From the NCBI RefSeq assembly GCF_026626665.1, contig NZ_JAPNKE010000002.1, forward strand, positions 1,421,204 to 1,485,203: 64,000 nucleotides of DNA. The letters are read 5' to 3'. Origin of the DNA: Nannocystis pusilla (GTDB taxonomy: Bacteria > Myxococcota_A > Polyangia > Nannocystales > Nannocystaceae). Below, in pieces: positions 1-64,000 of this stretch. The notes beneath the pieces were generated by a model. It was given only the letters and a program-made list of their open reading frames with translations. It had not been told where the DNA came from and searched no databases. A program made the translations under genes and the position numbers. Positions within the stretch are counted from its first letter, which is position 1. Every line of letters starts with the position of its first letter.

Positions 1-807
1 GTGCCGCCGCCCGAGGGCGTGTTCACGTTCGCCGACAACCTCACCGCGGTGGTCGACGCGCTGATCGCCGGCGGCACCATCCCGGTCCTGTCGACCATGC
101 CGACGCGGACGATGCCGGCCGGCATCGACGTCTACGTGCCGCGCTACAACGCCTTCGTCCGCGCGCTCGCGCAGGGCCGCAAGATCCCGCTGATCGACCT
201 CAACCTGGTCCTGGCCGGTCTGCCGGGCTCCGGGCTCGCGGCCGACGGCATCGACCTCAGCGTCGCGCTCGGCGGCGACATGGTCACGCCGACCCCGTGC
301 GCGTTCGGCTTCGCCGGCATCACCAGCGGCTACAACCGCCGTAACCTCGTGACCCTCGAGGCGCTCGCGCGCGTCAAGCCGGTGGTGGTCGACGGCGCCG
401 CGCCGCCCGACGCGTCGGCGCCGACGCTGCTGGGCGCCGGCACGCTCGCCGAGCCGATCGTGATCCCGGGCCTGCCGTTCGCCGACATGCGCAGCACCGC
501 CGACAGCCCCAGCGACGAGATCGACGCCTACGCCGGCGCCTGCATGTCGATGGGCGAGGACGGGCCCGAGTTCGTCTACGAGCTGGAAATCGCCGAGGCG
601 ACCAAGATCCGCGCGCTGGTGTTCGACCAGGGCAACGTCGACGTCGACCTCCACTTGATGACGCTGGCCGACGCGGGCACCTGCGTGAAGCGAGCCGACC
701 GCGAGCTCGAGGGGCCGCTGCAGCCGGGCACGTACTACATCGTGGTCGACACGCTCGGGACCGCGACGCCCGGCGAGTTCGGGCTCGTGGTGCTGCCCGA
801 GGCCTGA
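1..807 (+). CDS. Secreted protein, C-terminal fragment (5' end outside window) ending in a pre-peptidase C-terminal (PPC)-like domain
   Basis: ORF open to the window edge, stop at 805-807. The last ~90 aa show a PPC beta-sandwich pattern (DVDLHL...GTYYIVVD...GLVVLPEA). Family call from recalled motifs only. Confidence 0.45.
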   Translation: MPPPEGVFTFADNLTAVVDALIAGGTIPVLSTMPTRTMPAGIDVYVPRYNAFVRALAQGRKIPLIDLNLVLAGLPGSGLAADGIDLSVALGGDMVTPTPCAFGFAGITSGYNRRNLVTLEALARVKPVVVDGAAPPDASAPTLLGAGTLAEPIVIPGLPFADMRSTADSPSDEIDAYAGACMSMGEDGPEFVYELEIAEATKIRALVFDQGNVDVDLHLMTLADAGTCVKRADRELEGPLQPGTYYIVVDTLGTATPGEFGLVVLPEA

Positions 808-1007
808 GCGCGATCCCGCTCCGGGCGCCTGCGTGGCCGCCCGAGGGCGCTAGTGCAGGACTGGGGTCGGCTGACCCAAAGAGCAGGCGGCAAAATCCAT
901 GCGCAGCGGCACGGCCCGCGCGCTCGGGCGAGGCCGCCCGGGCCGGGGGCCGCGTGCGCCAGGGTGAGAACGGGACGGACAGGTGTTACAGTGCGGCCCC
1001 GAACCCC

Positions 1008-2297
1008 ATGAAGCACGCGCAGGACGAGCTGGTCTGGATCGACGGGACGGGGGCGGCGCATCCGCTGGGCGAGGTCGCCACGCAGCGGATGCGCACCCGC
1101 GAAGGCGCGTTCCGGGTCATGCCGTCCCCGCGGCACCTCGTGTTCATGCGCTACGTCGGCGCCGACGGCCGGCGCGACCGGGAGGACGGCGCGGTGGTCC
1201 GGATCGCCGGCGAGATCACGGGGCCCGGGGCGATGGCCGACGTGATCGCCCTGCTGGCGCAGGTCGGCTGGCGCGGCGAGCTGGTGGTGCAGGACTCGGA
1301 GCACTCGCGCAGCCTGTTCTTCGAGCACGGCTCGATCGTCGGCGTGCAGTCGGACGCGGGCGACGAGCTGCTCGGCAACATCGCCTACCGCTTCGGCGTG
1401 GTCCACGAGGAGGTCCTCGGCGACGTGCTGATCCGGGCCCGCAAGACCGGCGAGCGTTTCGGCGTGGCCGCGGTGGCGATGGGCGCCCTCACCGAAGAGC
1501 AGGTGCTGAGCCTGCTCGGGCGCCAGGTCGAGGAGGTCGTGTTCTCGGTGCTGATGGCCGACGACGGCCTCTACGCGTTCCTCGACGGCTACGAGGACTC
1601 GCGCCTGCCGTTCCGCCAGGTCCACAGCGCGACGTCGTTGCTGATGCACCTGATCGTGCGCCTCGACGGCATCCGCTACTTCCGCCCGTGGATCCCGTCG
1701 TCGCAGTACATCCCGAAGAAGCGGCCGGGCGCGCTGGCCCCGGGCAACGAGGTGATGCCGCTGTGGAACGCGATCGACGGGACCCAGAGCGTCGAGGCGC
1801 TCGGCCGCTCGACCGGGCTCGGCGAGTTCCAGGTCACGGAGATGCTGTTCCAGCTGACGCAGTCGCAGCACGTGATCATCCTGCCGCCGCGGCTGCGCGG
1901 CGGGGCGGCCGAGGCGGTCGAGCTGGCCAACACGGCGCTGCGGGCGATCCACCAGCGCGCCGACATGGCCGGCCGCGGCACCGTGTTCCGCAACGCGATG
2001 GCCGGGTTCGCCCGCGGCTCCTACGACGACCTGTTCCGCGGGGCAGGTCCGTTCGAGCACGGCGGCTTCAACGGGCAGATGATCGACCGCAACGCCAGCC
2101 AGACCTGCCGCGCCCTCGGCGGCGAGCCCGAGGTGCTGGTCCGCGAGATGATGTACGACTACGTGGCGTTCGCCCTGCTGTCGTGCGGCGCCTCGATCGG
2201 CAAGGCCGACGAGCAGGCCCTGAGCCGCGAGGTCGAGCCGCTGCTGGCCAAGCTGCGCCCCGCGAGCCAGTCGGGGATGTTCCGCCTCAACAAGTGA
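1008..2297 (+). CDS. DUF4388 (PATAN-like) domain protein
   Basis: ATG at 1008 (MKHAQDELVWIDG...) inside the longer ORF 954-2297. The segment GEITGPGAMADVIALLAQVGWRGELVV...FEHGSIVGV matches the DUF4388 signature common in myxobacteria. Confidence 0.55.
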   Translation: MKHAQDELVWIDGTGAAHPLGEVATQRMRTREGAFRVMPSPRHLVFMRYVGADGRRDREDGAVVRIAGEITGPGAMADVIALLAQVGWRGELVVQDSEHSRSLFFEHGSIVGVQSDAGDELLGNIAYRFGVVHEEVLGDVLIRARKTGERFGVAAVAMGALTEEQVLSLLGRQVEEVVFSVLMADDGLYAFLDGYEDSRLPFRQVHSATSLLMHLIVRLDGIRYFRPWIPSSQYIPKKRPGALAPGNEVMPLWNAIDGTQSVEALGRSTGLGEFQVTEMLFQLTQSQHVIILPPRLRGGAAEAVELANTALRAIHQRADMAGRGTVFRNAMAGFARGSYDDLFRGAGPFEHGGFNGQMIDRNASQTCRALGGEPEVLVREMMYDYVAFALLSCGASIGKADEQALSREVEPLLAKLRPASQSGMFRLNK

Positions 2298-2448
2298 GCC
2301 GCGGCGTCGACAGCAAATGTGCACACCCCGCCGATCACGGGAGCGGCGGGTCGTAGACGTTGCCCTCGATGATCGGGCCGGGGTCGTCGAGGGTCCACGG
2401 GCCGTCGCCGCGGGCGAAGCGCGCTCACCTCGGCGCGGACCGGCCTAG

Positions 2449-2466
2449 CATGTCCATGCGGACATG
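2449..2466. repeat. Inverted repeat CATGTCC-ATGC-GGACATG, member of the GGACATGTCC-core palindromic repeat family
   Basis: Read directly in the intergenic gap 2298-2498. Confidence 0.6.
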
Positions 2467-2498
2467 TTCAAGCAGACCTGGCCGCTCGAGCATGCCTC

Positions 2499-2938
2499 TC
2501 AGGGCAGGTTGTCGGGGTGCAGGGCGACGACGGCGGCGTCGATGTCGAGCTCGAGGTCGACCGGCTGGCCGTGGTCGAAGGTCTGGAGGTAGCCGTCCCA
2601 GTCGCAGCGGGCGGAGGCCGCCAGGCGCACGCCGCCGGGCGCGGCGGCGATGCGGAAGCCGAGCGCGCACACGTCCTGGCCGCCAGGGTAGAGGGTGACG
2701 GCGCGGCCGAGCAGGGCGCCGGCGACCTCGTCGAGCGAGCGCAGGTCGACCGACACCTCGGCGCCGATCAGCGCCTCGGGCGAGCGCGGCCCCGGATGAC
2801 GGTGCCGGCCAGCCACAGCGTGGCGCCGGCGTGGTCCAGCGCGAGGTTCCAGTCGGCCTCGGGGGCGAGGCAGTGGTACAGCTCGAGCGAGGCGCTGCGG
2901 AAGGTCCAGGTGGTGTCGCCGATCCGGATCCGGCTCAT
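2499..2938 (-). CDS. Small hypothetical protein with interrupted reading frame (apparent 1-nt indel near 2775-2800)
   Basis: GGAGG sits 4 nt upstream of ATG 2938 (MSRIRIGDTTWTF...). The N-terminal ~50 aa are in the frame of ORF 2768-2953 and the C-terminal ~95 aa in the frame of ORF 2499-2966. Length 440 nt is not a multiple of 3. Confidence 0.3.
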
Positions 2939-3010
2939 GCGCCTCCATACCACGGGAGGCGGTCAAGTGCGGAACCTGGCCGAGGGGCCAGGTTCACGGC
3001 GTCGTGCGGC

Positions 3011-4030
3011 TCACTCCGGCTGGGAGCCGTCGCAGGCGCCCGGGTCGGACTGCCACAGGTCGCAGTAGCGATCGGCCAGGAGGCCGCCGCGGCCGCTGTC
3101 GAAGTCGCCGCAGGTCGGGATGTCGTCGAGGGCGTCGAAGCAGAGCGGGTACTCGTAGGGGACGCCGGCGTCGTCGAGCATCTTGAGGCGCCGCTGATCG
3201 CCGACACAGACCGCGCCGTCCGGGCCCCACTCGGCCTCGATACCCCAGTTCTGCAGGGTCAGGGTCGCGGGGCTCTGGATCGCCGGGCTGAGGCCGTCGA
3301 ACACGTCGATCGGCGTGCCGGTGAAGGTGTGCGGGGTGCCGTCGCCGCAGTAGTCGGCGCGGGCCAGCCGCGTGCACGCCTGGTGGTGGTCGGCGAGGGA
3401 GACGCCGCCGACGGTGGCCCAGGGGCGATAACCCCACTCGACGCACTTGGCGAGCACGGCGTCGCGGCAGGCGAAGGTGACGACGCTGGCGTCGTCGTTG
3501 CGGTCGCCGGTGGCGCCGTCCCACCAGTTGGCGATGGCGATCGCCTGGGTCGGCTGACCGAGGTGGTCGTAGCAGAGGCTGGACCAGGTGCCGGCCTCCA
3601 CGTCCTGCACCGCGATGTCATAGAACCACACGTCGCCGTCGGGGTCGGCCGGGTCGAGGAAGATGTCGTCGAAGCGCAGGACGTAGGTGTCGGTGCCGGC
3701 CTCGAGGTTGAGCAGCGAGCCGATGAGGTCGTCGCCGCTCACCTGAACCGGAGTGCCGTCGACGACCATGGTGGCCGAGAAGCTGCTGCCGTTGAGGTTG
3801 ATGCCGTTGAGGTTGATCCCGTTCATGGTCCAACCGTTCATGCGCATCCCGTTGAGGTTGATCCCGTTCATGCGCATGCCGTTGAACTGCGTCCCGTTCA
3901 TCTGAGCGGAGTTCAACTCGAGTCCGTTACCGACGTCGCTTCGCAGCGTAACCGCCGTTTGAACGTCGTTATCGACGACATCACAGGCCACAACCGAACC
4001 GACCAGTGCCAGCCAAATCCCTCGAGTCAT
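3011..4030 (-). CDS. ADYC-domain lipoprotein with N-terminal NG pentapeptide-like repeats
   Basis: ATG at 4030 gives MTRGIWLALVGSVVAC (signal peptide plus lipobox-like VVAC). Repeats NGINL/NGMRM/NGWTM follow. The C-terminal Cys-rich domain contains the RADYCGDG motif. Confidence 0.6.
   Translation of the reverse strand: MTRGIWLALVGSVVACDVVDNDVQTAVTLRSDVGNGLELNSAQMNGTQFNGMRMNGINLNGMRMNGWTMNGINLNGINLNGSSFSATMVVDGTPVQVSGDDLIGSLLNLEAGTDTYVLRFDDIFLDPADPDGDVWFYDIAVQDVEAGTWSSLCYDHLGQPTQAIAIANWWDGATGDRNDDASVVTFACRDAVLAKCVEWGYRPWATVGGVSLADHHQACTRLARADYCGDGTPHTFTGTPIDVFDGLSPAIQSPATLTLQNWGIEAEWGPDGAVCVGDQRRLKMLDDAGVPYEYPLCFDALDDIPTCGDFDSGRGGLLADRYCDLWQSDPGACDGSQPE
3780..3900. repeat. Coding 15-nt tandem repeats (ccgttgaggttgatg-like) encoding the NG pentapeptide-like repeats of the ADYC lipoprotein
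   Basis: Direct nucleotide periodicity visible at 3781-3900. Confidence 0.7.
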
Positions 4031-4236
4031 GGTCCCATCTTCTCCTGACCTCTCGGCATGATCGAGGTCCTTCGGGCGCGCAAGGTGACCGAAATCCGTG
4101 CGCACGGGCGGACCCAGCCGTCTCCGTGTGCGGCCCGTTCGATGGCTCCACGGTTCGTGCGTCCGTCACACACACCCGGGACCGAACGAGCAATGCCACG
4201 CGGCGCCGTCGCGCGCGTGGCCGGAATCTCGAAAGG

Positions 4237-4273
4237 AAATCGCGGCAGTGTGACGCGGGCGATGGCCGTCACA
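4237..4273 (-). terminator. Putative intrinsic terminator hairpin downstream of the lipid operon
   Basis: Perfect 13-bp inverted repeat CGGCAGTGTGACG-N11-CGTCACACTGCCG lies ~90 nt 3' of the acyltransferase stop. On the minus strand it is followed by GATTTCCTTTCGAGATT. Confidence 0.35.
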
Positions 4274-4359
4274 CTGCCGCGATGACCCGGGTCCCACATC
4301 TCCGCCGCCGCGACTTGCAGACGGAGGAATCACCGACCCCGATCGCCGACTCGGGCGAT

Positions 4360-5154
4360 TCAGGCGCCGGAGGCGATCGGCGTGGCATCGGAGGGGATCG
4401 GCGCGGCGCGACCGGGCACGATGCCGCGCTCCGCGAAGTCGGCGATGATCTTGTGGGCGCGCTCCATGACCTCGGCCAGTTCGGCGTCGGACAGGCCCTT
4501 CGTCTCGATCGGGGCGCCGACGTAGATCGTGATCTTGGTCGGCGTGAGCAGGTACGAGCCCTTCTGCATCAGATCGTACATGCCGTGCGTGGCCAGCGGA
4601 ATGACGGGGAGGCCGGCGATGCGGGCCATCCAGAACACGCCGCGCTTGAACTCGGCGACCTTGCCGTCGAGCGTGCGGTGGGCCTCCGGGAAGGCGAGGA
4701 TCGAGATGCCCTTCTTGGCCCGGTCGCGCGCGGCCTCGGCGATGGCGCGGTAGCGGTTCTTGCCGTCGGGCACCGGGATGCCGTCGGCCAGCTTCATGAT
4801 CCAGCCGTACATCGGGATCTTGAACTGCCAGGCGTTCATCAGGCCGCAGAAGGCGTGCGGGATCGAGGCGCAGGCGGCGTGGGCGTCGAGCAGGTTGACG
4901 TGATTCATCATGAACACGCCGCGCCGCTCGGGGTCGAAGTCGGGGTCGTAGATGATCTCGACCTTCGACAGGGTGATCTTGAGGACCGCGCCCATGCCGG
5001 GCCCGCCGATGTAGTTGTGGGTCTTGCGCGACGGGACCACCGTCGACACCGCGGCCCACGTGACGGCGACGGCACCCATCCACGCGAACGAGGCGGTCCA
5101 CACCGCGGCCGAGTAGACGACCTGAGCTGCCTTCTTGAGGATCTTGAACACCAT
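4360..5154 (-). CDS. Lysophospholipid acyltransferase (PlsC/AGPAT family, 1-acyl-sn-glycerol-3-phosphate acyltransferase-like)
   Basis: HxxxxD motif (NHVNLLD) and FPEAHRT (FPEGTR-like) motif. Last gene of a co-directional operon, 4 nt after the DAGK stop. Confidence 0.8.
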   Translation of the reverse strand: MVFKILKKAAQVVYSAAVWTASFAWMGAVAVTWAAVSTVVPSRKTHNYIGGPGMGAVLKITLSKVEIIYDPDFDPERRGVFMMNHVNLLDAHAACASIPHAFCGLMNAWQFKIPMYGWIMKLADGIPVPDGKNRYRAIAEAARDRAKKGISILAFPEAHRTLDGKVAEFKRGVFWMARIAGLPVIPLATHGMYDLMQKGSYLLTPTKITIYVGAPIETKGLSDAELAEVMERAHKIIADFAERGIVPGRAAPIPSDATPIASGA

Positions 5155-5158
5155 TACA

Positions 5159-6067
5159 TCACGTCCGGACGTCGAGGGCGCCGGGGACGACCTCCAGCCG
5201 GCGCGGGTTTATCTTGATCATCTCGCCGTCGACCATGACGTCGATGTCCTCGGCGAGGCGGAGGTCGAGGCCGGGGGCCTGGTAGCAGCGCACGGCCGGG
5301 TGCTGCACGTGCGTGCCGCTGAAGATCTTGGGGAAGGTGCGCAGCAGGCCGACGCGGCCGAGGCGACCGACCCGGATGATGTCGAGCAGGCCGTCGCGCG
5401 TGTTGGCGTCGGGCGCCATCATCATCTTGCCGCCGGTGAAGCGGCTGTTGTTGAACGACAGGAAGGTCAGCGGCTCGCGGTCCTCGGGGTGACCGTCGAT
5501 CTGCATCGGGAAGGTGTAGGGCCGCAGCGCGGCCACCCGCAGCACGGTGCTGAGCGTGTAGCCGAACTCGCCCAGCGCCGAGAAGTTGCGGTTGCGGGTG
5601 GCGCCGACGTCGGCGACAAAGCCGATGCTGAAGATGTTGATGAAGTGCAGCGCGCCGCGGGTGTGCGTGCAACGAACGAGGTCGCACGGCCGGGTCTTGC
5701 CGGCGATGATCGCCTCGATCGCGTACTCGGCCCCCTGATCGGTGAAGTCGCGCAGGAAGGAGTTACCTGTCCCGAGAGGCAGCATGCCGAGCGACGGGCG
5801 CTCGCCCTCCGGCAGGGCGCCGGAGAAGATGCCGTTGATCAGCTCGTAGCTGGTGCCGTCGCCGCCGACGGCGACAAAGTGGCGCCGGCCGGCCGCGACG
5901 GCCTCGCGCGCGAGCTCGGTGGCCTGACCGGCGGCCCGCGTCTCGACGACGTCGACCTTGATGCCCGACTGCCGCAGCCGGTCGACGACCGCGGGCGCCC
6001 GCTTGCCGCACACGCCGCCGCCGGCGGCTGGGTTGACGACTGCGAGGAGGGTGGCCGGATCGTGCAT
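5159..6067 (-). CDS. Lipid kinase with diacylglycerol-kinase catalytic domain (YegS/BmrU/DAGK_cat family)
   Basis: VGGDGT motif with the GTGN.. context typical of DAGK_cat; 302 aa. Confidence 0.75.
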   Translation of the reverse strand: MHDPATLLAVVNPAAGGGVCGKRAPAVVDRLRQSGIKVDVVETRAAGQATELAREAVAAGRRHFVAVGGDGTSYELINGIFSGALPEGERPSLGMLPLGTGNSFLRDFTDQGAEYAIEAIIAGKTRPCDLVRCTHTRGALHFINIFSIGFVADVGATRNRNFSALGEFGYTLSTVLRVAALRPYTFPMQIDGHPEDREPLTFLSFNNSRFTGGKMMMAPDANTRDGLLDIIRVGRLGRVGLLRTFPKIFSGTHVQHPAVRCYQAPGLDLRLAEDIDVMVDGEMIKINPRRLEVVPGALDVRT

Positions 6068-6143
6068 GCGGGCATGCTATCAGGCCCCGGAGGGCCGTGG
6101 AGGGGCGGGTGGCCGCGGGACGGGGCGGCGCGGCCGCGGCGGT

Positions 6144-7859
6144 TCACAGCTCGCGCAGGGCGACGTCGCGGCCGAGCGGCTTGAGCTCGCGGGCGAGCGG
6201 GTCGCGCTTGATCTTCTGCGAGGCGGTGCGCGGGAACTCGCGGTCCCACAGCACGTAGGCGGAGATCCGCTTGTAGTCGGCGAGCCGGAGGTTGCGCTTG
6301 CGGAAGGCGTCGACGAGGTCGGCGCGGCCGGCCTCGTCGAGGCCCGACTTGGGCCGCACGACGACGATGAGCTGCTCGTCGGTCATCTTGCCGGTCGGCC
6401 AGATGAAGTTGGCCGCGAACACGCAGAACTCCTCGCAGTCGTCGATGTCGCCGAAGGCGGCCTCGATGTCCTCGGGGTAGACGTTCTTGCCGCCCTCGGT
6501 GACGATCATGTTCTTGGTGCGGCCCAGCAGCTTGAGGTGCCCGGCGGCGTCGATGCTGCCGAGGTCGCCGGTGCGCAGCCAGCCGTCGACGATCGCCTCG
6601 CGCGTCAGCTCGGGCGCGTCGAGGTAGCCGAGCATGACCGTGGGCCCGCGCACCCACACCTCGCCGACGCCGGCGTCGTTGACGTCGCGCAGCTCGATCT
6701 CGGTGCCCTCGACCGCCTTGCCGACGCTGTCGCCGCGGAACGGCTTGAGGTCGTTGACGGTGAGGACGGTGCCGGCCTCGGTGAGGCCGTAGCCGATGGC
6801 GACCGGGAGGCCGAGGCGGTTGAAGTACTCGGCGCTGGTGCGGTCGACGAAGGCGCCGCCGCAGAACATGAGCCGCAGCTTGCCGCCGAAGTACTCGTGG
6901 ATCGGGGCGAGCAGGGTCTTGCTGAGCCGGTGGTCGGGCGCCTGGCGGGTGGCGTACTCGTTGAGGTCCATCAAACCATCGAGCACGAGCCGCTGCCACT
7001 TCGGCAGCTCGGCGATCTTCTCTTTGATCTTCTTCTCGAGGGTCTTGAGGATCGTCGGCACCAGCGCCATGTGGGTGACGCCGTAGCGCTTCATGGTGCT
7101 GGCCAGGTAGGCCGGCCGCAGGGTGCGCTGGTGGACGACCGCGCCGCCCATCATCAGCGCGAGCAGGAAGCCGCACATGAAGTCGATGGCGTGGTTGGTG
7201 GGGAGGATCGAGAAGTAGCGGTCGCCCTCGCTCAGCGGGTAGAGGTTGCCGAGGGTCTCGGCCTGGGCGAGGTAGTTGCCGTGGGTGAGCTGGCAGCCCT
7301 TGGCGGTCCCGCCGGTGCCCGAGGAGTAGACGATGCAGGCGACGTCCTCGCGGGCGCGGGCGTGGTAGGTGAAACCTGCTCCTTGGGGCAGGTCCTCCCA
7401 GCGCACGGCGCGGCCGATGCCGGCGCCCTCGGGGGCCTCGGTGACGATGACGAGGGTGCGCTCGAAGATCGAGGGATCTTCGCGCTGCAGCTTGTCCCAC
7501 GCCGGCCACTCGGCCAGGACGACGCGCGGGCGGCAGTGGGCCAGCAGGGCGTGCTGCTCGGGCGCGGTCAGCTTGTAGTCGATCGGGACCAGCACGGCGC
7601 CGGCCCACAGCGCCCCGGTGGCGCCGATCAGCCACTTCGACTGGTTCTGCATGACGATCGCGCAGCGATCGCCGGGGCCGAAGCCGTGGGCCTGAATCGC
7701 GCCGGCGAACCGCTCGGCCGCGGCCCGCAGCTCGGCGAAGGTGTGGCGCGAGTTCTCGCGGTGGCGATCGGCCTCGATCAGCGCGGTCCGGCTCTTGTAC
7801 GTGATGGTGGCGTCACGCAGCGCCTCGCCGAGGCAGGACAGCTTTCCCAGGTCGAGCAT
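6144..7859 (-). CDS. Long-chain fatty acid-CoA ligase / AMP-dependent synthetase
   Basis: YSSGTGGTAKG AMP-binding motif and TGDLG...GRTKNMI C-terminal motifs. Its ATG directly abuts the upstream ACP stop codon. Confidence 0.8.
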   Translation of the reverse strand: MLDLGKLSCLGEALRDATITYKSRTALIEADRHRENSRHTFAELRAAAERFAGAIQAHGFGPGDRCAIVMQNQSKWLIGATGALWAGAVLVPIDYKLTAPEQHALLAHCRPRVVLAEWPAWDKLQREDPSIFERTLVIVTEAPEGAGIGRAVRWEDLPQGAGFTYHARAREDVACIVYSSGTGGTAKGCQLTHGNYLAQAETLGNLYPLSEGDRYFSILPTNHAIDFMCGFLLALMMGGAVVHQRTLRPAYLASTMKRYGVTHMALVPTILKTLEKKIKEKIAELPKWQRLVLDGLMDLNEYATRQAPDHRLSKTLLAPIHEYFGGKLRLMFCGGAFVDRTSAEYFNRLGLPVAIGYGLTEAGTVLTVNDLKPFRGDSVGKAVEGTEIELRDVNDAGVGEVWVRGPTVMLGYLDAPELTREAIVDGWLRTGDLGSIDAAGHLKLLGRTKNMIVTEGGKNVYPEDIEAAFGDIDDCEEFCVFAANFIWPTGKMTDEQLIVVVRPKSGLDEAGRADLVDAFRKRNLRLADYKRISAYVLWDREFPRTASQKIKRDPLARELKPLGRDVALREL

Positions 7860-8093
7860 CTAGCGCCTCGCGTCGATCTTCTGCGCCAGCGCGGCGAAGG
7901 TCTTGATCCCCTGGAGCTCGTAGTCGGGCAGCTCGACGTCGAACTCGTCCTCGACGTCCGAGATGAGCTCGACGGCCTGGAAGCTGTCGATGCCGAGGCG
8001 CTCGAACAGGTCGTCCTCGGCGCGGAGCTGGGCCGGGTCGGCGCCGAAGCGCTTGGCGGCGAGACGGATGAGGGTGTCGAGGGAGGTGCTCAT
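7860..8093 (-). CDS. Acyl carrier protein (phosphopantetheine attachment site)
   Basis: 77 aa, LGIDSFQAVELI with the DSF serine context. Its ATG overlaps the ECH stop (ATGA). Confidence 0.8.
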   Translation of the reverse strand: MSTSLDTLIRLAAKRFGADPAQLRAEDDLFERLGIDSFQAVELISDVEDEFDVELPDYELQGIKTFAALAQKIDARR

Positions 8094-8861
8094 GGCAGGT
8101 ACGGTCTCAGGTCGGTGGACTCGACGAAGCGCTTGAGGGCGGCCAGCAGCGCCGGGCCCTCGGCGAGGCGGACGAACAGCTCGCGCTCGGCGAGCAGCTC
8201 GTCCTTCGGGAGCTTCTTGATGAAGGCCTTGGCGGCCTCGCGCGCGGTCTTGTCGAACTTGGCGGTCTGGGCCGCGAGCGCGCGCGGCGGTGATGCCCTC
8301 GCCGCTGGCGAGGACCTGGCTGACGAGGCCGGCCGCCAGCGCCTTCTTGGCGTTGATGCTGCGGCCGCTCAGCAGGAGGTCGCGGATGAGGCCGTTGCCG
8401 ACGTCGCGGCGCAGCCGCGGGATGCCGCCGAAGCCGGGGATGATGCCGAGGCGCAGCTCGGGGAAGCAGAAGCGCGCGGTCTTCTCGGCGATCAGGACGT
8501 CGCAGGTGAGCGCGAGCTCGAAGCCGCCGCCGAAGCAGACGCCGTGGACGACGCCGACGGTGGTCAGCGGCAGCATGTCGAGGTCGTCCATGACGCCGTG
8601 GATGGCGTCGATGAACTGGCGGATCTGCGGCCCGTGCTGATCCTTCGGCGCGTCGGAGAGGCCGCGGTAGAGCTCGCGCAGGTCGGCGCCGGCGCAGAAG
8701 CCCTGGCGCAGGCCGCTGCGCAGGATCAGGGTGTGCGCGTCGCGATCGACCTGGTCGAGGAAGCGGCGCAGATCGGCGAGCATGGCCGTGCCGATCTCGT
8801 TGCACGGCGGCCTGGCGAGGGTCAGCTCGTACACGCCTTCGCTGTAGGTCCAGTCGATCAT
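8090..8861 (-). CDS. Enoyl-CoA hydratase/isomerase (crotonase fold), apparent 1-nt frameshift near 8285-8295
   Basis: MIDWTYSEGVYELTL...GFCAGADLRE...VHGVCFGGGFELALTCD is the crotonase signature. After a GCGCGCG run the C-terminus continues in another frame (...AAQTAKFDKTAREAAKAFIKKLPKDELL...) and ends in a TGA that overlaps the ACP ATG. Length 772 nt. Confidence 0.65.
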
Positions 8862-10492
8862 GACGCGTAGGCCTTGTCGATCTCGGCGCGGTAGCGCTGC
8901 TCGACGGCGCGGCGGCGCAGCTTCTGGTTGGCGGTGAGGAGGCCGTTCTCGATCGTGAACGGCTCGGCCACGCGGATGAAGGCGCGGACCTTCTTGTAGT
9001 GCGGGACGCTGGCGTTGACGACCTCGAGCGCGGCGTCGATGGCGTCCTTGGGCACGTCGCCGGGGACGATGATGCCGAGGAACGGCCGCGCGTGGCCGAC
9101 CAGCATGCACTGCTCGGCCTTGGGGCAGGCGGCGAGGAACTTCTCCTCGATCGGCTCGGGGGCGATGTTGTGGCCCGACTCGGGGACGAGGATGTTCTTG
9201 ACGCGGCCGATGATGCGGACGTTGCCGGTGGCGTCGAGGTCGCCCTGGTCGCCGGTGTGGAACCAGCCGTCCCTTATCGCCTCGGCGGTGGCCTGCTCGC
9301 GGCCCCAGTAGCCGGCGAAGATGCCCGGGCCGCGCACCAGCAGCTCACCCTCGTCGGAGATCTTGATCTCGCAGCCCTGGATGGCGTGACCGACGTAGCC
9401 GGGGCGCACGCCGCCGGGGATGTCCATGGTGACGATCGCGGTGGTCTCGGTCAGGCCGTAGACCTGGTAGACCTGCACGCCGACCAGCTCGAACCACCAC
9501 TGCGTCTCCTCGGCCAGCGCCGCCGAGCCGCAGATCAGGAACTCGAGGCTGGGGCCGATCTGCTGCTTGATCTTGCTGAAGACCAGCTTCTTGGCGGCGG
9601 CCAGAGTGAGCCTGTCCAAGAGGCCAGCCTTGCCCTCGCGCTCGGCGCGGAAGGCCGCCTGGCCGCGGTCGTACAGGGCGAGGGCGAGGCCGCCGCGCTC
9701 GGCGATCTTCTTGCCGACGCCGTTCTTGATCCGCTCGAGCACCGCCGGCACGTTGAGGTAGTAGTGCGGATCGGCGGCGCCCATCTCGGCGACGAGGTTC
9801 TGCAGGTCGGTCGACAGCAGCAGCGGGTTGCCGCGGTACAGCTGCGTCCACAGCATGACGCGCGAGCCGGCGAAGCAGAACGGCAGGAAGTGGAACACCT
9901 TGTCGGCCCGCTTGCCGCCGGTGATGCGGTCGACGCTGCCGCGGGTCTGCGGCAGCATGTAGTCGACGTTGGCGCGGGTGAGGACGACGCCCTTGGGCTC
10001 GCCGCTGGTGCCGGAGGTGTAGATGATGGTGACCGGGTCGGTCGGCGCGACCGGTCGCGGCGGCTCGTGCACGGGCTCGCCGGCGAGGACGTCGAGCATG
10101 TCCTCGATCGGGCAGTGCTCGGGCCAGGCGTCGCGCAGGCCGGCGGCGAGCTCGGAGCCGTCGGCGATCACGAGCACCGGCGTGCAGTCCTTGACCATGA
10201 CCGCCAGCTCTTTGGGATCCTGGCGGCTGTAGAGCGGGACGACGATCGCGCCCTCGAACAGGATGGCGAGGTCGGCGGCGACCCAGCGGGCCGAGTTGGG
10301 CGCGAGCAGGGCGACGCGGTCGCCCGGCTTGACGCCGTGGCTGCGCAGAAAGCCGCGCGCGTGGGCCACGAGGTGCAGCAGTTGCGCGGCCGAGGTCGGC
10401 CGGCGGTCCTTGCCGTGCAGCTCGATGAGGAGCTGATCCTCGCGGGTCTTCTGGACCGCGGCGTGGATGACTTCGAGGAAGTTGTCGCTCAT
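8858..10492 (-). CDS. AMP-dependent synthetase/ligase (acyl-activating enzyme)
   Basis: IIYTSGTSGEPKG AMP-binding motif and GWFHTGDQG...GRVKNIL. ATG at 10492 (MSDNFLEVI). ATGA overlaps with both neighbours. Confidence 0.75.
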   Translation of the reverse strand: MSDNFLEVIHAAVQKTREDQLLIELHGKDRRPTSAAQLLHLVAHARGFLRSHGVKPGDRVALLAPNSARWVAADLAILFEGAIVVPLYSRQDPKELAVMVKDCTPVLVIADGSELAAGLRDAWPEHCPIEDMLDVLAGEPVHEPPRPVAPTDPVTIIYTSGTSGEPKGVVLTRANVDYMLPQTRGSVDRITGGKRADKVFHFLPFCFAGSRVMLWTQLYRGNPLLLSTDLQNLVAEMGAADPHYYLNVPAVLERIKNGVGKKIAERGGLALALYDRGQAAFRAEREGKAGLLDRLTLAAAKKLVFSKIKQQIGPSLEFLICGSAALAEETQWWFELVGVQVYQVYGLTETTAIVTMDIPGGVRPGYVGHAIQGCEIKISDEGELLVRGPGIFAGYWGREQATAEAIRDGWFHTGDQGDLDATGNVRIIGRVKNILVPESGHNIAPEPIEEKFLAACPKAEQCMLVGHARPFLGIIVPGDVPKDAIDAALEVVNASVPHYKKVRAFIRVAEPFTIENGLLTANQKLRRRAVEQRYRAEIDKAYAS

Positions 10493-11970
10493 GCGTGGCG
10501 CTCCAGCAGGCGCTGCACGCCCGGCGGCAGCGGCGGCAGGTGGGCTTCCCAGGTGCGCGGGAGGTCGCGCCGCGGGAACTCGGGGTAGACGCGGACGACC
10601 TCGTCCATGAAGTCGATGCCCATCTGACCCATGAGCTTCAGCTGGGCCGGGACGGCGCGGGCGATGTCGGCGCTGATGCCCTCGGCGTCGCGCCACAGGC
10701 GGCGCAGGGTGTGCAGCAGCTTGTCGCCGAGGCCCTCTTCGTCGACCTCGAAGAACATGTCCGGGTGGCCGCGGTCGTTCATGAGGTTGCGGATCCGCTC
10801 GTCCATGGTGACGCCGGCGGAGGGCACGAGGCCGGGCATCGAGGTGACGATCGCGTGGAAGCGCGAGCTCACCATCATGCTGCAGTTACGCAGCACGCTG
10901 ACGAGGTCGTACATGTCGTGCTCGTCGCTGACGAACAGCGCGCCGCCGCGGTCGAGCCGCGGCTGCAGGTCCTCGCAAGCGTGGCGGTCGAGCTGCTCCA
11001 TGCCGACGAGGATGGTGAAGAACTCGCGCTCCGCCGCGAAGGCGTTGACGCCGTCGGCCAGGGCCTGGATGTACGCGTTGTACTTCTTGTCGGCCGCTTC
11101 GCTGTGGTGGTGGAAGTAGAAGGCGCTGTAGTGCTCGTGCTTGTACTGCCCGCCGAGCTTGTAGGCGGCATACTTGAGCAGGTCGGGCTTGACCGGCCAC
11201 CAGAACGGGTTGATCGGGCAGACGACGAGGACCTTCTGGCGGCCGTCCCAGCCGGCGTCGCGCAGCAGCTGGGCACCCCTGGACAGCGGCGCGGGATCGA
11301 AGGTCCAGGCGGTGTCGGCCCCGCTGGTGGTGCGGATGCCGAGCTCGCCGAGGACCTTGCGCGAGGGCTCGTTGCGGCAGATGACCAGCGACTTCTTGCA
11401 GGCGTCGCGCACGAAGTCGCGGAGCGCCGGGGTCATGTTGCCGGCCTCGGCGCCGTAGCCGACGCTGACCTTGTTCTCGGCGTTGGCGAGGCCGAGCGCG
11501 CCGGCCATGAAGCAGGTCAGCGCGCTCGAGAACTTCGACTTGAACATCGAGCCCTCGCAGGCGATGACGCCGTGGTGCTTCGGGCACTCGGTGGCGATGA
11601 ACTTGGGGAACACCGCCGGCAGCTCGATCTGGTGGACGGCGCGGAAGTAGCCGCGCGTCAACTTGGGATCGACGGTCATGATCGTCAGCTCGAGCTGGTC
11701 GTCGCCGACGACGTGGCGCAGCTGGCGGATCATCTCCTCGACGCGGACGTCGGCGCCGGTGTTGCGCGTGCCGACGTAGCCGGCCAGCAGCAGCTTGAGC
11801 GGCTTGCCCGGCTTCCACGTCTCGGGCGCCATGCCGAGGACGTTGCGGACGGCGACGCCCTCGATGGCGGCGGCGACGGTGGCCTGGAGGGCGCGGTCGG
11901 GGTCGACGACGTCCTTGACCTTGTCCCAGATCTTGCTGGTGGTCTTCTTGACGGGTGCGCTCTTGGACAT
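10489..11970 (-). CDS. Polysaccharide pyruvyl transferase family (PF04230-like) protein
   Basis: LLAGYVGTRNTGADV N-terminal glycine/N.GD motif and SRFHAIVTSMPG motif. Family call from recalled motifs, moderate certainty. Confidence 0.45.
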   Translation of the reverse strand: MSKSAPVKKTTSKIWDKVKDVVDPDRALQATVAAAIEGVAVRNVLGMAPETWKPGKPLKLLLAGYVGTRNTGADVRVEEMIRQLRHVVGDDQLELTIMTVDPKLTRGYFRAVHQIELPAVFPKFIATECPKHHGVIACEGSMFKSKFSSALTCFMAGALGLANAENKVSVGYGAEAGNMTPALRDFVRDACKKSLVICRNEPSRKVLGELGIRTTSGADTAWTFDPAPLSRGAQLLRDAGWDGRQKVLVVCPINPFWWPVKPDLLKYAAYKLGGQYKHEHYSAFYFHHHSEAADKKYNAYIQALADGVNAFAAEREFFTILVGMEQLDRHACEDLQPRLDRGGALFVSDEHDMYDLVSVLRNCSMMVSSRFHAIVTSMPGLVPSAGVTMDERIRNLMNDRGHPDMFFEVDEEGLGDKLLHTLRRLWRDAEGISADIARAVPAQLKLMGQMGIDFMDEVVRVYPEFPRRDLPRTWEAHLPPLPPGVQRLLERHA

Positions 11971-11980
11971 GTTCGAAGGG

Positions 11981-13124
<1,144 letters not shown>

Positions 13125-13128
13125 GGTG

Positions 13129-14814
13129 TCAGACGACCTCGGCGTGGGGCGCGGGCGCGGCCTCGGGCGAGCGCAAGCGGAAGGGGTGGCGCGGGGCGTA
13201 GCTCTCGGGGGTCTTGTTCTCGAACAGCGGGAAGCACCACTTGCGAAGCCCGGGGATGTGGACGTCGATCCAGTAGTGGCGCCAGTCGATGCTGCGCGGG
13301 TCGCAGTCCCACTCGGGCTCGACGACGGGGTGCCGCAGCAGGTTGCGGGTGACGAACGCGAAGTAGTTGTCGTGGATGAACGGCAGGTAGAGCTCGCACA
13401 TGCGCTCGATCTTGTCGATCGCCTCGAGCGCGTCCTCGGTGTGCTCGACGAGGTCGCCGAGCCGGCGGCGGATGAACTCCGGCCAGCCCTTCGGTGGGTC
13501 GCGCAGCCACTCGTCGACCGACTCGGTCATCTTGCGCACGTTCTCGATCCGCATCGGGTGGTCGGGCGTGACGGCGATCGCGTCCCAGCGCGACTTGACG
13601 ACGCGGTCGAGGGTGGTGTCGCCGCGGGTGCGCAGGTGCTTGCGGTGGGCCAGCGCGACCAGCTCGACGGCGCGGTCGATGGTGAGGAGGTTGAGGTCCG
13701 AGCTGCCGCACTGGTAGACCGGCGCGTGCGCGCCCCGCATCAGCGCGGCGCCGGCGACGGTCATGCCGCGGCAGACGTAGTCGACCGGGATGATGTCGAA
13801 CGGGTTGCCCCGCTTGCACGGCAGGTGGCGGAACCAGCTGCCGAGCGCGTAGCTCAGCGGGCCGCAGGTGTTGAAGCCCTGGTTCCACCCGGGGAACGGG
13901 TAGCTCATGGCGCTCTCGACGATCGCGGGGCGGAACATGCTCCACCGGCCGGGATCGAGGCGGCGGGCGATCCACGCCTCGGCCATGTTCTTGGTGTACG
14001 TGTAGATGTTGGTGAAGCCCCAGCGGCCGGCGCGGCGCTGGCCCTCGGCGACCATCGCGTCCTTCAAGAGGTTGCGCTTGATCCGGCGGGCGGTGTTGCG
14101 CACCAGCATCGCGTTGGTCTCGTCGCCGCCCTTGTCGCGGATCTGCTTGACCGCGTCGTCGTGGGCGCGCCTGTCCATCTCCGGCGACTCGTGCTCGGCG
14201 AGGATGGCGTCGATGCTGGCCTGGACCTCGGCGCACTCGACCTCGACGTCGAACGGATCGCCGGCGGGCGAGAGGTCGGGGCGGATGTCCTCGGGGATGA
14301 GGCCGTTCTTCTTGCCGGTGACGTAGCAGGTCGAGATGTGCAGCAGCACCGCCTTGTCGCAGGCGGCGACGAAGTTGGCGGCGTTGCGGGCGCCCTCGAC
14401 GTTGGTCGTCATGGCGTCGCGCAGGTCGGGGTCGAAGTCGACGAGGCCGGCGCAGTTGATCACGAGGTCGATGTCGCGGCGCAGGCGGGCCAGCACCGCC
14501 GGGTCCTCGACGCCCATGTCGGGCAGCGAGACGTCGCCGGAGACGACCTCGATCCGCTCGCTGATGAAGCGGCTCATCTCGGCGCCGTACTTCTCGTGCA
14601 GCGGGCGGAAGCACGGCGAGGTCTGGACCTGGCGCTCGAACCGGTCGGCGGCGGGGCGCAGCGCCTTCTTGCGGGTGAGCACGTAGATCTTGCCGACGTC
14701 CGGGACGTGCTGCAGGACCATCGCCAGCCAGACCTTGCCGAGGAAGCCGGTGACCCCGGTGAGCAGGACGTGGCGGCCGGCGTAGCTGTGCTTGATCGAG
14801 ATCGGCGTGTTCAC
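13129..14814 (-). CDS. Fatty acyl-CoA reductase (FAR / male-sterility-type, alcohol-forming)
   Basis: HVLLTGVTGFLGKV Rossmann motif with a YTYTK active-site context; 561 aa, two-domain FAR-like architecture. Confidence 0.7.
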   Translation of the reverse strand: MNTPISIKHSYAGRHVLLTGVTGFLGKVWLAMVLQHVPDVGKIYVLTRKKALRPAADRFERQVQTSPCFRPLHEKYGAEMSRFISERIEVVSGDVSLPDMGVEDPAVLARLRRDIDLVINCAGLVDFDPDLRDAMTTNVEGARNAANFVAACDKAVLLHISTCYVTGKKNGLIPEDIRPDLSPAGDPFDVEVECAEVQASIDAILAEHESPEMDRRAHDDAVKQIRDKGGDETNAMLVRNTARRIKRNLLKDAMVAEGQRRAGRWGFTNIYTYTKNMAEAWIARRLDPGRWSMFRPAIVESAMSYPFPGWNQGFNTCGPLSYALGSWFRHLPCKRGNPFDIIPVDYVCRGMTVAGAALMRGAHAPVYQCGSSDLNLLTIDRAVELVALAHRKHLRTRGDTTLDRVVKSRWDAIAVTPDHPMRIENVRKMTESVDEWLRDPPKGWPEFIRRRLGDLVEHTEDALEAIDKIERMCELYLPFIHDNYFAFVTRNLLRHPVVEPEWDCDPRSIDWRHYWIDVHIPGLRKWCFPLFENKTPESYAPRHPFRLRSPEAAPAPHAEVV

Positions 14815-14856
14815 GGGTGTCCTCCGGTTCCTGTCCCCAAGGTCAGTCGCGTAGTC

Positions 14857-15534
14857 TCAGTCGCGGTAGTCGATGATCGGCCAGTCGGCGTCCTTGGCGC
14901 TGCGGCGCAGGACGAAGTCGGGGTTGACGGCGCACGGCTTGCCGACGCGGGAGAGCAGCAGCATGTCCGGGCCGTGGGCGCCGTAGGCGGCGCAGCGCGC
15001 GAGCTGGAGGTCGTGCGCGGCGGCGTAGTCGTCGAGCCAGCGGCCGCCGACGTTCGAGCCGATGACCGGGTCGAGCAGCTTGCCGGTGGCCTCGCCGTCC
15101 TCGAACTCGATCTTGTTGTAGACGAGCTCGTCGTAGTGCTTGAGGTGACGCGCGAGCGGCTTCATGATCGGCTCGATGCTGTCCGACAGCAGCACGACCC
15201 GCCGGCCCTCGGCCTGCAGGCGCTTGAGCAGCTCGAGGCCCTGATCGAGGATCGTGTCCTTCAGGACATCCTCGGCGTACTCCTCGCAGAGGACCTCGAC
15301 GCGGTCCTGGCTCATGCCGCGGATGGCGAGGTGGGCGAGGCGGTGGGCCAGCGCGCGGTCGGTCTGACCGAGCAGGCGGTGGACCGGGGCGGCGAGGCCG
15401 ACCAGGCCGAGGCGGACGGCCCGCTCACCGAACTTCTTGGCGTTGCCGGCCAGATAGGCCGCCGCGCTGAGCACGCCGCGGGCGAGCAGGATGCCTTCGA
15501 CGCGGACGAATGCTGCCGTGTTGGTTTGTGTCAT
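14857..15534 (-). CDS. HAD-IB-like hydrolase fold protein with degenerate motif I
   Basis: ATG at 15534 (MTQTNTAAFVRVEGILL). HAD-like motifs II-IV are present (LLSDS..., K..., GD..D). Motif I reads FVRVEGIL instead of FDxDGTL. Confidence 0.5.
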   Translation of the reverse strand: MTQTNTAAFVRVEGILLARGVLSAAAYLAGNAKKFGERAVRLGLVGLAAPVHRLLGQTDRALAHRLAHLAIRGMSQDRVEVLCEEYAEDVLKDTILDQGLELLKRLQAEGRRVVLLSDSIEPIMKPLARHLKHYDELVYNKIEFEDGEATGKLLDPVIGSNVGGRWLDDYAAAHDLQLARCAAYGAHGPDMLLLSRVGKPCAVNPDFVLRRSAKDADWPIIDYRD

Positions 15535-15726
15535 CGACCAGGCTCGCGGCCTAGTTAGCGCACCCGAGGCCGGCGTTACAAGCATTCGCGTGGCGTCTCG
15601 AATGCCTGCGAAGGCCGCTGCGCACGCCGTTTTACGCGTGCAGGGGGCTTCGCAGGACGGGGCGCAGAGGGGGCCTGGCGCCGCTCCGCGGGGCTTTGGT
15701 GCGATGCGTAGCGAGCGGACGAGATG

Positions 15727-15742
15727 TTTACTCGCGCGAGTA
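15727..15742. promoter_or_regulatory. Perfect 16-bp palindrome TTACTCGCGCGAGTAA in a divergent promoter region (candidate operator)
   Basis: Located mid-way in the 316-bp gap between the lipid operon start (15534, minus) and the mqnB start (15851, plus). Read directly. Confidence 0.3.
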
Positions 15743-15850
15743 AGTAGTTGGCGCGGACGATTGGTCGTGCGTTTAAGAAATTGCTCCCGCGTGAGACCGG
15801 TCGGGGCGTCACCGGTGGGACGCGCGGCGAGGTGCGCTATCGTTGCGGAC

Positions 15851-16480
15851 GTGACCGCGCCGCTGCTCGTCTGCGCCGCCGATGTCGAGGGCCGCGGGCT
15901 GCCCTCGGCGCTGCGCCTCGGCGTCGGCAAGGTGGCGTCGGCGGTGAGCATGACGCAGGCGCTGATCGAGCGCCGGCCGGCGTGGGTGCTGCTGTTCGGG
16001 GTCTGCGGCGCCTATCCCGAAGGACATGGCCCGGGAGGCAGGCTCGACGTCGGCGACGTGTGCCTGGTCGGCGAGGACTGGCTGGGCGACGAGGGGGTGG
16101 CGGTCGACGACGGCTTCCTGCCGCTGGCGCAGCTGGGGCTCGGGTCGGTCGGGCCGTTCGAAGCCGACGCGGGGCGCACCGCCGCGGCGGCGCGGGTGCT
16201 CGCGGTGCCGGTGGTGCGCGGGGCGACGGTCAGCACCTGCAGCGGGACGGACGCGCGCTCGCGTGCGCTGGCCAGCGGCACGGGGGCCACGGTGGAGACG
16301 ATGGAGGGGGCAGCGGTGGCGTGGGCCTGTCGGGCGCTCGGGGTGCCGTGGGTGCAGCTGCGCTGCGTGAGCAATCGAACCGGCCGACGCGCCGCGGGCG
16401 GGTGGGACCTGCCGCGCGCGGTGGCCGGGGTGCAGGCGGCGCTGCTGCGACTGCAGGCCGCGGACTGGGGGAACGAATGA
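15851..16480 (+). CDS. mqnB: Futalosine hydrolase (MTA/SAH nucleosidase-like, MqnB)
   Basis: GTG at 15851 (VTAPLLVCAADVEG...). PNP/MTAN fold motifs (SGTGATVETMEGAAVAWAC). Its stop overlaps the mqnD ATG (ATGA). Confidence 0.6.
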   Translation: MTAPLLVCAADVEGRGLPSALRLGVGKVASAVSMTQALIERRPAWVLLFGVCGAYPEGHGPGGRLDVGDVCLVGEDWLGDEGVAVDDGFLPLAQLGLGSVGPFEADAGRTAAAARVLAVPVVRGATVSTCSGTDARSRALASGTGATVETMEGAAVAWACRALGVPWVQLRCVSNRTGRRAAGGWDLPRAVAGVQAALLRLQAADWGNE

Positions 16481-17295
16481 GCGAGCCGCTGCCGATCGGG
16501 TTCTCGCCGTGTCCGAACGACACGTGGATGTTCGACGCGCTGGTGCGCGTGCCGGAGTTCGTGCCGGGGCTGCGGCCGCTGCCGTGGCTGGCCGACATCG
16601 AGGCGCTCAACGAGCGCGCGCTGGCCGGCGAGGCGCCGCTGCCGGTGACGAAGCTGAGCGCGCACGGGCTTTACTGGGTCGAGCGCGATTACCTGGTCTT
16701 GCGGACAGGTGCGGCGCTGGGCCGCGGCTGCGGGCCCTTGGTGGTCGCGCGCGAGGCGACGGAGCTCGCGGCGCTGGCGGGGCGGAAGATCGCCATCCCC
16801 GGCGCGTACACGACGGCGCACCTGCTGCTCCGCTGCTTCGCGCCGGCCTCGGTGACGGTGGTGCCGATGCGCTTCGATCGCATCATGCCGGCGGTGGCCG
16901 CGGGCGAGGTCGACGCGGGGCTGGTGATCCACGAGGCGCGGTTCGTGTTCCGCGACCACGGGCTCGAGCAGGTGGCGGACCTCGGCGAGGTGTGGGAGGC
17001 GGCGACGGGGCTGCCGCTGCCGCTCGGGGTGATCGCGGCCCACCGCTCGCTGCCCGCGGGGCAGGTGCGGGCGGTGGAGGAGGGGATCGCGCGGTCGATC
17101 GCGGCGGCGGAGGTCGACCCGGCGGCGGCGTGGCCGTTCGTGAAGGCGCACTCGCAGGAGCTGAGCGACGAGGTGTGCCGGCAGCACATCGCGCTGTACG
17201 TCAACGAGTTCTCGCGCGAGATGGGCGCGGAGGGGGCGGCGGCGCTGGCCGAGCTGCGGGCGCGCGGGCAGGCGGCGGGGCTGTTGCCGCGCTGA
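16477..17295 (+). CDS. mqnD: 1,4-dihydroxy-6-naphthoate synthase (MqnD)
   Basis: MSEPLPIGFSPCPNDTWMFDAL is the typical MqnD N-terminus; periplasmic-binding-protein-like fold. Confidence 0.65.
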   Translation: MSEPLPIGFSPCPNDTWMFDALVRVPEFVPGLRPLPWLADIEALNERALAGEAPLPVTKLSAHGLYWVERDYLVLRTGAALGRGCGPLVVAREATELAALAGRKIAIPGAYTTAHLLLRCFAPASVTVVPMRFDRIMPAVAAGEVDAGLVIHEARFVFRDHGLEQVADLGEVWEAATGLPLPLGVIAAHRSLPAGQVRAVEEGIARSIAAAEVDPAAAWPFVKAHSQELSDEVCRQHIALYVNEFSREMGAEGAAALAELRARGQAAGLLPR

Positions 17296-17358
17296 GCGGG
17301 CGAGGGCGACGCTCCCCGCGTGCCCCGAGCGGACGCGCGGCCCGGCGGTCGATGGCCG

Positions 17359-17435
17359 CGAGGACATGTCCGTGAGGATATGCTCGGAGGACATGCACTC
17401 GAGAGCCTGTTCATGAGGACATGCTCTCGAGTGCC
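17359..17435. repeat. Cluster of four GAGGACATGYNC units (GGACATGTCC-core family)
   Basis: Intergenic, between mqnD and the convergent ABC ATPase gene. Confidence 0.6.
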
Positions 17436-17459
17436 TGTAGCGATGGCGACGGGCGGACG

Positions 17460-18242
17460 TCAGCCCACGGGCAGGGCCTCGAAGAACAGGCGGCCGTCTC
17501 GCTCGTGGGCGACCACGCCGAAGGCCGCGCCGAGGTGCTGCGGGCTGAAGACGTCGGGGCAGGCGCCGACGCGGGCGCGGCCGGCGGCGAGCAGGACCGC
17601 GTCGTCGGCGTGGCGGCGGGCGAGGTCGAGGTCGTGCTCGGCGACGAGGACCGCCACGCCCTCGCGCGCGAGGGCCCGCAGGTGGCGGTAGAGGCCGAGG
17701 GCGTGGCCGATGTCGAGGCCGGCGGCCGGCTCGTCGAGGATGACGACGGCGGCCTCGGCCGCGAGCATGCGCGCGAGCATGACGCGCTGGCGCTCGCCGC
17801 CGCTGAGCCGGCCGATCGGGCGCTCGGCGAAGGCGGCGAGGCCGAGGCGGGCGAGGGCGGCTTCGGCGGCGTCGGCGTCGGCGGCGCGCGGCGGACCGAA
17901 GCGCGGGAGGTTGGGCAGCCGGCCGAGGAGGACGACCTCCCGCACGTGGAGGTCGGGCTCGACGGGGCAGTGCTGCGGCAAATAGGCCAGCCGGCGGGCG
18001 CGCGCGGCCGGCGAGAGGGCGGCGAGGCGGTCGCCGAGCAGCTCGACGTGGCCGGCCTGCGGACGGTCGAGCCCGGCGAGGGTGCGCAGGAGGGTCGACT
18101 TGCCGGCGCCGTTGGGGCCGGCGACGACGCAGATCCGGCCGCGCCGGAGGTCGAGGTCGAGGGCCTCGTAGAGGACCCGCTCGGCGAGCCGGCAGGTCAG
18201 GCCGCGAGCGGCGAGGGCGGGCGCCTCGGTCATGTCCGGCAT
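17460..18242 (-). CDS. ABC transporter ATP-binding protein (FecE/HmuV/BtuD-like), no adjacent permease
   Basis: Walker A GPNGAGKST, signature LSGGERQR, Walker B ILDEP. Confidence 0.75.
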   Translation of the reverse strand: MPDMTEAPALAARGLTCRLAERVLYEALDLDLRRGRICVVAGPNGAGKSTLLRTLAGLDRPQAGHVELLGDRLAALSPAARARRLAYLPQHCPVEPDLHVREVVLLGRLPNLPRFGPPRAADADAAEAALARLGLAAFAERPIGRLSGGERQRVMLARMLAAEAAVVILDEPAAGLDIGHALGLYRHLRALAREGVAVLVAEHDLDLARRHADDAVLLAAGRARVGACPDVFSPQHLGAAFGVVAHERDGRLFFEALPVG

Positions 18243-18340
18243 TAATAGGAGAGAGGCGGGGGCCCCGCAAGCCCGCGGGCAAGAGGTGGCGCACGCGCAG
18301 GCGCGGGCGCGCGGGCGCCGGATCGACTAGTGTTCGCCGC

Positions 18341-20291
18341 ATGTCGCTCGTCCAGCTCAGGGCCAGCAAGACGGCGCCGCCGCGGGACCTGCGGGCGTTC
18401 CTGCCGATGACCCGCGAGGAGATGGAGGCGCGCGGGTGGGACGAGCTCGACGTGCTCCTCATCAACGGCGACGCGTACGTCGACCACCCGGCGTTCGGCG
18501 GGGCGCTGATCGGCCGGTTCCTCGAGGGCCGCGGGCTGCGGGTCGGGATGATCGCGCAGCCGCGCTGGGATGACCCGAAGGACATCTCGCGGCTGGGTCG
18601 GCCGCGGCTGTTCGTCGGCATCACCGCCGGCAACCTCGACTCGATGCTCAACAAGCTGACGGCGCAGAAGAAGATCCGCGGCGAGGATCAATACTCGCCC
18701 GACGGCGCGCTCGAGCAGCGGCCGAACCGCGCCAGCATCGTCTACTCGAACCTGGCCCGGCAGGCGTTCCCGGGGCTGCCGGTGGTGCTCGGCGGCATCG
18801 AGGCGAGCCTGCGGCGGATCGCCCACTACGACTACTGGAGCGACCAGGTGCGCCGCAGCGTGCTGGTCGACAGCAAGGCGGACCTGCTGATCTTCGGCAT
18901 GGGCGAGCGGCCGGTGTGGGAGGTCGCGCGGCGGCTCAAGGCCGGCGAAGACATCAGCACGATCCGCGACGTCCGCGGCACCGCGGTGATGCTGCCCAAG
19001 GGCCAGTGGGAGCACCTGCCGAAGAGCCGCTACGTGCGCGACGGGCTGCCGCTGCACCTGCCCAGCTACGAGGAGGCGAGCGCCGACAAGGACGCGTTCC
19101 TCGAGATGTCGCGGGCGTTCCAGCACGAGACGAACCCGGGCAACGGGCGGCCGCTGGTCCAGCCGCACGGCGACCGGGCGCTCTACTGCAACCCGCCGGC
19201 GCACCCGCTCGACATGCGCGACATGGACGCGCTGTACGACCTGCCGTTCGTGCGCCGGCCGCACTGGACGTACGCGGGCAGCAAGATCCCGGCGTTCGAG
19301 ACGGTCAAGCACTCGATCGTGACGATGCGCGGCTGCTTCGGCGGCTGCACGTTCTGCTCGATCACCGAGCACGAGGGCCGCATCATCCAGTCGCGCTCGG
19401 CCGAGAGCGTGCTGCGGGAGATCCGGGCGCTGCGCCGCATGGACGACTTCCGCGGCGTGATCTCGGACGTCGGCGGGCCGACGGCCAACATGTACCGCAT
19501 GCGCTGCAAGAGCGAGCAGATCGAGAGCGCGTGCCGCAAGCTGTCGTGCGTCCACCCGGGCGTGTGCGAGAACCTCGACACCGACCACGGGCCGCTCGTC
19601 GACCTGCTGAAGAAGGTGCGCAAGGCCGAGGGCGTGCGGCGCGTGTTCATCGCTTCGGGCGTCCGCTACGACCTGGCAGAACGATCTCCGGCGTTCATCC
19701 GCGAGCTGGCGACGCATCACACCGGCGGACAATTGTCCGTGGCGCCCGAGCACGTGAAGGACGACGTGCTCGCCAAGATGAAGAAGCCCGGGGTCGCCAG
19801 CTACGAGCGCTTCGCCGAGCAGTTCACGTGCGCGAGCGAGGCCGCGGGCAAAGATCAGCATCTGGTGCCCTACTTCATTTCGGGGCACCCGGGCAGCACG
19901 CTGGACGACATGGTCGATCTCGCGCTGTGGCTGAAGGCGCGAGGCGTGCGGCCCAGGCAGGTGCAGGACTTCATCCCCACGCCGATGAGCATGGCGACCT
20001 GCATGTACTACACGGGTCGCGATCCGTTCACGCGCGAGCCGGTCTACACGGCGAAGGAGCTGCGCGAGAAGAAGCTGCAGAAGTCGCTCCTTCTTTACTG
20101 GGATCCGGCGCAGCACCACCTCGCTCGCGAGGCGCTGCGCCGAGCCGGGCGCGCTGCGCTGATCGGTCACGGGCCGTCGTGTCTGGTGCCGCCGGGGGAG
20201 GAGGAGCGACGCGCACACCTGGAGCGTCGCCTGTCCCGGGCGCCAGGCGGGCACGGCGCGGGCTCGGGGCCGCCGGACCGTGAACCGGTAG
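18341..20291 (+). CDS. ygiQ: YgiQ family (UPF0313) radical SAM protein; C-terminus/stop uncertain
   Basis: CFGGCTFCS radical-SAM cysteine triad plus conserved N-terminal YgiQ domain. There is no in-frame stop before the next gene. A TAG at 20289-20291 lies in another frame after an Arg-rich tail, so the end coordinate is approximate. Confidence 0.65.
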
Positions 20292-20434
20292 CGCCGCCGA
20301 GCTCCGGCAGCCGCGCCGATGGTCGCGCTCGCGTCGCCGGTGCAGGTTCGCCCTGCCACCATGCTAGCGCACGAGCTCGGGCGCGGACGGTAGTTCCGCG
20401 TCACAGCCATCTATGGATAAGATGCCCCAGCTTT

Positions 20435-21207
20435 ATGACGATGATGCGGAGCGCGACGCGAGTGTTGGCGGCTGTCACTGTGATGTCGAGCCTGGCGGGC
20501 TGTGAGGCGCTGCTCGAGCCGAAGACGAAGCTCTCGCTGGCCATCTCGCACCACGGTACGCGCGACGAGAAGGGGGTCCTGCCGAACCTCGGCGAGGCCG
20601 ACGCCGCCCGCGTGTTCGTCAACGACAAGGGCTGGCAGATCAACCTGGCCGAGGGCGTGATCGTGATGACCGCGGCGCAGGTCGAGTCGTGCGCCGGCGA
20701 GAGCTTCGACTTCGAGCTGCCGTACGGCCCGTTCCCCGAGTACCAGCGGCGCAGGATCAGGACCTCGTCGACTTCGCTTCGGTCGAGCTGCCCGAAGGGA
20801 CATATTGCAAGCTGCGCGTCGAGTACGGCCGCTACCAGTCGTCGCTGGCCGAGCAGGCGTTCGACACGCCGTACCAGCTCCACGGCCACGCGTCGGTCGA
20901 GGGGCTGACGGTCTACCTCGCTGGCACGGCGGTCGACCCGTCCGGCGCCCACGAGGGCGCCAACTGGAAGTTCCAGACCAATCAGACCACCATCGTCGAG
21001 CTCGACCTCAGCGCGGCCGATGACGGACGCCCGCTCACGATCACCGGCAAGGAGCCGGGCGGCAAGGCGCTGACGGTCGCCAAGACCTACGACGCGTTCT
21101 TCCGCGGCATCGACTTCTCGAACTACGACCCCGAGGCGATCAACGACCGCCTGCTCGAGGTCCTCAGCGCCGAGACGTACGTGCGGGTCGGCGCCCAGAT
21201 CTTCTGA
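20435..21207 (+). CDS. Lipoprotein of unknown function, apparent 1-nt frameshift near 20750-20760
   Basis: MTMMRSATRVLAAVTVMSSLAGC is a signal peptide plus lipobox. The N-terminus is in the same frame as ygiQ; the C-terminus is in the frame of ORF 20689-21207. Confidence 0.45.
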
Positions 21208-22081
21208 ACCCGGCCAGCGCCGTCAACACGATCAGCCCGAGCGAGCCGCCCGCGTCGCCCCCGGCAGCACAGCCGCAGCCGTCGTCGCGGTTCGGCTCGG
21301 TCACCAGGCAGTCGCACGCCTCGCACGCGTCGGTGCGCAGGTCGACACCTGTCTCTTGGTTCAGCCAGCACAGGGCGGCGTAGGGGATGGCGTAGAAGCC
21401 GCCCTTGCCGCACGTGTAGCCGCGCGAGGTGACGCCGGCGAGCACGACCTCGCCAGAGGAGAGGGTGACGAACGCAGGGCCGCCGGAGTCGCCCTGGCAC
21501 GAGTCGTGGCCCTCGCCGCCGGCCTGGAACTCGAGGCCGCTCGGGCTGAAGCGGACGATCTCGACGTCGACCTGGCGCTTGAAGCCGTTGAGGCTCTTCT
21601 CGTCGTCGCCGAAGCCGACCACGGTGATCGGGGCGCCGATGTACATGGCGGCGTCCCACTCGGCCTGGTCGCTGAGCGGCCGCGTCGGCTCGACGCCGAC
21701 GAGCGGCTCCTCGAGCATGACGTAGCCGTAGTCCCAGATGTCGACCTTGCACACCTCGGTGTCGGTGCCGCAAAAGTCGGGGTGCGAGCCGTGCGAGGCG
21801 ACGGAGGCGATGGTCCTGAACTCGGTCCACACGTCGTCGCCGACGACGACGTGCATGAGCGCGGGCGAGGGGTTGTTGTCGAGGCAGTGCGCGGCGGTCA
21901 GCACGACCTTCGGACTGACGAGCGTGCCGGTGCACATCGTGTCGCCGATGAGGATCGCCACGGCGGTCGGCCACGCGCCCGGCTCGACCAACTCGCCGCC
22001 GTAGATCGGCGCGGGCGCGGGCGCGGGCGCGGTCCACGGGAGCGGCGAGGCGAGGAGGGCGACGAGGCCGAGCTGCAACAT
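21164..22081 (-). CDS. Trypsin-like (S1) serine protease with MYXO-CTERM sorting tail
   Basis: TAAHC and GDSGGP catalytic motifs, with a signal peptide (MLQLGLVALLASPL). The C-terminus is GCGCAAGG followed by a hydrophobic helix and RRSGRR. Confidence 0.7.
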   Translation of the reverse strand: MLQLGLVALLASPLPWTAPAPAPAPIYGGELVEPGAWPTAVAILIGDTMCTGTLVSPKVVLTAAHCLDNNPSPALMHVVVGDDVWTEFRTIASVASHGSHPDFCGTDTEVCKVDIWDYGYVMLEEPLVGVEPTRPLSDQAEWDAAMYIGAPITVVGFGDDEKSLNGFKRQVDVEIVRFSPSGLEFQAGGEGHDSCQGDSGGPAFVTLSSGEVVLAGVTSRGYTCGKGGFYAIPYAALCWLNQETGVDLRTDACEACDCLVTEPNRDDGCGCAAGGDAGGSLGLIVLTALAGFRRSGRRPARTSRR

Positions 22082-22238
22082 GCGACTAGAATAACCCCGA
22101 TCGCCGGCGATCCACGGCGATCCGACCCGCGTCCCGCGCACACGGGGCGCGGATCGAAATGCCCGAGGGCGCGCCCGCGGACCCGGGACAGCGCCCCTGG
22201 TTGGTACCGATCGCACGGGGTCCGACCCGGGGAGGCGC

Positions 22239-23513
22239 GTGCCGACGAATACCTTCGCCTATCCTAACCTGGTCTCGGAGCCAGGTCCGCTCCCGCTCCG
22301 CTCGCAGCTCGACCACGACTTCACCGACGCGCTGGCCCACATCGCCCGGATCCGCACGCGCCGGCGCCTGGAGCGAGACCCGGTGTTCCGCACGATCCGT
22401 CCGCAGCTGGAGCGGGTCCTCCGCGGCTTCGAATGGGACCTCGAGCCGACGCTCGGCCACTCGCTGGCGCCGCGACGCCCGGGGATCGTCCGCGCGGTCG
22501 CCTGGAACGTAGAGCGCGGCAAGCGCTTCGAGGGCCTCCACACGCTGCTGACGTCGGACCCCGAGCTGTCGGCGGCCGACCTGCTGCTGCTGACCGAGGT
22601 CGACATCGGCATGGGCCGCTCGGGCAACCGCAACGTGCCGAAGGAGCTCGCCCACGCGCTCGGCATGGGCTACGTGTTCGCCAACTACCACCTCGTGCTG
22701 GCCGAGGGCGACCGCGGCGAGCGCGGCCACGGCGTGCCCAACACCAAGGCGATGCACGGCTGCGCCCTGCTGACCCGCTTCCCGGTGCTCCGCTTCGAGG
22801 CGGTCGAGCTGCAGGAGCGGCGCGACAAGTTCCACGCGACCGAGAAGCGGATCGGCAACAAGCGCGCGCTGCTGTGCGAGCTGCTGCTGCCCGACGGGCC
22901 GCTGACGGTCGCGCTGGTCCACCTCGACCCGTTCGCCGGGCCCCGCGACCGCGCCCGCGACATCCGCGAGATCGTGACCCGCCTGCGCGAGTTCGGCGGC
23001 GAACGCATGCTCCTCGGCGGCGACCTCAACACCAACACGTACGACCTCAGCAGCGGCCGCGGCCTGGCCTACAACTTCTTCTACAAGCTGACGCGCTTCG
23101 GCATCGAGGGCATGGCGGCCCAGTACATGAAGCCGGAGGAGCACTTCGAGCGGGCGGTGTTCGCGGCGATGCGCGACGGCGGGTTCGAGATCGACGGCTT
23201 CAACGACTTCACCCGCGGGACCATCTACTACGACATCTACGACCCCGAGATCTTCCGCAAGGCGCTCGACTACATGCCCAAGGCGATGCGCCGGGTGATG
23301 TGGACGTACCTCGAGCGCCGGCTGGCGCCGTGGGGCGGGCGCGTGCCGCTGCGCGTCGACTGGTTCGCCGGCAAGGGCCTGCGCCCGCGCGAGCCGCAGG
23401 TGATCGAGCGCCCGGTCGCCGAGGGCAAGCTGGTGTCCGACCACAACCCGATCCTCGTCGACCTCGAGCTCGGGACCGAGGCGCCGGACCCGGGCGAAGA
23501 GACCGACGAGTGA
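22239..23513 (+). CDS. Endonuclease/exonuclease/phosphatase (EEP) family protein
   Basis: GTG start. Segments VAWNVERG...LLLLTEVD...LVHLDPF...SDHNPILVDL are typical EEP catalytic motifs. Confidence 0.6.
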   Translation: MPTNTFAYPNLVSEPGPLPLRSQLDHDFTDALAHIARIRTRRRLERDPVFRTIRPQLERVLRGFEWDLEPTLGHSLAPRRPGIVRAVAWNVERGKRFEGLHTLLTSDPELSAADLLLLTEVDIGMGRSGNRNVPKELAHALGMGYVFANYHLVLAEGDRGERGHGVPNTKAMHGCALLTRFPVLRFEAVELQERRDKFHATEKRIGNKRALLCELLLPDGPLTVALVHLDPFAGPRDRARDIREIVTRLREFGGERMLLGGDLNTNTYDLSSGRGLAYNFFYKLTRFGIEGMAAQYMKPEEHFERAVFAAMRDGGFEIDGFNDFTRGTIYYDIYDPEIFRKALDYMPKAMRRVMWTYLERRLAPWGGRVPLRVDWFAGKGLRPREPQVIERPVAEGKLVSDHNPILVDLELGTEAPDPGEETDE

Positions 23514-23518
23514 GTTCG

Positions 23519-23588
23519 CGGGCATGCCCGATCGGGCATGTCTGCCAGGGCATGGCTGATGGGGCATGTGCTTCGAGACATGCCCTGA
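23519..23588. repeat. Cluster of GGGCATGCCC / GGGCATGTCT / GAGACATGCCC units (GGACATGTCC-core family)
   Basis: Intergenic, between the convergent EEP and amidohydrolase genes. Confidence 0.6.
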
Positions 23589-23591
23589 GGT

Positions 23592-24619
23592 TCATGGTGG
23601 GCGGTAGGCGCCGAGCCAGGCGCGGGCGTTGCCGCCGAGCAAGCGGGAGACGGCGGGCTCGGGGAGCGCGAGGCCGAAATAGACGCCGGGGGTGAGCGCG
23701 CCGATCCGGGCGGCGTGGCGCCAGAACTCGAACCGCTCGCGCTCGAGCAGGCCGAGGTTGGCGGCGAGCTGCAGGTCCCAGGCGCGCGCGGCGTCGAGGT
23801 CGCCGGGGGCCCCGCGCGCGGTGACGAGGTCGGAGCCGAACAGGAACCGCTCGGGCTGGATCTCGATGAGGGCGCGCAGCCGGTCCCGATCCTCCTCGAT
23901 GGCGGTGAAGCCGTCGACGCCGGGCAGGCCGGCGCCGTGGCTGGTGTCGACGCGCAGCCGCGGGAACTCGCGCAGCAGGCCGGCGAGGCGATCGAGGTCG
24001 GTGCGACTGCCGCACAGGTGGGCGCAGACCAGCTCGAGGCGCGGGTGGGCCCGCAGCACGCGGGCGAGCTCGTCGCGGTAGCGCACGGTGTTGACGTGGA
24101 CGAGCACGGGCACCGAGCGCTGCTCGAGCCACTCGAACAGGGAGGCGTGGGCCGGATCGTCGAGCGGGCGGGCGTGCAGCTTCTGGTGGCCGAAGTACAG
24201 CTTGACGCCGCGAGCCCCCGCTGAAACCACCGCTCGAGCGCGGGGATGTCGACCTCGGCCGGCTCGACGGCGATGAACGGGAACAGGCGCGCGCGGTGGG
24301 CCGCGGTGGCGGCGAGCAGGGCGTCGTTGGCCTCGCGCCAGCCGTGCATGCGCGCATCGGGGCCGGGAGCGAGGCCGAGCGCGGGATCGAGGTGCGGCGA
24401 GGCGATCACGACGGCGGCGGCGATGGCGTTGCGATCGAGCGCGGCGAGCAGGTCGTCGACCGCGCCGCCGACGAGGTGGACGTGGACGTCGACGCGGTCG
24501 CGCGCGGCAGGTTCGTCGTCGATGCCGGTGGTGCCGGTCGGCGTCGGGACGCCGCAGGCGAGCGCCAGGCCGGCGAGCAGGAGGGCCGCGAGGCGCCCCG
24601 CAGAGGCTTCAGCACTCAC
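23592..24619 (-). CDS. Secreted TIM-barrel amidohydrolase (amidohydrolase_2-like), apparent 1-nt frameshift near 24205-24215
   Basis: N-terminal signal peptide and VDVHVHL metal-binding motif in the frame of ORF 23270-24619. The C-terminal 2/3 (GVKLYFGHQ...) are in the frame of ORF 23592-24230. The switch is at a GGGGG run. Confidence 0.5.
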
Positions 24620-25190
24620 ACTCGTCCTCGCCTTCGTAGTTGCGGATCTCGACGCTCAGGCGATACGGGTACTCGGCGGTCGCGGTGTCGCTGTGGACGC
24701 GGACCAGGAGGGTGCCGGCATAGTCGTCGCCGTATCCACCGAGCGCGAGCACGCCGCCGTCGGCCGTCTGCGCGGTCAACGGCTCGTGCGTGTCGGCGCG
24801 GTAGACCTCGATGGTCATGGCGTGCTCGGGACCGGGCGCGAGCACCGGCTCCCCGCACGCGGCTCCGCACAGGCCGGCGTCATCCACCAGACCGCGCACG
24901 TAGAGGTAGTGGACGGCATAACCGAGGTCAGCGACGTCGAAGCGGTACCAGTCATCCTCGCCAGGGCAGAGGTAAGCGTCGGTGACCTCGTGGTAGGCGG
25001 ACCACTCGCTGACGCCGCTCCAGGCGACGTCGGTCGGATCGTCGGGCTCGTCGTTGGGCTCCCAGGCGTCGTTGAGCGGGCAGGCGGCGGCGCCGGTGGT
25101 CGAGGCGGCGGTGGAGGTGCCGGGGTCGTCGCCGTCCCGCGACGCGAGGTCGCAGGCGGCGAGCGCGGAGAGGATGGCGACATGTCGCAA
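24609..25190 (-). CDS. Lipoprotein with C-terminal PPC (pre-peptidase C-terminal)-like domain
   Basis: TTG at 25190 gives MRHVAILSALAAC (lipobox). Alternative ATGs lie upstream at 25238/25256. The C-terminus EPNDEP...DDWYRF...LYV...TLLVRV is a PPC pattern. Confidence 0.45.
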   Translation of the reverse strand: MRHVAILSALAACDLASRDGDDPGTSTAASTTGAAACPLNDAWEPNDEPDDPTDVAWSGVSEWSAYHEVTDAYLCPGEDDWYRFDVADLGYAVHYLYVRGLVDDAGLCGAACGEPVLAPGPEHAMTIEVYRADTHEPLTAQTADGGVLALGGYGDDYAGTLLVRVHSDTATAEYPYRLSVEIRNYEGEDECEC

Positions 25191-25389
25191 GAGACAGGTC
25201 GAGCGCGCGGCGGCCGAGGTCGGGACTGGCGTCGTCATCGGTGATCCGGAGGTCACGCAAACGTGGGCCCGCGATCGCGGCCGGCAATCGAGTCGGGTCG
25301 CGCAGACCGAGGCGAGGGGACAGTCGCAGATCCGGCGACGAAGGGACCGAGCGAGCCGCGAACACCGGCGCAGGCGCCGCCCCGCGGGG

Positions 25390-25750
25390 CGCGGAGACGG
25401 GATGTCCCAAAGGCCAGGCAGAGAGCCGGCGCGCCGCGCTTCCCGGATGTCCGAAGGGGCAGGCGATCCACGCGGACGACGAGGGGCGGATCTGCGAGAT
25501 CGAGATGTCCGGAGAGACAGGCGGCCGCGGCCGGAGCGCGCGCGAGGATGTCCGGAGAGACAGGGGGCCGCGGACGGAGCGCGCGCGGGATGTTCGGAGA
25601 GACAGGCGGCCGCGGCCGGAGTGCGCGCGAGATGTCCGGAGAGACAGGCGGACGCGGCCGGAGCGCGCGAGATGTCCGGAGAGACAGGCGGCCGCGGCCG
25701 GAGCGCGCGCGGGATGTCCGGAGAGACAGGCCGGTGGGGGTGACTGCGAG
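25390..25750. repeat. Tandem array of ~8 units of ~43 nt (GATGTCCGGAGAGACAGGCGGCCGCGGCCGGAGCGCGCGCGAG)
   Basis: Direct periodicity read at 25502-25735, with degenerate copies from 25395. There are no unique spacers, so this is not a CRISPR array. The unit is related to the GGACATGTCC family. Confidence 0.8.
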
Positions 25751-25856
25751 GAAGGGCGCGAGGAGCGTCGGCCCGCGCCGTCTCGCTCGGAGCCAGGAAC
25801 GGCGCGAGGGGCGTCGGCCGAGCGAGGCCCCTCGCGGGCCGCGGCCGGGCCGTCGC

Positions 25857-27425
<1,569 letters not shown>

Positions 27426-27609
27426 CGTTCGACTCCTGCGCGAGAGGCCTTAGCAGCCGGCGTGCCAGGCGCCGTGGCGGGCCCGCCGCTCAGGCGTCAC
27501 GCGGGTGAACGGCGGACGACGCGTTCGCGACCCGAGCGGGCATGCCTCAAAGTGAGGCAGGTGGATCGTTACGATGCACCTGCAGCGAACGGCGCGGCGC
27601 GGGCCGAGG

Positions 27610-29160
27610 TCAGGCGCGGATTTTGAGGGTCTTGATCTTGCGCAGGAGGGTGGCGCGGCCGATGCCCATGGCCCGGGCGGCGCCGCTGCGGTTGCCGTCG
27701 TGGGCGGCCAGCACGGCCTCGATGTAGAGCTTCTCCATCTCGTTCCACGACAGCCGGGCGAGGTCCGCCCCGCCGCGACCGGCCTTGCGGCCCGCGGCCG
27801 GCAGCTCGCGCGGGTCGGCGGGCAACGGTAGATCGGCGACCTCGATGGCGTCGCCGACGCTGAGGACGACCGCGCCCTCGATGCAGTTCTCGAGCTCGCG
27901 GATGTTGCCGGGCCAGCTGTGCGCGTGCAGCCGCGCGAGCGCGGGCGGGGAGAAGCGCACGACGGGCTTGTTGTGGCGCTGGGCGAAGCCGGCCAGGAAG
28001 TGGTAGGCGAGCTGCTCGAGGTCCTCGGGGCCGCGCTCGCGCAGCGGCGGCATGGCCAGCGAGAGCACGCGCAGGCGGTAGTAGAGGTCCTCGCGGAAGC
28101 GCTGGCGGGCGACCATGTCCTCGAGGTTGCGGTTGGTGGCGGCGAGGATCCGGACGTCGACCTTGAGGGTCTTGCGCCCGCCGACCCGCTCGAACTCGCG
28201 GTCCTGCAGGACGCGCAGCAGCTTGCTCTGGAGCGTGAGCGGGACCTCGCCGAGCTCGTCGAGGAAGACGGTGCCGCCGTCGGCGGCCTCGAACTTGCCG
28301 ACGCTGCGCTGGTCGGCCCCGGTGTACGCGCCGCGCTCGTGGCCGAAGAGCTCGTTTTCGATCAAGGTGGCCGGCAGCGAGGCGCAGTCGACGGCGACGA
28401 ACGGCCGCCCGGCGCGCGGGCTGTTGTAGTGGATCGCCCGCGCGATCAGCCCCTTGCCGGTGCCGGTCTCGCCGGTGATGAGGACGGTCGCGTCGGTGCC
28501 GGCCGCCCGTGTCACGAGATCGTAGACGCGTCTCATCCGCGCGCCGCCGCCGACCACGCCGTTGAAGCGGTAGCGCAGCGGTCCGCCGGTGGGGGCCCGC
28601 AGCTGGCCGTAAAGACTGGTGCTCTCGACCAGCATGGCGACCTGGCTGGCGAGCGCGCGCAGCAAGGCCTCGTCGTCGTCGTCGAAGGCGGCGCCCTTCT
28701 TGTTGAGCAGCTGGAGGACGCCGAGGATCTCGCCGGCGCGATCGAGGACCGGGACGCACAGCATCGAGCGCGTGGCGTAGTTGGTGGCGCGATCGATGGC
28801 GCCGTAAAACCGCGGGTCGCCCTCGGTGTGCGAGAGGTTGATGGCCTCGCCGGTGCGCGCGACGTGGCCGGCGATGCCCTGGCCGACCTTGAGACGGATC
28901 TCGCGCAGCTCCGGCAAGTGCGCGGCCTTGCTGAACAGCTCGCCGCGGGCCCGGTCGACCAGGTAGAAGGTGCCGCGGTCGGCGTCCATGGCCTTCGTGA
29001 CGGTGTCGATGACCTGCGCCAGCAAGGCGTCGAGGTCGACCTCGCGGCGCACCAGCTCGCCGAGCGCGAACAGCACGCTGTCGCGATCGACCCGCGTGCG
29101 CCGCGGCGTCGCCTCCCCGATGCTCGGCTTCGCCGCTCTCTTGCGCGCTGCTGGCTCCAT
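27610..29160 (-). CDS. Sigma-54-dependent transcriptional activator with N-terminal GAF domain (Fis-type HTH)
   Basis: GAF segment, then AAA+ sigma-54 interaction domain (GETGTGKG, GAFTGA-like ESELFGHERGAYTGA), then a C-terminal HTH. Confidence 0.85.
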   Translation of the reverse strand: MEPAARKRAAKPSIGEATPRRTRVDRDSVLFALGELVRREVDLDALLAQVIDTVTKAMDADRGTFYLVDRARGELFSKAAHLPELREIRLKVGQGIAGHVARTGEAINLSHTEGDPRFYGAIDRATNYATRSMLCVPVLDRAGEILGVLQLLNKKGAAFDDDDEALLRALASQVAMLVESTSLYGQLRAPTGGPLRYRFNGVVGGGARMRRVYDLVTRAAGTDATVLITGETGTGKGLIARAIHYNSPRAGRPFVAVDCASLPATLIENELFGHERGAYTGADQRSVGKFEAADGGTVFLDELGEVPLTLQSKLLRVLQDREFERVGGRKTLKVDVRILAATNRNLEDMVARQRFREDLYYRLRVLSLAMPPLRERGPEDLEQLAYHFLAGFAQRHNKPVVRFSPPALARLHAHSWPGNIRELENCIEGAVVLSVGDAIEVADLPLPADPRELPAAGRKAGRGGADLARLSWNEMEKLYIEAVLAAHDGNRSGAARAMGIGRATLLRKIKTLKIRA

Positions 29161-29281
29161 TCGGCCAGTGTATCAGAATGAGACGGTGGCTCAAACCGAG
29201 GCGTGCGTTCCCGCGCTGCGGTGAAGACAGCGCTGGAGCCGCGCGCGGCGGCCACGGAGCAGCTCGGCGCGGATGCAGGCG

Positions 29282-29313
29282 TTGACGCCCGAGCGGGCCG
29301 TTCGCGATAAAAT
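29282..29313 (+). promoter_or_regulatory. Candidate sigma-70-type promoter (TTGACG-N18-GATAAA/TAAAAT) only a few nt upstream of the lipoprotein ATG, implying a leaderless transcript
   Basis: AT-rich CGATAAAATCGCC stands out in 70% GC DNA. The ATG is at 29318. Pattern match only. Confidence 0.25.
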
Positions 29314-29317
29314 CGCC

Positions 29318-30216
29318 ATGAAGAAGTTGGGACGCGCGAAGGTGCTGGGAAGGACTGCGCTCGTCGGCGCGCTGCTGATCGCAGGCTGCGGCGACGACGG
29401 GATGGGGAAAGAGACCGAGACCGCTCCGACCACGGAGCCGACCACCAGCACCGGGACCGCCACCGGGACCGACAGCGAGACGAGCACCGGGACCACTCCG
29501 GGACCGACAGCGAGGCGAGCACCGGTACGCCGACCACGACCGAGGGCGGCGAGAGCATGTGCAACCCGAAGATCCAGGACTGTCCCGAAGGCCAGAAGTG
29601 CGTGGCCTACGACTCGATGGGGACGAACTACTGGGACGCCAACAAGTGCGTCGACGAGCCGATGAACGCCGGCGCCGCCGGGGACCCGTGCAACATCAAC
29701 ATGGGCGAGTCGGTGTTCTCGGGGCTCGACAACTGCTCGAAGGGGACGATCTGCCTGAACTTCGACTTCGCCACCGGGCAGGGCGGGACCTGCACGGCGT
29801 ACTGCGGCGAAGGCAACACGTGCGGGGAGGGCGAGCTCTGCCTCGAGTCGGCGAACGAGGGCGTGCTGCCGGTGTGCCTGCAGTCGTGCGACCCACTGCT
29901 GCAAGACTGCGAGGACATGCAGGGCTGCTACGGCGACCCGTCGTTCGGCGGCTTCATCTGCTTCACGCCGGACCCGGGGGCGAACGTCGGCGACGACAAC
30001 TCGCCGTGCGAGTACACCAACGCGTGCCTGGCCGGCTTCAGCTGCCAGGCCGCCGAGACGGTCGAAGGCTGCATGGGCGCGATGGGCTGCTGCACGCCCT
30101 ACTGCTCGGTGTCCGGCGGCGACGCCGACTGCGCCCCGTCGGAAGACTGCGTGCCGTTCTTCGCCGACCCACCGCCGGGTACCGCGGACGTCGGGGTGTG
30201 CGTGATCCCGGCGTGA
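29318..30216 (+). CDS. Cysteine-rich secreted lipoprotein with TGTDSETSTG linker repeats, apparent 1-nt frameshift near 29505-29515
   Basis: MKKLGRAKVLGRTALVGALLIAGC lipoprotein signal. A duplicated GGGACCGACAGCGAG(A/G)CGAGCACCGG repeat is present, with the second copy out of frame. The remaining 220 aa are Cys-rich, in the frame of ORF 29557-30216. Confidence 0.5.
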
Positions 30217-30506
30217 GCGCGCGGTGAGGGCGGCGACGCGGCGTCCTCGAAGGTGCACCTCGCGGGGCTCCGCGTCGACGGACTGCCTCGCGAGCCTGCG
30301 CGCATTCGCGGGATGACTCGAGCGGCGCGGAGACCTCGTGGGGTCGAGGCCGAGCGCTCGCTTGCGGTGACGAGACGGCTCGAGTTTTTTGCGAGGTGGG
30401 CGAGCCGCTCTCGAGCTCGAGGCGAGAAGGTCGAGCGACCCACGCAAAGAGCCGCGACGAAGATCGTCGCGGCTCTCGGAGCGCGCGTCGTGACGCGGTG
30501 ACGATC

Positions 30507-30890
30507 TCAGTTCGAGGTGCGCGCGGCCGGACGAGCGAAGATCCGGTCGAAGGCGTGCTGGACCTCCTCGGACATGTCGGTGAGGGCGCCGAAGCCGATG
30601 AGGTAGAAGGGACGGTCGCGGACGGTGACGCGCCAGACCTGCATCGGCTGGCCGTCGGTCAGCTCGTCGATCATCCCGGCGCGCAGGGTCGCGGGCTCCT
30701 CGACGAAGAGGGGAGCGACCGCGGCGACGCGGCTGCCGAGGTCCTCGTCACCCGTGCCGGAGAGGCGCAGGCCCTCGCGGGTGGCGAGCGTGAGGTGCTC
30801 CAGGCCGGTCCGCTGGGCAACGGCCCGAAGGTAGAGATCCCCGGCGGTCCAGGGGTTTTCGCTGCGATCTTGGCGTCGTTCGTGCGTCAT
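30507..30890 (-). CDS. Small cytoplasmic protein, possibly roadblock/LC7 (MglB-like) fold
   Basis: ATG at 30890 (MTHERRQ...), 127 aa. Family guess from hydrophobic periodicity (FYLIGFGALT); weak. Confidence 0.3.
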   Translation of the reverse strand: MTHERRQDRSENPWTAGDLYLRAVAQRTGLEHLTLATREGLRLSGTGDEDLGSRVAAVAPLFVEEPATLRAGMIDELTDGQPMQVWRVTVRDRPFYLIGFGALTDMSEEVQHAFDRIFARPAARTSN

Positions 30891-30970
30891 CCGACAAAAA
30901 CTCCGGTGTGGGTGATGTAGGATAACCGCCGACTTCGACGGGGACAAAATTCGGCGGATCGCCGGGGTGC

Positions 30971-31165
30971 TCAGCGAGCGCGGGACTTCAGCTCGGGCGG
31001 AGCCTCGCGGCCGAACACGTTCCGCCAGACTTCTTCGACCGACACGAGCTCCACCTCGCCGCGGTCCAGCTCCGCCAGCCGGTGCTTGAGCTCCTTTTGG
31101 AGAGTCACCCCATCCGCGTCCGTGAGGATCCGCGGAGGCCGTCGTGCAAAAGGAGGGGTCGTCAT
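30971..31165 (-). CDS. Small ORF (64 aa) divergent from the ParE gene; possible antitoxin-like/RHH-like protein
   Basis: Sequence ...LQKELKHRLAELDRGEVELVSVEEVWRNV resembles antitoxin C-termini. Its orientation is divergent, not the canonical upstream co-directional arrangement. Confidence 0.2.
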   Translation of the reverse strand: MTTPPFARRPPRILTDADGVTLQKELKHRLAELDRGEVELVSVEEVWRNVFGREAPPELKSRAR

Positions 31166-31179
31166 GCCGATTCCGTAGC

Positions 31180-31518
31180 ATGACGAGCGAAAGAGAGCAG
31201 GGGAAAAGTTTGGGGTTCCACCCCGAGGCCGAACGGGAGATGCGAGAGGCCCGCGCCTTCGCCGCGCGACTCGGACCCATCCATGTCCGCCGACTCGAGG
31301 CCGAGTTCAAACGGTCGCTGATCGGGATGCTTTATTTCCCCAGCGCCTGGCCGCCGTATCTGTTCGGCACCCGGCGGTGTTTTCTCGCCGGGCTGCCGTA
31401 CTTCTTCGTGTACCGCAAGCGGCGGCGGGTCGAGGTGGTGGCGCTTGCCATCACCGGCAACGGCCGGGGCTGTGGCGGCGGCGGCTGTCAGAAGATTTGC
31501 CAGTCGATCGCCGGGTAG
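31180..31518 (+). CDS. ParE/RelE-family type II toxin
   Basis: FHPEAEREMREA...YFFVYRKRRRVEVVALAITGNGRG matches the ParE/RelE fold signature (YR...V.VL.I.H..R). The 3' end may be a run-on that overlaps the ung 3' end. Confidence 0.5.
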   Translation: MTSEREQGKSLGFHPEAEREMREARAFAARLGPIHVRRLEAEFKRSLIGMLYFPSAWPPYLFGTRRCFLAGLPYFFVYRKRRRVEVVALAITGNGRGCGGGGCQKICQSIAG

Positions 31519-32174
31519 CCGAGGTCCTCGAGGGCCGCGTTGATGGCCGAGAACGGCCGGCTGCCGAGGAACTTCGGGCCCTTGCCGAGGATCGGCGAGG
31601 GGTGGGGGGCGACCAGGATGCGGTGGCGGCGCTCGTCGATGAGGGCGGCCTTCTTCCTGGCGAAGTCACCCCACAGCGCGAACACCACCGGCTCGTTGCG
31701 GCTGCTCAGGGCGCGGATGACGGCGTCGGTGAACTTCTCCCAGCCCTTGTTCTTGTGCGAGCCGGGGGTGTGGGCGCGGACGGTGAGGACGGTGTTGAGC
31801 AGCAGGACCCCCTGCTCGGCCCACGACTGCAGGTTGCCGTGCGGGGGGATGCCGCACCCGAGGTCGGCCGCGAGCTCCTTGAAGATGTTGGCCAGCGAGG
31901 CGGGCGGCTTGACCCCGGGCAGCACCGAGAAGCACAGGCCGTGGGCCTGACCCTCGTCGTGGTACGGATCTTGGCCGAGGATCACGACCTTGACCTGCTC
32001 GAACGGGGTCAGCTCGAAGGCGCGAAACACGTCCTCTTCGGGTGGATAAACCGTATTGTTTTCGCGCTCATAGCCGACGAAGTCGACGAGGTCCTTGAAG
32101 TATGGCTTGGCCATCTCTTCAGCCAGCGCCGCGTGCCAGCTGCCGGGCAGGGTCCAGTTGCCGTAGCCGTACAT
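31488..32174 (-). CDS. ung: Uracil-DNA glycosylase (family 1)
   Basis: GQDPYH water-activating motif and HPSPIL motif. GGAGG lies 6 nt upstream of the ATG at 32174. Confidence 0.85.
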   Translation of the reverse strand: MYGYGNWTLPGSWHAALAEEMAKPYFKDLVDFVGYERENNTVYPPEEDVFRAFELTPFEQVKVVILGQDPYHDEGQAHGLCFSVLPGVKPPASLANIFKELAADLGCGIPPHGNLQSWAEQGVLLLNTVLTVRAHTPGSHKNKGWEKFTDAVIRALSSRNEPVVFALWGDFARKKAALIDERRHRILVAPHPSPILGKGPKFLGSRPFSAINAALEDLGYPAIDWQIF

Positions 32175-32185
32175 GCTGCACCTCC

Positions 32186-33658
<1,473 letters not shown>

Positions 33659-33789
33659 GCCACAAGCCGTCGACCGCGTCGTCCTGCGCCTCTACGCGCG
33701 CGCCATTGCGGCGACTGCCGCCGGGTTTTGCCGAAGACGCGCAACACCGGGGGAAGGTGTGTTAACGTCACAGGGTCCCCCGAGAAGCC

Positions 33790-35870
33790 ATGAGCAAACC
33801 GGAAGACCAAGCACAAGCAGACCCCCTGCTGGGGACGACTTTCGCTCGGCGCTACTTGATCGAGCGCCGGCTCGGCCGCGGTGGGATGGGCGTCGTGTAC
33901 CAGGCGACGCAGATCGACTTGAATCGCCCGGTGGTCCTCAAGGTGCTGGCGCCCGATTGGGTCGGCGACTCGGAGGCCCTGGCCCGCTTCGAACGCGAGG
34001 CCCGCGGGCTGTCCAGCCTGCAGCACCCGAACATCGTGACCATCCACGACTTCGGCAAGGTCGACGGCCGGGCGTTCATCGTCATGGAGTACGTGCAGGG
34101 CGAGACGCTCGACCGCTTCGTCCGCCGCCGCAACCACCTCACGCTGGCCGACTTCGTGCCGATCGCGGCGCAGGTGCTCAAAGGCCTCGGCGAGGCCCAT
34201 TCGCGCGGGATCATCCACCGCGACATCAAGCCCGCCAACATCATGCTGTGCGAGCGGCAGGGGCGGGCCAACTACGTCAAGATCCTCGATTTCGGGCTCG
34301 CCAAGCTGGTCTCCGGCTCGTCCGACATCACCAAGCAGAACGTCCTCGGCACGCCCACCTGCCTGTCTCCCGAGCAGATCCTGGGCGAGAAGATCGACCA
34401 GCGCGTCGATGTTTACGCGGTCGGCATCCTGTTCTACTTCATGCTGACCGGGGTGATGCCGTTCCAGGCCGACAACGACGCGTCGGTCCTGTACAAGCAC
34501 GTCCACGAGAAGCCGCAGCCGATCCAGGAGCTGCTGCCGGCCGACAGCGGGGCGCCGGAGGGGGTGCTGGAGCTCATCAGCCGGTGCCTCGAGAAGAGCC
34601 GCGAGCGGCGCCCACGCGACGCCAACGAGGTCGTCGAGGGGCTCATCGATCAGGTGCCGTTCTCGATGTTCCGCCTGCCGCGAGCGCAGCCGCGGACCGA
34701 GCCGCTCGAGCCGGAGGAGCCGCAGAGCAGCACCGAGCACAGCAAGCCGATCCCGTCGCCGGAGAACATCGTGGTCGGCACCTTCGGCCGGCCGCGGTCG
34801 GCACCGGCGGTTGCCGCCGCGCCGCTTGCGCAGGGCATGCCGGGCGCGCCCGGCGGGTCGCAGACGATGCCGCCGTCGGTGATGCCCATCACGGCTCAGT
34901 TCCCGCAGGCGACGCTCGACCAGCTCAAGGCGCAGGGCATCCCGCTGGAGGGGGGAGCCTGGTGCAGAGCCAGGACGGGCGCACGCTCCTGGTGGTCGGC
35001 CCGCAGGCCCAGGAGGCCGCGGCCCGGCAGCGCACGCTGAACCTGGTCTACGGCGGGGTCGCGGCGCTCACGGTGATCGCGCTGCTGTTCTACGCGCTGA
35101 GCGGGAGCGGTCCGGCCGAGGCGGAGACCGAGCGGCCCGAGGTGGCGACCCGCGAGGAGGGCGGGCGCGAGCAGCTCGAGGGCAACCTCGACAAGATCGC
35201 GCAGCTCATCGACGAGGGCAAGCTGCCGCAGGCGGAGCGCAAGCTCGAGAGCGCCGAGGAGGAGTTCGCCCGCGACCCGAAGCTGTCCGACCGCGCCGAC
35301 GAGCTGCGGTCCCGCCTCGAGGTCATGAAGGCGCTGGCCAGCGCGCGCAAGCACGAGCGCGACGGCGACCGCATCAGCGCGGTCAAGGGCTACCGCGACG
35401 TGCTGGCGCTCGACGCCGGCAACGAGGAGGCCAAGCAGCGCATCAAGGGGCTTTACCCCAACCTCAACCCGGACATGGGGTTTGCGATCATCACGATCCG
35501 CTCGGCCCCGGTGACCGCGGAGGTCACGCTGGACGGCGGACCGCTCGGTTCGACCCCGATCGACGTGCCGCTGCACGCCGGCAAATACAACATCTCGCTG
35601 ACCGCGCCCGGCTACGGGTCGATGCAGACCGCGCTGAGCGTCAGCGCCGCCAAGGACCAGCCCTACGACTATCTGCTGACCCGGACGGGGGCGCCGGCGA
35701 ACCCGCAGCCGCCGGTCGAGCAGCCGAAGACGCCGACGGGCGGGGGCACCAAGCGGCCGCCCGGCGGCGGGACCAAAAACCGCCCGACGGGCAGGTCAAG
35801 CCGAAGCCCAACCCCGCGCCGGAAGACGATTTGTTGCCGGTCGGTCCGAGCAAAAAGCGTTAGTCTCTAG
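33790..35870 (+). CDS. Membrane-anchored Ser/Thr protein kinase with extracytoplasmic TPR-like and PEGA domains; two apparent 1-nt frameshifts (near 34955 and near 35785)
   Basis: The kinase domain (GRGGMGVVY, HRDIKPANI, DFGLAK, GTPTCLSPE) is in the frame of ORF 33790-35040. The TM segment LNLVYGGVAALTVIALLFYAL and the PEGA segment continue in the frame of ORF 33450-35870 after a GGGGGG run. A natural-looking C-terminus (...KPKPNPAPEDDLLPVGPSKKR*) lies in a third frame and ends at 35863. Confidence 0.7.
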
Positions 35871-35921
35871 CTCTCGGTTCGTGCGGGTCGCGCGTGACGA
35901 CCCCGCCCTGAAGGCCCCCCC

Positions 35922-36788
35922 ATGAAGAAGCCGATCGTCACTCTCGTGGCCGCTGCGTTTCTCGCCTCGAGCATGCCCGCCCGCTCGGCGGCGGCCGCGG
36001 TGTACGTTCCGATCGCCGTGCGCGCGGCGCTGGCCCAGCCGCCGCCCACCGACGCGAACGGCGAGACCTTCGAGACCCTGGCCGAGCAGGCGCGCGCCAA
36101 GTACCGCGAGAAGGACTACGCGGGCGCGGTGGCGCTGTTCGAGCGGGCCTACGCGCTGCAGCCCGACCCGGCGATCTTGTTCAACATCGGCCGCATTCAA
36201 GAGCAGGCCAACAACGTCGACGCGGCGATCGCCTACTACCAGAAGTTCATCGCCGACGAGTCGGTCGACATCGGCCTGCGCGACACGGCGCTGCAGCGGC
36301 TCGCCACGCTCGAGAAGATCGTCGAGATCCGCGAGAAGGAAGAGGCCAAGTCGAAGCCGAAGCAGCCCGAGCCGAACAAGCAGCCGGAGGCGGGCCAGCA
36401 GGTCGGGCCGCAGCCGGGGCCGCAGCCGCCGCCCGGCGACGACAAGTCGGGGCAGAACAAGGCCAAGATCATGCGGCCGATCGGCTACACCATGTTCGGC
36501 GTCGGCGCGGCGCTGCTGGTCAGCGGCGGCATCGCGGGCGGGCTGGCCAAGGGCCAGGAGAACAAGTTCGAGGCCGCGGAGACGCTCGACGACCAGCGCG
36601 AGGCCGGTCAGAAGGGCAAGTCGCTGGCGGCCACCGCCGACGGCCTGTTCATCGCCGGCGGCGTGCTCGCGGTGGTCGGCATGGTGCTCTTGCTGGTGCC
36701 GAAGGCCCGCAAGTCGAAGGCCGTGCAGGCGATGCAGCCCAAGGTCTCGCCGAGCCAGCTCGGCCTCGGTTACGTCTACCGCTTCTGA
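35922..36788 (+). CDS. Secreted/membrane TPR-repeat protein
   Basis: Signal peptide, one clear TPR (YREKDYAGAVALFERAYALQPD...), a Pro/Gln-rich linker, two hydrophobic helices, and a C-terminal ...GLGYVYRF. Confidence 0.45.
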   Translation: MKKPIVTLVAAAFLASSMPARSAAAAVYVPIAVRAALAQPPPTDANGETFETLAEQARAKYREKDYAGAVALFERAYALQPDPAILFNIGRIQEQANNVDAAIAYYQKFIADESVDIGLRDTALQRLATLEKIVEIREKEEAKSKPKQPEPNKQPEAGQQVGPQPGPQPPPGDDKSGQNKAKIMRPIGYTMFGVGAALLVSGGIAGGLAKGQENKFEAAETLDDQREAGQKGKSLAATADGLFIAGGVLAVVGMVLLLVPKARKSKAVQAMQPKVSPSQLGLGYVYRF

Positions 36789-36814
36789 GCCGCGAACGCT
36801 GGAGCTTTGCGACC

Positions 36815-38395
36815 ATGTCGTCAGTCTTCTCGCATCTGCTTGTCCGGTTCTCTGTGTGCGGCGCTCTCGGGGTGACTCTCGGGGTGATCTTGGGCGCGTG
36901 CTCGGCGACCCTCGACTTCACCGAGTGCTACGAAGACGCCGACTGCGCGGCGTTCTTCGACGACAACAAGCCGATGTACTGCGCGGCCAACGTCTGCAAG
37001 ATCCGCGAGAAGGGCTGTGACGCCAACTCGCAGTGCGCGGGCCTCGGCGAGTCGTACATCTGCGCGACCTCGAGTGCCCCGCGCGAGTGCGCCTCGACCG
37101 AGTCCGACGAGTGCGGCGCGCCCATCTACCCCGGGGGCGAGATCAGCGACGACGTCGCGTTCATCGGCGTGATGCTGCCGAAGACCGGCGCCGACGCCGA
37201 CCTCGGGCTCGAGATGGAGAAGGGCGTGCTCGCGGCGGTCGAGGAGTTCAACGCCAGCGGCGAGCTGCCGAACGGCGACAAGATCGCGCTGGTGGTGTGC
37301 GACACCAAGAGCGAGGTCGCGTCGGCGACGTCGGCCGCGCGCCACCTCGGCGACACGCTGACGATCCCGGTGCTCATCGGTCCGGCCGACGACGTCGAGT
37401 TCACGGCGGTGGTCGACCAGGTGACGTTCGCCCAGGGCGTCAACGCGTTCACGATGGGGCCGATGATCACGGCCGACATGAGCGAGCTCGACACCTCGAC
37501 CGGCAGCGGCCTGGTGTTCCAGGCGATGGCCGGCGCGAAGTTCCAGGGCCCGGCGCTGGGCGAGCGCATCGGGGCCGACTTCACCGGCGACCCGACGGCC
37601 AACGCGATCCTCCTGCTGTCGGAGGACGCGTACGGGCTCAGCCTTTACAACGCGGTGGCGACCGAGGAGACGGGCGGGCCGAGCCAGATCCCGCAGGTCC
37701 CGGGCAGTCAGTTCATCGCCTCGTACCGCGGGCTCGACGACGCCACCAAGGGCGCCAAGGCCAAGCTCGACACGGCGCTCAAGACCTTCGCGGAGCCGCC
37801 GATGCTGATCCTGCTCGGGCGGTCCGAGGTCGCCGAGATCATCAAGCACTACAAGACCACCGGCGCCCCGCTGCCGCAGAAGATCTACGTGCCCAAGCGG
37901 GCGATGCCGGCGGTCTCGGCGCTCGAGGACCCCGATCTCGCGGGCATCGTCGTCGCCGTCACGCCCGACCTCGAGACGCCGCAGCTCGCCAAGCTGCGCA
38001 CGCGCCTCGGCGAGGCGAACCTCGCGCCCGAGGGCGCGCTCGCCTACGACGCGACGATGGCGTCGCTGTTCGGCATGGCGGCCGTGAAGTCGGGCGACAT
38101 CGTGGTCGGCCTGCGCGTCGCCGACGCGTTCAAGAAGCTGTCCGACAAGGCCGGCACGCCGATCGACTTCGGCGTCGGCCCGAAGATGTTCGTGCCCGCC
38201 GCGCTCACCGCCTTCCAGTCGAGCAAGACCATCGACCTCGTCGGCATCACCGGCCCGCTCGACTTCGACGCCAGCGGCGAGGTGTGCAGCCCGATCGCCG
38301 CCTACACGCTCGACGACAAGGGCGGGTGGACGAAGACCGCCGTGTACACGCCCGCCTGCCCGAGCGCGACCGGCACCTGGGCGCCCGTCCCCTGA
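36815..38395 (+). CDS. Type I periplasmic binding protein (LivK/Peripla_BP_6-like) lipoprotein with N-terminal Cys-rich module; no cognate ABC genes nearby
   Basis: ILGACS lipobox, an 80-aa Cys-rich segment, then a PBP fold (VAFIGVMLPKTG...ALVVCDTKS...). Confidence 0.6.
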   Translation: MSSVFSHLLVRFSVCGALGVTLGVILGACSATLDFTECYEDADCAAFFDDNKPMYCAANVCKIREKGCDANSQCAGLGESYICATSSAPRECASTESDECGAPIYPGGEISDDVAFIGVMLPKTGADADLGLEMEKGVLAAVEEFNASGELPNGDKIALVVCDTKSEVASATSAARHLGDTLTIPVLIGPADDVEFTAVVDQVTFAQGVNAFTMGPMITADMSELDTSTGSGLVFQAMAGAKFQGPALGERIGADFTGDPTANAILLLSEDAYGLSLYNAVATEETGGPSQIPQVPGSQFIASYRGLDDATKGAKAKLDTALKTFAEPPMLILLGRSEVAEIIKHYKTTGAPLPQKIYVPKRAMPAVSALEDPDLAGIVVAVTPDLETPQLAKLRTRLGEANLAPEGALAYDATMASLFGMAAVKSGDIVVGLRVADAFKKLSDKAGTPIDFGVGPKMFVPAALTAFQSSKTIDLVGITGPLDFDASGEVCSPIAAYTLDDKGGWTKTAVYTPACPSATGTWAPVP

Positions 38396-38419
38396 GCCGC
38401 GCCCGTGCGTGAGAGGCGT

Positions 38420-38445
38420 GACCGCCAGGACATGTCCTGGCGGTC
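38420..38445. repeat. Perfect 26-bp palindrome GACCGCCAGGACATGTCCTGGCGGTC
   Basis: Lies 25 nt after the PBP stop, in the gap between convergent genes. GGACATGTCC core. Confidence 0.85.
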
Positions 38446-38654
38446 ATGCTGCTTTCGGGGCGCGCGCCGAGCTCGAACGGCGGCCCTGAAGCGCCGCGGT
38501 CGACGGTCGCTCCGCGCACGCGAGCGCGGTCGTGGATGCGCACCCGCCGGCGAGGCGAGCGCGACCCGAGCGCCCACACGGCAGCGCGGGATGGTGAAGA
38601 GCCGGACACTCGAGCTCGCTCGTGGACGTCCCGCGGCGCGTCTCTCAATCAACA

Positions 38655-38715
38655 GGGCCGTTCGGACATGTCCGAACGGCCCTGCGTGAGCGGGCATGTC
38701 CATCGGGACATGCCG
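38655..38715. repeat. Perfect 28-bp palindrome GGGCCGTTCGGACATGTCCGAACGGCCC followed by the imperfect palindrome CGGGCATGTCCATCGGGACATGCCG
   Basis: Read directly; the element ends ~7 nt before the ACAD stop. Confidence 0.85.
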
Positions 38716-38721
38716 TAAAGG

Positions 38722-40530
38722 TCAGACGAACAGCGCGGGGTCGAGGGCGCTCTCGTCGTTCGACTGGATGCTCTTGCCGAGGGCGATCGCCTGCGGGAGG
38801 ATCGCGGCGACGAAGAACTCGAGGTTGCGCTGCTTGCCGACGAGCAGCGGCTCGTCGCCGCGGGTCTGGCGGAGGCGGGCGGCGACTATCGCCTGCTCGA
38901 CGCACTCGATGGCGAGCAGGACCAGGCCGAACATGCGCGTGAAGGGGACGGCCTGGATCATCGCCGCCTCGACCTTGCGCGCCTTGCCGAGGCCCGCGAG
39001 GTGCATCGCGCTGGCGGCGAGCAGCTGCACCGCCTTGCCGATCGCCTCGGCGGGGCCGCCGAGCCCGGCCTCCGCGGCGGCGGCGAGCCGGCTCTGGGCC
39101 TCCTGCATCCACTCGATGAACAGCGCGCCGCCGCCGACCCGCAGCTTGCGGCCGACCAGGTCCATGGCCTGGATGCCGTTGGTGCCCTCGTAGATCGAGC
39201 AGATCTTGACGTCGCGGACGAGCTGCTCGACGGGGTACTCGCCGATGTAGCCGTAGCCGCCGTAGACCTGGACCGCGCCGACGGCGACCTCGAAGCCGAG
39301 GTCGGTGCAGGTGGCCTTGAGGATCGGCGTGAGCAGGTCGACGCGGCCGCGCAGGCGCTCGCGCTCGGCCGGGTCCTCGGTGGCGTGCTCGCGGTCGACG
39401 ACCAGCGCCGTGCGCAGCAGCAGCGACCGCATGGCCTCGGCGTAGACCTTCTGCGTCATCAGCATGCGGCGGACGTCGGGGTGCTGGACGATCGCCACGC
39501 TGGGCGCGTCCTGGCTGCGGGCCTCGCGGATCGACTGGCCCTGGATCCGCTCCTGCGCGTAGCCGCGGGCGTAGTTGAAGGCCGCGGCCGCCATCGCGTG
39601 GCCCTGCACGGCGACGCCGATCCGCGCCTCGTTCATCATCAGGAACATCAGCTCGATGCCCTGGTTCTCCTGGCCGATGAGGACGCCGCGACACGGGAGG
39701 TCGCCGCCGAGGCCGAGGACGCAGGTCGAGGAGCCGTGGATGCCCATCTTCTCCTCGATGCGCAGCACCTTGGCGCCGTTGCGGGCCCCGAGCGCGCCGC
39801 CGGCGTCGAACTCGTACTTCGGGACCATGAACAGCGACAGGCCCTTGGTGCCCTTGCCGGCGTTCGGGGTGCGGGCGAGCACCAGGTGGACGATGTTGGC
39901 GGTCAGGTCCTGGTCGCCGCCGCTGATGAAGATCTTCTCGCCCTCGAGCAGATAGACGCCGGGCTCATCCGTGGGGGTGGCGCGGCAGCGGTTGTCGCCG
40001 ACCGAGCTGCCGGCGCCGGCCTCGGTGAGGCACATGGTGCCGCCCCACTCGCCGGTGAACATCTTGCGGGCGATCATCTCCCGCGTGGCCTCCGGGCCGT
40101 GGCCGAGGATCACGCGCGCGGCGCCGACGGTCAGGCCGGCGTACATCATGAACGCCATGCAGGCGCCACACAGCATCTCGCTCAGGCTGACGTGGATCGT
40201 GAAGGGCAGGCCGCTGCCGCCGAGCTCGCTGGGCGCCGAGGGCGCGAGCCAGCCGCCCTCGCGCAGGAGCTCCCAGGCCTCGCGATAGCCCTTCGGGGTC
40301 GTGACGTTGCCCTGGCCGTCGAAGCGGCAGCCCGCGAGATCGCCGGGCGCATTGATCGGGGCCAGGACCTCCCGCGCCAGGCGCTCGCCCTCCGCGAGCG
40401 TGGCCTCGTAGACCTCGCGGTCGAGCTCGGCGAAGCGCGGGATCGCGGCGAGCTGCTCGTGCGCGGCGAGCTGGTCGAAGAGGACGAAGTGGAGATCGCG
40501 GAGGTCGACGGAGAAGCTGGTGGTGCTCAC
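38722..40530 (-). CDS. Acyl-CoA dehydrogenase (long, ~600 aa, FadE-like with C-terminal extension)
   Basis: ACAD N-terminal, middle and C-terminal domain motifs ([28 protein letters not shown]). GTG at 40530. Confidence 0.8.
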
Positions 40531-40729
40531 GATTCCTCGCTTTGGGCCGCGGCGCGCAGGCGCCGTCGCACTGTGGTACTTCCTCGAACCGAGGGCGTCC
40601 AGGCCACAGGCACGGGCTCGCGCCGAAGTCCGGGGATCGCGCCCCCAGCGGGCGCCGGCGTCGCTTCTGCCGGTTCGTGAGGATGCAATCGTCGGCCACG
40701 CGCCCCCGCGAGCGACGAGGCGGCCACAC

Positions 40730-41332
40730 TTGGCCGGCGTGGCGCAGGTGCTCCTGTTCAACAAGCCCTACGGGGTGCTGACGCAATTCACCGACCGGGA
40801 GGGCCGGCCGACGCTGGCGAACTTCATCGACGTCCCCGGCGTGTACGCCGCCGGACGCCTCGACTTCGACAGCGAGGGCCTGGTGGTGCTGACCGACGAT
40901 GGGGCCCTGCAGCACCAACTCAGCGATCCGCGCCACAAGCTGGCCAAGACGTATTGGGTGCAAGTCGAGGGGACGGCCCAGGAAGCGGCGCTGGAGCGCC
41001 TGCGGGCCGGTTTGGTCCTCCGTGACGGCCCGACCGCACCCGCCGAGGTGAGGCTCGTCGACCCACCGCCGCTGTGGGAGCGAACGCCGCCGATTCGCAC
41101 GCGCCTGTCGATCCCGACCTGCTGGTTGGAGCTCGTCCTGCGCGAGGGCCGAAACCGCCAGGTGCGGCGCATGACGGCCGCGGTCGGGTTGCCGACGCTG
41201 CGTCTGGTCCGCTGGGCGATCGGACCCTGGACCCTCGAGGGCATCGCGCCCGGACAATGGCGGGCGCTGACGGCCGACGAAGCGCGGCCCCGGGGTCAGC
41301 GCCAGCTTTTCCGCCCGCGGCGGCCGTGCTAG
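40730..41332 (+). CDS. rluE: 23S rRNA pseudouridine synthase E-like (RluE/RsuA family, no S4 domain)
   Basis: [14 protein letters not shown] and catalytic [10 protein letters not shown] motifs. The start is ambiguous (TTG 40730 or GTG 40739). Confidence 0.75.
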
Positions 41333-41347
41333 CGTCCAACGAGCGCG

Positions 41348-43405
41348 ATGGCGACGAACGAAGGGAGCCGCGACTCCGGCCAGGCTGGCGAGGATCGATC
41401 GGTGCCGCGGTTGACCGCGGTCATCGTGGATCCTCCGGACTCGCTCCCGCCGACGCCCGTGGTCTCGCACGAGCTGGGCGCCGACGACGACCTCGCAGAG
41501 GAGTATGAGGCAGCGCTCGAGAACCAGGTCTCGGCGGCCCACTTCTCGATCGAGCTCGGACGCCCGTCCGGCGAGGTCGAGCTCGACGGGCAGCCGACGA
41601 GCGTGGACGGCGAGCCCCAGGCCGAAGACGAGGACACCGTCGAGCGCACCGCCGCCAAGAGCCTCAAGGCCAAGGCGACGGCGGCCAAGCGCGACGCGCT
41701 GTTCGGCCAGGTGCTGGCCGACCGCTACCGGATCCTCGACCTCATCGGCAAGGGCGGGATGGGCAAGGTCTACCTCGCCGAGCACGTGGCGCTCGGCAAG
41801 AAGGTGGCCGTCAAGGTCCTGAACCCGGCCTACACCAACCGCCCCGACCAGGTGAAGCGGTTCCTCCGCGAGGCCCGGGCGGCGTCGACGATCGGCCACG
41901 AGAACGTCATCGACATCACCGACTTCGGCGCGATGCCCAACGGCCAGGTGTTCTTCGCCATGGAGCACCTGCAGGGCGAGGACCTCGGCAAGATCCTCAA
42001 GAAGGGGCCGATGTCGTGGGCGCGGGCCCGCCGGGTGCTGCTGCAGATCTGCCGCGCGCTGCAGGCCGCCCACGCGCACGGGATCATCCACCGGGACATG
42101 AAGCCGGAGAACGTCTTCCTGATCCAGCGCAACGGGATCCGCGACTTCGTCAAGGTGCTCGACTTCGGGATCGCCAAGTTCCTCGAGGAGAACCGCGACG
42201 GCGGCACGAACCCGCTGACGCAGGTGGGCGCGCTGATCGGCACGCCCGAGTACATGGCGCCGGAGCAGATCCACGGCGACCCGGCCGACCAGCGCATGGA
42301 CATCTATGCGGTCGGCTGCATCCTCTATCAGCTGCTCACCGGCAACCTCCCGTTCACCGACAAGACGATGTACGGGGTGCTGTCGCAGCAGGTGAACGCC
42401 AAGCCGGTGCCGCCGCGGCAGCTGGCGCCCGAGGCCGACATCCCGGTCGAGGTCGAGGCGGTCATCCTGAAGGCGATGGAGAAGGACAAGACGCAGCGTT
42501 ACCAGACGATGGGCGAGCTGATCGAAGCCATCGTCGCGACGCCGCGCGGGGCCGCCGGGGACGTCGGGCGGACCACCACGACCAACCTCGAGGCGGCGGC
42601 CCAGGCGGCGCGCCTGGCCGTCGGGGTCAGCATGCCGGCGGGCGTGGCCGTGCCCAACCCGGTCACGCCGGACGACTCGTTGCTGACGCAAGGACTCAGC
42701 AGCGCGTCGGGGCTGCGGCCGACGTCGCTGTCGCTGCCGTGGCGCGGCGGGACGATGGACGCGCAGATGTTGTCGCGCCTGGTGATCGGCCTCGGCGCGG
42801 CGGTGCTGGTGCTGGTGGTCGGCCTGGTGTGCGCGCTCAGCCGCAGCGACGATCCGAAGCCGCAGCCGGTCGACAAGCCCAGCGAGGTCGCGGCGGTCAC
42901 GGCCGGCTCGCCCGAGGCGCCGAAGCCGGTCGAGACGCCGGAGACGAAGATCGAGGCGCCGCCGGAGACGAAGGTCGAGCCGACGCCGGAGCCGAAGAAG
43001 GCCGACGACGAGCCGATCGTGGTCGACGACGAGGCGAAGAAGGACGCGGGCAAGAAGGCCACCGAGCCCAAGAAGACGACCACGGTCAAGAAGAGCGAGC
43101 CGTCCGCGCCGAAGGGCGAAGAGGTGTCGGCCAACTGGCCCGAGGTGCTGGGGCCGATGGAGCGCTCGCAGGCGCTGAAGAGCTACCGCGCCGAGTTCGA
43201 GACCTGCCGGACGATCAGCACGCCGAAGGGCAAGACCTACAAGCTGCGGCTCAAGGTCGACGGCCCGAAGGGGCGCGTGACCGAGGCGACGTCCGACGAC
43301 ACGAGCGCGGAGGCGAAGTGCCTGGCGCGGGCCTTCAAGACCAAGGTCCGGTTCGTCAACACCCGCAAGACGCCGCAAGAGTTCACGATCGTCGTGCCGC
43401 TCTGA
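41348..43405 (+). CDS. Ser/Thr protein kinase with a single TM helix and Lys/Pro/Glu-rich extracytoplasmic region
   Basis: GKGGMGKVY, HRDMKPENV, DFGIAK, GTPEYMAPE. TM segment LVIGLGAAVLVLVVGLVCAL. Confidence 0.8.
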   Translation: MATNEGSRDSGQAGEDRSVPRLTAVIVDPPDSLPPTPVVSHELGADDDLAEEYEAALENQVSAAHFSIELGRPSGEVELDGQPTSVDGEPQAEDEDTVERTAAKSLKAKATAAKRDALFGQVLADRYRILDLIGKGGMGKVYLAEHVALGKKVAVKVLNPAYTNRPDQVKRFLREARAASTIGHENVIDITDFGAMPNGQVFFAMEHLQGEDLGKILKKGPMSWARARRVLLQICRALQAAHAHGIIHRDMKPENVFLIQRNGIRDFVKVLDFGIAKFLEENRDGGTNPLTQVGALIGTPEYMAPEQIHGDPADQRMDIYAVGCILYQLLTGNLPFTDKTMYGVLSQQVNAKPVPPRQLAPEADIPVEVEAVILKAMEKDKTQRYQTMGELIEAIVATPRGAAGDVGRTTTTNLEAAAQAARLAVGVSMPAGVAVPNPVTPDDSLLTQGLSSASGLRPTSLSLPWRGGTMDAQMLSRLVIGLGAAVLVLVVGLVCALSRSDDPKPQPVDKPSEVAAVTAGSPEAPKPVETPETKIEAPPETKVEPTPEPKKADDEPIVVDDEAKKDAGKKATEPKKTTTVKKSEPSAPKGEEVSANWPEVLGPMERSQALKSYRAEFETCRTISTPKGKTYKLRLKVDGPKGRVTEATSDDTSAEAKCLARAFKTKVRFVNTRKTPQEFTIVVPL

Positions 43406-44712
43406 TGCGCGTCGCGTTCAGCACGCTCGGCTGTCGCCTCAACCAGTTCGAGTCCGACGCCCTCGAGCAGATGGCCCGCGCGGCCGGCCACACCGTGGTC
43501 GACGCCGAGGCCGCGCCCGAGGTCGTGATCGTCAACACCTGCACGATCACCCACGAGGCCGACGCCGACGCGCGCCAGCACGTGCGCCGGGCCGCGCGCG
43601 CCGGGGCGAAGGTGGTGGTCACCGGCTGCTGGGCGACGGCCGCCCCCGCCGAGGCGGCGGCGCTGCCCGGGGTGACGCTGGTGGTCGGCAACCGCGAGAA
43701 GGAGCGGCTGTTCGAGGTGCTCGGAGAGACATGTTCGGAAGGACATGTCCCGGAGATCCACGTGGCCCCGGTCGACCTGCTGCGGCGCGTCCGCGCGGCC
43801 CGCTTGCGCCCGGCCGCCGACCCGCGGCGCAGCCGGGCGTACCTGAAGATCCAGGACGGCTGCGACTACCGCTGCAGCTTCTGCATCGTGCCGCAGGTGC
43901 GCGGGCGCAGCGTGAGCGTGGCGCCCGCGGAGGCGCGGGCGCAGCTGGACGAGCTGGTCGCCGCGGGGGTGCCCGAGGTGGTGCTCACCGGGGTCCACCT
44001 CGGGATCTACGGCCGCGACCTGCGGCCGCGCAGCTCGTTGTCGTCGCTCGTCGCGGAGCTGCTGCCGCAGCTCGGGTCGGCGCGGCTGCGCCTCGGCTCG
44101 GTCGATCCGCACGAGGTCGACGATGACCTGGTGACGCTGTTGGCGAGCGACCCGCGGCTGTGTCCGTACCTCCACTTGCCGGTGCAGAGCGGCGACGACG
44201 ACACGCTGCGGCGCATGCGGCGGGCGCACACCGCCGCCGACCTGCAGGCGCTGGTGCCTCGCCTGGCCGCGGCGGTGCCGGGGATCGGCGTGGGCACCGA
44301 CGTGATCGTCGGCTTCCCGGGCGAGTCGGAGGAGGCGTTCGCGGCCACGCACGCGCTGCTGGCCGCGCTGCCGCTGGCGTACCTGCACGTGTTCGCCTAC
44401 TCGCCGCGCGCGGGCACCGACGCCGCCTGTCTCTCGGGTCAGGTCGACGCGGCGGTCAAGCAGCGGCGCGGGATGGCGTTGCGGGCGCTGTCGGCGGCGA
44501 AGCAGGAGGCGTTCGCGGCGGCGCAGATCGGGCGAACCCTGCCGGTGGTGATGCACCGGTCGCGACACCGGCGTACAGGGCTGCTGGTGGGTCGGGCCGG
44601 CAACGGCTTGACGGTGCTGGCGGCCGGCGACGACGCGCTGCTGGGCCGGGCGACCCAGATCGAGGTCGAGCGCGCCGAGGGGCCGCTCGCGCTCGGTCGA
44701 CTGCTCGCGTGA
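43405..44712 (+). CDS. MiaB-like tRNA methylthiotransferase (MtaB-type MTTase: N-terminal MTTase domain plus radical SAM)
   Basis: The ATG overlaps the kinase TGA (TGATG). CDYRCSFCIVP radical SAM motif; N-terminal VNTCTITHEAD. Confidence 0.8.
   Translation: MRVAFSTLGCRLNQFESDALEQMARAAGHTVVDAEAAPEVVIVNTCTITHEADADARQHVRRAARAGAKVVVTGCWATAAPAEAAALPGVTLVVGNREKERLFEVLGETCSEGHVPEIHVAPVDLLRRVRAARLRPAADPRRSRAYLKIQDGCDYRCSFCIVPQVRGRSVSVAPAEARAQLDELVAAGVPEVVLTGVHLGIYGRDLRPRSSLSSLVAELLPQLGSARLRLGSVDPHEVDDDLVTLLASDPRLCPYLHLPVQSGDDDTLRRMRRAHTAADLQALVPRLAAAVPGIGVGTDVIVGFPGESEEAFAATHALLAALPLAYLHVFAYSPRAGTDAACLSGQVDAAVKQRRGMALRALSAAKQEAFAAAQIGRTLPVVMHRSRHRRTGLLVGRAGNGLTVLAAGDDALLGRATQIEVERAEGPLALGRLLA
43724..43760. 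repeat. GGACATGTCC-family element (GAGACATGTTCGGAAGGACATGTCCCGGAG) lying in frame inside the MTTase coding sequence
   Basis: Encodes ...GETCSEGHVPE... in the linker between the MTTase N-domain and the radical SAM core. Confidence 0.6.
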
Positions 44713-44990
44713 GTGCGGCGCGATGCGTGACTTCGCTGCGGAGGAGCCTCGGGCGAGTACCGACGCTCACGCGCCGGTTCGGTTCGAACTTCCGGACAGG
44801 TGATGCGCCACGAGCCGCGTTTGCCCGCCGATCCCTGTTCCGGACAGGCAGGGCGCGGGACAGGTGATGCGCCACGAGCCGCGTTTTGTCCGCCGATCCC
44901 TGTTCCGGGACAGGCAAGGCGCGGCCGTTCACGAGCGTTCGAGTCGGTCTGAACTTCGGGACAGGTGATGCGCCTCGCCGGTCAGCCCCA
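44713..44990. repeat. Tandem array of ~65-nt units (GGACAGGTGATGCGCCACGAGCCGCGTTTGCCCGCCGATCCCTGTTCCGGACAGGCAGGGCGCG), two full and two partial copies
   Basis: Direct repeat read at 44792-44985. The units contain a GAACTTCGGGACAGG module that is also present at 57618. Confidence 0.75.
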
Positions 44991-45767
44991 GAACCAGGCT
45001 TCGGCCTCGCACCAGAGCTCGCGCGGCGGGCGGTAGTCGTAGTGGACCGGCACGTGGATGGCGTCGACGCGGCGGGCCAGCTCGCGCAGCGCGACCGCGT
45101 CGGGGATGGCGGCGAGCTCTGCGACCGTCGGTTCGGTCGGGATGTCGCAGTCTTCGGGGGCGACGATCGCTTTGCCGGTGAAGGGGTTCGTGGCCACGAC
45201 CTCGCCCTCGCGCACGTGCCGGGTCTTCGGGAACAGCATCCGCGGGCCGAAGTTGATCCACATGGCGATCAGGTCGCGGTCGTCGATCTGTTCGGCCGCT
45301 CGCGTCACCTGCAGCGCGACGTTGCCGAGCGGCAGCGGCCGCGGCGGCTCGGCGTCGGCGCCTCGCAGCACCCCGGCGGCGACGAGGTCGTGCCACAGCG
45401 GCGTGCCGGCGTCGCAGTACAGGGCGCCCGCGAGGAGGTAACCGTTCTCGTGACCGACGGAGGGCCGGTCTTCGGGCGGCTCGCGGCCGAGGACCTCCGA
45501 GTCGACGAAGCGCCACTCCTTCGGCGGCGCGCCCTTGAAGGCGCGGTTGTTGGCGGCGAACTGCGGGTGCGCGGTGATCGGCAGGCGGTAGGTGAAGCGC
45601 CGCGCGATCAGGATGTCGAGCACGCGCCCGTGGGTGAAGCCGCAGTCGAAGCCGGCCTGGAAGGCGTGGAGCGCGAAGAACAGGTCGCGATGGTCGTCGC
45701 CGCGGTGGTGCTCGTGAAGGACGCGCACCGAGTCGGCGACGGTGTCTTCGATCTCGTGCTGGGACAT
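44982..45767 (-). CDS. Hypothetical protein (261 aa)
   Basis: Clean ORF with Myxococcales-like codon usage. No motif I can assign. Confidence 0.4.
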   Translation of the reverse strand: MSQHEIEDTVADSVRVLHEHHRGDDHRDLFFALHAFQAGFDCGFTHGRVLDILIARRFTYRLPITAHPQFAANNRAFKGAPPKEWRFVDSEVLGREPPEDRPSVGHENGYLLAGALYCDAGTPLWHDLVAAGVLRGADAEPPRPLPLGNVALQVTRAAEQIDDRDLIAMWINFGPRMLFPKTRHVREGEVVATNPFTGKAIVAPEDCDIPTEPTVAELAAIPDAVALRELARRVDAIHVPVHYDYRPPRELWCEAEAWFWG

Positions 45768-45804
45768 GCGAGATCAGCCGGACGGACGTCGGCGCCGAGC
45801 TGGC

Positions 45805-45826
45805 CGCGAGGACATGTCCTGGCGGC
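45805..45826. repeat. Near-perfect palindrome CCGCGAGGACATGTCCTGGCGG
   Basis: Intergenic, between the hypothetical gene and the MBL hydrolase gene. Confidence 0.6.
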
Positions 45827-45834
45827 CAGTCGGC

Positions 45835-46650
45835 TCAGAGCTTCAGCTTCATGCCGTCGCGGGCGGCGACGGTGCCGGGGTAGGCTTCCTGGGCGGCCGC
45901 CTCGATCTTGCGCAGCATCTCGTCGTCGTGGGCCGGGTCGTGGCTGTAGAGGACGAGCTTGCCGACGCGGGCGGCGCGGGCCAGCTTGACGGCCTCGGCG
46001 AAGGTGCTGTGGCCCCAGCCCTGCTTGCCGGCGCTGTACTCCTCGGAGGTGTACTGGGCGTCGTAGATCAGGACGTCTGCCCCTTCGGCCAGGTCCCGCA
46101 GGGTCTCGTTGATGTGGTCGGGCGCGTGCTCGGTGTCGGTGGCGAACACGACCGACTTGCCGCGCTCGTCGACGCGGAACGCGGTGCTCTCCTGCGGGTG
46201 CGGCAGCGGGATGTGCCGCAGCGTCGCCTCGGCGATCGTCGTGACCTCCTGCGGCAGCAGGTGATGGAAGAGCTTGGTGGAGCCCATCACGTCGAGGCCG
46301 ACCGGGAAGAACGGCGTCGACATCTGCCGGTCGAGGACGGCGCGCGCGTCCTTCGTGCAGTAGATGTGGAGGCGGAAGTCCGGCATGAAGGCCGGCGGGA
46401 AGAACGGGAAGCCCTGGATGTGATCCCAGTGAGCGTGGGTCAGAAACAGGTGGATGACCCGCGAGTGCGCGGCTCGAGTCTGCACGAGGCGGATGCCGAG
46501 CTCACGGATGCCCGAGCCCGAGTCGAGGATGACGGTGTCCGTCGTGCTCTCGAGCGAAATCTGAAGGCAGGGCGTGTTGCCGCCGAACTCTGCGTACCGC
46601 GGCCCGGAAACTGGAATGCTGCCCCGGGTGCCCCAGAAAGTCACTTCCAT
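45835..46650 (-). CDS. MBL-fold metallo-hydrolase
   Basis: HAHWDH metal-binding motif (HxHxDH). Confidence 0.7.
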   Translation of the reverse strand: MEVTFWGTRGSIPVSGPRYAEFGGNTPCLQISLESTTDTVILDSGSGIRELGIRLVQTRAAHSRVIHLFLTHAHWDHIQGFPFFPPAFMPDFRLHIYCTKDARAVLDRQMSTPFFPVGLDVMGSTKLFHHLLPQEVTTIAEATLRHIPLPHPQESTAFRVDERGKSVVFATDTEHAPDHINETLRDLAEGADVLIYDAQYTSEEYSAGKQGWGHSTFAEAVKLARAARVGKLVLYSHDPAHDDEMLRKIEAAAQEAYPGTVAARDGMKLKL

Positions 46651-47037
46651 GGGGCGCTATCCTTCGCTGGCTGCATGTTTCGCCGATGATAGGGCAGAAC
46701 AAATTCGGCTGGCAAGCACGGGCCCATGGCACCTCGGAGGTCGGACGGAGATGATATCGCAGTCCGGCCGCCGAGGGGCACGCGCACCAGGCGGTCGCAA
46801 CCCGGTTCGTGGGGCGCTGGACGGCCGGCGGGGAGTCGGGAATCGCCGGGGTTTTTCGCCGCCAATCGCCCCGAAGCAGCGGCGGAGCGGCATCAGACCC
46901 GTCGCGGAGCCGACCCTGGCGGGGGCGACCCGGGCCCACATGGCGCAGGGCGCGTGAGGCGGCGCCGCCGAATTCGCGCGTGGCTACCGGTTCATGGCGA
47001 GGCGCACGGGTTTATTTGCGGGGCCGATCCCGGCGAG

Positions 47038-48249
47038 TCAGCCGATGATCATGTCCTCGCGGCGGGCGACGCCCCCGGCGGCGAAGCGACCCGGGGACCA
47101 GCGCGCCAGCATCGGGTGGGCCTCGCCGAGGGCGAGCCAGCGCGCGAGCAGCCGACCCACCGCGGGCGCCATCATGAAGCCGTGCCCGGTGAAGCCGCAC
47201 ACCTGGATGAAGTCGGGGTGGCCGGGGCTCGGGCCGACGATCGCGTCGCCGTCGGGCGAGACGTCGTAAGGACCGACCCACTGCCGCAGGACCTTCATCG
47301 CCGCGGTGATCGGCATCAGGCGCGTGAGCGTGGCGCTGAGGTGGGTGAGGAAGCGGAGGCTGGAGTGGAGGGTGAGGCTCTCGTCGCTGCCGTCGGGTGC
47401 GTCGGGCAGGCTGATGCCGGTGACGAGCTCGCCGCGGGTGCTCTGGGAGAAGTAGAGGCCGCTCGAGAGGTCGACGACCAGCGGATCGAGGAAGGGCTTG
47501 AGCGGCTCGCTCGAGAGGATCTCGTGGCGGTGCGGGCGGTTGGGCAGGTCGATGCCGAGCTGGCGGTTGAGCGCGCCCGACCACGCGCCGGTGGCGTTGA
47601 CGACCCGGCGCGCGCGCACGACCTCGCCGGTGTGCAGGTGCAGCGCGAAGCCCTGGGCCAGCGGCTCGACGCGGACGACGCTGGTGTGCGTGCGCAGGAC
47701 GACGCCGCGCTCGACGGCCTTGGCGGCGTAGCCCCACACGAAGGCCCACGGGAACACGACGCCGTCTTCGGGGTTGAAGGTGGCGAGCCGGACCTCGGCG
47801 ACGTCGAGCTGGGGGACGATCGCCTGCGCCTCGGCGGCGGTGAGCAGGCGGGTCGGCGCCCCGACCTCGCCGTGCAGCTGGACGTTGCGCTCGAGCCGAC
47901 GCTCGCCGGCCTCGGTGCGGGCGAGGAACAGGTAGCCGCCCTGGCGGAACCACAAGTTGATGCCGAGCTGCTGCGCGAGGTCCTTGCACAGCTCGATGCT
48001 GTCCATCATCAGGCGGACGTTGCCGGCGTCGCCCCACTGCATGCGCACGCCGCCGCCGTTGCGGCCGGAGGCGCCGCTGACGAGGTAGCTGCGCTCGATG
48101 ACGGCGATCGACAGCGGCGGCTTGCCCTTGCCGCCCGACAGCAGAGCCAGGTGGTAGGCGAGCCCCAGGCCCATGATGCCGCCGCCGATCACCGCGACGT
48201 CGACGTCGGCCGGCAGCGGGGTGTCGGCGCGGCCCATCGCTACGGTCAT
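47038..48249 (-). CDS. FAD-dependent oxidoreductase, sarcosine-oxidase-beta/HcnC/opine-oxidase-subunit-B-like
   Basis: ATG at 48249 (MTVAMGR...). VAVIGGGIMG dinucleotide-binding motif; DAO family architecture. Confidence 0.65.
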   Translation of the reverse strand: MTVAMGRADTPLPADVDVAVIGGGIMGLGLAYHLALLSGGKGKPPLSIAVIERSYLVSGASGRNGGGVRMQWGDAGNVRLMMDSIELCKDLAQQLGINLWFRQGGYLFLARTEAGERRLERNVQLHGEVGAPTRLLTAAEAQAIVPQLDVAEVRLATFNPEDGVVFPWAFVWGYAAKAVERGVVLRTHTSVVRVEPLAQGFALHLHTGEVVRARRVVNATGAWSGALNRQLGIDLPNRPHRHEILSSEPLKPFLDPLVVDLSSGLYFSQSTRGELVTGISLPDAPDGSDESLTLHSSLRFLTHLSATLTRLMPITAAMKVLRQWVGPYDVSPDGDAIVGPSPGHPDFIQVCGFTGHGFMMAPAVGRLLARWLALGEAHPMLARWSPGRFAAGGVARREDMIIG

Positions 48250-48539
48250 GGCGACGGCTCCTCCGGGTGCTCGGTCGCGCCGGCCGCGAGGGCGGCGAAG
48301 GTGACGGGCTCGACCGGCGGGCGGGCGGTGAACGGGCGCAGGGCGGCGGGCGCGATCAGGTTGCGGGCGACGAGCAGCCGCCCCAGCGCCGACAGGCACT
48401 CCTTGCCCTGGCACGGCCCGGTGCCGAGGCCGGTGTAGCGCTTGATCTCCTCGACGTCGATCAGACCGGCGGCGATGGCCCGCTCGATCTCCGTCAGAGT
48501 GACGTCCTCGCAGCGACAGACGAAGGTGCGCGCGGTCAT
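48246..48539 (-). CDS. (2Fe-2S)-binding small subunit (HcnA / opine-oxidase-subunit-C-like)
   Basis: 97 aa. The CRCEDVT...GTGPCQGKEC cysteine pattern is typical of the BFD-like 2Fe-2S subunit. ATGA overlaps the downstream gene. Confidence 0.55.
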   Translation of the reverse strand: MTARTFVCRCEDVTLTEIERAIAAGLIDVEEIKRYTGLGTGPCQGKECLSALGRLLVARNLIAPAALRPFTARPPVEPVTFAALAAGATEHPEEPSP

Positions 48540-48590
48540 GGCAGGCCTCGCGGGGGCAGGAGAGAGGGCGACGGCGACCGCAGGGACAGG

Positions 48591-49928
48591 TCAGGCGCGG
48601 GCATGGCTGTCCTTCGGGTCAGGTGACTCGGCGAGCGCGCGCACCAGGGCGGCGGCGCAGCGGTCGACGGTGCCGCGGATCTCGGCGGGCGTGGTGGCGC
48701 CGGCCAGCTCGCCGACGGCCCACAGCGTCCACGGCGGAGGCGGAGCGGTCTGGGCGCCTTCGGCCTCGAGCGGGTGCGCGGCCGGGCCGGCGGCGATCCG
48801 GCCGTCGGCGTCGACGACGGGGGCGAAGCCGGCCCCGGTGAAGTGGATCGGGGCGCCGGCCTGGGCGGCCAGCTCGAAGGCGGGGGCGGGGTCGGGGGCG
48901 AGGGCGACGAGGTCGCAGCGGAGGATCTTGCCGTCCTCGAGCTGGACGCCCTTGACCCGGCGCGCGCCGATCAGCTTGCGCACGCGCGCCGGCGGGACCC
49001 GCTCGGCGGCGAGGGTGCTAGCGAGCAGCTCGGCGCGGGCGCCCTCGCCGATGACGACGACGCGCGCGCTCGACTTGCGACCTGTCTGTTCGAGCATGTC
49101 CGCGAGGCCACGTGCGGACACGACCCCGGGGAGGTCGTTGTTGGCCAGCGGGATGGTCGGCTCGTGGGCGCCGACGGCCAGGACGACGTGGCGCGGGCGC
49201 AGGCGGTGGAGCACCGGCGGCTGCTCGGAGGCGGCGGCCCACAGCCGCTCCTGCGGGTAGCAGGCGAACACGCCGACGCCGGCGAGGAGCCGCGCCGGGA
49301 GGTCGCTGCCGCCGAGGGCGGTGGCGGCGCGGCGCTCGACGACCAGCGGCGGGTGGCCGGCGGCGGTCAGGGCGGCCGCGAGCGCGCGGCCGGAGCGACC
49401 TGCCCCGATGACCAGGACCTCGGGGGCATGGTCGACGACGGCGGCGACGTCTTCGGGCGGCGCGTCGGGCAGCTCGCCGAAGCCGGCCAGCTCGCGGGCG
49501 ACGCCCTGCATCATCTGGTTGGCGATCCGCGGGTAGACGACGAGGTGGTGGTGATCGATGCCGCGGCGGAACACCTGGTCGACGAGGGCGGTCGGGTCGA
49601 GGCCGCCGTAGGTGTTCTGCGGCTCGACGCACATGTCCTCGCGGACAGGCGTGAGGCAGGCCCGCTGGTTGGGCCGGCCGTCGACGCGCACGAGGCAGGT
49701 GCCGCAGCCGCCGTGCAGGCAGGCGGGGCCGCGCAGCCGGCGGTACTTGGCGCTGCGGCTGGTGGCGAGCTCGCCGGCGGCGATCAACGCGGAGGCGACG
49801 GTGTCGCCGGGGCAGGCGGCGACCGGGGCGCCGTCCCAGCGGAAGGAGATCGTCGGAGGCCCGGGCGGTGCGAGCAGGGGTGCCTTGGGCACGCGCCTGC
49901 GATAGCACGCCGCGCCGCGCGGGGACAT
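48591..49928 (-). CDS. NAD(P)/FAD-dependent oxidoreductase with N-terminal 2Fe-2S domain (HcnB / sarcosine-oxidase-alpha-like)
   Basis: N-terminal C...CLHGGCGTC...C ferredoxin-like cluster; VLVIGAGRSG dinucleotide motif. Confidence 0.6.
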   Translation of the reverse strand: MSPRGAACYRRRVPKAPLLAPPGPPTISFRWDGAPVAACPGDTVASALIAAGELATSRSAKYRRLRGPACLHGGCGTCLVRVDGRPNQRACLTPVREDMCVEPQNTYGGLDPTALVDQVFRRGIDHHHLVVYPRIANQMMQGVARELAGFGELPDAPPEDVAAVVDHAPEVLVIGAGRSGRALAAALTAAGHPPLVVERRAATALGGSDLPARLLAGVGVFACYPQERLWAAASEQPPVLHRLRPRHVVLAVGAHEPTIPLANNDLPGVVSARGLADMLEQTGRKSSARVVVIGEGARAELLASTLAAERVPPARVRKLIGARRVKGVQLEDGKILRCDLVALAPDPAPAFELAAQAGAPIHFTGAGFAPVVDADGRIAAGPAAHPLEAEGAQTAPPPPWTLWAVGELAGATTPAEIRGTVDRCAAALVRALAESPDPKDSHARA

Positions 49929-50234
49929 GGGCGCCCGCGGGCGCGCCGCTTGCCCTCGGTCACGAGCCCTGGCGGGGCGCGAGATTCCCGACGCGGCCGA
50001 ACTTCATCACCGAGTGGTGCGTGGTCGAAGTCGGGGCGGGAGGCGGCCAGCGATCGGGTGCGGCGCGGCTCGAGCGACGCGGGGGCGAAATCACTTCACG
50101 GCGGGCTGAACCGTCGCGGATGGCCTGGCGGCGAGGAGCACGGGGGCGGGCTGAACGGTCGCGGCGACGCGGGCCCGGCGGCTCGCGGACGGCGAGGAAC
50201 CTCGTGCGACCGCGCGAGGCTCTCGTCGCGCTCG

Positions 50235-50966
50235 TCAGGCGCGCGGCGGTCGGGCGCCGAAGATGGCGGTGCCGACGCGGACCATGGTCGCGCCCTCTTC
50301 GATCGCAACCTCGAAGTCGGCGCTCATGCCCATGGAGAGGTGGACCAGGTCGACGCCGGGGCGCGCGATCGCGGCTTCACGGCGCAGCAGCTCGCGCAGG
50401 CGGGCGAAGTACGGGCGAGTCTGCTCCGGCTCGCCTTCGGGGGGAATCGCCATGAGGCCGACGCAGCGCAACTGGGGACGGGCGGCGATCTGGTCGAGCA
50501 GCGCGGGCAGTTCGGTGGTGGCGACGCCGGCCTTCTGGGCCTCGTCGCCGACGTTGACCTCGACGAGCAGCTCGAGCGGGGTAGTGGCGCCTCGACCCGC
50601 GCGCAGGCGCTCGACCTCGCGGGCGAGCTCGTCGACGAGCCCCGGGCGATCGACGGTGTGGACGAGGGCGCCGACGGCGACGACCTTGCGCACCTTGTTG
50701 GTCTGCAGCGGGCCGATGAAGTGCCAGCGCGGCGGGGTGACCTCCGCCGCGACGAGCTCGGCCTTGGCCACCAGCTCCTGGGCGTAGTTCTCGCCGAGGT
50801 CGCCGAGGCCGGCCCGGCAGGCGGCGATCACGGCCTCGGCGGGCTGCTTCTTGCTGACGCCGATGAGGGTGGGCACGGGACCGGGGCCGCGGCGGGCGAC
50901 GGCGGCGGCGATCCGGGCGCGGACGGCGGCGAGGTTGGCGGCGATGTCGTCTGGCGTCAAGGACAT
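50235..50966 (-). CDS. yggS: YggS-family pyridoxal-phosphate homeostasis protein
   Basis: LIGVSKKQP (PLP lysine) and the C-terminal HLSMGMS.DF motif. Confidence 0.8.
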   Translation of the reverse strand: MSLTPDDIAANLAAVRARIAAAVARRGPGPVPTLIGVSKKQPAEAVIAACRAGLGDLGENYAQELVAKAELVAAEVTPPRWHFIGPLQTNKVRKVVAVGALVHTVDRPGLVDELAREVERLRAGRGATTPLELLVEVNVGDEAQKAGVATTELPALLDQIAARPQLRCVGLMAIPPEGEPEQTRPYFARLRELLRREAAIARPGVDLVHLSMGMSADFEVAIEEGATMVRVGTAIFGARPPRA

Positions 50967-51009
50967 GTCTTAAAGGGCCTGCGCGAAGAGACAGGCAGAG
51001 TCGGCGGGG

Positions 51010-52017
51010 TCACTGCGGCAGGCAGGCGCTCGGGGCGGCGGCGCCGGCGAAGGTCGGGCCCATGTCGCGGTAGGTGTGGGCGCGCCAGAAGTCGCGCGGG
51101 TCCTCGGCGAGCTGGAGGGTGCGGTCGTCGCCGCTGCCGCTGACGAGGATCGCGGTCTCGAGTCCGTCGTGGCGCAGCGGGAACGACAGGGCCAGGCGAT
51201 CGCCGCGCTGGCGGTAGGTCAGGGTCTCGGTGGTCCACTCGTCGTAGTCGCCGCGGTGGTGCCAGCCGACGCCGCGGCCGTCGATCGCCTGGGGCTGGAA
51301 TTGGTAGATCGAGAAGCCCATGCCGCCGGTGGCGTAACGGACCTCCTCGCCCCACAGGCGCCCGCCGATCCGCTCGGCGGCGGCGAGGGGCGCGGGGGTA
51401 CCTGGCTCTCGGGGCAGGTCGGTGGCGAGGGGCTCGGGCGCACCTGGCTCTCGGGGCAGGTCGGCGGCGGCGGCGAGGGCACCCGTCACCCGCGACGAGT
51501 CGCCGGCGAGGGACCCGGGGGTGGAGGCTCCTGGCTTTTGGGGCAGGTCGCCGGCGGGGTCGAAGCAGGGCGCGCCGGTGGCGGCCGCCGGGGCCTTGAA
51601 GTAGCGGGCGCCGCCGGGCTCGCGCGGGTCGTCGTCGAGGACCAGCCAGGTGCGACCGCCCTGCTCCTCGAGGCGATAGGGGACGCGGCGCCGCTCGCCG
51701 GTCTTGCGGAAGGTGAGCTCGAGGTGGCCGCCTTCGGCGCGGTAGTCGAAGCTGTGGGTGTTGGTGAGGCCGACCTTGCCGTAGCGGTAGAGGCCGAAGC
51801 CGCCCTCGTGGAAGAAGTAGAAGCGCATGCGGTCGCCCTCGGCGAGGGCGTCCCAGCGGTGCCAGACGCCCAGCAGGTCGGGGTCGACGGCGTCGGCGTC
51901 GCAGGTGTCCTCGGGGACAGGCTCGCCGGCGTCGGGCGCCCAGGCGGCGATGAACGGGGCCGACAGCGCGAGGACCGCGAGGAGGTAGACGCTCGAGAGG
52001 CAGAAGGGGCGCCGCAT
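51010..52017 (-). CDS. Secreted hypothetical protein with internal DLPREPG tandem repeat
   Basis: ATG at 52017 gives MRRPFCLSSVYLLAVLALSAPFIAAWA (signal peptide). The coding tandem repeat at ~51395-51490 encodes DLPREPGAPEPLATDLPREPGTPAPLA. Confidence 0.45.
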   Translation of the reverse strand: MRRPFCLSSVYLLAVLALSAPFIAAWAPDAGEPVPEDTCDADAVDPDLLGVWHRWDALAEGDRMRFYFFHEGGFGLYRYGKVGLTNTHSFDYRAEGGHLELTFRKTGERRRVPYRLEEQGGRTWLVLDDDPREPGGARYFKAPAAATGAPCFDPAGDLPQKPGASTPGSLAGDSSRVTGALAAAADLPREPGAPEPLATDLPREPGTPAPLAAAERIGGRLWGEEVRYATGGMGFSIYQFQPQAIDGRGVGWHHRGDYDEWTTETLTYRQRGDRLALSFPLRHDGLETAILVSGSGDDRTLQLAEDPRDFWRAHTYRDMGPTFAGAAAPSACLPQ

Positions 52018-52328
52018 GGCGAGATGGTAGCACGCACCGCCGCCGGGCCCGCCGGGCCGGGGCCGGGCTCGCCGTCGCGGCCGGGGGGGCGTCGGACCGG
52101 GCGCCGGGCGTCGGGCGCGAGGGCTGCGCGAGCGAGGTGAAGCGCACGAACTCTCGGGCTCGCAAGGGAGGCCGCGGCGACCTCGGGGCCGTCGCGCGGG
52201 CGTTCGCGTCGGTGTCCGAAGGGGGCCTCGAGACGCGCACGTCTGCGACCGGGCAGAGCCTCGTCGCACCCGCGCGAGGGGGCGGCGGCGAGGTTGCACG
52301 CGCGGTCGCTTTCCGGCAAAAGCCGGCC

Positions 52329-52928
52329 ATGACCGAGCCCGCCCCGCAGACCCCGCCTGTCCTCGTCCTCGCGTCGGCGTCGCCGCGGCGGGCCGAACTG
52401 CTGCGCTCGGCGGGGATCGCGTGTACGCGCGCGCCGGTCGACGCCGACGAGACGTGGCTGCCCGGCGAGCCGCCGCCGGTGTACGTCGAGCGGGTGGCGC
52501 GGGCCAAGGCCGACCTGGCCTTGCAGCCAGATGTGGTGGTGCTGGCGGCCGACACCACGGTCTGGCTCGAAGGACAGGTCGAACCGCTGGCGAAGGCGGC
52601 CGACCGCGCGGAGGCGGCGGCGATGCTGACGCGGCTGGCGGGCCGCTCCCACTTCACGACGACGGCGGTGGCGATCGCGGACCTCCGCGGGCCCGAGGTC
52701 CGCTGGCACCCGTTCGCGGTGACGACGACGGTGTGGTTCCGGCCGCTGACGCCGGCGCAGATCGATCGCTACCTCGACACGGAGGAGTGGCGCGACAAGG
52801 CGGGGGCCTACGGGATCCAGGGCGCGGCGGCCGGGCTGGTGCGCAAGATCGAGGGCAGCTACACGAACGTGGTCGGTCTGCCGCTCGCGGAGGTGGTGGA
52901 GCTGCTGGAGTCGCTCGGGGTGGCCTGA
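52329..52928 (+). CDS. maf: Maf-like nucleotide pyrophosphatase
   Basis: VLVLASASPRRAELL N-terminal motif; AYGIQG. Confidence 0.8.
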   Translation: MTEPAPQTPPVLVLASASPRRAELLRSAGIACTRAPVDADETWLPGEPPPVYVERVARAKADLALQPDVVVLAADTTVWLEGQVEPLAKAADRAEAAAMLTRLAGRSHFTTTAVAIADLRGPEVRWHPFAVTTTVWFRPLTPAQIDRYLDTEEWRDKAGAYGIQGAAAGLVRKIEGSYTNVVGLPLAEVVELLESLGVA

Positions 52929-53010
52929 GCGAGGCGCGCGGACGGGACGCGATCGGGGCCGAGGCGCGGCGGTCGGTTCAGGCTCAGGCAGACGCGACGG
53001 GTGTCTTTGA

Positions 53011-53046
53011 GGACAGGGCCCATGGGACATGCCCGATGGGTCAGGC
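53011..53046. repeat. GGACAGGGCCCATGGGACATGCCCGATGGGTCAGG, a GGACATG-family element
   Basis: Intergenic, between the convergent maf and lipoprotein genes. Confidence 0.55.
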
Positions 53047-53047
53047 G

Positions 53048-54279
53048 TCAGCCCTCGGGCGCGCCGAGCTTGTCGCCGACCTCGCACAGGAAGTGCGGGC
53101 TCGACCAACCCTTGCCGTTCAGGTTGATCGCCTCGTAGCCGGTGAGGACGGGCGGCTGCACGTCGAGGTTCCAGTTGAAGTAGAGCGAGCAGCCGGCGCA
53201 GTTGGTGGTGCCTGGCTCTTTAAAGATCTTGTCGGTGACCCAGTAGGGCATCACGACGTCGGGGGCCTGCGGATCGGGCTTGGCGGCCCACTGCGGGCAG
53301 TCCTCGCTGTTGAGCGGCTTGCTCTCGCAGCTGAGGCCCGGGGTGACGGGATAGATGCCCATGATCGAGAGGTAGCCGGCGGCGTCGCTGTCGACGGCGA
53401 CGGTCGGGGGATAGTCGCCGTTGGTGTGGACCGGGGCGAACTCGGCGGCGCTCGCGGCGGTGACCGCGGCTCGCAGGTGCTCTTGGGTGCGCGGGGAGAA
53501 CAGGCGCAGGCCCCACGAGGCGCACTTCTCCTCGGCTTGCGCCGCGGTGAGCGGCTCGCCGATGAACTTGTCCGGATCCGGCGGGTTCGGGACCAGCGTG
53601 CCCGAGGCGTACTTCAAAAAGTGTAGCCGCCGCCGTCGGCCTGCATGTCGCACCAGACGGTCAGCTGCCTGTCCAGACGCCGGATCGAGTAGAGGCCGGT
53701 CTCGGCCGCGTCGCCCCAGCCGGTCCGGATGTCGAGGCACGAGGTCGCCTGCGTGCAGTCGGGGAGGCATCCGTACATCAGCTCGGGGTCGTCGCAGACC
53801 TCGCCGTCGGCCGCCTGCAACGTGCCGTCGCCGCAGTGGGGGGAGAAGTCCTTGCAGTACTTGCCGCAGTGGCCGTAGGTGCCGTTCTTGCCCTTGCCGT
53901 CGTCGCAGACCTCGTCGCCGGTCTCGATCAGGCCGTCGCCGCAGATGTTCCAGCGGCACGAAGCGGTGCACGTGCGATCGTCGCCGTTGGCGTCGCCCTC
54001 GTCGCACTGCTCGGGCACGTCGATCTTGCCGTTGCCGCACGGCGCGGGCGTCGGGTCGCCGGTCGAGCCGCTGTCGCCGTCGCTGCCGCCCGGATCGACG
54101 GTGGTGGTCATGATGCCGGGAAACGTGGTGCCGCTGCTGCTGCTGCCGCCGGCAGACGCCTCGGCCGCGGTCGGATCGATCTGCCCGCCGTTGCGATCGA
54201 GACAGCCCGCCAGCATCAGAGCCACAGCGATGCGCCAGTCGACGCCCACCCGGACGCGAAGAGGGATGCGTGCGTGCAT
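53048..54279 (-). CDS. Lipoprotein with Myxococcus-type cysteine-rich repeats (CxxCGDG...CDDG), apparent 1-nt frameshift in a T-run near 53620-53630
   Basis: MHARIPLRVRVGVDWRIAVALMLAGC lipobox. The repeats read CGNGKIDVPEQCDEGDANGDD..C, CGDGLIETGDEVCDDG and CGDGTLQAADGEVCDDPE. The C-terminal ~200 aa are in the frame of ORF 53048-54340. Confidence 0.5.
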
Positions 54280-54408
54280 GCGACTCGTTCCCGCTGCCGC
54301 TGAGGGAACAACGGGAGCGGGCAATTGCAACGTTGCACACGCAACCACCCGGCGCCGGCCCCGGCCGTGCGACTGACTAAAGTGCAAGCTGGATTACAAA
54401 GCTTGCAG

Positions 54409-55608
54409 TCACTCGCTCGGCGCGGTGACCCGCTGCGGCTGCACGCGAGAGCTCCGCAGCATGTCCTGGAACGGGTTGTCGTCGCGCCAGACGTCGCCCG
54501 CGAGCATGCTGATGAGGCCGCGCCGCAGCTGGGGGTCGGGCGTGCGGGCGAAGAACAGGTGCGACACGAGCCGCGTGTGGTAAAAGCGGCGGATCAGCTG
54601 CTCGAAGCTGTCGTAGGCGACCTGCATGGTGGCGTGGACCGGGGCCATGAGATCGGCCGCGGCCTCGCGGCCCTCGGCGAGCGCCGGGACGAGGAGGTCG
54701 ACGGTGCGCTCGGCGCCCAGCATCGCCAGCGAGACGCCCGACGAGAACACGGGGTCGAGGAATGCGCAGGCGTCGCCGACGCAGGCCCAGCGCGGGCCGG
54801 AGGGGCGGGTGTTCTTGTAGCTCCAGTTGCGGATCGTCCGCGTGGCGCTGCGCGTGGCCCCGGCGGTGAGCCGACGGCACAGCGGCGAGGCAGCCAGGGC
54901 GGCCTCGAAGGCGTCGTCGTCGAGCTTGCCCCGCCACTTCACGAGGCCGACGCTGAGCCGACCGCCGTGCATGGGGATGAGCCAGTGCCAGCCGTCCTCG
55001 ACGATCAGCACCTTGATGTTGCCCTGCTCGCCGAGCTCGGCGCGGACCTCGGGCGAGAGGTCGTCGAAGTGGCAGAAGACGGCGGCGCGCCCGAGCTCGT
55101 GCAGCGGGGCGATCGTGCGGGCGCCGCGGCCGAGCATGGCGTCCTGGCCGGTGCAGTCGAGGAGGAAGCGGGCCTTGTGCTCCTCGCGCTCGGTGACGAC
55201 GCGGACGTGATCGGCGGCGAACTCGATGTCGCGCACGCGCTCGGCGAAGCGGATGTCGGCGCCGTGGCTCCTGGCGACGTCGCACAGCATGGTGTCGAAG
55301 CTGGCGCGGTCGACCTGCCAGGCGTGCGAGGGCGTGCCCTCGAGGCCGTCGGCGAAGCTGAAGAAGGCGAACTCGCCGGTGCGCTCGTCGATGAACTCGG
55401 CGCCCTGCTTGAACTGCCAGCGCGTGCGATCCATGGCGACGCCGAGGCGGGCGAAGATCGGCAGGTCGATCGGCAGCAGCGACTCGCCGATGTGGAAGCG
55501 CGGGAACACGTCCTTGTCGAGCGTGACGGCCCGGACGCCCGCCTGCGCGAGCAAGTTGGCGGCGGTCGATCCGGCCGGGCCGGCCCCGACGATCAGGACG
55601 TCGTGCAT
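54409..55608 (-). CDS. Flavin-dependent halogenase-like FAD oxidoreductase (GxGxxG, WxWxIP, FxDPxFSxG motifs)
   Basis: VLIVGAGPAGSTAA; GWHWLIP; FLDPVFSSG. This motif combination is characteristic of tryptophan-halogenase-type enzymes, but substrate and halide use are unverifiable here. Confidence 0.55.
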   Translation of the reverse strand: MHDVLIVGAGPAGSTAANLLAQAGVRAVTLDKDVFPRFHIGESLLPIDLPIFARLGVAMDRTRWQFKQGAEFIDERTGEFAFFSFADGLEGTPSHAWQVDRASFDTMLCDVARSHGADIRFAERVRDIEFAADHVRVVTEREEHKARFLLDCTGQDAMLGRGARTIAPLHELGRAAVFCHFDDLSPEVRAELGEQGNIKVLIVEDGWHWLIPMHGGRLSVGLVKWRGKLDDDAFEAALAASPLCRRLTAGATRSATRTIRNWSYKNTRPSGPRWACVGDACAFLDPVFSSGVSLAMLGAERTVDLLVPALAEGREAAADLMAPVHATMQVAYDSFEQLIRRFYHTRLVSHLFFARTPDPQLRRGLISMLAGDVWRDDNPFQDMLRSSRVQPQRVTAPSE

Positions 55609-55615
55609 GACCGGG

Positions 55616-56338
55616 TCATACCATGCCGCCGTTGATGCCGATCACCTGACCGGTGATGTACGCGGCGGCGTCGCTGGCGAGGAAGGCGACCAGCGCGGCG
55701 ACCTCGGGGGCGGTGCCGAGCCGCTGCGCGGGGATCCGCGGCATCACGTGGTCGAGCGGGACGTCTTTGATCATGTCGGTGTCGACGAGGCCCGGCGACA
55801 CCGCGTTGACGGTGACGCCCTTGCGGGCGAGCTCGAGCGCCAGCGATTTGGTCGCGCCGATGACGCCGGCCTTGGCCGCGGCGTAGGCGACCTGCCCGCG
55901 GTTGCCGAGCTGGGCCGAGACGGAGCTCATGGTGATGATCCGGCCCCACTTGCGCCGCACCATCGGCATGATCACCGGGCGGGTCACGTTGTAGAAGCCG
56001 CCCAGGCTGGTCCGAAGGACAGCTTCCCAGTCGGCCCGCTCGAGCGCGGGGAACGGGGCGTCGCGGGCGATCCCGGCGTTGTTGACGAGGACCCCGAGCG
56101 GCCGCGGGTCGGCGAGGATGGCGTTCATCGCCGCGTCGGCGGCCGCGTCGTCGCCGACGTCGAAGCGGCTGAGGACGACCTCGCCGCCGGCGGCGCGGAT
56201 CCGGGCGGCGACGGCCTCGGCGGCGGCGTCGTCGCTGCGGTAGTTGAGGATGATGGGGTGGCCGGCGGCCGCGAGGGCCTCGGCGATCGCGGCGCCGATC
56301 CCTCGACTGGCGCCGGTGACGAGCGCGCGTGGCTTCAT
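55616..56338 (-). CDS. fabG: 3-oxoacyl-ACP reductase
   Basis: TGASRGIG, NNAG and YAAAKAG (YxxxK) SDR motifs. Confidence 0.8.
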   Translation of the reverse strand: MKPRALVTGASRGIGAAIAEALAAAGHPIILNYRSDDAAAEAVAARIRAAGGEVVLSRFDVGDDAAADAAMNAILADPRPLGVLVNNAGIARDAPFPALERADWEAVLRTSLGGFYNVTRPVIMPMVRRKWGRIITMSSVSAQLGNRGQVAYAAAKAGVIGATKSLALELARKGVTVNAVSPGLVDTDMIKDVPLDHVMPRIPAQRLGTAPEVAALVAFLASDAAAYITGQVIGINGGMV

Positions 56339-56784
56339 GCGGGGCTCCCTGCGGAGGTGCTGGATGGGGCGGTGGAGACGACGGATAGCACGGCCTCGGC
56401 CAGCGGCTGGCCGCGGCGCGTGACGGCGGCGCGGTACTCGGCCATGGCGCCGGCGAACACGCGGGTGGCGACGATCTGCAGCGGGTCGCCGACGGCGAGG
56501 TGCTCGGCGTGCAGGTCGAAGTTGCGGCAGGCGGCGATGAGGCCGAGCGCCGGCGGCTGATGGTCGGCGCGCGCGCGCAGGCCGGCGAACGCGGCGATCG
56601 CCTGGGCCATGTACTCGAGCAAGACCGAGGCGTGGACCCGGCCGTCGATGACGAACAGGTTGTCGGGGCGGACCTGCGCCGCGCAGGTGATGTCGTCGGC
56701 GCCGGCGGCCACGACCTCGTCGAGCAGCAGCATCGGCGGGCGCTGCGGGACCAGCTCGGCCACCGGCGGGAAGGCGGCGGTCAT
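56335..56784 (-). CDS. Hotdog-fold 3-hydroxyacyl-ACP dehydratase (FabZ/ApeI-like)
   Basis: 150 aa with MLLLDEV...HASVLLEYMAQ context. ATGA overlaps on both sides. Confidence 0.5.
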   Translation of the reverse strand: MTAAFPPVAELVPQRPPMLLLDEVVAAGADDITCAAQVRPDNLFVIDGRVHASVLLEYMAQAIAAFAGLRARADHQPPALGLIAACRNFDLHAEHLAVGDPLQIVATRVFAGAMAEYRAAVTRRGQPLAEAVLSVVSTAPSSTSAGSPA

Positions 56785-57584
56785 GCCCCGGCTCCGAGTG
56801 TGCACTGCCAGCCGACCGCGAGGTGCGGCTCGAGGGCGATCCGCGCCGGGGCGCCGGCGGCCAGCGCCTCGACCAGGGCGAGCGCGGCGGCGCACGGGTT
56901 TTCGGCCAGGGCGGCCGGGACCGGACGTGGCGCCGGGAGCATGTCGCTGGGGCCATGTTCGAGGCGACATGTCCTCGCGGGCATGTCGCCGGGGACAGGC
57001 GCCGACAGGGCGAAGGCGGCGGCGAACGGGTCCCAGCGGCGGCCGGCGGCCAGCGGCTCGGGCAGCGGCTCCTCGGCGATCACGAGCACCACGTCGCCCT
57101 CGCCGGCGGCCACGAGGGCGGCGCACTCGACGAGGCCCATGGCGAGGGTGCTGCGGCCGGCCGACAGCGCGGCGTTGCCGGCCCGGTTGCCGGTGGCGAT
57201 CGAGACGTAGCCGGCGGCCGTGTTGTGGACGCTGTTGTGGAACTTGGTCGGCGACAGCGGCTCGCCGGCGACGAGCAGGGCGGCGAGCAGGTCGAGGGTG
57301 GTGCGGATCTCGCCGTAGACGGAGCCGTAGACGAGGGTGGCCGCGGCCCGGTCGACGCCGCCGTCCTGCAGCGCCTGGGCCGCGACCTCGGCGGCCATGC
57401 GGGTGAGCAGGCTGGTGCGCCGGCGCATCATCGGCGGCAGCAGCTCGGCCTTCGGGGCGGAGGGCTCGGTCGGCGGCGCCTGTCCTTCGGGCCAGGTGTC
57501 GGGCCGGGCCCGCCAGGCGGCGAGGTCGGGGTAGCCTGGGGTCCAGAAGCCGAGGCCGCGGACGGTGAAGGCGAGCGCGCTCAT
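56781..57584 (-). CDS. Beta-ketoacyl synthase N-terminal-domain protein without catalytic Cys (chain-length-factor-like, PF13723-like)
   Basis: MSALAFTVRGLGFWTPGY...TKFHNSVHNTAAGYVSI matches the KS-N family found in aryl-polyene-type clusters. It contains an in-frame GGACATG-repeat insert. Confidence 0.45.
   Translation of the reverse strand: MSALAFTVRGLGFWTPGYPDLAAWRARPDTWPEGQAPPTEPSAPKAELLPPMMRRRTSLLTRMAAEVAAQALQDGGVDRAAATLVYGSVYGEIRTTLDLLAALLVAGEPLSPTKFHNSVHNTAAGYVSIATGNRAGNAALSAGRSTLAMGLVECAALVAAGEGDVVLVIAEEPLPEPLAAGRRWDPFAAAFALSAPVPGDMPARTCRLEHGPSDMLPAPRPVPAALAENPCAAALALVEALAAGAPARIALEPHLAVGWQCTLGAGA
56931..57010. repeat. GGGCATGTCGC...GCGACATGTCCTCGCGGGCATGTCGCC repeat cluster lying in frame inside the KS-N-like CDS
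   Basis: Encodes ...PGDMPARTCRLEHGPSDMLPAP... on the minus strand. Confidence 0.55.
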
Positions 57585-57617
57585 GCCGGGCCTCGGACGA
57601 GGCGTGGGGTCAGAGCT

Positions 57618-57729
57618 GAACTTCGGGACATGGCCCGGAAGACCTGTACGAAAGAGCAGCCGCACGGACAGAGGCGCCGCCGGGGAGGTGTCGTCGGGGA
57701 CATGTCCCGGGAGACCTGTCGGAAGGTGC
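57618..57729. repeat. Two GGACATG-family units (GAACTTCGGGACATGGCCCGGAAGACCTGTACG and GGGGACATGTCCCGGGAGACCTGTCGGAAGG)
   Basis: Intergenic, between the KAS stop (57730) and the KS-N-like start (57584). Confidence 0.65.
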
Positions 57730-58911
57730 TCATGCGGGGCCTCCGACGAGGACGCTGCAGTTGCTGCCGCCGAACGCGAACGAGTTGCTGAGCGCGGCGC
57801 GGGTGGGGACGTCGCGGCGGGCGGTGACCACGTCGACCGCGAGGGTGTCGTCGAGCGGGTCGGCGCCGACGCTGGCGGGCAGGTAGCGGCCAGCGATGGC
57901 GTCGATCACGAAGGCGACCTCGGTGGCGCCGGCGGCCCCGAGCATGTGCCCGGTGTAGCCCTTGGTGGCGACGACCGCGGGCGCGGTGGCGCCGGCGAAC
58001 ACGGCCCGGATCGCCGCGCTCTCCATGCTGTCGTTCTGCTTGGTGCCGGTGCCGTGGGCGTTGACGTGGTCGACGTCGGCGGCGGAGAGGCCCGCGTGCC
58101 GGAGCGCGCGCTCCATCGCCAGGCGCGCGCCGAGGCCCTCGGGGTGCGGGCTCGTCATGTGGTAGGCGTCGGAGCTCTCGCCGACGCCGAGCAGGCGGGC
58201 CGGGCCTTCACCTGTCCGTTCGACCAGGAGCAGCGCGGCGCCCTCGCCGATGTTGATGCCGGCGCGCTCGCTCGAGAACGGGCGACATGGCCGCGAGGAC
58301 AGGACCTCGAGCCCGGCGAAGCCGCGCACGGTGAGGCGGCACAGGCTGTCGACGCCGCCGACCAACACCGCGTCGCACAGGCCGGCGGCGAGCAATCGCT
58401 GGGCCGAGGCGAACACCTTGGCGGACGAGGAGCAGGCGGTCGAGACGACGTAGGCCGGGCCGCCGAGGCCGCCGCCGAGGACGCGAGCGACGTGCAGGAC
58501 GGCGTCGAGGGCGTGCGAGGTCTCGACGTCGTAGTCGGCCGGGAGGGCGCCGCCGTGGGCCTGCGCGTGGGCGTAGGCCGTCTCGCTGGCCTCGATGCCG
58601 CCGGTGCTGGTGCCGAGGACGACGGCGACGCGGTCCGAGCCCCAGCGGGCGCGCGCGCGATCCAGCGGGGCCTGCAGCTCGGCCAGCGCGACGGCGGCGA
58701 TCCGCGTCTGCCGGGTGTCGCGGACCGGGCCGAGGAAGCCGGGCAGCGGCGGCAGCGGGGTCGGGATGGCGCCGACGACCGCGTCGAGCTCGAACTCGGC
58801 GGGGCACGGGCCGAGGCCGGAGCGACCGGCACGCAAGGCCGCGAGCACCGCGGCGGTGCTGTCGCCCATGCCGTTGCACAGGGCCATGGCGGTGATGGGG
58901 TACGGCTGCAT
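57730..58911 (-). CDS. Beta-ketoacyl-ACP synthase (FabF/FabB-like KAS I/II)
   Basis: STACSSS active-site Cys, HVNAHGTGT and GHMLGAAG His/Gly motifs. Confidence 0.8.
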   Translation of the reverse strand: MQPYPITAMALCNGMGDSTAAVLAALRAGRSGLGPCPAEFELDAVVGAIPTPLPPLPGFLGPVRDTRQTRIAAVALAELQAPLDRARARWGSDRVAVVLGTSTGGIEASETAYAHAQAHGGALPADYDVETSHALDAVLHVARVLGGGLGGPAYVVSTACSSSAKVFASAQRLLAAGLCDAVLVGGVDSLCRLTVRGFAGLEVLSSRPCRPFSSERAGINIGEGAALLLVERTGEGPARLLGVGESSDAYHMTSPHPEGLGARLAMERALRHAGLSAADVDHVNAHGTGTKQNDSMESAAIRAVFAGATAPAVVATKGYTGHMLGAAGATEVAFVIDAIAGRYLPASVGADPLDDTLAVDVVTARRDVPTRAALSNSFAFGGSNCSVLVGGPA

Positions 58912-58935
58912 GACGGCGAGGGCGGGCGCGGCCGA

Positions 58936-60193
58936 TCAGAGGCCGGGGGCCGGGAAGGCGCGCAGGAACTCGCGCACGCGGCCGCGGTGGACCTCGCAGC
59001 GGGCGTCGTCAGCGTTCTCGACGGCGAGGGCGACGCCGTCGGCGATCAGGTCGGCGACGACCGGCATGTGATGGACCTCGATGCCGCGCGAGGTGATGGC
59101 GGCCAGGCCGATGCGCAGGCCCGAGGGGTCGAACGGCTTGCGCGGGTCGAACGGGATGGCGTTGGCGTTGAGCTCGATGCCGCAGCGGTTGAGCACGCGC
59201 GCGACGTGGCGGCCGCCCTGGCCGGTGGGCGTCAGATCGAGGAGCAACAAGTGGTTGTCGGTGCCGCCCGACACGAGGACGTGGCCGCGGGCGATCAGGG
59301 CCTCCGCGAGGGCCTGGGCGTTGGCGACGATCTGATGCGCATAGTCGCGGAAGCTCGGCTGCAGCGCCTCGCGGAAGGCGACGGCCTTGGCGGCGGTGGT
59401 GTGGCAGTGCGGGCCGCCCTGCAGGCCGGGGAACACGGCCTTGTCGATCGCGGCCGCGTGCTCGGCCTTGCTGAGGATGAGGCCGCCGCGCGGGCCGCGG
59501 AGCGTCTTGTGCGTGGTGGTGGTGACGACGTCGGCGTGCGGCACGGGGCTCGGGTGCGCGCCGCCGGCGACGAGGCCGGCGATGTGCGCGATGTCGGCCG
59601 CGAGCCAGGCCCCGACCTCGCGCGCGATCGCGGCGAAGCCGGCGAAGTCGAGCTGGCGCGGGTAGGCCGAGTGACCGACCCAGATGAGCTTGGGGCGGTT
59701 GGCGAGCGCGAGGCTGCGGACCTCGTCGAGGTCGATGCGGTGGTCGTCGCGGCGGACGCCGTACTGGACGGCCTTGTAGTAGATGCCGGTGGCGCTGACC
59801 TTCCAGCCGTGGGTGAGGTGACCGCCCGCGGGGAGGGCCAGCCCCATGATGGTGTCGCCGGTCTGGCACAGGGCGAGCAGCGCGGCGAGGTTGGCCGGCG
59901 ATCCGCTGTAGGGCTGGACGTTGGCGTGATCGGCCCCGAACAGCTCGCGCGCGCGGGCGATGGCGAGGGACTCGATCGGGTCGACGAAGTCCATGCCCTC
60001 GTAGTAGCGCTTGCCCGGGTAGCCCTCGGCGTACTTGTTGGTGAGGCTGGTGCCGGTCGCGGCGAGCACGGCCTTCGACACGTATCTCGCTGGCGATGAG
60101 GCGCAGGCTGTCGCGCTGGCGCGCGTCCTCCTGCTCGATCAGCGCGAAGATCTCGGGGTCGGCGGCGGAGAGCTCGGGATCGCGGGCGTGCAC
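58936..60193 (-). CDS. glyA: Serine hydroxymethyltransferase, apparent 2-nt deletion near 60070-60075
   Basis: [17 protein letters not shown]-lysine motif and [16 protein letters not shown]. The N-terminal 40 aa ([25 protein letters not shown]) are in the frame of ORF 59009-60193, with GTG at 60193. Confidence 0.75.
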
Positions 60194-60404
60194 GCCCGAG
60201 GTTTTCCTGCTCGAAGGGTCGCGGAGTCAAGCCCGGCGGGCCGCGTCGGCGAAGGTCCCGACGCGGCCCCGAGTTCGCCGCAGGCCCGGACGGCGAATGC
60301 CGTTTCGCGGCCCGGCGCGGCGGCGCTGCGGCCGCTCCCCTGCAAACAGGGGCGCCGCGCGCCTCCAGGCCCACAACGCCGCCGGCCCTTGATACCATGC
60401 AGGC

Positions 60405-63376
<2,972 letters not shown>

Positions 63377-63412
63377 GCCGACGCGGCCGCGCCCGGGTCC
63401 TCTCGATGATTG

Positions 63413-63453
63413 TTTGGACATGCTCATGCAGACATGTCCGAAGAGTCTCCTTA
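63413..63453. repeat. TTGGACATGCTCATGCAGACATGTCCGAAGAGTC, two GGACATG-family units
   Basis: Intergenic, downstream of the kinase gene. Confidence 0.6.
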
Positions 63454-63616
63454 CATCGTCGCCGGCGGGCGCACCCGCGCGAGCGATCCTGGCCGGCGCG
63501 CCGACGCGCGCGTGCGATGTAACGTGTTCGTATGTACCTGTGACTGATCCATGAGGGGGTCGGGCTACGCTCATTCGGCTGGGGACCGGGCGTGATGGGC
63601 CCGGGGACAGAAGGCA

Positions 63617-64000
63617 ATGCCGACACCGAAGATGAAGCGAGATCTGGTCCTGAAGACGGGGGTCGCGGCGGGGCCCGTGGCCAACCTCGACATCGACCTG
63701 AACGCGTCGTTCACGACCGCGCTGACCGGGACGACGATCGTGTGGGAGGACGAGAGCTCGAGCGATCCCGAGGAGCAGACCAAGTTCAAGATGTCCTTCC
63801 TCAACGTCGGCGGCGCGAACGTCGGCGCCCTCACCATCAAGCTGGTCGGCAACCCGAGCCCCGACGTGCCGGCGACGGTGACCAAGACGGCCCGCCAGAT
63901 CACCGATCCGACGGCCAGCACCGGCACCGTGACCCTGCTCGACCCGGCCGACGACACCTTCGAGCGGGTGTGGCGGCAGGCGGTCAACAACTCGCGGGTC
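63617..64000 (+). CDS. Hypothetical protein, N-terminal part (3' end outside window)
   Basis: ATG at 63617 preceded by AGAAGG. The ORF is open to the window end (MPTPKMKRDLVLKTGVAAGP...). Confidence 0.35.
   Translation, partial: MPTPKMKRDLVLKTGVAAGPVANLDIDLNASFTTALTGTTIVWEDESSSDPEEQTKFKMSFLNVGGANVGALTIKLVGNPSPDVPATVTKTARQITDPTASTGTVTLLDPADDTFERVWRQAVNNSRV

Follow-up and report, generated by a model that had tools for sequence, protein, structure and literature searches.

Which product do the ten co-directional genes on the minus strand at 4360-15534 of the Nannocystis pusilla window (the whole 64-kb stretch of DNA analysed) serve to make? A preliminary description had proposed a dedicated, tightly coupled lipid operon, possibly a split-gene pathway for ether or fatty-alcohol lipids. 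Profile searches against Pfam and NCBIfam, set as a test of that proposal, upheld all ten domain calls (FAR, reductase, two ligases, ACP, crotonase, lipid kinase and PlsC-type enzyme included) and the lipid character of the operon, and pointed neither to siderophore or polyketide tailoring nor to housekeeping phospholipid synthesis. The genes, each with a GC3 of 0.87-0.99, and the adjoining intergenic region are listed below, with HAD as the first gene.

14857..15534, minus strand: HAD-IB-like protein (HAD), 225 aa, PF12710 at 69.9 bits
13129..14814, minus strand: alcohol-forming fatty acyl reductase-like protein (FAR), 561 aa, PF07993 at 166.9 bits
11981..13124, minus strand: stand-alone thioester reductase (TR), about 381 aa once repaired, PF07993 at 148.5 bits for the repaired protein
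10489..11970, minus strand: PS_pyruv_trans-family protein with a GT-B fold (PvT), 493 aa, PF04230 at 44.5 bits against a cut-off of 25.3
8858..10492, minus strand: long-chain acyl-activating enzyme (AL2), 544 aa, FadD11-like, with AMP-binding_C_3; PF00501 at 214 bits plus PF23562
8090..8861, minus strand: crotonase-type enoyl-thioester hydratase (ECH), about 257 aa once repaired, PF00378 (ECH_1) at 131.9 bits
7860..8093, minus strand: dedicated acyl carrier protein (ACP), 77 aa, PF00550 (PP-binding) at 52 bits
6144..7859, minus strand: acyl-activating enzyme (AL1), 571 aa, PF00501 at 239 bits, abutting the ACP gene
5159..6067, minus strand: YegS/Rv2252/BmrU-family lipid kinase (DGK), 302 aa, PF00781 (DAGK_cat) and PF19279 (YegS_C)
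4360..5154, minus strand: PlsC-type lysophospholipid acyltransferase (LPLAT), 264 aa, PF01553 at 56.2 bits
15535..15949, no strand: divergent intergenic region separating the operon from mqnB/mqnD-like genes

Spacing within the operon is tight, with gaps of 0-76 nt. ATGA overlaps at PvT|AL2, AL2|ECH and ECH|ACP (the last seen only with the repaired ECH frame) and a TAGATG abutment at ACP|AL1 are the stop/start overlaps that tie PvT, AL2, ECH, ACP and AL1 together, while the gaps are 4 nt at both FAR|TR and DGK|LPLAT, 10 nt at TR|PvT, 42 nt at HAD|FAR and 76 nt at AL1|DGK. Coordinates, strand and coupling were thus as the preliminary description had them, except that two of the ten frames are broken, on which it had been silent: TR near 12866, by a 2-nt deletion, and ECH near 8286, by a 2-nt deletion in a (GC)n run. 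Both deletions are relative to the 97.7% identical Nannocystis sp. RBIL2 (L019), whose TR and ECH genes are unbroken. The breaks more probably stem from assembly error, because about four similar frame breaks occur in the window, a frame-transition scan having found two more candidate frameshifts in unrelated genes. That both frameshifts are real mutations, TR and ECH pseudogenes and the operon a decaying relic in this genome we consider rather unlikely; two independent 2-nt deletions within 11 kb, in genes intact in so close a relative and one of them in a slippage-prone run, would fit such decay, but two of four breaks inside the operon are no significant excess (binomial P ~0.14), the remaining indels relative to L019 are all intergenic or compensated, and the codon-position GC flanking each break is still that of coding sequence.

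Several of the encoded proteins have conserved catalytic or attachment residues; the HAD-like protein is an exception. It scores 69.8 bits against TIGR01490, under the cut-off, and its motif I reads R-V-E in place of D-x-D; the degeneracy, already remarked on in the preliminary description, is family-wide, R-x-E being kept in all orthologues. The HAD-like domain is devoid of the phosphatase nucleophile and most likely a non-catalytic partner of FAR. The latter, which starts with GTG just after GGAGG, matches a fatty acyl-CoA reductase (PDB 7eoz) at 1.2e-32, and its Sterile domain is weak here (20 bits) but above the cut-off in orthologues (46.6 and 36.2 bits). The nearest PDB match of TR is the MxaA reductase domain (4u7w, 3e-18); conservation of at least 95% is seen for its Rossmann motif, S141/T142 and Y170-x3-K174 across 62 orthologues and for the catalytic Glu pair of ECH (E115, E135) across 47. 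Ser37 of ACP, the phosphopantetheine-attachment residue, is conserved as well. Pfam and NCBIfam place both ligases with the long-chain fatty-acid enzymes; AL2 reaches 200 bits against NF038343 FadD11, under the cut-off, and the PDB relatives of AL1 are generic ANL ligases. AL1, ACP and TR make up a split version of the adenylation-carrier-reductase set of carboxylic acid reductases and NRPS terminal reductases (A-PCP-R; MxaA R domain), the components being here separate proteins in a lipid operon with no NRPS or PKS module. The lipid kinase scores 150.3 bits against TIGR00147 (cut-off 118.65), and LPLAT has a hydrophobic N-terminal segment and an H-x4-D motif (NHVNLLD).

Of 80 loci from Myxococcota, Bdellovibrionota and Acidobacteriota, most show the order HAD-FAR-TR-PvT-AL2-ECH-ACP-AL1-DGK-(LPLAT), and the operon is kept across phyla as a colinear, single-copy unit; no description of such an operon or pathway was found in the literature searched. 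LPLAT is its least conserved member (24 of 50 loci), and 8 of the 24 non-acidobacterial loci, some of them myxobacterial, do without AL2. PvT, the signature enzyme of the operon, is the best conserved and keeps the conserved motifs of the PF04230 family. Natural fusions are found between HAD and FAR (about 35 acidobacterial loci, Pfam-confirmed on L040 and L074), between FAR and PvT (P0271, Pseudobacteriovorax, on 5 contigs) and between PvT and AL2 (P0174, one metagenome contig), together forming a chain HAD~FAR~PvT~AL2. Because these fusions join it to FAR and AL2, PvT is central to the operon rather than an add-on. Judging by their gene content, two minimal natural clusters also retain the operon core: [FAR-PvT]-ECH-ACP-AL1 in Pseudobacteriovorax (L083), with no acyltransferase and with a 40% identical AL1 as its sole ligase, and [PvT-AL2]-TR-membrane protein-SDR-[A-R] (L085), with no ECH. 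Relatives of PvT are encoded at no fewer than 495 loci of the species-genome collection, the more distant family members lying in unrelated gene neighbourhoods.

The domain inventory had been likened to that of the Myxococcus xanthus ether-lipid enzyme ElbD and its partners, present here as separate genes. ElbD combines FAR1-like, ACS, ACP and AGPAT-like parts, ElbB is HAD-like, and ElbA and ElbE belong to the NAD-dependent epimerase family (PMC9131029). Compared by published descriptions, the elb cluster (elbA-E; MIBiG BGC0000871; ElbD-dependent alkyl ether lipids) and our operon have in common FAR-like, acyl-CoA-synthetase-like, ACP, AGPAT-like, HAD-like and NAD-dependent epimerase/reductase functions; the order HAD...FAR...ACS...ACP...AT is colinear with ElbB-ElbD as described in PMC9131029, and both systems belong to aerobic bacteria noted for their ether lipids. 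The functions lie on separate genes here, whereas elb fuses them in one ElbD polypeptide; no ElbC counterpart was identified in the Nannocystis operon, and PvT, the crotonase, the DAGK-type kinase and the second ligase are four conserved extras. Among the supposed unusual additions, the crotonase stands, the HAD-like protein does not, since elb has ElbB, and PvT is indeed extra relative to elb but is the best conserved protein and elsewhere fused to FAR or AL2. PMC12224551 reports no conserved elb cluster for Nannocystis, Polyangium and Sorangium and none at all for Sandaracinus and Enhygromyxa, and the Nannocystis-type operon is present in just these lineages.

With the peroxisomal-type route (FAR1, GNPAT, AGPS; MXAN_1676-1674 in M. 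xanthus) the operon shares a FAR-made fatty alcohol as the start and an LPLAT-family acyltransferase. It has no AGPS (FAD_binding_4 / FAD-oxidase_C), however, in agreement with the preliminary description: Pfam found no such gene among the ten, and none was evident in the other window ORFs that were translated and inspected, some of them also by Pfam. Moreover, with DHAP as a ready backbone a kinase would be superfluous.

To our knowledge, the characterised members of PF04230 (CsaB, Pvg1p, WcaK) all use PEP and form cyclic ketals on sugars, across two hydroxyls, never enol ethers on alcohols. PvT shares with these polysaccharide pyruvyl transferases the family signature, the GT-B fold and the motif set, but scores under the CsaB equivalog cut-off, lies among no sugar or polysaccharide genes and occurs fused with FAR or an acyl-activating enzyme; as its acceptor we propose a lipid alcohol. 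Its donor is presumably PEP, and a different one is possible given the structure search, which returned a generic GT-B fold with Pvg1p only at rank 39.

The fusions point to an unrecognised route joining a fatty alcohol to a PEP-derived three-carbon unit. We tentatively suggest, as a possibility somewhat short of even, that the conserved operon directs biosynthesis of a reduced lipid of the ether type, in which the three-carbon backbone is assembled on the fatty alcohol and not taken from glycerol phosphate. What we observed are gene content, catalytic-residue conservation, cross-phylum synteny and fusions; PEP as donor, a fatty alcohol as acceptor, the sequence of reactions and the product are inferred, as follows. 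A ligase of the operon or a housekeeping one would activate a fatty acid for FAR to reduce to the alcohol, onto whose single hydroxyl PvT would move enolpyruvyl from PEP, giving an alkyl enolpyruvyl ether (2-alkoxyacrylate). The new carboxylate would become a thioester through AL2 (CoA) or AL1 (dedicated ACP), and the crotonase would hydrate the C2=C3 double bond, with chemistry as in methacrylyl-CoA hydration, to a 2-O-alkyl-glyceroyl thioester. The MxaA-like TR would reduce this to 2-O-alkylglycerol, which the DAGK-type kinase would phosphorylate and the PlsC-type acyltransferase acylate to an ether analogue of phosphatidic acid. Formation of a PEP enol ether on a hydroxyl followed by reduction is known from MurA/MurB in muramic acid synthesis and from PEP-derived dehydro-F420-0; the analogy is chemical only, the folds being unrelated, and the enol ether here would pass to a thioester before hydration and reduction.

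Such a route would accommodate several features. A PvT product with a new carboxylate, enolpyruvyl or pyruvyl, fits because ligase AL2 is fused to PvT; an enolpyruvyl ether is a suitable crotonase substrate because ECH needs an enoyl and no dehydrogenase or desaturase of the operon makes one, Pfam having found neither among its genes. TR being nearest to the four-electron MxaA reductase domain, and the kinase and PvT clearing the TIGR00147 and PF04230 thresholds, are also consistent with it, as are the fusion chain, the core retained by the minimal clusters, the stop/start overlaps from PvT to AL1 and the shared gene order in three phyla. The step assignments are not unique, because L085 has no ECH and some myxobacterial loci have no AL2. 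Against the route count the ketals made by characterised PS_pyruv_trans enzymes, the generic structure match of PvT, the unrelated contexts of its distant relatives and the HAD-like domain, which takes no step in it. Monoethers reported from Acidobacteria and myxobacteria are 1-O-alkyl, and the predicted 2-O-alkyl ether counts against the route as well.

A split elb-type pathway is a serious if somewhat unlikely alternative. AL1, ACP, FAR or TR and the acyltransferase would do the work of ElbD, HAD and TR would correspond to ElbB and ElbE, and the ether bond would be made on glycerol-phosphate or DHAP by the same chemistry as in M. xanthus, leaving PvT, ECH and the kinase only to modify or recycle the product. 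The agreement with elb in inventory and order (PMC9131029) favours it, the occupation of lineages with no conserved elb (PMC12224551) would fit functional replacement, and DAG kinases and acyltransferases are also found in elb-like clusters of sponge symbionts. Nonetheless, it leaves no role for the best-conserved protein or the crotonase, and gives no account of the fusions FAR-PvT and PvT-AL2 or of the acyltransferase-free [FAR-PvT]-ECH-ACP-AL1 cluster. The earlier split-gene interpretation is partly supported, as to the lipid operon and the elb overlap, and its observations partly confirmed; it did not foresee conservation of the arrangement across several phyla or a core formed by PvT.

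The ketal chemistry of characterised PF04230 members, together with the above-threshold PvT score, would suit a glycerol-free or head-group-modified anionic lipid, e.g. a fatty alcohol or long-chain diol with a pyruvate ketal or enolpyruvyl (carboxylate) head group, or a pyruvylated lipid head group, with kinase and acyltransferase acting on another intermediate. Half of the loci do without the acyltransferase and an SDR replaces ECH in L085, as this would allow; however, a ketal offers the crotonase no double bond, yet the ECH catalytic residues are conserved, and the fusion of PvT to a ligase, with a thioester reductase next in line, suggests further conversion of the new carboxylate and not its retention as a head group, which makes such a lipid improbable. 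Least probable by far is a secondary-metabolite or catabolic cluster apart from membrane lipids, e.g. for NRPS-like reductive release of a small acid. TR and FAR do match NRPS and carboxylic-acid-reductase models below threshold, but condensation, ketosynthase and adenylation-specificity features are absent, the two ligases belong with those for long-chain fatty acids, the operon also encodes a lipid kinase and a PlsC acyltransferase, and the conservation is cross-phylum, single-copy and colinear.

Finally, the search of the intergenic region at 15535..15949 for a sigma-70 consensus gave no match; the region contains a palindrome, TTACTCGCGCGAGTAA, at 15728-15743, whose arms are conserved in L019.

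We have identified an operon that is widespread, is related in content to the ether-lipid operon elb of Myxococcus xanthus and is organised around a pyruvyl-transferase-family enzyme (PvT) linked to fatty alcohols, and for which no published description was found. A full-text literature search returned no paper describing its gene combination, and the searchable literature held none linking a pyruvyl transferase to a fatty acyl reductase (FAR) or to ether lipids. The operon spans 4360-15534 in a window of ~70% G+C, and its ten co-directional minus-strand genes, as the preliminary description had laid them out, were borne out by codon-position GC. The tight junctions claimed there were found: at three of them the genes overlap by ATGA, at one they abut as TAGATG, and at the others gaps of 4, 4, 10, 42 and 76 nt remain. 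Pfam and NCBIfam searches with the ten proteins confirmed each of its domain calls.

Genes of the operon
14857-15534, minus strand: HAD-like protein (HAD), 225 aa, first in transcription order
13129-14814, minus strand: FAR, 561 aa
11981-13124, minus strand: thioester reductase (TR), ~381 aa after repair
10489-11970, minus strand: PvT, 493 aa
8858-10492, minus strand: acyl-activating ligase AL2, 544 aa
8090-8861, minus strand: crotonase (ECH), ~257 aa after repair
7860-8093, minus strand: ACP, 77 aa
6144-7859, minus strand: acyl-activating ligase AL1, 571 aa
5159-6067, minus strand: lipid kinase (DGK), 302 aa
4360-5154, minus strand: PlsC-type acyltransferase (LPL), 264 aa, last in transcription order

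The operon is delimited at both ends by other genes; on its 5′ side a 415-nt divergent intergenic region is followed by mqnB- and mqnD-like genes, and the gene on its 3′ side is probably a separate transcription unit.

Genes bounding the operon
15950-16480, plus strand: PNP_UDP_1 protein, futalosine-hydrolase-like (mqnB-like), divergent from the operon
16477-17295, plus strand: VitK2_biosynth protein of the MqnA/MqnD family (mqnD-like), divergent from the operon
3011-4030, minus strand: secreted ADYC-domain protein (PF20032, 204 bits), next gene 3′ of the operon

Both divergent genes are assigned to menaquinone synthesis by the futalosine route. The ATG at 4030 is the first of the ADYC gene, whose open reading frame extends upstream as far as a GTG at 4105, and the N-terminus of its protein carries a run of short repeats of the MNG(I/M)NLNG type. 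A perfect palindrome of 16 nt, TTACTCGCGCGAGTAA (15728-15743), lies between the operon and the divergent genes, ~195 nt upstream of the HAD-like gene, and is a candidate operator; its arms TTACTC and GAGTAA are retained in Nannocystis sp. RBIL2, with one central change. A TetR-family gene is located inside the cluster in some related loci, and scanning the operon for promoters and terminators gave nothing informative.

PvT passes the gathering threshold of PF04230 (44.5 bits against 25.3), as do its fused orthologues at 47-58 bits, and its motif set is conserved in at least 95% of orthologues. Against the CsaB equivalog TIGR03609 it reaches 72.3 bits for a cut-off of 213.1 and is therefore not CsaB itself. 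A structure search returned only a generic GT-B fold, in which the structurally solved pyruvyl transferase Pvg1p ranked 39th, and neither PvT nor its profile found a meaningful match when PDB sequences were searched. FAR is predicted to be an alcohol-forming fatty acyl reductase composed of NAD_binding_4 (PF07993, 166.9 bits) followed by a Sterile (FAR_C) domain, the latter scoring 20 bits in the window protein, under the cut-off of 35.4 that its orthologues exceed (46.6 and 36.2); it matches the FAR structure 7eoz at 1.2e-32. TR passes the PF07993 threshold (148 bits), matches PF01370 at 58 bits and scores 133 bits against the thioester reductase domain model TIGR01746, whose cut-off is 213; its S141/T142 and Y-x3-K residues (Y170, K174) are at least 95% conserved among orthologues, and its best PDB match is the MxaA reductase domain. 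ECH, whose gene is frameshifted in the window, is likewise predicted to be a crotonase-type enoyl-thioester hydratase with the ECH_1 fold (PF00378, 131.9 bits) and both catalytic glutamates, E115 and E135, which are conserved in at least 95% of orthologues, as is the ACP serine. DGK lies over the TIGR00147 (YegS/Rv2252/BmrU) cut-off (150.3 bits against 118.65), and LPL matches PF01553 at 56.2 bits against 23, with the H-x4-D motif present as NHVNLLD. The HAD-like protein passes PF12710 and has the degenerate motif noticed earlier, since motif I reads R-x-E instead of D-x-D in the window protein and in every aligned orthologue, which indicates a conserved non-phosphatase domain and not a local degenerate copy; the fused acidobacterial forms are also devoid of the C-terminal motif.

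Relatives of PvT are encoded at at least 495 loci in a collection with one genome per species, and all ten proteins were compared by tblastn with the best 80 of these. Among those 80, the colinear order HAD-FAR-TR-PvT-AL2-ECH-ACP-AL1-DGK-(LPL) was found in Nannocystaceae, Sandaracinaceae, Polyangiales and Bradymonadia, as well as in Bdellovibrionota and many Terriglobia and Blastocatellia; at least TR-PvT-AL2-ECH is also present on the 5 kb of a Binatus-binned contig (L076). Counting only loci with enough flanking DNA, HAD, FAR and TR were each present in 59 of 63 loci, ECH in 44 of 50, AL2 in 42 of 50, ACP, AL1 and DGK each in 41 of 50, and LPL in 24 of 50. Some genomes have the cluster split into two modules, HAD-FAR-TR(-PvT) and (PvT-)AL2-ECH-ACP-AL1-DGK-LPL. 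Six more distant PvT-like representatives (~215-375 bits) were found in gene contexts unrelated to the operon; thus, the association holds only for the close PvT subfamily. In many Terriglobia loci (e.g. L047, 16893-17776), two small conserved genes replace the acyltransferase after the kinase gene; as judged from reading their sequences, one resembles thioredoxin/DsbA and the other a VKOR-like membrane protein, and an esterase-like gene comes next.

The organisation around PvT is seen in fusion proteins. When 1.84 billion representative proteins were searched with a profile, 268 clusters were obtained at E <= 1e-30, together with a few unusually long members. One is a FAR-PvT fusion of Pseudobacteriovorax sp. 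(P0271, NRA66965.1, 1014 aa) with NAD_binding_4, Sterile and PS_pyruv_trans domains, found on five contigs; it is the first gene of a minimal cluster, [FAR-PvT]-ECH-ACP-AL1-like. Another (P0174, 967 aa) joins PS_pyruv_trans to an AL2-type ligase; next in line come a TR orthologue, a polytopic membrane protein that matches nothing in Pfam, an SDR and an adenylation-reductase fusion (AMP-binding with NAD_binding_4). This variant cluster (L085, 553-9478) lies on a Logan contig (SRR33375175) of a low-GC organism, and no crotonase, ACP, kinase or acyltransferase was found near it. HAD and FAR form a single protein in Acidobacteria. Combined, the fusions give a chain HAD~FAR~PvT~AL2, in which PvT has a fatty acyl reductase as its immediate predecessor and an acyl-activating enzyme as its immediate successor, and which thus points to PvT as the hub of the pathway.

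By its published domain description, elb of M. xanthus is the closest known system. ElbD unites FAR1-like, ACS, ACP and AGPAT-like parts in one polypeptide, ElbB is HAD-like, ElbA and ElbE belong to the NAD-dependent epimerase family, and the function of ElbC and the ether-forming chemistry are given as unknown (PMC9131029). The match in domain inventory proposed in the preliminary description holds, and the shared domains even follow the same order, yet the four functions that elb carries in a single multidomain protein lie here on separate genes. Compared with elb by description, the operon has a HAD-like gene (PF12710) as a putative counterpart of ElbB and the PF07993/PF01370 protein TR as a candidate counterpart of ElbE, whereas PvT, ECH, the kinase and the second ligase are extras. 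Consequently, two of the three additions singled out as unusual, PvT and ECH, are real ones, but the HAD-like gene probably is not, given ElbB. According to PMC12224551, Nannocystis, Polyangium and Sorangium lack a conserved elb cluster, and Sandaracinus and Enhygromyxa have none; the occurrence of the operon in these lineages would fit a functional replacement. The split-gene ether-lipid or fatty-alcohol-lipid pathway first proposed is supported in part, and it can be sharpened by the organisation around PvT.

From the observed gene content, residue conservation, synteny and fusions we infer a pathway of six steps, which as a whole we hold only tentatively, as somewhat more apt to fail than to stand. 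FAR would make a fatty alcohol, to which PvT would transfer an enolpyruvyl group from PEP, a role suggested by its passing the PF04230 threshold, by the family motifs that it keeps and by the use of PEP in, to our knowledge, every characterised member of the family. Since a fatty alcohol has a single hydroxyl, the expected product is an enol ether carrying a new carboxylate, which would explain the ligase fused to, or translationally coupled with, PvT. Activation of this carboxylate to a thioester would give a 2-substituted acrylyl thioester hydratable by the crotonase; ECHS1, itself a crotonase, hydrates methacrylyl-CoA, and none of the ten operon proteins is a dehydrogenase that could otherwise give ECH an enoyl substrate. 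Hydration would lead to a 2-O-alkyl-glyceroyl thioester that TR, whose closest relative is the four-electron MxaA reductase domain, would reduce to 2-O-alkylglycerol, and the kinase and the PlsC-type acyltransferase would complete an ether analogue of phosphatidic acid. Against this pathway, we know of no PS_pyruv_trans enzyme that acts on lipids, and the structure search with PvT yields only the generic fold. Moreover, the crotonase is missing from L085 and AL2 from some loci, the HAD-like domain has no role assigned in the pathway, and the monoethers reported so far from these phyla carry the alkyl chain as 1-O-alkyl whereas the product would be 2-O-alkyl.

Other assignments were weighed against the same gene content. 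As had been noted, no alkyl-DHAP synthase (AGPS) is present: Pfam gave no FAD_binding_4 with FAD-oxidase_C match among the ten proteins, and none was evident among the other window ORFs, which were translated and read, seven of them being run against Pfam; an AGPS-type route was therefore rejected. Nothing like the PlsA-type reductase/activase of the anaerobic PlsA/PlsR (Ger) pathway turned up when the ten proteins were searched against Pfam. A long-chain 1,3-diol pyruvate ketal was rejected, as there is no source of the enoyl substrate and a crotonase would have nothing to do once the ketal had formed. A sphingolipid or ceramide-phosphoglycerate-type pathway was discarded, as serine palmitoyltransferase is lacking and the functionally characterised Cpg enzymes are different, and so was housekeeping phospholipid synthesis, the operon having no plsX, plsY or cdsA-type genes.

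The formation of alkyl ether lipids in aerobic bacteria is understood only in part, and even for the ElbD route the chemistry has yet to be solved. Recent papers state ether-bond formation in Acidobacteria as unresolved outside subdivision 4 and call unclear the origin of the ether bonds in acidobacterial monoethers and in branched tetraethers, the latter being widely used climate proxies. There is an appreciable chance that the operon encodes a new ether-lipid route. That it builds a glycerol-like backbone de novo from PEP on a fatty alcohol, without AGPS, an ElbD-type enzyme or PlsA/Ger, and serves as the general aerobic ether-bond route of Terriglobia, Blastocatellia and elb-lacking myxobacterial lineages, is a reading that we consider unlikely. 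If it were true, the operon would therefore be a candidate source of the ether bond, at sn-2 at least, in acidobacterial monoethers and brGDGT-type lipids. The operon is worth pursuing, as it is compact, strongly conserved and present in just those phyla where the question arises. Its minimal natural versions, of only four or five genes, allow a direct test, and the fusion proteins should be easy to express and assay. Should the product prove to be something other than an ether lipid, the operon would still assign a lipid-linked function to a pyruvyl-transferase-family enzyme and bring to light an uncharacterised lipid class widespread in soil bacteria.

The operon as first described is real, apart from two frame breaks that had gone unmentioned: TR and ECH are each divided between two reading frames in the window. 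Both are intact in Nannocystis sp. RBIL2 (L019), which is 97.7% identical over 12.5 kb and relative to which the window lacks two bases at ~12866 in TR (GAG[AA]GCTG) and, at ~8286 in ECH, a single GC unit from a (GC)n run, the remaining indels being all intergenic or compensated. A frame-transition scan of the whole window detected two more candidate frameshifts, in unrelated genes.

Candidate frameshifts outside the operon
20750-20818, plus strand: lipoprotein-like gene downstream of a YgiQ-type radical SAM gene
~24200, minus strand: amidohydrolase-like gene (24619 to 23592)

The four breaks, ~1 per 16 kb, suggest an indel-prone assembly. Real inactivation of TR and ECH in this strain is less likely than assembly error, because breaks also occur elsewhere in the window and two of four inside the operon is not significant (binomial P ~0.14). 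Relative to RBIL2, two 1-nt indels near the 3′ end of the PvT gene (10520-10525) compensate each other, and the 3′ end of the HAD-like gene (14852-14869) also differs, by a block of small insertions.

Elsewhere in the window, local G+C rises to 76% at 16001-18000, a stretch with many overlapping open frames.

Other features of the window
17460-18242, minus strand: ABC-transporter ATPase gene, inside the 76% G+C stretch
18341 to ~20500, plus strand: YgiQ-type radical SAM protein (Radical_SAM_N, Radical_SAM and DUF3362)
54409-55641, minus strand: Trp_halogenase/FAD_binding_3-type flavoprotein
57730-58935, minus strand: beta-ketoacyl synthase gene
58936-60138, minus strand: serine hydroxymethyltransferase-like gene abutting the synthase gene (by eye)

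The region from the flavoprotein onwards (54409-60138) may represent a further small locus for lipids or secondary metabolites.

What the first reader, a model, noticed from the sequence alone, without database searches (positions are those of the whole stretch)
25390..25750. Tandem array of about eight 43-nt units downstream of the flotillin gene and upstream of a PPC lipoprotein gene
GATGTCCGGAGAGACAGGCGGCCGCGGCCGGAGCGCGCGCGAG repeats head-to-tail with few substitutions (T/C at the GATGTYC position; GCGAG/GCGGG ends). There are no unique spacers, so it is not a CRISPR array. The unit begins with a GGACATG-like half-site (ATGTCCGG on one strand, CCGGACAT on the other) and is related to the dispersed family. 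It could be a minisatellite, an iterated protein-binding array or an expansion of the mobile element.
Basis: seen in the sequence. Interest (0 to 1): 0.6.

Follow-up and report, generated by a model that had tools for sequence, protein, structure and literature searches.

The report
Lineage-specific 42-nt minisatellite after flotillin gene
This is a real but young tandem amplification, found in one Nannocystis lineage only, of one copy of a short palindromic word that litters gene ends across this bacterial family; it is most likely a by-product of replication slippage, not a dedicated device.

Summary
The repeat is real but smaller than described. It has five full units (43, 42, 42, 40 and 42 nt) plus the first 20 nt of a sixth, at 25505-25733. 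Two further degenerate "head" motifs with unrelated spacers lie at 25402 and 25447.

Each unit is an 18-20 nt head, ATGTCCGGAGAGACAGG(CGG), joined to a 22-nt GC-rich linker. The head is a one-mismatch version of TGTCC-N4-GGACA.

The window comes from a Nannocystis species. Six orthologous loci keep the same gene order but have no array. They carry only 0-4 single heads after the flotillin gene. The closest relative lacks about 420 nt that include the array.

The head belongs to a palindromic word family found in all Nannocystaceae loci sampled. Its spacing is strict. It is about 30-fold enriched in spacers between convergent genes, at background level in divergent (promoter) spacers, and clustered just after stop codons. 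It is also about 14-fold over chance inside genes.

Tandem reiteration of "motif plus flank" recurs at two other loci. The array units do not fold better than shuffled sequence.

I read the array as a minisatellite amplified from a REP/TRIT-like gene-end element. It is not a CRISPR array, and a promoter-related protein-binding array is unlikely. Interest in the array is low to moderate. The dispersed family is the more interesting object.

The parts
25505..25733 (.). Homogeneous tandem array of five full units (25505-25547, 25548-25589, 25590-25631, 25632-25671, 25672-25713) plus the 20-nt head of a sixth (25714-25733). All heads point the same way. In the sense of the flanking minus-strand genes each unit reads CCTGTCTCTCCGGACAT + CCCGCGCGCGCTCCGGCCGCGGCCG.
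   Evidence: TRF period 42, 5.5 copies, 91% matches. Unit split. The repeat finder families D1 and D2. Alignment A2.
25402..25464 (.). Two older, degenerate head-only copies: ATGTCCCAAAGGCCAGG at 25402 and ATGTCCGAAGGGGCAGG at 25447. Their spacers are unrelated to the array linker. The closest relative L006 has a single head in this stretch, which aligns with the 25448-25467 copy in the gap-tolerant alignment.
   Evidence: (D3, 72% identity).
25873..25890 (-). Perfect family member CTGTCC-GAGG-GGACAG inside the last codons of flotillin. Its core TGTCCGAGGGGACA (25874-25887) ends 17 nt before the stop codon. The arms are conserved and the loop varies in four Nannocystis orthologues.
25803..25836 (-). 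GC-rich 14-bp-stem hairpin that begins 21 nt after the flotillin stop codon, ahead of the array in transcript sense. It has no U-tract and is absent from L006.
   Evidence: the repeat finder I2. Fold -40.7 kcal/mol for 25786-25856..
25746..25819 (.). Separate two-copy tandem duplication (28-nt matching block, 46-nt period, 89% identity) next to the array.
   Evidence: the repeat finder D4.
25257..25397 (-). Conserved promoter-proximal block of the downstream lipoprotein gene. It is 91.5% identical to L006 and includes the CCACGTTTGC box shared with L004, L006 and L010. The array lies upstream of it and outside it.
25181..25198 (-). Head-like copy (sense strand CCTGTCTCTTGCGACATG) inside the signal-peptide coding part of the lipoprotein gene. 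It is conserved in L004 and L006.
25857..27425 (-). SPFH/flotillin gene. The array lies 124 nt downstream of its stop codon.
   Evidence: Homologues named flotillin or SPFH, top identities 92% and 89% to Nannocystis..
24609..25256 (-). The start codon is uncertain: GTG at 25256, ATG at 25238 (the start that corresponds to the L006 orthologue) or TTG near 25195.
   Evidence: No Pfam hit.
27452..27467 (-). Sigma-54 promoter TGGCACGCCGGCTGCT in front of flotillin. This is context only and shows where the neighbouring activator most likely acts.
   Evidence: Only match scoring at least 10 of 12 in the window. Conserved in seven orthologous loci. Activator domains.

Best explanation
The array is a young minisatellite specific to this lineage. 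One copy of a short palindromic gene-end element, a one-mismatch variant of TGTCC-N4-GGACA, was reiterated head-to-tail about five times together with 22 nt of adjoining GC-rich DNA. The amplification happened in the unconstrained part of the spacer between the flotillin stop codon and the promoter block of the next gene. Slipped-strand or template-switch replication, or unequal recombination, at hairpin-prone DNA is the inferred mechanism. The element belongs to a palindromic word family found in all Nannocystaceae loci sampled. That family sits mainly just after stop codons and between convergent genes, so it behaves like REP or TRIT-type 3'-end elements. The array itself probably has no function of its own. 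Any effect would be the family's effect multiplied: a run of weak hairpins or factor-binding sites in the 3' region of the sigma-54-driven flotillin transcript, buffering read-through into the lipoprotein gene. The anatomy, the absence from relatives and the family's distribution are shown. The duplication mechanism and any RNA-level or factor-binding effect are inferred.
For: Each unit carries 1-2 private substitutions or indels, a star-like pattern of about 9% mismatch, as expected for one burst of amplification followed by drift.

Gene order (EBP, flotillin, then lipoprotein and amidohydrolase or not, then Exo_endo_phos, then trypsin) is kept in L004, L005, L006, L008, L010 and L011. None of these loci has the array. 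Their post-flotillin spacers hold 0-4 single heads. Against L006, whose flotillin is 96% identical outside one indel, the window has about 420 extra nt containing the array.

Scans for the exact 20-mer head found no multi-copy locus in 185,579 species genomes, the JGI metagenomes or IMG/VR.

The family has a strict geometry: TGTCC-N4-GGACA occurs 66 times and GGACA-N0-TGTCC 38 times, against 1-12 at other spacings. Half-site 7-mers occur at 11.1 per kb in convergent spacers, 2.0 in tandem spacers, 0.34 in divergent spacers and 0.63 in genes. Sites peak at +8 to +80 and at -26 to -23 relative to stop codons. The family is present in a distant Nannocystaceae MAG and was not seen in Haliangium.

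Motif-plus-flank units are tandemly reiterated at two other loci: window 44794-44924 (64 nt x 2) and L007 (50 nt x 2, with the identical head). The same lineage also has a 66-nt in-frame duplication inside flotillin.

Di Nocera et al. 2013 (PMC3733652) describe the same behaviour for REPs: location between unidirectional and convergent ORFs, and clusters made of singletons reiterated in tandem with flanking DNA.
Against: No reads or sister strains were available, so neither copy-number polymorphism nor the assembly could be checked. The family lacks the GTAG/CGTC tag, and no RAYT gene was seen. It is also about 14-fold over-represented inside genes, which is unusual for REPs. The 42-bp period equals four helical turns, which would also suit a phased protein-binding array. 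The flanking positions of the half-sites are conserved in sequence but do not covary, which hints at a sequence-reading factor that the array could titrate. No transcript data exist to show that the array is even transcribed past the strong hairpin at 25803-25836.
Confidence: 0.6

Rival explanations
1. The array is an adaptive tandem 3'-end module. Six to eight copies of the family hairpin or site act together as a reinforced terminator, insulator or mRNA-stabilising block. This block would sit between the strongly inducible sigma-54-dependent flotillin gene and the independently promoted lipoprotein gene.
For: The family peaks just after stop codons and in convergent spacers. Every relative with a spacer here has at least one head after flotillin, including the distant MAG L013. 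On the transcribed (minus) strand each head is predicted to form a 5-bp hairpin with one G-U pair. Flotillin has a conserved sigma-54 promoter.
Against: Array units fold no better than shuffles (z -0.19 and +1.47), whereas true convergent-spacer members reach z -4.5 and -8.6. No U-tracts are present. The closest relative manages with one head and a 200-nt spacer. One of the ten full-length arms in the five full units carries an uncompensated change (unit 3).
Confidence: 0.17
2. The array is a phased DNA-binding array. An unidentified dimeric protein reads CMTGTCC-N4-GGACAKG on double-stranded DNA. The 42-bp (four-turn) array would nucleate a nucleoprotein complex that regulates the lipoprotein gene or local topology, in the way gyrase or IHF act at E. 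coli BIMEs.
For: The spacing is strict at N4 and N0. Positions -1 and -2 of each arm are conserved (A/C, then C) without covariation between arms: 32 Watson-Crick pairs against 29.8 expected. Loops are unconstrained, with 38 different loops among 59 sites. There is no strand bias relative to genes. The period of 40-43 bp is close to four helical turns.
Against: The family is at chance level in divergent promoter spacers (2 half-sites in 5,961 nt). The array is absent from relatives that keep the same downstream gene and its conserved promoter block. It lies 250-480 nt upstream of that gene's start. It is not upstream of the sigma-54 promoter, so it cannot serve as that promoter's UAS. Array heads are the weaker one-mismatch variant.
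Confidence: 0.13
3. The array is an assembly artefact: one or two real units inflated or mis-joined by the assembler.
For: A 1-nt deletion frameshift in the neighbouring amidohydrolase gene shows that the sequence may contain errors. The 40- and 43-nt units could be indel errors.
Against: The whole array is only 229 nt, so single reads can span it. Every unit has its own substitutions, which collapse or expansion artefacts do not produce. The flanks are unique.
Confidence: 0.04
4. The array is a CRISPR array, a plasmid-type iteron set, or a CsrB-like protein-sponge small RNA.
For: The units are regularly spaced and contain palindromes. A GGA motif sits next to each small hairpin on the minus strand.
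Against: There are no unique spacers. No cas, rep or transposase domains occur among the neighbours scanned. Rfam gives no hit even at E<=10. The array is not conserved in any relative. Its folding is no better than shuffles.
Confidence: 0.02

Closest known systems
REP elements and their tandemly reiterated clusters (Di Nocera et al. 2013, PMC3733652; E. coli BIMEs, from my own knowledge)
   Same: Both are short palindromic repeats at high density. Both lie mostly between unidirectional and convergent ORFs and downstream of coding regions. Some copies lie inside ORFs. Clusters form by reiterating a singleton in tandem together with flanking DNA. Copy number differs between related genomes.
   Different: This family has no GTAG or CGTC terminal tag and no RAYT gene in view. 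The core is only 14-18 nt with a 5-7 bp stem. All heads in the array share one orientation, whereas BIMEs alternate. The family is about 14-fold over chance inside genes. Loop sequences are essentially free, whereas REP copies resemble each other throughout.
TRIT, the sequence-conserved palindromic terminator-like motif of Mycobacterium (Gardner et al. 2011, PMC3152330)
   Same: Both occur in high-GC organisms that lack canonical U-tract terminators. Both are palindromic motifs conserved in sequence as well as structure. Both are bidirectional and tightly associated with gene termini, including positions just inside the coding end. Both are restricted to one lineage. For TRIT, the sequence conservation prompted the idea of a dedicated binding factor.
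   Different: The sequence is different, and Rfam found nothing here. TRIT has 147 copies per genome, whereas this family would run to thousands if the sampled density holds. Tandem 42-nt arrays are not part of the TRIT description. Termination activity is untested here.
MIRU-type VNTR loci of Mycobacterium tuberculosis (from my own knowledge: 40-100 bp direct tandem repeats in spacers between co-directional genes)
   Same: The unit size class (42 nt) is the same. Both are head-to-tail direct repeats in a spacer between two genes of the same orientation. Units differ by point changes and small indels. Presence or absence and copy number vary between close relatives.
   Different: There is no sequence relationship. 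MIRU polymorphism between strains is documented, whereas only between-species absence could be shown here. MIRUs are not built from a genome-wide palindromic word.
DNA uptake sequences (DUS/USS) as inverted pairs downstream of genes (Kingsford et al. 2007, cited in PMC3152330; otherwise from my own knowledge) and cyanobacterial HIP1 (from my own knowledge)
   Same: Each is a short word over-represented across the genome, inside genes in all frames as well as outside them. Inverted pairs form hairpins at gene ends. Conservation acts on the word and not on base pairing.
   Different: No link to competence or methylation is known or was tested for Nannocystis. The spacing here is rigid (N4 or N0), unlike DUS pairs.

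Membership tests
CRISPR array | Repeats separated by unique spacers of similar length | tested here: not met
   Units abut directly. The 22-nt 'linker' is itself repeated at more than 90% identity.
CRISPR array | cas genes or a leader nearby | tested here: not met
   Pfam on the genes between 21164 and 29160 gives a sigma-54 activator, Exo_endo_phos and trypsin, with no family hit for the other three. No Cas domains were found.
REP, GTAG/CGTC super-families (PMC3733652) | Terminal GTAG or CGTC tetranucleotide next to the palindrome | tested here: not met
   The arm profile of 59 sites shows conserved R-C-M before TGTCC on both arms and no GTAG/CGTC tag.
REP, GTAG/CGTC super-families (PMC3733652) | Preferential location between unidirectional and convergent ORFs, downstream of coding regions | tested here: met
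   Half-sites occur at 11.1 per kb in convergent, 2.0 in tandem and 0.34 in divergent spacers. Positions peak at +8 to +80 after stop codons.
REP, GTAG/CGTC super-families (PMC3733652) | Association with a RAYT (Y1 transposase) gene flanked by the repeats | not testable with these tools
   No transposase domain occurs among the 20 window proteins next to motif clusters.
BIME (E. coli REP cluster) | Successive REPs in alternating orientation separated by defined linkers | tested here: not met
   All six heads of the array, and the two degenerate ones, point the same way.
Bacterial minisatellite / VNTR (MIRU-like) | Head-to-tail direct repeats with a unit of about 10-100 bp in non-coding DNA | tested here: met
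   The period is 40-43 nt with 5.5 copies. Unit lengths break every reading frame, so the array is non-coding.
Bacterial minisatellite / VNTR (MIRU-like) | Copy number varies between strains | not testable with these tools
   No second strain of this species is in the collections: the best flotillin match is 92% and the exact protein is not on record. Between species, the array is absent from six orthologous loci.
TRIT-like sequence-specific gene-end hairpin | Palindromic motif conserved in sequence, clustered at gene termini and bidirectional | tested here: met
   Strong members fold with z -4.5 and -8.6. This holds for the dispersed family. The array heads are weak members.
TRIT-like sequence-specific gene-end hairpin | Match to the Rfam TRIT model or demonstrated termination | tested here: not met
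   cmscan of 24000-27500 at E<=10 gave no hits. Termination activity cannot be tested here.
Canonical intrinsic terminator | GC-rich hairpin followed by a U-tract | tested here: not met
   No terminator-like sites in 24500-26500. No T-runs follow the heads.
Sigma-54 upstream activating sequence for the neighbouring EBP | Repeated activator sites located upstream of a GG-N10-GC promoter | tested here: not met
   The only good sigma-54 promoter is at 27452-27467, in front of flotillin. The array lies 1.7 kb downstream of it, and no such promoter precedes the lipoprotein gene.

The most novel reading that the evidence does not exclude
The TGTCC-N4-GGACA / GGACATGTCC word may be an undescribed sequence-specific gene-end signal shared across Nannocystaceae. 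A dedicated protein, acting on DNA or RNA, would read it. Selection or a biased repair or recombination drive would keep it at strict spacing even inside coding sequences. On this reading the 42-nt array is a natural multimer of that signal, which could titrate or concentrate the factor next to the sigma-54-controlled flotillin gene.
Probability: 0.3. Interest if true: 0.55.

Novelty: new member of a known kind. Interest (0 to 1): 0.3.

Why it matters
The array on its own matters little. It would be a convenient VNTR marker for typing strains of this Nannocystis lineage. It also illustrates that hairpin-prone gene-end elements seed tandem duplications.

The context it exposes is more useful. 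Myxobacteria of this family appear to lack canonical terminators, yet they carry a rigidly spaced palindromic word. That word is about 30-fold enriched between convergent genes and about 14-fold over chance inside genes. I found no description of it in the literature searches I ran.

If a factor reads this word, it would bear on how high-GC bacteria without U-tract terminators mark transcript ends or relieve topological stress between converging genes. The array would then be a ready-made multimeric probe for finding that factor.

Tried and rejected
- **Rfam:** a permissive scan of 24000-27500 found nothing.
- **Promoter and terminator scans:** the sigma-70 promoter and hairpin-plus-T terminator scans of 24500-26500 found nothing.
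- **RNA folding of the whole spacer:** z was -1.3 on the minus strand and -1.9 on the plus strand, which is not distinctive. Single and double units gave z from -1.3 to +1.5. I therefore rejected a structured-RNA reading of the array.
- **Source strain:** the exact flotillin protein is not on record, so strain-level copy number could not be tested.
- **Collection scans with the 20-mer head:** there were three single hits in genome contigs, two of them intragenic in Nannocystis and one a chance hit in an Anaerolineales MAG. There was one single hit in metagenomes and none in viral contigs. I first took the exact 20-mer matches at unrelated loci as evidence of mobility. I rejected this because the family may have about 100,000 members across Nannocystis genomes, so roughly one chance match is expected.
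- **Copies of the full unit:** BLAST of the spacer against the rest of the window and all loci found no second copy of head plus linker.
- **Strand bias:** asymmetric (CC...TG) sites show no orientation bias relative to genes outside the array.
- **Pairing beyond the 5-bp core:** there is no covariation between arms.
- **Sigma-54 promoter before the lipoprotein gene:** the conserved CCACGTTTGC box fits GG-N10-GC spacing only in the window and not in L004 or L010, so I rejected it.
- **GGACATG as start-codon context:** a few genes do start at that ATG, but in the lipoprotein gene it is out of frame, so I rejected this.
- **In-frame insertion of intragenic copies (RPE-like):** the L003 copy lies in what reads as an ordinary part of a ferredoxin-reductase-type protein. 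The idea is unsupported and I did not pursue it.
- **Pfam for the 'PPC' and flotillin proteins:** no hits at E<=10.
- **Literature:** searches for Nannocystis or myxobacterial REP-like repeats found nothing relevant.

Full report
**Observation.** The sequence at 25380-25760 does contain a head-to-tail repeat. Tandem Repeats Finder reports 25504..25731, period 42, 5.5 copies, 91% matches and score 384. This is by far the strongest array in the 64-kb window.

Splitting at ATGTYC gives five complete units starting at 25505, 25548, 25590, 25632 and 25672, of 43, 42, 42, 40 and 42 nt. A sixth copy at 25714-25733 retains only the first 20 nt. The 20-nt head ATGTCCGGAGAGACAGGCGG occurs six times here with 0-1 mismatch, against 0.01 expected in shuffles.

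Two more copies of the head alone lie at 25402 and 25447. Their spacers (45 and 58 nt) do not align with the array's linker.

Each unit carries one or two private substitutions or a small indel. Unit lengths break all reading frames, so the long ORFs that cross the array are artefacts of high GC content.

**Anatomy of a unit.** The head is an imperfect inverted repeat, TGTCC-GGAG-AGACA, one mismatch away from TGTCC-N4-GGACA. The 22-nt linker contains the 12-nt palindrome CGGCCGCGGCCG, which is broken without compensation in two of the five units.

On the minus strand, which is the sense strand of both flanking genes, each head is predicted to form a 5-bp hairpin with one G-U pair. However, a single unit folds no better than shuffled sequence (z -0.19 on the minus strand, +1.47 on the plus strand). 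The whole spacer is also unremarkable (z -1.3 and -1.9). Rfam finds nothing even at E<=10. No sigma-70-like promoter or U-tract terminator is detected.

**Context.** The window has 71.7% GC. Its flotillin/SPFH protein (25857..27425, minus strand) is 92% identical to that of Nannocystis pusilla and 89% identical to that of N. bainbridge, so the source is a Nannocystis species.

Reading along the minus strand, the order is as follows:
- a GAF-AAA+-HTH sigma-54 activator gene (27610..29160);
- a near-consensus sigma-54 promoter, TGGCACGCCGGCTGCT, at 27452-27467. It is the only site in the window scoring at least 10 of 12 and is conserved in all seven orthologous loci;
- the flotillin gene;
- a 14-bp-stem GC hairpin beginning 21 nt after the stop codon (25803-25836);
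- a two-copy 46-nt duplication (25746-25819);
- the array;
- the two degenerate heads;
- a 140-nt block, 91.5% identical to the closest relative, that must hold the promoter of the next gene (25257-25397);
- a 215-aa lipobox protein (24609..25256).

The 'PPC' label for this last protein could not be confirmed with Pfam.

**Comparison with relatives.** I fetched six orthologous loci: N. pusilla L004, N. bainbridge L005, and the metagenomic contigs L006, L008, L010 and L011. All keep the activator-flotillin pair and the downstream Exo_endo_phos and trypsin genes. The lipoprotein-amidohydrolase pair is present in L004, L006 and L010 and absent from the others.

None of these loci has a tandem array. 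The spacer after flotillin holds one head in L006, three in L004, two in L010, several weak ones in L005, and none in the very short convergent spacers of L008 and L011.

L006 is the closest relative: its flotillin is 96% identical outside one indel, and its amidohydrolase is 95-97% identical. A gap-tolerant alignment against it shows that window 25468-25840 and 25398-25445, about 420 nt including the array, have no counterpart.

Scans for the head 20-mer (two degenerate positions allowed) returned only single copies. These covered 185,579 species-representative genomes, the JGI metagenome contigs and IMG/VR. The array is therefore specific to this lineage, as far as public data reach. No second strain of the species is available, so true copy-number polymorphism is untested.

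**The dispersed family.** The head belongs to a real and unusual family. In the window, TGTCC-N4-GGACA and GGACATGTCC each occur seven times exactly, against fewer than one expected.

Pooled over the window and the fetched Nannocystaceae loci (about 170 kb), and allowing one mismatch, the spacing is strict. There are 66 sites at N4, against 1-12 at any other spacing from 0 to 12. There are 38 head-to-head sites at N0, against 0-8 elsewhere. The two registers often combine into 28-nt elements, TGnCC-N4-GGACATGTCC-N4-GGnCA. Some of these are perfect long palindromes that fold with z -8.6.

Loops are almost free, with 38 different tetranucleotides among 59 sites. By contrast, the two positions outside each arm are conserved (C, then A or C) but do not covary between arms: 32 Watson-Crick combinations against 29.8 expected. 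Asymmetric sites show no orientation bias relative to genes.

**Where the family sits.** Using a GC3-based gene map, I counted the 7-mer half-sites GGACAKG and CMTGTCC per kb of sequence.

| Region | Window only | Pooled with the other loci |
|---|---|---|
| Convergent spacers | 7.8 | 11.1 |
| Tandem spacers | 1.5 | 2.0 |
| Divergent spacers | 0.5 | 0.34 |
| Genes | 0.69 | 0.63 |

My hand estimate from base composition puts chance at about 0.33 per kb. The pooled counts include orthologous loci and clustered sites, so the nominal P values overstate significance. The trend is still plain within the window: six of eight convergent spacers carry two or more half-sites, and only one of eight divergent spacers carries any.

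Site centres cluster at +8 to +80 nt after stop codons, with a second group at -26 to -23, just inside coding ends. That second group is partly made up of flotillin orthologues.

The family is also present inside genes in all three frames. There are 17 sites in the window's coding sequence, against 1.2 +/- 1.2 after codon shuffling.

A distant Nannocystaceae MAG, whose flotillin is 60% identical, has 10 sites in 21.7 kb against 0.6 expected. They again lie at the flotillin 3' end and in a convergent spacer. An 11-kb stretch of Haliangium ochraceum has none.

Genes next to the motif clusters are ordinary housekeeping genes, and no transposase is among them.

**Interpretation.** The family's location matches published accounts of two kinds of element.
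- **REPs:** they lie mostly between unidirectional and convergent ORFs and downstream of coding regions, with some copies inside ORFs. Their clusters are built by reiterating singletons in tandem with flanking DNA (PMC3733652).
- **TRIT motif of Mycobacterium:** it is conserved in both sequence and structure, is bidirectional, sits at gene termini including just inside the stop codon, and prompted the suggestion of a dedicated binding factor (PMC3152330).

The location argues against an operator or promoter role.

The array itself looks like an accident of this family. Its head is a weak one-mismatch member. It sits in the only unconstrained part of the spacer, and relatives do without it.

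'Motif plus flank' has also been tandemly duplicated at two other places in the small sample: 64 nt x 2 at window 44794-44924 in a convergent spacer, and 50 nt x 2 in L007 with the identical head. In addition, this lineage has a 66-nt in-frame duplication inside flotillin.

Slipped-strand or template-switch replication at hairpin-prone DNA is the simplest mechanism. This step is inferred, not shown.

**Rivals.** There are four.
- **Adaptive multi-hairpin insulator** between the inducible sigma-54 flotillin gene and the next gene. This is possible, but it is weakened by the units' ordinary folding energies and by the closest relative's single head.
- **Phased DNA-binding array.** The strict spacing, the non-covarying conserved flanks and the four-turn period fit this reading. 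The family's avoidance of promoter spacers and the array's non-conservation count against a regulatory role for this particular array. It cannot be the UAS of the sigma-54 promoter, which lies 1.7 kb upstream.
- **Assembly artefact.** This is unlikely, because the array is only 229 nt and every unit is distinguishable. However, a 1-nt frameshift in the adjacent amidohydrolase gene shows that the sequence is not error-proof.
- **CRISPR array, iterons or a sponge RNA.** These are rejected on the grounds given under the rival explanations.

**Novelty and verdict.** The array is a new instance of a known kind: a bacterial intergenic minisatellite amplified from a REP-like element. It is comparable in form to MIRU loci. 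It is not a member of the GTAG/CGTC REP super-families (no tag) or of BIMEs (no alternating orientation).

The dispersed word family is the more interesting object. It has strict spacing, is concentrated at gene ends and is also enriched inside genes. My literature searches found no description of it. What reads it, and whether it acts on DNA or RNA, remains open.

I score the finding 0.3 for interest. The most novel reading still allowed is a dedicated gene-end signal with the array as a natural multimer. I give that reading a probability of about 0.3.

Noticed in passing
window 27452-27467 (-), with 27610-29160 (-) and 25857-27425 (-): A near-consensus sigma-54 promoter (TGGCACGCCGGCTGCT) sits about 25 nt upstream of the flotillin start codon. 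It lies directly downstream of a GAF-AAA+-HTH_8 activator gene. CTGGCACG-N4-(C/G)TGCT is conserved in all seven orthologous Nannocystaceae loci. The layout resembles PspF-pspA and suggests that flotillin is a stress-induced sigma-54 target.
   Followed up: partly
window-wide, e.g. 2451-2469, 17353-17421, 38419-38710, 45801-45828, 53002-53034, 57689-57707, 61058-61076; also L003, L007, L013: A palindromic word family with strict spacing (TGTCC-N4-GGACA and GGACATGTCC, often fused into 28-nt elements). It is about 30-fold enriched in convergent spacers and at chance level in divergent spacers. It is about 14-fold over codon-shuffle expectation inside genes. It is shared with a distant Nannocystaceae MAG and was not seen in 11 kb of Haliangium.
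   Followed up: partly
window 26422-26583: A 66-nt in-frame tandem repeat inside the flotillin gene. The window has 2.5 copies and encodes 22 more residues than the closest relative P0001/L006.
   Followed up: partly
window about 24216 (gene 23592-24619, minus strand): The Amidohydro_2-type gene downstream of the lipoprotein gene is split by a single-base deletion (CAGCGCGGGG becomes CAGCGGGGG) relative to L006. This is either a pseudogene or a sequencing error.
   Followed up: partly
window 44794-44924 (partial third copy near 44950): A 64-nt unit duplicated in tandem (94% identity) in the convergent spacer after a MiaB-like radical-SAM gene. Each unit carries GGACAGG and CCTGTTCCGGACAGG motifs of the same family. 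This is a second case of motif-plus-flank amplification.
   Followed up: partly
window 51378-51480 (and a further copy near 51530): Another 42-nt-period repeat (2.5 copies). It lies inside a minus-strand lipoprotein-like ORF (51010-52017) and encodes DLPREPG-type linker repeats. Its DNA contains CCTGGCTCTCGGGGCAGG, which resembles the family head.
   Followed up: no
window 25265-25285 (minus strand); L004, L006, L010 at equivalent positions: A conserved CCACGTTTGC(A/G) box lies about 30 nt upstream of the lipoprotein gene start in four lineages. It is part of a CACG-TTTG-CGTG palindrome in the window. It is probably the gene's promoter or operator. It does not keep sigma-54 spacing across species.
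   Followed up: partly
L007 3075-3173: In a metagenomic Nannocystaceae-like contig, a 50-nt segment spanning the stop codon of an upstream gene and the start of the next gene is duplicated in tandem. By eye the two genes read as an ABC-transporter ATPase and permease. The ATG of the exact 20-nt head ATGTCCGGAGAGACAGGCGG appears to serve as the second gene's start codon (M-S-G-E-T-G-G).
   Followed up: no
L005 and L008/L011 versus window, L004, L006, L010: The lipoprotein-amidohydrolase gene pair is present in four lineages and absent from three. Where it is absent, flotillin faces the Exo_endo_phos gene directly. The pair is therefore an indel module at the same spot where the repeats accumulate.
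   Followed up: no

What the first reader, a model, noticed from the sequence alone, without database searches (positions are those of the whole stretch)
38420..38715. Three long perfect or near-perfect palindromes packed between the convergent PBP and acyl-CoA dehydrogenase genes
GACCGCCAGGACATGTCCTGGCGGTC (26 bp, perfect) starts 25 nt after the PBP stop. GGGCCGTTCGGACATGTCCGAACGGCCC (28 bp, perfect) and CGGGCATGTCCATCGGGACATGCCG end ~7 nt before the ACAD stop. All three are centred on the family core. Their position suggests bidirectional transcription terminators or RNA-stabilising hairpins built from the repeat family, in a genome where U-tracts are rare.
Basis: partly seen in the sequence, partly recalled or inferred. 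Interest (0 to 1): 0.6.

Follow-up and report, generated by a model that had tools for sequence, protein, structure and literature searches.

The report
Repeat-built terminator hairpins between convergent genes
Between two genes that face each other in a Nannocystis (myxobacterium) genome sit three strong hairpin-forming palindromes. They are built from a previously undescribed repeat with a 14-base period, found only in this group of species. Two of the hairpins are kept across species and most likely mark and protect the ends of the two transcripts.

Summary
The 326-nt gap between a periplasmic-binding-protein gene (36815-38395, +) and an acyl-CoA dehydrogenase gene (38722-40530, -) holds the two longest perfect palindromes of the 64-kb window: H1 (28 bp) and H2 (32 bp). 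It also holds a 9-bp/4-nt-loop hairpin, H3.

All three belong to a repeat family with core GGACATGTCC (7 exact copies, 0.05 expected). The family's real grammar is CATG every 14 nt. H1 is 3 such units and H2+H3 are 5.

The family is confined to the Nannocystis exedens/pusilla/punicea/radixulma/bainbridge clade. It sits at gene 3' ends (5 of 8 convergent junctions, no divergent one). It also shows insertion, duplication and in-frame coding polymorphisms.

H1 plus its tail UGCUUUCGG is nearly invariant in five species, while the spacer next to it cannot be aligned. Its stem changes are compensatory or G.U. More distant relatives have one generic hairpin at the same junction.

Best reading: two face-to-face transcript-end hairpins (terminator or 3' stabiliser) built from a REP-like, lineage-specific repeat. 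They are not single bidirectional terminators, and the family is not only a terminator. How the repeat spreads, and why CATG is conserved, remain open. Interest is moderate.

The parts
36815..38395 (+). Upstream convergent gene: periplasmic substrate-binding protein (Peripla_BP_6), stop codon TGA at 38393-38395
   Evidence: Pfam PF13458, E = 3e-18. Orthologues are named ABC transporter substrate-binding protein in N. punicea and N. bainbridge.
38416..38449 (+). H1: 17-bp stem with CAUG loop. The perfect 28-bp palindrome is 38419-38446. It equals three 14-nt units, CGTG-CATG-CATG, at 38418/38432/38446.
   Evidence: (I4). It is conserved in N. exedens, punicea, radixulma and bainbridge. One C-G pair changed to U-A, and there are G.U variants. 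95.5% of cells are paired.
38450..38458 (+). Tail of H1 on the PBP-sense strand: TGCTTTCGG, a short U-containing tract
   Evidence: GCTTTC is invariant in all six aligned lineages. This includes L172, where the hairpin apex is different. The 40-mer of H1 plus tail shows 6 pairwise differences, against at least 20.6 expected from 4-fold sites.
38459..38641 (.). Hypervariable spacer between the two hairpin units
   Evidence: blastn alignments to relatives of 93-95% flank identity break at about 38458 and resume at 38634-38652. In N. radixulma, at 90% flank identity, the alignment resumes only at the ACAD stop, 38728. Spacer length is 37 nt in N. bainbridge and about 400 nt in N. radixulma.
38642..38652 (-). 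Tail of H2 on the ACAD-sense strand: TTGATTGAGAG
   Evidence: Tails are T-enriched in this orientation in four species: TTGATTG, TCGCTTTCGG, TAGCTTGTC, TTCGTTCGG.
38653..38684 (-). H2: perfect 32-bp palindrome forming a 14-bp stem with a 4-nt CAUG loop. It equals three 14-nt units, CAGG-CATG-CCTG, at 38654/38668/38682.
   Evidence: (I3). It is kept in four species, with U-A changed to C-G (N. exedens) and to G-C (N. radixulma). L172 has a different-stem version.
38693..38714 (-). H3: two neighbouring cores (GGCATGTCC / GGACATGCC) paired across the 4-nt loop ATCG, 7 nt from the ACAD stop
   Evidence: It is present in the window and N. exedens (different loop, one mismatch). It is degenerate in N. 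punicea and absent in N. radixulma. In N. bainbridge a 5-unit array takes its place.
38722..40530 (-). Downstream convergent gene: acyl-CoA dehydrogenase (N, M, C and Acyl-CoA_dh_C domains), stop codon at 38722-38724
   Evidence: Pfam. 96% amino-acid identity to N. exedens DSM 71.

Best explanation
The three palindromes are local members of a lineage-specific family of short tandem palindromic repeats. The unit is 14 nt: a 10-nt palindromic core GGACATGTCC plus 4 nt.

The units form hairpins in two ways. In the first, the two 10-nt segments either side of a central CATG are complementary (H1, H2). In the second, two neighbouring cores pair across the 4-nt spacer (H3).

At this junction the repeats have been kept as two opposed transcript-end modules.
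- The PBP transcript ends at or is trimmed back to H1, a 17-bp GC-rich stem with a CAUG loop followed by UGCUUUCGG.
- The ACAD transcript runs through the dispensable H3 and ends at H2, a 14-16-bp stem followed by a U-richer tail.

The hairpins would act in one or both of two ways. They could destabilise the elongation complex, as a weak-U-tract intrinsic terminator of the kind common in high-GC bacteria. They could also block 3'-to-5' exonucleases. Either way, each gene is insulated from antisense read-through by its neighbour.

Shown:
- the anatomy and the excess over chance;
- family membership and restriction to one clade;
- the 3'-end bias;
- conservation of H1 plus tail and of H2, with pairing-preserving changes;
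- replacement by generic hairpins in outgroups.

Inferred: that the structure acts in RNA, that it terminates or stabilises transcripts, and how the family spreads.
For: Anatomy and chance.

14-nt grammar:
- CATG-to-CATG distances peak at 14 (13 pairs), 28 (9) and 42 (10), against about 1 expected.
- TRF finds period-14 arrays at 17352, 23534, 53011 and 57695.
- Arrays are listed.

3'-end bias:
- Arrays occupy 5 of 8 convergent gaps and 3 tandem gaps.
- None of about 9 divergent gaps holds one.

Clade restriction (CATG pairs 14 nt apart; control spacings give about 1.2):
- 13 per 64 kb in the window.
- 29 per 129 kb in clade loci.
- 1 per 76 kb in Nannocystis MAGs at 72-76% amino-acid identity.
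- 1 per 213 kb in other Nannocystaceae.

Conservation at this junction:
- The H1-plus-tail 40-mer is identical in N. punicea and N. bainbridge.
- It has 2 changes in N. exedens (compensatory) and 4 in N. radixulma.
- That is 6 pairwise differences, against at least 20.6 expected from ACAD 4-fold sites.
- The spacer beside it is unalignable.
- H1 pairing: 95.5% of cells paired, 3 pairs changed on both sides.

Same role with different sequence elsewhere:
- L173/L174 carries AGAGGACATGCCC-TTTG-GGGCATGTCCTCT followed by TTTCTTAG.
- L172 keeps the outer stem and GCTTTCGGG tail of H1 with a different apex.
- L004 and L090 have one generic GC hairpin.

Generic terminator-like hairpins elsewhere in the window have similarly short U tails...GCGATTTCCTTTCG and ...GGCTCTTTGCG.
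Against: - No transcript 3'-end data are available.
- The canonical terminator scan finds no site. The U tracts are only 3 U long, and other family copies lack them.
- Family copies also lie inside an operon (KS/KS2 gap) and inside coding sequence. The repeat itself therefore cannot be an obligatory terminator.
- The loop tetranucleotide CATG is the best-retained part across orthologues: 83%, against 72% for flanks, 63% for the rest of the array and 55% outside. This is the opposite of what a plain terminator loop would show.
- The perfection of the palindromes and the 'compensatory' changes could arise at the DNA level by template switching or arm-to-arm correction, without RNA-level selection.
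- The covariation shuffles are not significant with six sequences.
- The G.U versus A.C asymmetry (about 7:3 events) is confounded by the G-rich + strand.
Confidence: 0.55

Rival explanations
1. Selfish REP/REPIN-like or MITE-like mobile DNA. On this view the hairpins are what a still unidentified transposase (for example a RAYT/HUH enzyme) recognises on single-stranded DNA. They accumulate at gene 3' ends only because insertions are tolerated there. They have no role in transcript 3'-end formation at this junction.
For: - The expansion is lineage-specific.
- There is an insertion polymorphism. A 118-175-nt insert carrying family units lies between KS and KS2. It is flanked by a 17-20-nt direct duplication of the target. 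It is present in the window, N. pusilla and N. exedens. It is absent in N. radixulma and L088, where the genes overlap at ATGA.
- N. punicea has a tandem duplication of a hairpin unit at the 45.8-kb junction.
- A MiaB-like gene carries a 12-nt in-frame insertion.
- H3 varies in presence or absence.
Against: - Only the 10-nt core is shared between copies. The stems differ from copy to copy, unlike REP families.
- There is no GTAG or CGTC tag beside the hairpins (sequence).
- No transposase or HUH gene was found among the window genes scanned (about 1-27 kb and 33-43 kb) or the genes called in the fetched loci.
- H1 plus tail evolves more than 3 times slower than 4-fold sites, while the neighbouring spacer turns over.
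- Outgroups keep a hairpin at the same place, so the place needs one.
- Scans of viral contigs gave only chance-level hits.
Confidence: 0.15
2. Double-stranded DNA sites for a lineage-specific dimeric protein. Each 10-bp palindrome GGACA|TGTCC would be one operator-like site. Arrays in a fixed 14-bp register (42 bp is 4 helical turns) would allow cooperative binding. The function would be, for example, a transcription roadblock, a topological or nucleoid organiser at convergent junctions, or a methylation-linked CATG site.
For: - CATG and its flanks are the most retained positions.
- The core serves as a loop in some copies and as a stem in others. The sequence is constant rather than its structural role.
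- The 14-nt register is strict, up to 6 units (23523-23593). A related period-42 array lies at 25504-25731.
- The spacings GGACA|TGTCC and TGTCC-N4-GGACA are both enriched, 7 copies each.
- Copies are tolerated in coding DNA.
Against: - No candidate protein is known.
- A protein site does not explain why 10-13 nt beyond the core are complementary and change in a pairing-preserving way.
- It also does not explain the conserved one-sided tail.
- The motif is absent from promoter (divergent) regions.
- The alignment-based retention figure may be inflated, because the aligner anchors on the shared motif.
Confidence: 0.15
3. Chance or compositional by-product of a 71% G+C genome, in which any intergenic stretch folds well.
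For: In this genome almost every 46-nt window downstream of a gene folds at -20 kcal/mol or better: 32 of 42 gene 3' ends. Fold energy alone is therefore uninformative.
Against: - 7 exact cores against 0.05 expected.
- 13 CATG pairs at exactly 14 nt against about 1.2 at control spacings.
- The two longest perfect palindromes of 64 kb lie in one 326-nt gap.
- z is about -5 against dinucleotide shuffles.
- The features are conserved across species.
Confidence: 0.01

Closest known systems
REP / BIME elements of Enterobacteria and Pseudomonas (REPINs mobilised by RAYT transposases)
   Same: Both are short extragenic palindromes. Both are strongly over-represented and cluster in arrays at gene 3' ends and inside operons. 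Both are lineage-specific and persist vertically. Both form hairpins that in known cases stabilise upstream mRNA or attenuate or terminate transcription. General knowledge; REPIN/RAYT papers were listed (PMC3116915, PMC3337134) but not read.
   Different: The unit here is 14 nt, against 20-40 nt for REP. The shared part is only a perfectly palindromic 10-mer, so copies have no orientation. The stems differ between copies. There is no GTAG/CGTC tag. No RAYT was seen in the DNA sampled. Copies occur in frame in coding DNA.
Intrinsic (Rho-independent) terminators of high-G+C bacteria with short or absent U tracts
   Same: Both have a GC-rich stem-loop a few to tens of nt after the stop codon. The trailing U-containing tract is short and conserved. 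Convergent genes each have their own hairpin.
   Different: The hairpins here share a family core and a fixed 14-nt register. The loop is the most conserved part. The canonical consensus scan does not call them.
MIRUs (mycobacterial interspersed repetitive units) and Rickettsia palindromic elements (RPE)
   Same: Like MIRUs, one copy sits between operon genes whose stop and start codons overlap. The insertion preserves both the stop codon and the RBS plus start codon. Like RPEs, a copy is tolerated in frame within a protein-coding gene. The comparison rests on my own knowledge of these families.
   Different: Unit size and sequence are unrelated (46-150 nt in those families). There is no evidence here that the inserts are translated as mini-ORFs. 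The family is found in a different phylum.
Neisseria DUS / Haemophilus USS pairs and cyanobacterial HIP1
   Same: All are short (8-12 nt) over-represented words. DUS often occur as inverted pairs forming terminator-like hairpins downstream of genes. HIP1 is a palindromic word containing a methylation site.
   Different: Density here is about 1 exact core per 9 kb. The location is overwhelmingly at intergenic 3' ends (5 of 7 exact cores in about 15% of the sequence), not genome-wide. The 14-nt tandem register has no counterpart in those systems. No link to competence or methylation was tested.

Membership tests
REP/BIME-RAYT (REPIN) system | Extragenic imperfect palindromes, highly over-represented, clustered in arrays | tested here: met
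   There are 7 exact cores against 0.05 expected. Arrays have up to 6 units. 8 intergenic loci in 64 kb carry them.
REP/BIME-RAYT (REPIN) system | Whole element (stem included, about 20-40 nt) conserved in sequence between copies of a family | tested here: not met
   Only GGACATGTCC (often only GRCATG) is shared. The stems of H1, H2, the 45810 copy, the L172 copy and others differ.
REP/BIME-RAYT (REPIN) system | Conserved GTAG or CGTC tetranucleotide flanking the hairpin | tested here: not met
   The flanks of H1 (gaggcgt|...|atgctg), H2 (caatcaa|...|cgtgag) and other copies show no common tag.
REP/BIME-RAYT (REPIN) system | A cognate RAYT (Y1/HUH transposase) gene in the genome, typically flanked by the repeats | not testable with these tools
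No transposase was found among the window genes scanned (about 1-27 kb and 33-43 kb) or the genes called in loci L081, L083, L086, L088 and L170. That sample is about 1% of a genome.
Intrinsic terminator | GC-rich stem-loop shortly after the stop codon | tested here: met
   H1 lies 24 nt after the PBP stop, with a best 46-nt window of -34.2 kcal/mol. H3 and H2 lie 7 and 37 nt after the ACAD stop, at -32.1 kcal/mol.
Intrinsic terminator | U tract (at least 5 U in 8) immediately 3' of the stem | tested here: not met
   The scan found 0 sites. Only short tracts exist: UGCUUUCGG after H1 (conserved) and UUGAUUGAG after H2.
Intrinsic terminator | Transcript 3' ends map at the tail of the hairpin | not testable with these tools
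   There are no RNA data. This needs Term-seq or 3' RACE.
MITE | Terminal inverted repeats plus a short target-site duplication, with the element interior conserved between copies | tested here: inconclusive
   The KS/KS2 insert is flanked by a 17-20-nt direct duplication. It has no defined terminal inverted repeats. The interiors of the inserts and of the H1-H2 spacer are not conserved.
Known RNA families (Rfam 15) | Match at or above a family's gathering score | tested here: not met
   There were 0 matches in the window at gathering thresholds. The best sub-threshold match is sucA-II at 24 bits against 70 required, which I regard as chance.

The most novel reading that the evidence does not exclude
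The invariant 10-bp palindrome GGACATGTCC, kept in a strict 14-nt register whether it ends up as loop or as stem, may be the recognition element of a dedicated factor specific to this clade. One candidate is an unknown enzyme that copies or inserts the units, which would make this a REP-like system with a new mobilising activity and a 14-nt unit. Another is a protein that binds the arrays at gene ends to stop or insulate transcription, which would be a protein-dependent end-of-gene signal in a bacterium. In either case the hairpins at the PBP/ACAD junction would be only the visible part of a genome-wide system. By extrapolation from the window, which was not measured genome-wide, that system would have roughly a thousand or more sites.
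Probability: 0.2. Interest if true: 0.7.

Novelty: new variant of a known kind. Interest (0 to 1): 0.45.

Why it matters
Myxobacterial genomes are huge and very G+C-rich, and their terminators are poorly defined. Classic U-tract rules fail here.

This junction gives a concrete and testable model of how transcript ends are built in Nannocystis. A young repeat family is used as raw material for the hairpins.

The family also offers a compact natural experiment in how small palindromic repeats are born, spread and get co-opted. It has a 14-nt unit and a palindromic core. It shows clear gain, loss and duplication events between species that are 90-97% identical.

Practically, the arrays may break short-read assemblies (one contig, L171, ends inside H1). 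They could also serve as strain-typing markers, and as portable terminator parts for engineering these producers of natural products.

Tried and rejected
1. Rfam. There were no matches at gathering thresholds. There were only weak sub-threshold hits at the junction (sucA-II at 24 of 70 bits, plus a miRNA and a snoRNA model). I rejected these as chance.

2. Canonical promoter and terminator scan of 38000-39100. It found nothing.

3. Literature. Searches for Nannocystis or myxobacteria with palindromic/REP terms, and for REPIN/RAYT with Myxococc*, found nothing relevant. GGACATGTCC appears only as the p53 half-site consensus.

4. Metagenome scan with the ACAD C-terminus, to collect more orthologous junctions. 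The best hit was only 74% identical, so it yielded no clade members. It gave one more outgroup with a generic hairpin (L090).

5. Viral-contig scans for the 14-nt register and for the H1 apex. The hits are at chance level, in low or mid G+C contigs, with no further family features.

6. A fold-energy threshold to define 'terminator hairpins' at all gene 3' ends. It does not discriminate at 71% G+C.

7. G.U versus A.C strand asymmetry, to tell RNA-level from DNA-level pairing. The count is about 7:3 events in favour of the sense strand. However, 8:2 are in favour of the G-rich + strand, so the test is confounded and underpowered.

8. Column-shuffle covariation test on H1. It is not significant with six sequences.

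9. H1 and H2 as the two ends of one MITE. Their tails are 71% alike in inverted orientation (I1). The interior is not conserved between close species, so I rejected this.

10. Coding potential of the spacer ORFs (38446-38718 on +, 38302-38703 on -). I rejected it because the spacer cannot be aligned between species.

11. A look-up of my own call of the KS protein failed. Orthologues were then reached through the homologue search.

Full report
**What is in the sequence**

The window is 70-76% G+C. The periplasmic-binding-protein gene (36815-38395, +; Pfam Peripla_BP_6) and the acyl-CoA dehydrogenase gene (38722-40530, -) converge on a 326-nt gap. The gap holds three hairpins.

- H1 is a perfect 28-bp palindrome, TGACCGCCAGGACATGTCCTGGCGGTCA (38419-38446). 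It extends to a 17-bp stem at 38416-38449.
- H2 is a perfect 32-bp palindrome, CAGGGCCGTTCGGACATGTCCGAACGGCCCTG (38653-38684).
- H3 is GGCATGTCC-ATCG-GGACATGCC (38693-38714).

H3 is not centred on a core: it is two cores pairing across a 4-nt loop.

H1 and H2 are the two longest perfect palindromes in all 64 kb. Palindromes with arms of at least 12 nt number 4, against 0.3 in Markov simulations. The junction folds with z of about -5 on either strand.

**The family and its grammar**

- GGACATGTCC occurs 7 times exactly, against 0.05 expected. With one mismatch it occurs 21 times, against 1.9 expected.
- The deeper regularity is a 14-nt period. CATG-to-CATG distances peak at 14 (13 pairs), 28 (9) and 42 (10), where about one is expected.
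- Tandem Repeats Finder independently reports period-14 arrays at 17352, 23534, 53011 and 57695. It also reports a period-42 (3 x 14) array at 25504-25731.
- The 78-nt gap 23514-23591 is filled by six CATG at exactly 14-nt steps. The last of them overlaps the neighbouring gene's stop codon.
- H1 is three units: CGTG-CATG-CATG at 38418/38432/38446.
- H2 plus H3 are five units: CAGG-CATG-CCTG-CATG-CATG at 38654/38668/38682/38695/38709.
- 14 = 10 + 4, and the 10-mer is self-complementary, so the units can pair in two ways. Neighbouring cores can pair across the 4-nt spacer (H3 type). Alternatively, the two inter-core segments can be complementary around a central CATG loop (H1 and H2 type).

**Where the family sits**

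I used a GC3-based gene call, corrected with the gene tables of the related loci.

- Arrays lie in 5 of 8 convergent gaps: 2298-2498, 17296-17459, 23514-23591, 38396-38721 and 52929-53047.
- Arrays lie in three tandem gaps: 45768-45834, about 57585-57729 and 63377-63616.
- No array lies in any of about nine divergent (promoter) gaps.
- Three copies are in coding DNA: 43730/43744, 56940-56982 and 61070.
- No transposase-like gene is present among the window genes scanned or the genes called in the fetched loci.

**Whose genome, and how far the family reaches**

- The window is from Nannocystis. ACAD is 96% identical to N. exedens DSM 71, 95% to N. punicea and 92% to N. radixulma. A ketosynthase is 99% identical to N. 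pusilla. The window is 97.6% identical in DNA to N. pusilla GCA_049337375.1.
- CATG pairs at 14 nt: 13 per 64 kb in the window and 29 per 129 kb in clade loci, where control spacings give about 1.2.
- A 90%-identity relative (L088) has 4 per 14 kb.
- Nannocystis MAGs at 72-76% identity have 1 per 76 kb. Other Nannocystaceae have 1 per 213 kb.
- The family is therefore a young expansion within one clade.

- H1 plus its PBP-sense tail (TGACCGCCAGGACATGTCCTGGCGGTCATGCTGCTTTCGG) is identical in N. punicea and N. bainbridge.
- In N. exedens it carries one compensatory C-G to U-A change.
- In N. radixulma it has four changes, including A-U to G.U.
- That makes 6 pairwise differences. At least 20.6 would be expected from 4-fold sites of the adjacent ACAD gene, whose identities are 0.906, 0.899, 0.805 and 0.875.
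- Over six lineages, 95.5% of H1 pair cells are paired and three pairs changed on both sides. With n = 6 the shuffles are not significant.
- The spacer between H1 and H2 cannot be aligned, even against relatives of 93-95% flank identity. Its length ranges from 37 nt (N. bainbridge) to about 400 nt (N. radixulma).
- H2 is kept in four species, with U-A changed to C-G or G-C and some mismatches.
- H3 is kept only in the window and N. exedens. N. bainbridge has a five-unit array there instead.

Three more divergent lineages are telling.

- L173/L174 (PBP 73%) has AGAGGACATGCCC-TTTG-GGGCATGTCCTCT followed by TTTCTTAG. This is a near-textbook hairpin plus U tail made of two cores.
- L172 (PBP 78%) keeps the outer stem of H1 and its GCTTTCGGG tail. 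Its apex is GGGGCGCGCGCCCC instead of the core.
- The outgroups L004 and L090 keep the convergent gene pair with one generic GC hairpin.

So a hairpin, with a short U-containing tail on the PBP side, is the constant. The family core is the clade's way of building it.

Generic terminator-like hairpins elsewhere in the window have equally short U tails.

**Evidence that the family is, or was, proliferating**

- In N. radixulma and L088, a ketosynthase gene and the next gene overlap at ATGA. In the window, N. pusilla and N. exedens they are separated by a 118-175-nt insert carrying family units. The insert is flanked by a 17-20-nt direct duplication (CGGAGGCCCGGCATGAGC) that preserves both the stop codon and the RBS plus start codon.
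- N. punicea has two tandem copies of the hairpin unit at the 45.8-kb junction. The window has one.
- A MiaB-like gene carries a 12-nt in-frame insertion that completes a second core, relative to the outgroups.
- An array inside the KS2 gene encodes PxDMPARTCRLEHGPSDM. It is partly shared with an outgroup, so there it is also constrained as protein.

**How it most likely works**

I commit to two opposed transcript-end hairpin modules, H1 for PBP and H2 for ACAD (H3 is dispensable). They would act as weak-U-tract intrinsic terminators and/or as barriers to 3' exonucleases. They are built from, and maintained out of, a REP-like repeat specific to this clade. My confidence is about 0.55.

The anatomy, chance tests, family membership, 3'-end bias, conservation and outgroup replacement are shown. 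Action in RNA, and termination itself, are inferred.

**What does not fit neatly**

- CATG, which is the loop in H1 and H2, is the best-retained part across orthologues: 83%, against 72%, 63% and 55% moving outward. Aligner anchoring may inflate this figure.
- The core is constant whether it is a loop or a stem.
- The register is strict, and 42 bp equals four helical turns.
- These points keep open a sequence-specific factor, such as a mobilising enzyme or a DNA-binding protein.
- The perfect symmetry and the 'compensatory' changes could also come from DNA-level template switching in quasi-palindromes.
- The G.U versus A.C asymmetry is confounded by the G-rich + strand.

**Comparison and novelty**

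The closest known kind is REP/BIME elements. The family fails two of their defining features that I could test: whole-element sequence conservation between copies, and the GTAG/CGTC tag. The RAYT association could not be tested. Against the intrinsic-terminator definition, it meets the hairpin criterion but not the U-tract criterion.

Rfam, the literature library and the viral contigs hold nothing like it.

I rate it a new variant of a known kind, with moderate interest (0.45). If a dedicated factor turns out to read the core, the interest would be higher.

Noticed in passing
window 57585-57729 (compare L081 11183-11357, L083 11183-11300, L086 11179-11182, L088 5908-5911): There is an insertion polymorphism inside an aryl-polyene-like or fatty-acid-type operon (KS, KS2, ApeP-like, KR, halogenase). 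A 118-175-nt insert with family units lies between two genes that overlap at ATGA in N. radixulma and L088. It is flanked by a 17-20-nt direct duplication that keeps the stop codon and the RBS plus start codon.
   Followed up: yes
window 43727-43750 (MiaB-like radical-SAM gene 43405-44711, +): Two cores 14 nt apart lie in frame inside the coding sequence. The clade has a 12-nt insertion relative to the Nannocystis MAGs L020 and L004. Those outgroups read GGGACAGGCGACGA where the clade has GAGACATGTTCGGA.
   Followed up: yes
window 56940-56982 (KS2 gene, - strand): Four CATG at exact 14-nt steps lie inside a coding region. They encode ...DMPARTCRLEHGPSDM... The peptide motif DM..RTCRL is shared with an outgroup (L087), which also has GGACATGTCC there. 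So not every array is a recent insertion.
   Followed up: partly
window 25504-25731: There are 5.5 tandem copies of a 42-nt unit (GATGTCCGGAGAGACAGGCGGCCGCGGCCGGAGCGCGCGCGG), 91% alike, in a 600-nt gap between genes on the - strand. 42 = 3 x 14, and the unit carries GATG and CAGG 14 nt apart. It is possibly a higher-order relative of the family.
   Followed up: partly
window 44794-44924: There are two copies of a 64-nt unit (GGACAGGTGATGCGCCACGAGCCGCGTTTTGCCCGCCGATCCCTGTTCCGGGACAGGCAAGGCGCG) in the convergent gap after the MiaB-like gene. It contains the GGACAGG/CCTGTCC words that often occupy degenerate unit positions of the family. N. bainbridge has a true core at this junction (L170 17901).
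   Followed up: partly
window 49929-50234 and the orthologous gaps in L081, L083, L002: A different intergenic repeat (GGGCTGAACGGTCGCGG within units of about 55-60 nt) varies in copy number and sequence between closely related species. Intergenic tandem repeats in general turn over fast in this clade.
   Followed up: no
L002 4719-4914 (N. punicea), orthologous to window 45768-45834: The hairpin unit GCTGGCCGCGAGGACATGTCCTGGCGGCCAG, with about 40 nt of flank, is tandemly duplicated in N. punicea. The hairpin keeps the same internal G.G/C.C mismatch in the window and in both N. punicea copies.
   Followed up: partly
L020 11760-11880 (Nannocystis MAG, ACAD 76%): The last about 25 nt of the ACAD gene, including the stop codon (CGACCCGTCGCTGTTTTGAGCGGCCGCG), are present three times in tandem downstream of the gene. 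This lineage lacks the CATG family.
   Followed up: no
L172 4182-4262: The H1 position keeps the outer stem (GACCGTC...GGCGGTC) and tail (GCTTTCGGG). Its palindromic apex is GGGGCGCGCGCCCC instead of AGGACATGTCCT. An entire symmetric apex was exchanged while the frame stayed homologous.
   Followed up: partly
L171 (contig end at 4218): A short-read contig from a public run ends exactly inside H1. This suggests that the repeats break assemblies.
   Followed up: no
whole window: GC skew is positive in nearly every 2-kb bin, although most genes are on the - strand. This makes the + strand fold more stably (G.U pairs) at nearly every locus tested.
   Followed up: no

What the first reader, a model, noticed from the sequence alone, without database searches (positions are those of the whole stretch)
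43724..43760. Repeat-family element sitting in frame inside the MiaB-like methylthiotransferase gene
GAGACATGTTCGGAAGGACATGTCCCGGAG is translated as GETCSEGHVPE in the linker between the MTTase N-domain and the radical-SAM core, without breaking the frame. In-frame intragenic insertion of palindromic elements is known from Rickettsia RPEs. Here it would imply the repeat is mobile and tolerated in loops and linkers.
Basis: partly seen in the sequence, partly recalled or inferred. Interest (0 to 1): 0.65.

Follow-up and report, generated by a model that had tools for sequence, protein, structure and literature searches.

The report
Conserved repeat hairpin inside mtaB gene
A 28-30 base copy of a very abundant, mostly intergenic palindromic repeat of Nannocystis sits in frame in a surface linker of the tRNA-modifying enzyme MtaB, and related species have kept its DNA sequence (not just the peptide) using otherwise avoided codons, so it looks like a selected nucleic-acid element rather than a recent jumping-gene insertion.

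Summary
Observation confirmed. GAGACATGTTCGGAAGGACATGTCCCGGAG lies at 43726-43755, in frame in mtaB (43405-44712, +). It encodes ETCSEGHVPE (aa 108-117) between the UPF0004 and radical-SAM domains. It matches a real repeat family of 14-bp palindromic units, TGTCC-N4-GGACA, which often abut to give GGACATGTCC. The window holds 36 units against about 2 in shuffles, and they are about 9-fold denser outside genes.

Interpretation partly supported. This is not an 11-12 aa insertion. The eight orthologs that carry it form one clade (N. pusilla, N. punicea and relatives), and their linker is only 3-4 codons longer than in sister lineages. The copy is old.

It is constrained at the nucleotide level. 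A/T-ending codons make up 49% of its 11 codons against 3.7% in the rest of the gene. Their retention between species is 0.91 against 0.23. Two RCATGY cores stay exactly 14 nt apart while the residues between them vary. Seven of eight orthologs fold into the same 7-9 bp hairpin, and one pair shows a compensatory change.

Best reading: a REP-like hairpin unit fixed once in a tolerant loop and then maintained. Its function is unknown. The closest analogues are REP/BIME, HIP1 and RPE, but it belongs to none of them.

The parts
43405..44712 (+). mtaB gene (435 aa), host of the element. Its ATG overlaps the stop codon of the upstream Ser/Thr kinase gene (TGATG).
   Evidence: TIGR01579 at 377.5 bits, above cut-off. 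Pfam UPF0004 at 2-95 and Radical_SAM at 148-318. 100% identical to a Nannocystis pusilla MtaB (P0001).
43726..43755 (+). The reported 30-mer, codons 108-117 (ETCSEGHVPE). It consists of two 14-nt-phased family units, GAGACATGTTCGGA and AGGACATGTCCCGG.
   Evidence: Exact single match. Two mismatches to GGACATGTCCNNNNGGACATGTCC. Six of the 11 codons 107-117 end in A/T.
43728..43749 (+). Predicted stem-loop: GACAUGUUC (43728-43736), GGAA loop (43737-43740), GGACAUGUC (43741-43749).
   Evidence: dG -13 kcal/mol, z -3.5. The same outer 7-bp helix forms in 7 of 8 orthologs. One pair switches A-U to G-C in L083 and L085.
43732..43745 (+). Central 14-bp family unit TGTTC-GGAA-GGACA.
   Evidence: It has 1 mismatch to TGTCCNNNNGGACA.
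44425..44445 (+). Possible second embedded family-like site in mtaB (aa 341-347): GCC TGT CTC TCG GGT CAG GTC, i.e. cCTGTCTCTCGGGTCAGG.
   Evidence: Rare TGT and CTT codons are kept in 6-7 orthologs. The outgroup L088 has a clean two-unit array there, GCATGTCTCTCCGGACAGGTCCCTGCGGACATCA. The site is the inverted complement of the 25504-25731 array unit (I22/I24). The case is weaker because the LSGQV peptide is itself conserved.
44794..44924 (.). 64-nt tandem duplication just downstream of mtaB, containing GGACAGG / CCTGTTCCGGGACAGG family modules.
   Evidence: TRF: 2.0 copies, 94% matches.
45798..45827 (.). Long family hairpin CTGGCCGCGAGGACATGTCCTGGCGGCCAG (two abutting mirror units), 7 nt behind the stop codon of the lactamase-fold gene.
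   Evidence: dG about -35 kcal/mol. Conserved at the orthologous site in L001 (2 copies), L081, L083 and L084 (3 copies).
38416..38713 (.). Three family hairpins in the convergent spacer behind the acyl-CoA dehydrogenase gene: 38420-38445, 38652-38685 and 38694-38713.
   Evidence: Perfect 26- and 32-nt palindromes. The outgroup L090 has family units in the orthologous spacer.
23519..23600 (.). Six-unit, 14-nt-phased array (GGGCATG + 7 nt), starting about 6 nt after a stop codon.
56939..56990 (.). Four-unit, 14-nt-phased array.

Best explanation
The element is a two-unit copy of a lineage-specific, high-copy, mainly extragenic palindromic repeat family (unit TGTCC-N4-GGACA; abutting units give GGACATGTCC). 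I call the family REP-like. The copy became part of the mtaB interdomain linker once, in the common ancestor of the N. pusilla / N. punicea clade, through a small net gain (+9 to +12 nt) plus substitutions. This was not insertion of a 30-nt cassette. It is translated as the end of a helix plus a surface loop, which the enzyme tolerates. Since then the nucleotide sequence itself has been kept: two RCATGY cores exactly 14 nt apart that pair into a 7-9 bp stem-loop, encoded with codons the genome otherwise avoids. Shown: family membership, reading frame, clade-specific presence, nucleotide-level conservation, and conserved folding potential. Inferred: the constraint acts on a hairpin in the mRNA or in single-stranded DNA. 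The same factor or process that maintains the thousands of extragenic copies (which often sit 6-8 nt behind stop codons, where REP-type hairpins act as 3' barriers or protein-binding sites) would also act on this intragenic copy. My best guess for its local effect is a modest structural barrier or binding site inside the gap-free pseudoU-synthase / kinase / mtaB operon. This last step is speculative.
For: Family and membership.

Extragenic bias of 9- to 20-fold, and positions just behind stop codons.

Single origin: the eight carriers are monophyletic in a tree built without the linker, and sisters lack the peptide.

Small length change.

Nucleotide-level constraint:
- A/T-ending codons are 44/89 in the element vs 126/3395 elsewhere.
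- TGT is used in 8/8 (background 12/63), CAT in 7/7 (background 3/96), and ACA or GCA in 8/8 (background 8/720).
- A/T3 retention is 0.91 vs 0.23, at 18-35% divergence of 4-fold sites.
- The residues between the cores vary (S/G/T/L/D/A, E/K, G/A/E/R).

Hairpin:
- Seven of eight orthologs fold alike, with dG -9 to -18.5 and z -2 to -5.6. Outgroups do not.
- The outer arms are conserved while the inner half-sites and loop vary.
- There is one A-U to G-C double change, in two non-sister sequences.
- The three non-Watson-Crick pairs are all G.U on the sense strand.

Loop location: AF2 model.

Growth by substitution: extra in-phase units in L001, L083 and L081 are made from ordinary codons.
Against: The covariation rests on one pair in two sequences, and 49 of 500 column shuffles reach the same score. 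The eight orthologs are related by descent, so the conservation counts are not independent. Across the family the 5-bp half-sites are nearly invariant while the 4-nt spacer varies. That is the signature of a double-stranded DNA operator rather than of an RNA stem. No function, binding protein or transposase has been identified. One carrier (L086) has lost the second arm without obvious consequence. Cys110 and His114 could in principle also matter to the protein.
Confidence: 0.6

Rival explanations
1. Double-stranded-DNA binding site. The units are operators for an abundant dimeric DNA-binding protein (a nucleoid-associated protein, global regulator or recombinase) that recognises TGTCC-N4-GGACA. 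The mtaB copy is kept because a site is needed inside a 4-kb operon that has no intergenic spacers.
For: Only two half-site arrangements occur: a gap of 4 (7 times) and a gap of 0 (7 times). Half-sites are invariant while spacers vary in dozens of copies. Units occupy nearly every intergenic spacer in L129 and L130. HIP1 is a precedent for a selected palindrome thought to act on the chromosome (PMC5861425).
Against: In the mtaB orthologs the inner half-sites (TGTTC, TGTGG, TGTAC ... GGACA, GCACA, GAACA) are not conserved. The outer arms that pair with each other are conserved. In L083 and L085 each decamer becomes asymmetric while complementarity between the units is kept.
Confidence: 0.25
2. 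Recent mobile insertion of a palindromic element (RPE- or MITE-like).
For: Copy number differs at an orthologous intergenic site, with 1, 2 or 3 copies. An identical 18-mer, GGCCGCGAGGACATGTCC, occurs at unlinked loci. The family is denser in the clade than in outgroups.
Against: The net length difference is only 3-4 codons. No target-site duplication or terminal repeats are visible. The copy is shared by eight diverged lineages as a single gain. Other intragenic units differ from the outgroup sequence by substitutions only.
Confidence: 0.07
3. Protein-level selection only. Cys110 and His114 (for example as metal or cluster ligands near the N-terminal [4Fe-4S] domain) are what is conserved, and the DNA motif is a by-product.
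For: C110 is kept in 8/8, H114 in 7/8 and P116 in 8/8.
Against: Codon choice is not explained. TGT, CAT and NCA are used in all carriers against strong genomic bias. The variable residue before His is nearly always encoded with a purine-rich, A-ending codon (GGA, GCA, GAA, AGA) that completes the motif. The residues are absent from all other MtaB proteins examined.
Confidence: 0.08
4. A rare-codon cluster selected to pause translation at the domain boundary. The resemblance to the repeat family is incidental.
For: 49% rare codons at a linker.
Against: Outgroup linkers have no such cluster. What is conserved is a specific sequence with fixed 14-nt phasing and self-complementarity that matches the family at 15 of 16 specified positions, not merely codon rarity.
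Confidence: 0.07
5. Chance resemblance with no meaning.
For: Some GGACATGTCC hits in coding DNA are trivial. Examples are GAC ATG TCC = D-M-S, start-codon contexts, and about two thirds of the metagenome hits.
Against: 0.08 such matches are expected per window, and the site shows cross-species conservation with rare codons.
Confidence: 0.02

Closest known systems
REP / BIME elements (repetitive extragenic palindromes) of proteobacteria
   Same: Short imperfect palindromes able to form stem-loops. High copy number. Strongly extragenic. Clustered in arrays. Often right behind stop codons between convergent genes. Copy number varies between relatives at the same site. REP definition taken from the abstracts of PMC2817692 and PMC3733652.
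   Different: The unit is only 14 bp, is itself symmetric and abuts in strict 14-bp phase. It has no GTAG or CGTC head. No RAYT transposase has been identified. This copy is intragenic, translated and conserved.
HIP1 (GCGATCGC) of cyanobacteria
   Same: A short palindrome over-represented 10-fold or more, conserved at orthologous positions inside ORFs, interpreted as selected rather than continually replenished (PMC5861425). Here the intragenic copy is likewise conserved against codon bias, and intragenic units appear to arise by substitution.
   Different: HIP1 is conserved both within and between ORFs. This family is 9- to 20-fold enriched outside genes, is longer and bipartite, and forms arrays and hairpins. 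No link to a methyltransferase is known.
Rickettsia palindromic elements (RPE)
   Same: A palindromic repeat found in frame inside unrelated housekeeping genes, at positions compatible with the protein fold (PMC10969869).
   Different: RPEs are ~150 bp, carry their own conserved peptide ORF and insert as a block. Here the element is 28-30 nt, the net gain is 3-4 codons, and there is no block insertion. The organism and the sequence are unrelated.
DNA uptake sequences (USS/DUS) of Pasteurellaceae and Neisseriaceae
   Same: Abundant short motifs that occur as inverted pairs forming terminator-like hairpins behind genes. They are also found inside genes, preferentially in tolerant reading frames and poorly conserved protein segments.
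   Different: No evidence for competence or uptake bias in Nannocystis. The family unit is palindromic and phased.

Membership tests
MtaB (host gene) | Scores above the curated cut-off of the equivalog model TIGR01579 | tested here: met
   377.5 bits vs 357.05.
MtaB (host gene) | N-terminal MTTase (UPF0004) domain with three Cys, plus a radical-SAM CxxxCxxC motif | tested here: met
   Pfam hits. C10 is conserved in >=90% of 50 homologs, and C46, C75, C153, C157 and C160 are invariant.
Rickettsia palindromic element (RPE) | Element of roughly 100-150 bp that encodes its own conserved peptide and inserts as a block | tested here: not met
   28-30 nt, with a net +3-4 codons relative to sister lineages. 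RPE size from PMC10969869.
Rickettsia palindromic element (RPE) | In-frame position in a host ORF at a structurally tolerant site | tested here: met
   In frame. End of helix plus loop, pLDDT 65-81.
Rickettsia palindromic element (RPE) | Sequence similarity to an RPE family consensus | not tested
   No RPE sequences were compared. The host is a myxobacterium.
REP / BIME | Short (20-40 nt) imperfect palindrome able to form a stem-loop | tested here: met
   mtaB copy: dG -13 kcal/mol. Intergenic copies: -26 to -35.
REP / BIME | High copy number, predominantly extragenic | tested here: met
   36 units in 64 kb vs 2 in a shuffle; 2.0/kb in non-coding-like vs 0.23/kb in coding-like sequence. The same bias holds in 27 related loci. 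The whole-genome count is an extrapolation.
REP / BIME | Conserved GTAG or CGTC tetranucleotide at one end | tested here: not met
   No such head is seen in the aligned copies. Criterion taken from the abstract of PMC3733652.
REP / BIME | Associated RAYT (Y1) transposase gene in the genome | not testable with these tools
   The full Nannocystis genome could not be scanned. The window's ORFs were not scanned for Y1 transposase domains.
HIP-type iterated palindrome | Palindrome over-represented 15-fold or more | tested here: inconclusive
   About 11-fold for GGACATGTCC with <=1 mismatch (21 vs 1.9). About 18-fold for the 14-bp unit.
HIP-type iterated palindrome | Conserved at orthologous positions within ORFs | tested here: met
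   For the mtaB copy only.
HIP-type iterated palindrome | Abundant inside genes as well as between them | tested here: not met
   9- to 20-fold extragenic bias.
Known RNA families (Rfam) | Match at gathering threshold anywhere in the window | tested here: not met
   0 matches.

The most novel reading that the evidence does not exclude
The 14-bp TGTCC-N4-GGACA units are functional cis-elements of Nannocystaceae, acting either as hairpins or as binding sites for a lineage-specific factor. Their presence would be selected at a certain density along the chromosome or transcript. Where an operon offers no intergenic space, a copy is built into, and then maintained inside, a tolerant protein loop at the price of rare codons and altered amino acids. 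That would make mtaB a clean, experimentally tractable case of selection on a hyper-abundant palindrome overriding codon and protein optimisation. It would also give a handle on the long-open question of what REP- and HIP-type repeats are for.
Probability: 0.3. Interest if true: 0.7.

Novelty: new variant of a known kind. Interest (0 to 1): 0.45.

Why it matters
Short hyper-abundant palindromes such as REP, HIP1 and uptake sequences are common in bacteria, but their functions are mostly unresolved. Intragenic copies are usually dismissed as selfish insertions or chance. In this case a family unit inside an essential-type housekeeping gene has been kept for a genus-scale span of divergence. It uses the codons the genome most avoids, its phasing is preserved and it retains pairing potential. 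That pattern argues for selection, or a strong directional process, acting on the nucleic acid itself. It also offers a single well-defined site where synonymous recoding could test what the family does. As far as I could find, the repeat family itself has not been described for Nannocystis. The caveat is that the function is not established, and the general phenomenon of repeats translated in frame in protein loops is already known from other bacteria.

Tried and rejected
- Rfam scan of the whole window found nothing.
- A formal covariation test of the hairpin gave only one compensatory pair, and 49 of 500 shuffles did as well. I treat it as suggestive, not proof.
- GNRA tetraloops looked enriched among the first 24 hits. 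The enrichment did not hold in a census of 92 units (13 vs about 4-5 expected, with CCGG, GAAG and TCGG more common), so I dropped that argument for an RNA-level role.
- I tried the kinase gene (unit at 61058-61071) as a second in-frame example. The unit sits exactly where the Pkinase match breaks, at the start of a roughly 85-aa activation-loop insert. The only close ortholog is frameshifted at that point, so conservation could not be tested.
- I tried the 2Fe-2S protein gene (unit at 49634-49647) as a third example. It has no indel relative to the outgroup, but most of the motif follows from the widely conserved peptide TPVRxGM. It is only weak support for origin by substitution.
- The genome-contig scan returned just two close genomes. 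The other ortholog DNA came from encoding-contig look-ups.
- In the metagenome scan with the 18-mer, about two thirds of the 72 hits are chance matches in unrelated genes that encode G-R-E-D-M-S. About 24 are genuine family loci.
- A literature search found no description of a Nannocystis repeat family.
- I considered and rejected several other readings: an internal start or alternative ORF (43731-44126 is a high-GC artefact), CsrA-type GGA sites (GGA in the loop is not conserved across orthologs), and CRP/FNR- or MrpC-type operators (the geometry is similar, but the site density is far too high and the inner half-sites are not conserved in mtaB).

Full report
**1. What is there**

The window is 71.7% G+C. 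Its MtaB protein is 100% identical to one from Nannocystis pusilla (P0001). The ORF 43405-44712 (+) encodes 435 aa and passes the curated MtaB equivalog threshold (TIGR01579, 377.5 vs 357 bits). Pfam places UPF0004 at residues 2-95 and Radical_SAM at 148-318. The three N-domain cysteines and the CxxxCxxC motif are conserved or invariant among 50 homologs. The start codon overlaps the stop codon of an upstream Ser/Thr kinase gene.

The 30-mer GAGACATGTTCGGAAGGACATGTCCCGGAG occurs once, at 43726-43755. It is read as E108-T-C-S-E-G-H-V-P-E117.

**2. The repeat family is real, and the mtaB copy is a good member**

- GGACATGTCC with at most 1 mismatch occurs 21 times against 1.9 expected.
- Distances between CATG tetramers peak at 14, 28 and 42 nt (13, 9 and 10 pairs).
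- The half-sites TGTCC and GGACA occur together almost only in two arrangements, TGTCC-N4-GGACA and GGACA|TGTCC, each 7 times.

The basic unit is thus a 14-bp palindrome, TGKCC-N4-GGMCA. Abutting units create the decamer GGACATGTCC and the 14-nt phasing. Two mirror-image units make long perfect hairpins of -26 to -35 kcal/mol, as at 38420-38445, 38652-38685 and 45798-45827.

The two-arm pattern ACATGTCCNNNNGGACATGT with at most 3 mismatches has 24 hits against 0.08 expected. The mtaB copy has a single mismatch and is among the three best.

A census of the unit with at most 1 mismatch gives 36 in the window against 2 in a shuffle. Density is 2.0 per kb in non-coding-like sequence and 0.23 per kb in coding-like sequence. 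The same bias appears in seven related Nannocystis loci (2.3 vs 0.10) and in 20 metagenomic family loci (2.7 vs 0.12). In contigs such as L129 and L130 nearly every intergenic spacer carries units.

Several arrays start 6-8 nt after a stop codon, often between convergent genes: 23519, 38694-38713 and 45798-45827. Copy number at the orthologous site behind the lactamase-fold gene is 1, 2 or 3 in different relatives.

The family is REP-like in behaviour. It has no GTAG or CGTC head, and no Rfam family matches. I found no published description.

**3. Is it an 11-12 aa insertion? No**

I aligned the protein with 49 homologs. Only the eight closest (78-100% identity; they include sequences named N. 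pusilla and N. punicea) carry x-[T/A]-C-x-[E/K]-x-[H/Q]-[V/A]-P-x. The next relatives read GEPAAE-R, GEPASQPA or AATEAPR. The carriers are therefore only 3-4 codons longer, and the remainder is replacement within an already variable linker.

A neighbour-joining tree built without the linker makes the eight carriers monophyletic, which implies a single gain. No target-site duplication or clean indel boundary is visible.

The AlphaFold2 model (mean pLDDT 91) places the segment at the end of helix 97-109 and in loop 110-116. Local pLDDT is 81, 65 and 58 for the successive ten-residue blocks from residue 101, so this is a tolerant linker.

It is not met. Far outgroups have neither the family nor the peptide. 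Near outgroups have the family at about one third of the density and lack the peptide.

**4. The key new result: the nucleotide sequence is what is conserved**

I fetched the orthologous DNA for the seven other carriers and several outgroups and aligned it by codon.

- All eight carriers keep RCA TGT.
- Seven keep xxA CAT GYC exactly 14 nt downstream.
- The residues in between vary: S/G/T/L/D/A, E/K, G/A/E/R.

In these genes 3.7% of codons end in A or T (126/3395). In the 11 codons of the element 49% do (44/89). TGT is used in 8 of 8 (background 12/63), CAT in 7 of 7 (3/96), and ACA or GCA in 8 of 8 (8/720).

Between species an A/T-ending codon is retained as A/T-ending 91% of the time inside the element and 23% elsewhere. 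Four-fold sites differ by 18-35%. Outgroup linkers have no rare-codon cluster.

A purely protein-level explanation (Cys or His ligands) or a generic pause site does not predict this specific, phased, family-matching sequence.

**5. Hairpin**

ACATGT is self-complementary, so the two units pair with each other. RNAalifold predicts a 7-bp helix, G(A/G)CAUGU / ACAUG(U/C)C. Individually, 7 of 8 orthologs fold this way, with dG -9 to -18.5 kcal/mol and z -2.0 to -5.6. L086 has lost the second arm, and the outgroups show nothing comparable.

The conserved positions are the outer arms. The inner half-sites and the loop drift. In L083 and L085 the first arm changes A to G (Thr to Ala) and the second arm changes U to C (Val to Ala), which restores a G-C pair. 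These two sequences are not sisters. The three non-Watson-Crick pairs are all G.U on the sense strand.

This favours a stem-loop in RNA or single-stranded DNA over two independent duplex operators. The statistics are weak, however: 49 of 500 shuffles match the covariation score. Family-wide, invariant half-sites with variable spacers would fit a duplex-binding protein equally well. I therefore keep the DNA-operator model as the main rival.

**6. How such copies arise**

In L001 and L083 a third CATG lies 14 nt upstream, made from GAC ATG. In L081 an additional unit, ACCTGTTCTCGGGGACATGT, precedes the element and is made from ordinary codons. In the 2Fe-2S protein gene the unit at 49634-49647 differs from the outgroup by substitutions only, although most of it follows from a conserved peptide.

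Most intragenic units in the window use a cheap frame, CCT GTC Cnn nnG GAC A, which needs only one rare codon. The mtaB copy is the most codon-costly, with 6 of 11. This pattern resembles HIP1, which is conserved inside ORFs and judged to be under selection (PMC5861425). It resembles block insertion of ~150-bp RPEs less (PMC10969869).

**7. Mechanism and confidence**

Shown:
- family membership;
- in-frame translation in a loop;
- a single old origin with a small net gain;
- nucleotide-level constraint;
- conserved folding potential.

Inferred: the constraint is on a hairpin, and whatever maintains the extragenic copies also acts here. Those copies sit behind stop codons, where REP-type hairpins are known to work as 3' barriers or binding sites. 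The pseudoU-synthase / kinase / mtaB genes are packed without spacers, which could explain why a unit is kept inside a gene.

I give about 0.6 to the overall explanation, about 0.25 to the duplex-operator rival, and under 0.1 each to recent mobile insertion, protein-only selection and generic pausing.

**8. Verdict**

This is a new, undescribed REP/HIP-like family, with an unusually well-conserved, codon-costly, translated copy in mtaB. It is a new variant of a known kind. Interest is moderate (0.45). The phenomenon has precedents and the function is unknown, but the site is a clean test case for selection on an abundant palindrome.

Noticed in passing
window 25504-25731: A 42-nt tandem array (5.5 copies, 91% matches) with unit GATGTCCGGAGAGACAGGCGGCCGCGGCCGGAGCGCGCGCGG. 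The period is three 14-nt phases built from family modules (TGTCC-GGAGA-GACAGG). It lies in a roughly 0.6-kb non-coding stretch between two minus-strand genes. AGAGACAG is the most over-represented 8-mer in the window (43-fold).
   Followed up: partly
window 44425-44445; L088 4012-4045: A second family-like site inside mtaB (aa 341-347) with conserved rare TGT and CTT codons. In the outgroup L088 the same place holds a clean two-unit array that uses GCA, TGT, GGA and CCT codons. mtaB may therefore carry two embedded units of different ages.
   Followed up: partly
window 44985-45767 (-): A 261-aa ORF with good coding statistics and no Pfam hit lies between mtaB and the lactamase-fold gene. tblastn finds it in L001 (N. 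punicea, 80% identity) and partly in L082. In L081, L083, L084, L088 and L090 the two flanking genes are almost adjacent. It is a lineage-specific gene gain flanked by family repeats.
   Followed up: partly
window 44794-44924: A 64-nt tandem duplication (2 copies, 94% matches) directly downstream of mtaB, containing GGACAGG and CCTGTTCCGGGACAGG modules.
   Followed up: no
window 60405-61433 and 61058-61085: A Ser/Thr kinase gene has a family unit (TGTCCCTCGGGACATGTCCGAAAACATC) exactly where the Pkinase profile match breaks, at the start of a roughly 85-aa low-complexity activation-loop insert. The ORF also seems to shift frame near 61400 into the long 60035-63376 frame. The only close ortholog (P0241, another N. 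pusilla) is frameshifted right at the unit and reads it as SLGTCPRT. This may be a decaying gene or an indel hotspot at the repeat.
   Followed up: partly
window 16013-16040: TAT CCC GAA GGA CAT GGC CCG GGA (YPEGHGPG) is a family unit read in the same frame as the second mtaB unit (EGHVPE), with 5 of 11 rare codons. It lies near the apparent start of a plus-strand gene. Whether this stretch is coding is uncertain.
   Followed up: no
window 11965-11974, 50961-50970, 57698-57707: In several places the ATG inside ACATGTCC appears to be the start codon of a minus-strand gene (M-S...). Part of the GGACATGTCC excess may therefore come from start-codon contexts, or family units may overlap translation starts.
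   Followed up: no
window 3774-3916 (-): 15-nt periodic repeats (CCGTTGAGGTTGATG and variants) inside a minus-strand gene, encoding a pentapeptide-type repeat (..I/M-N-L/G-N-G..).
   Followed up: no
L090 5170-5207: A near-outgroup genome that lacks the mtaB element still has two family units 28 nt apart in the spacer behind the acyl-CoA dehydrogenase gene. This is orthologous to window 38416-38713. The family therefore predates the mtaB copy and expanded later.
   Followed up: yes
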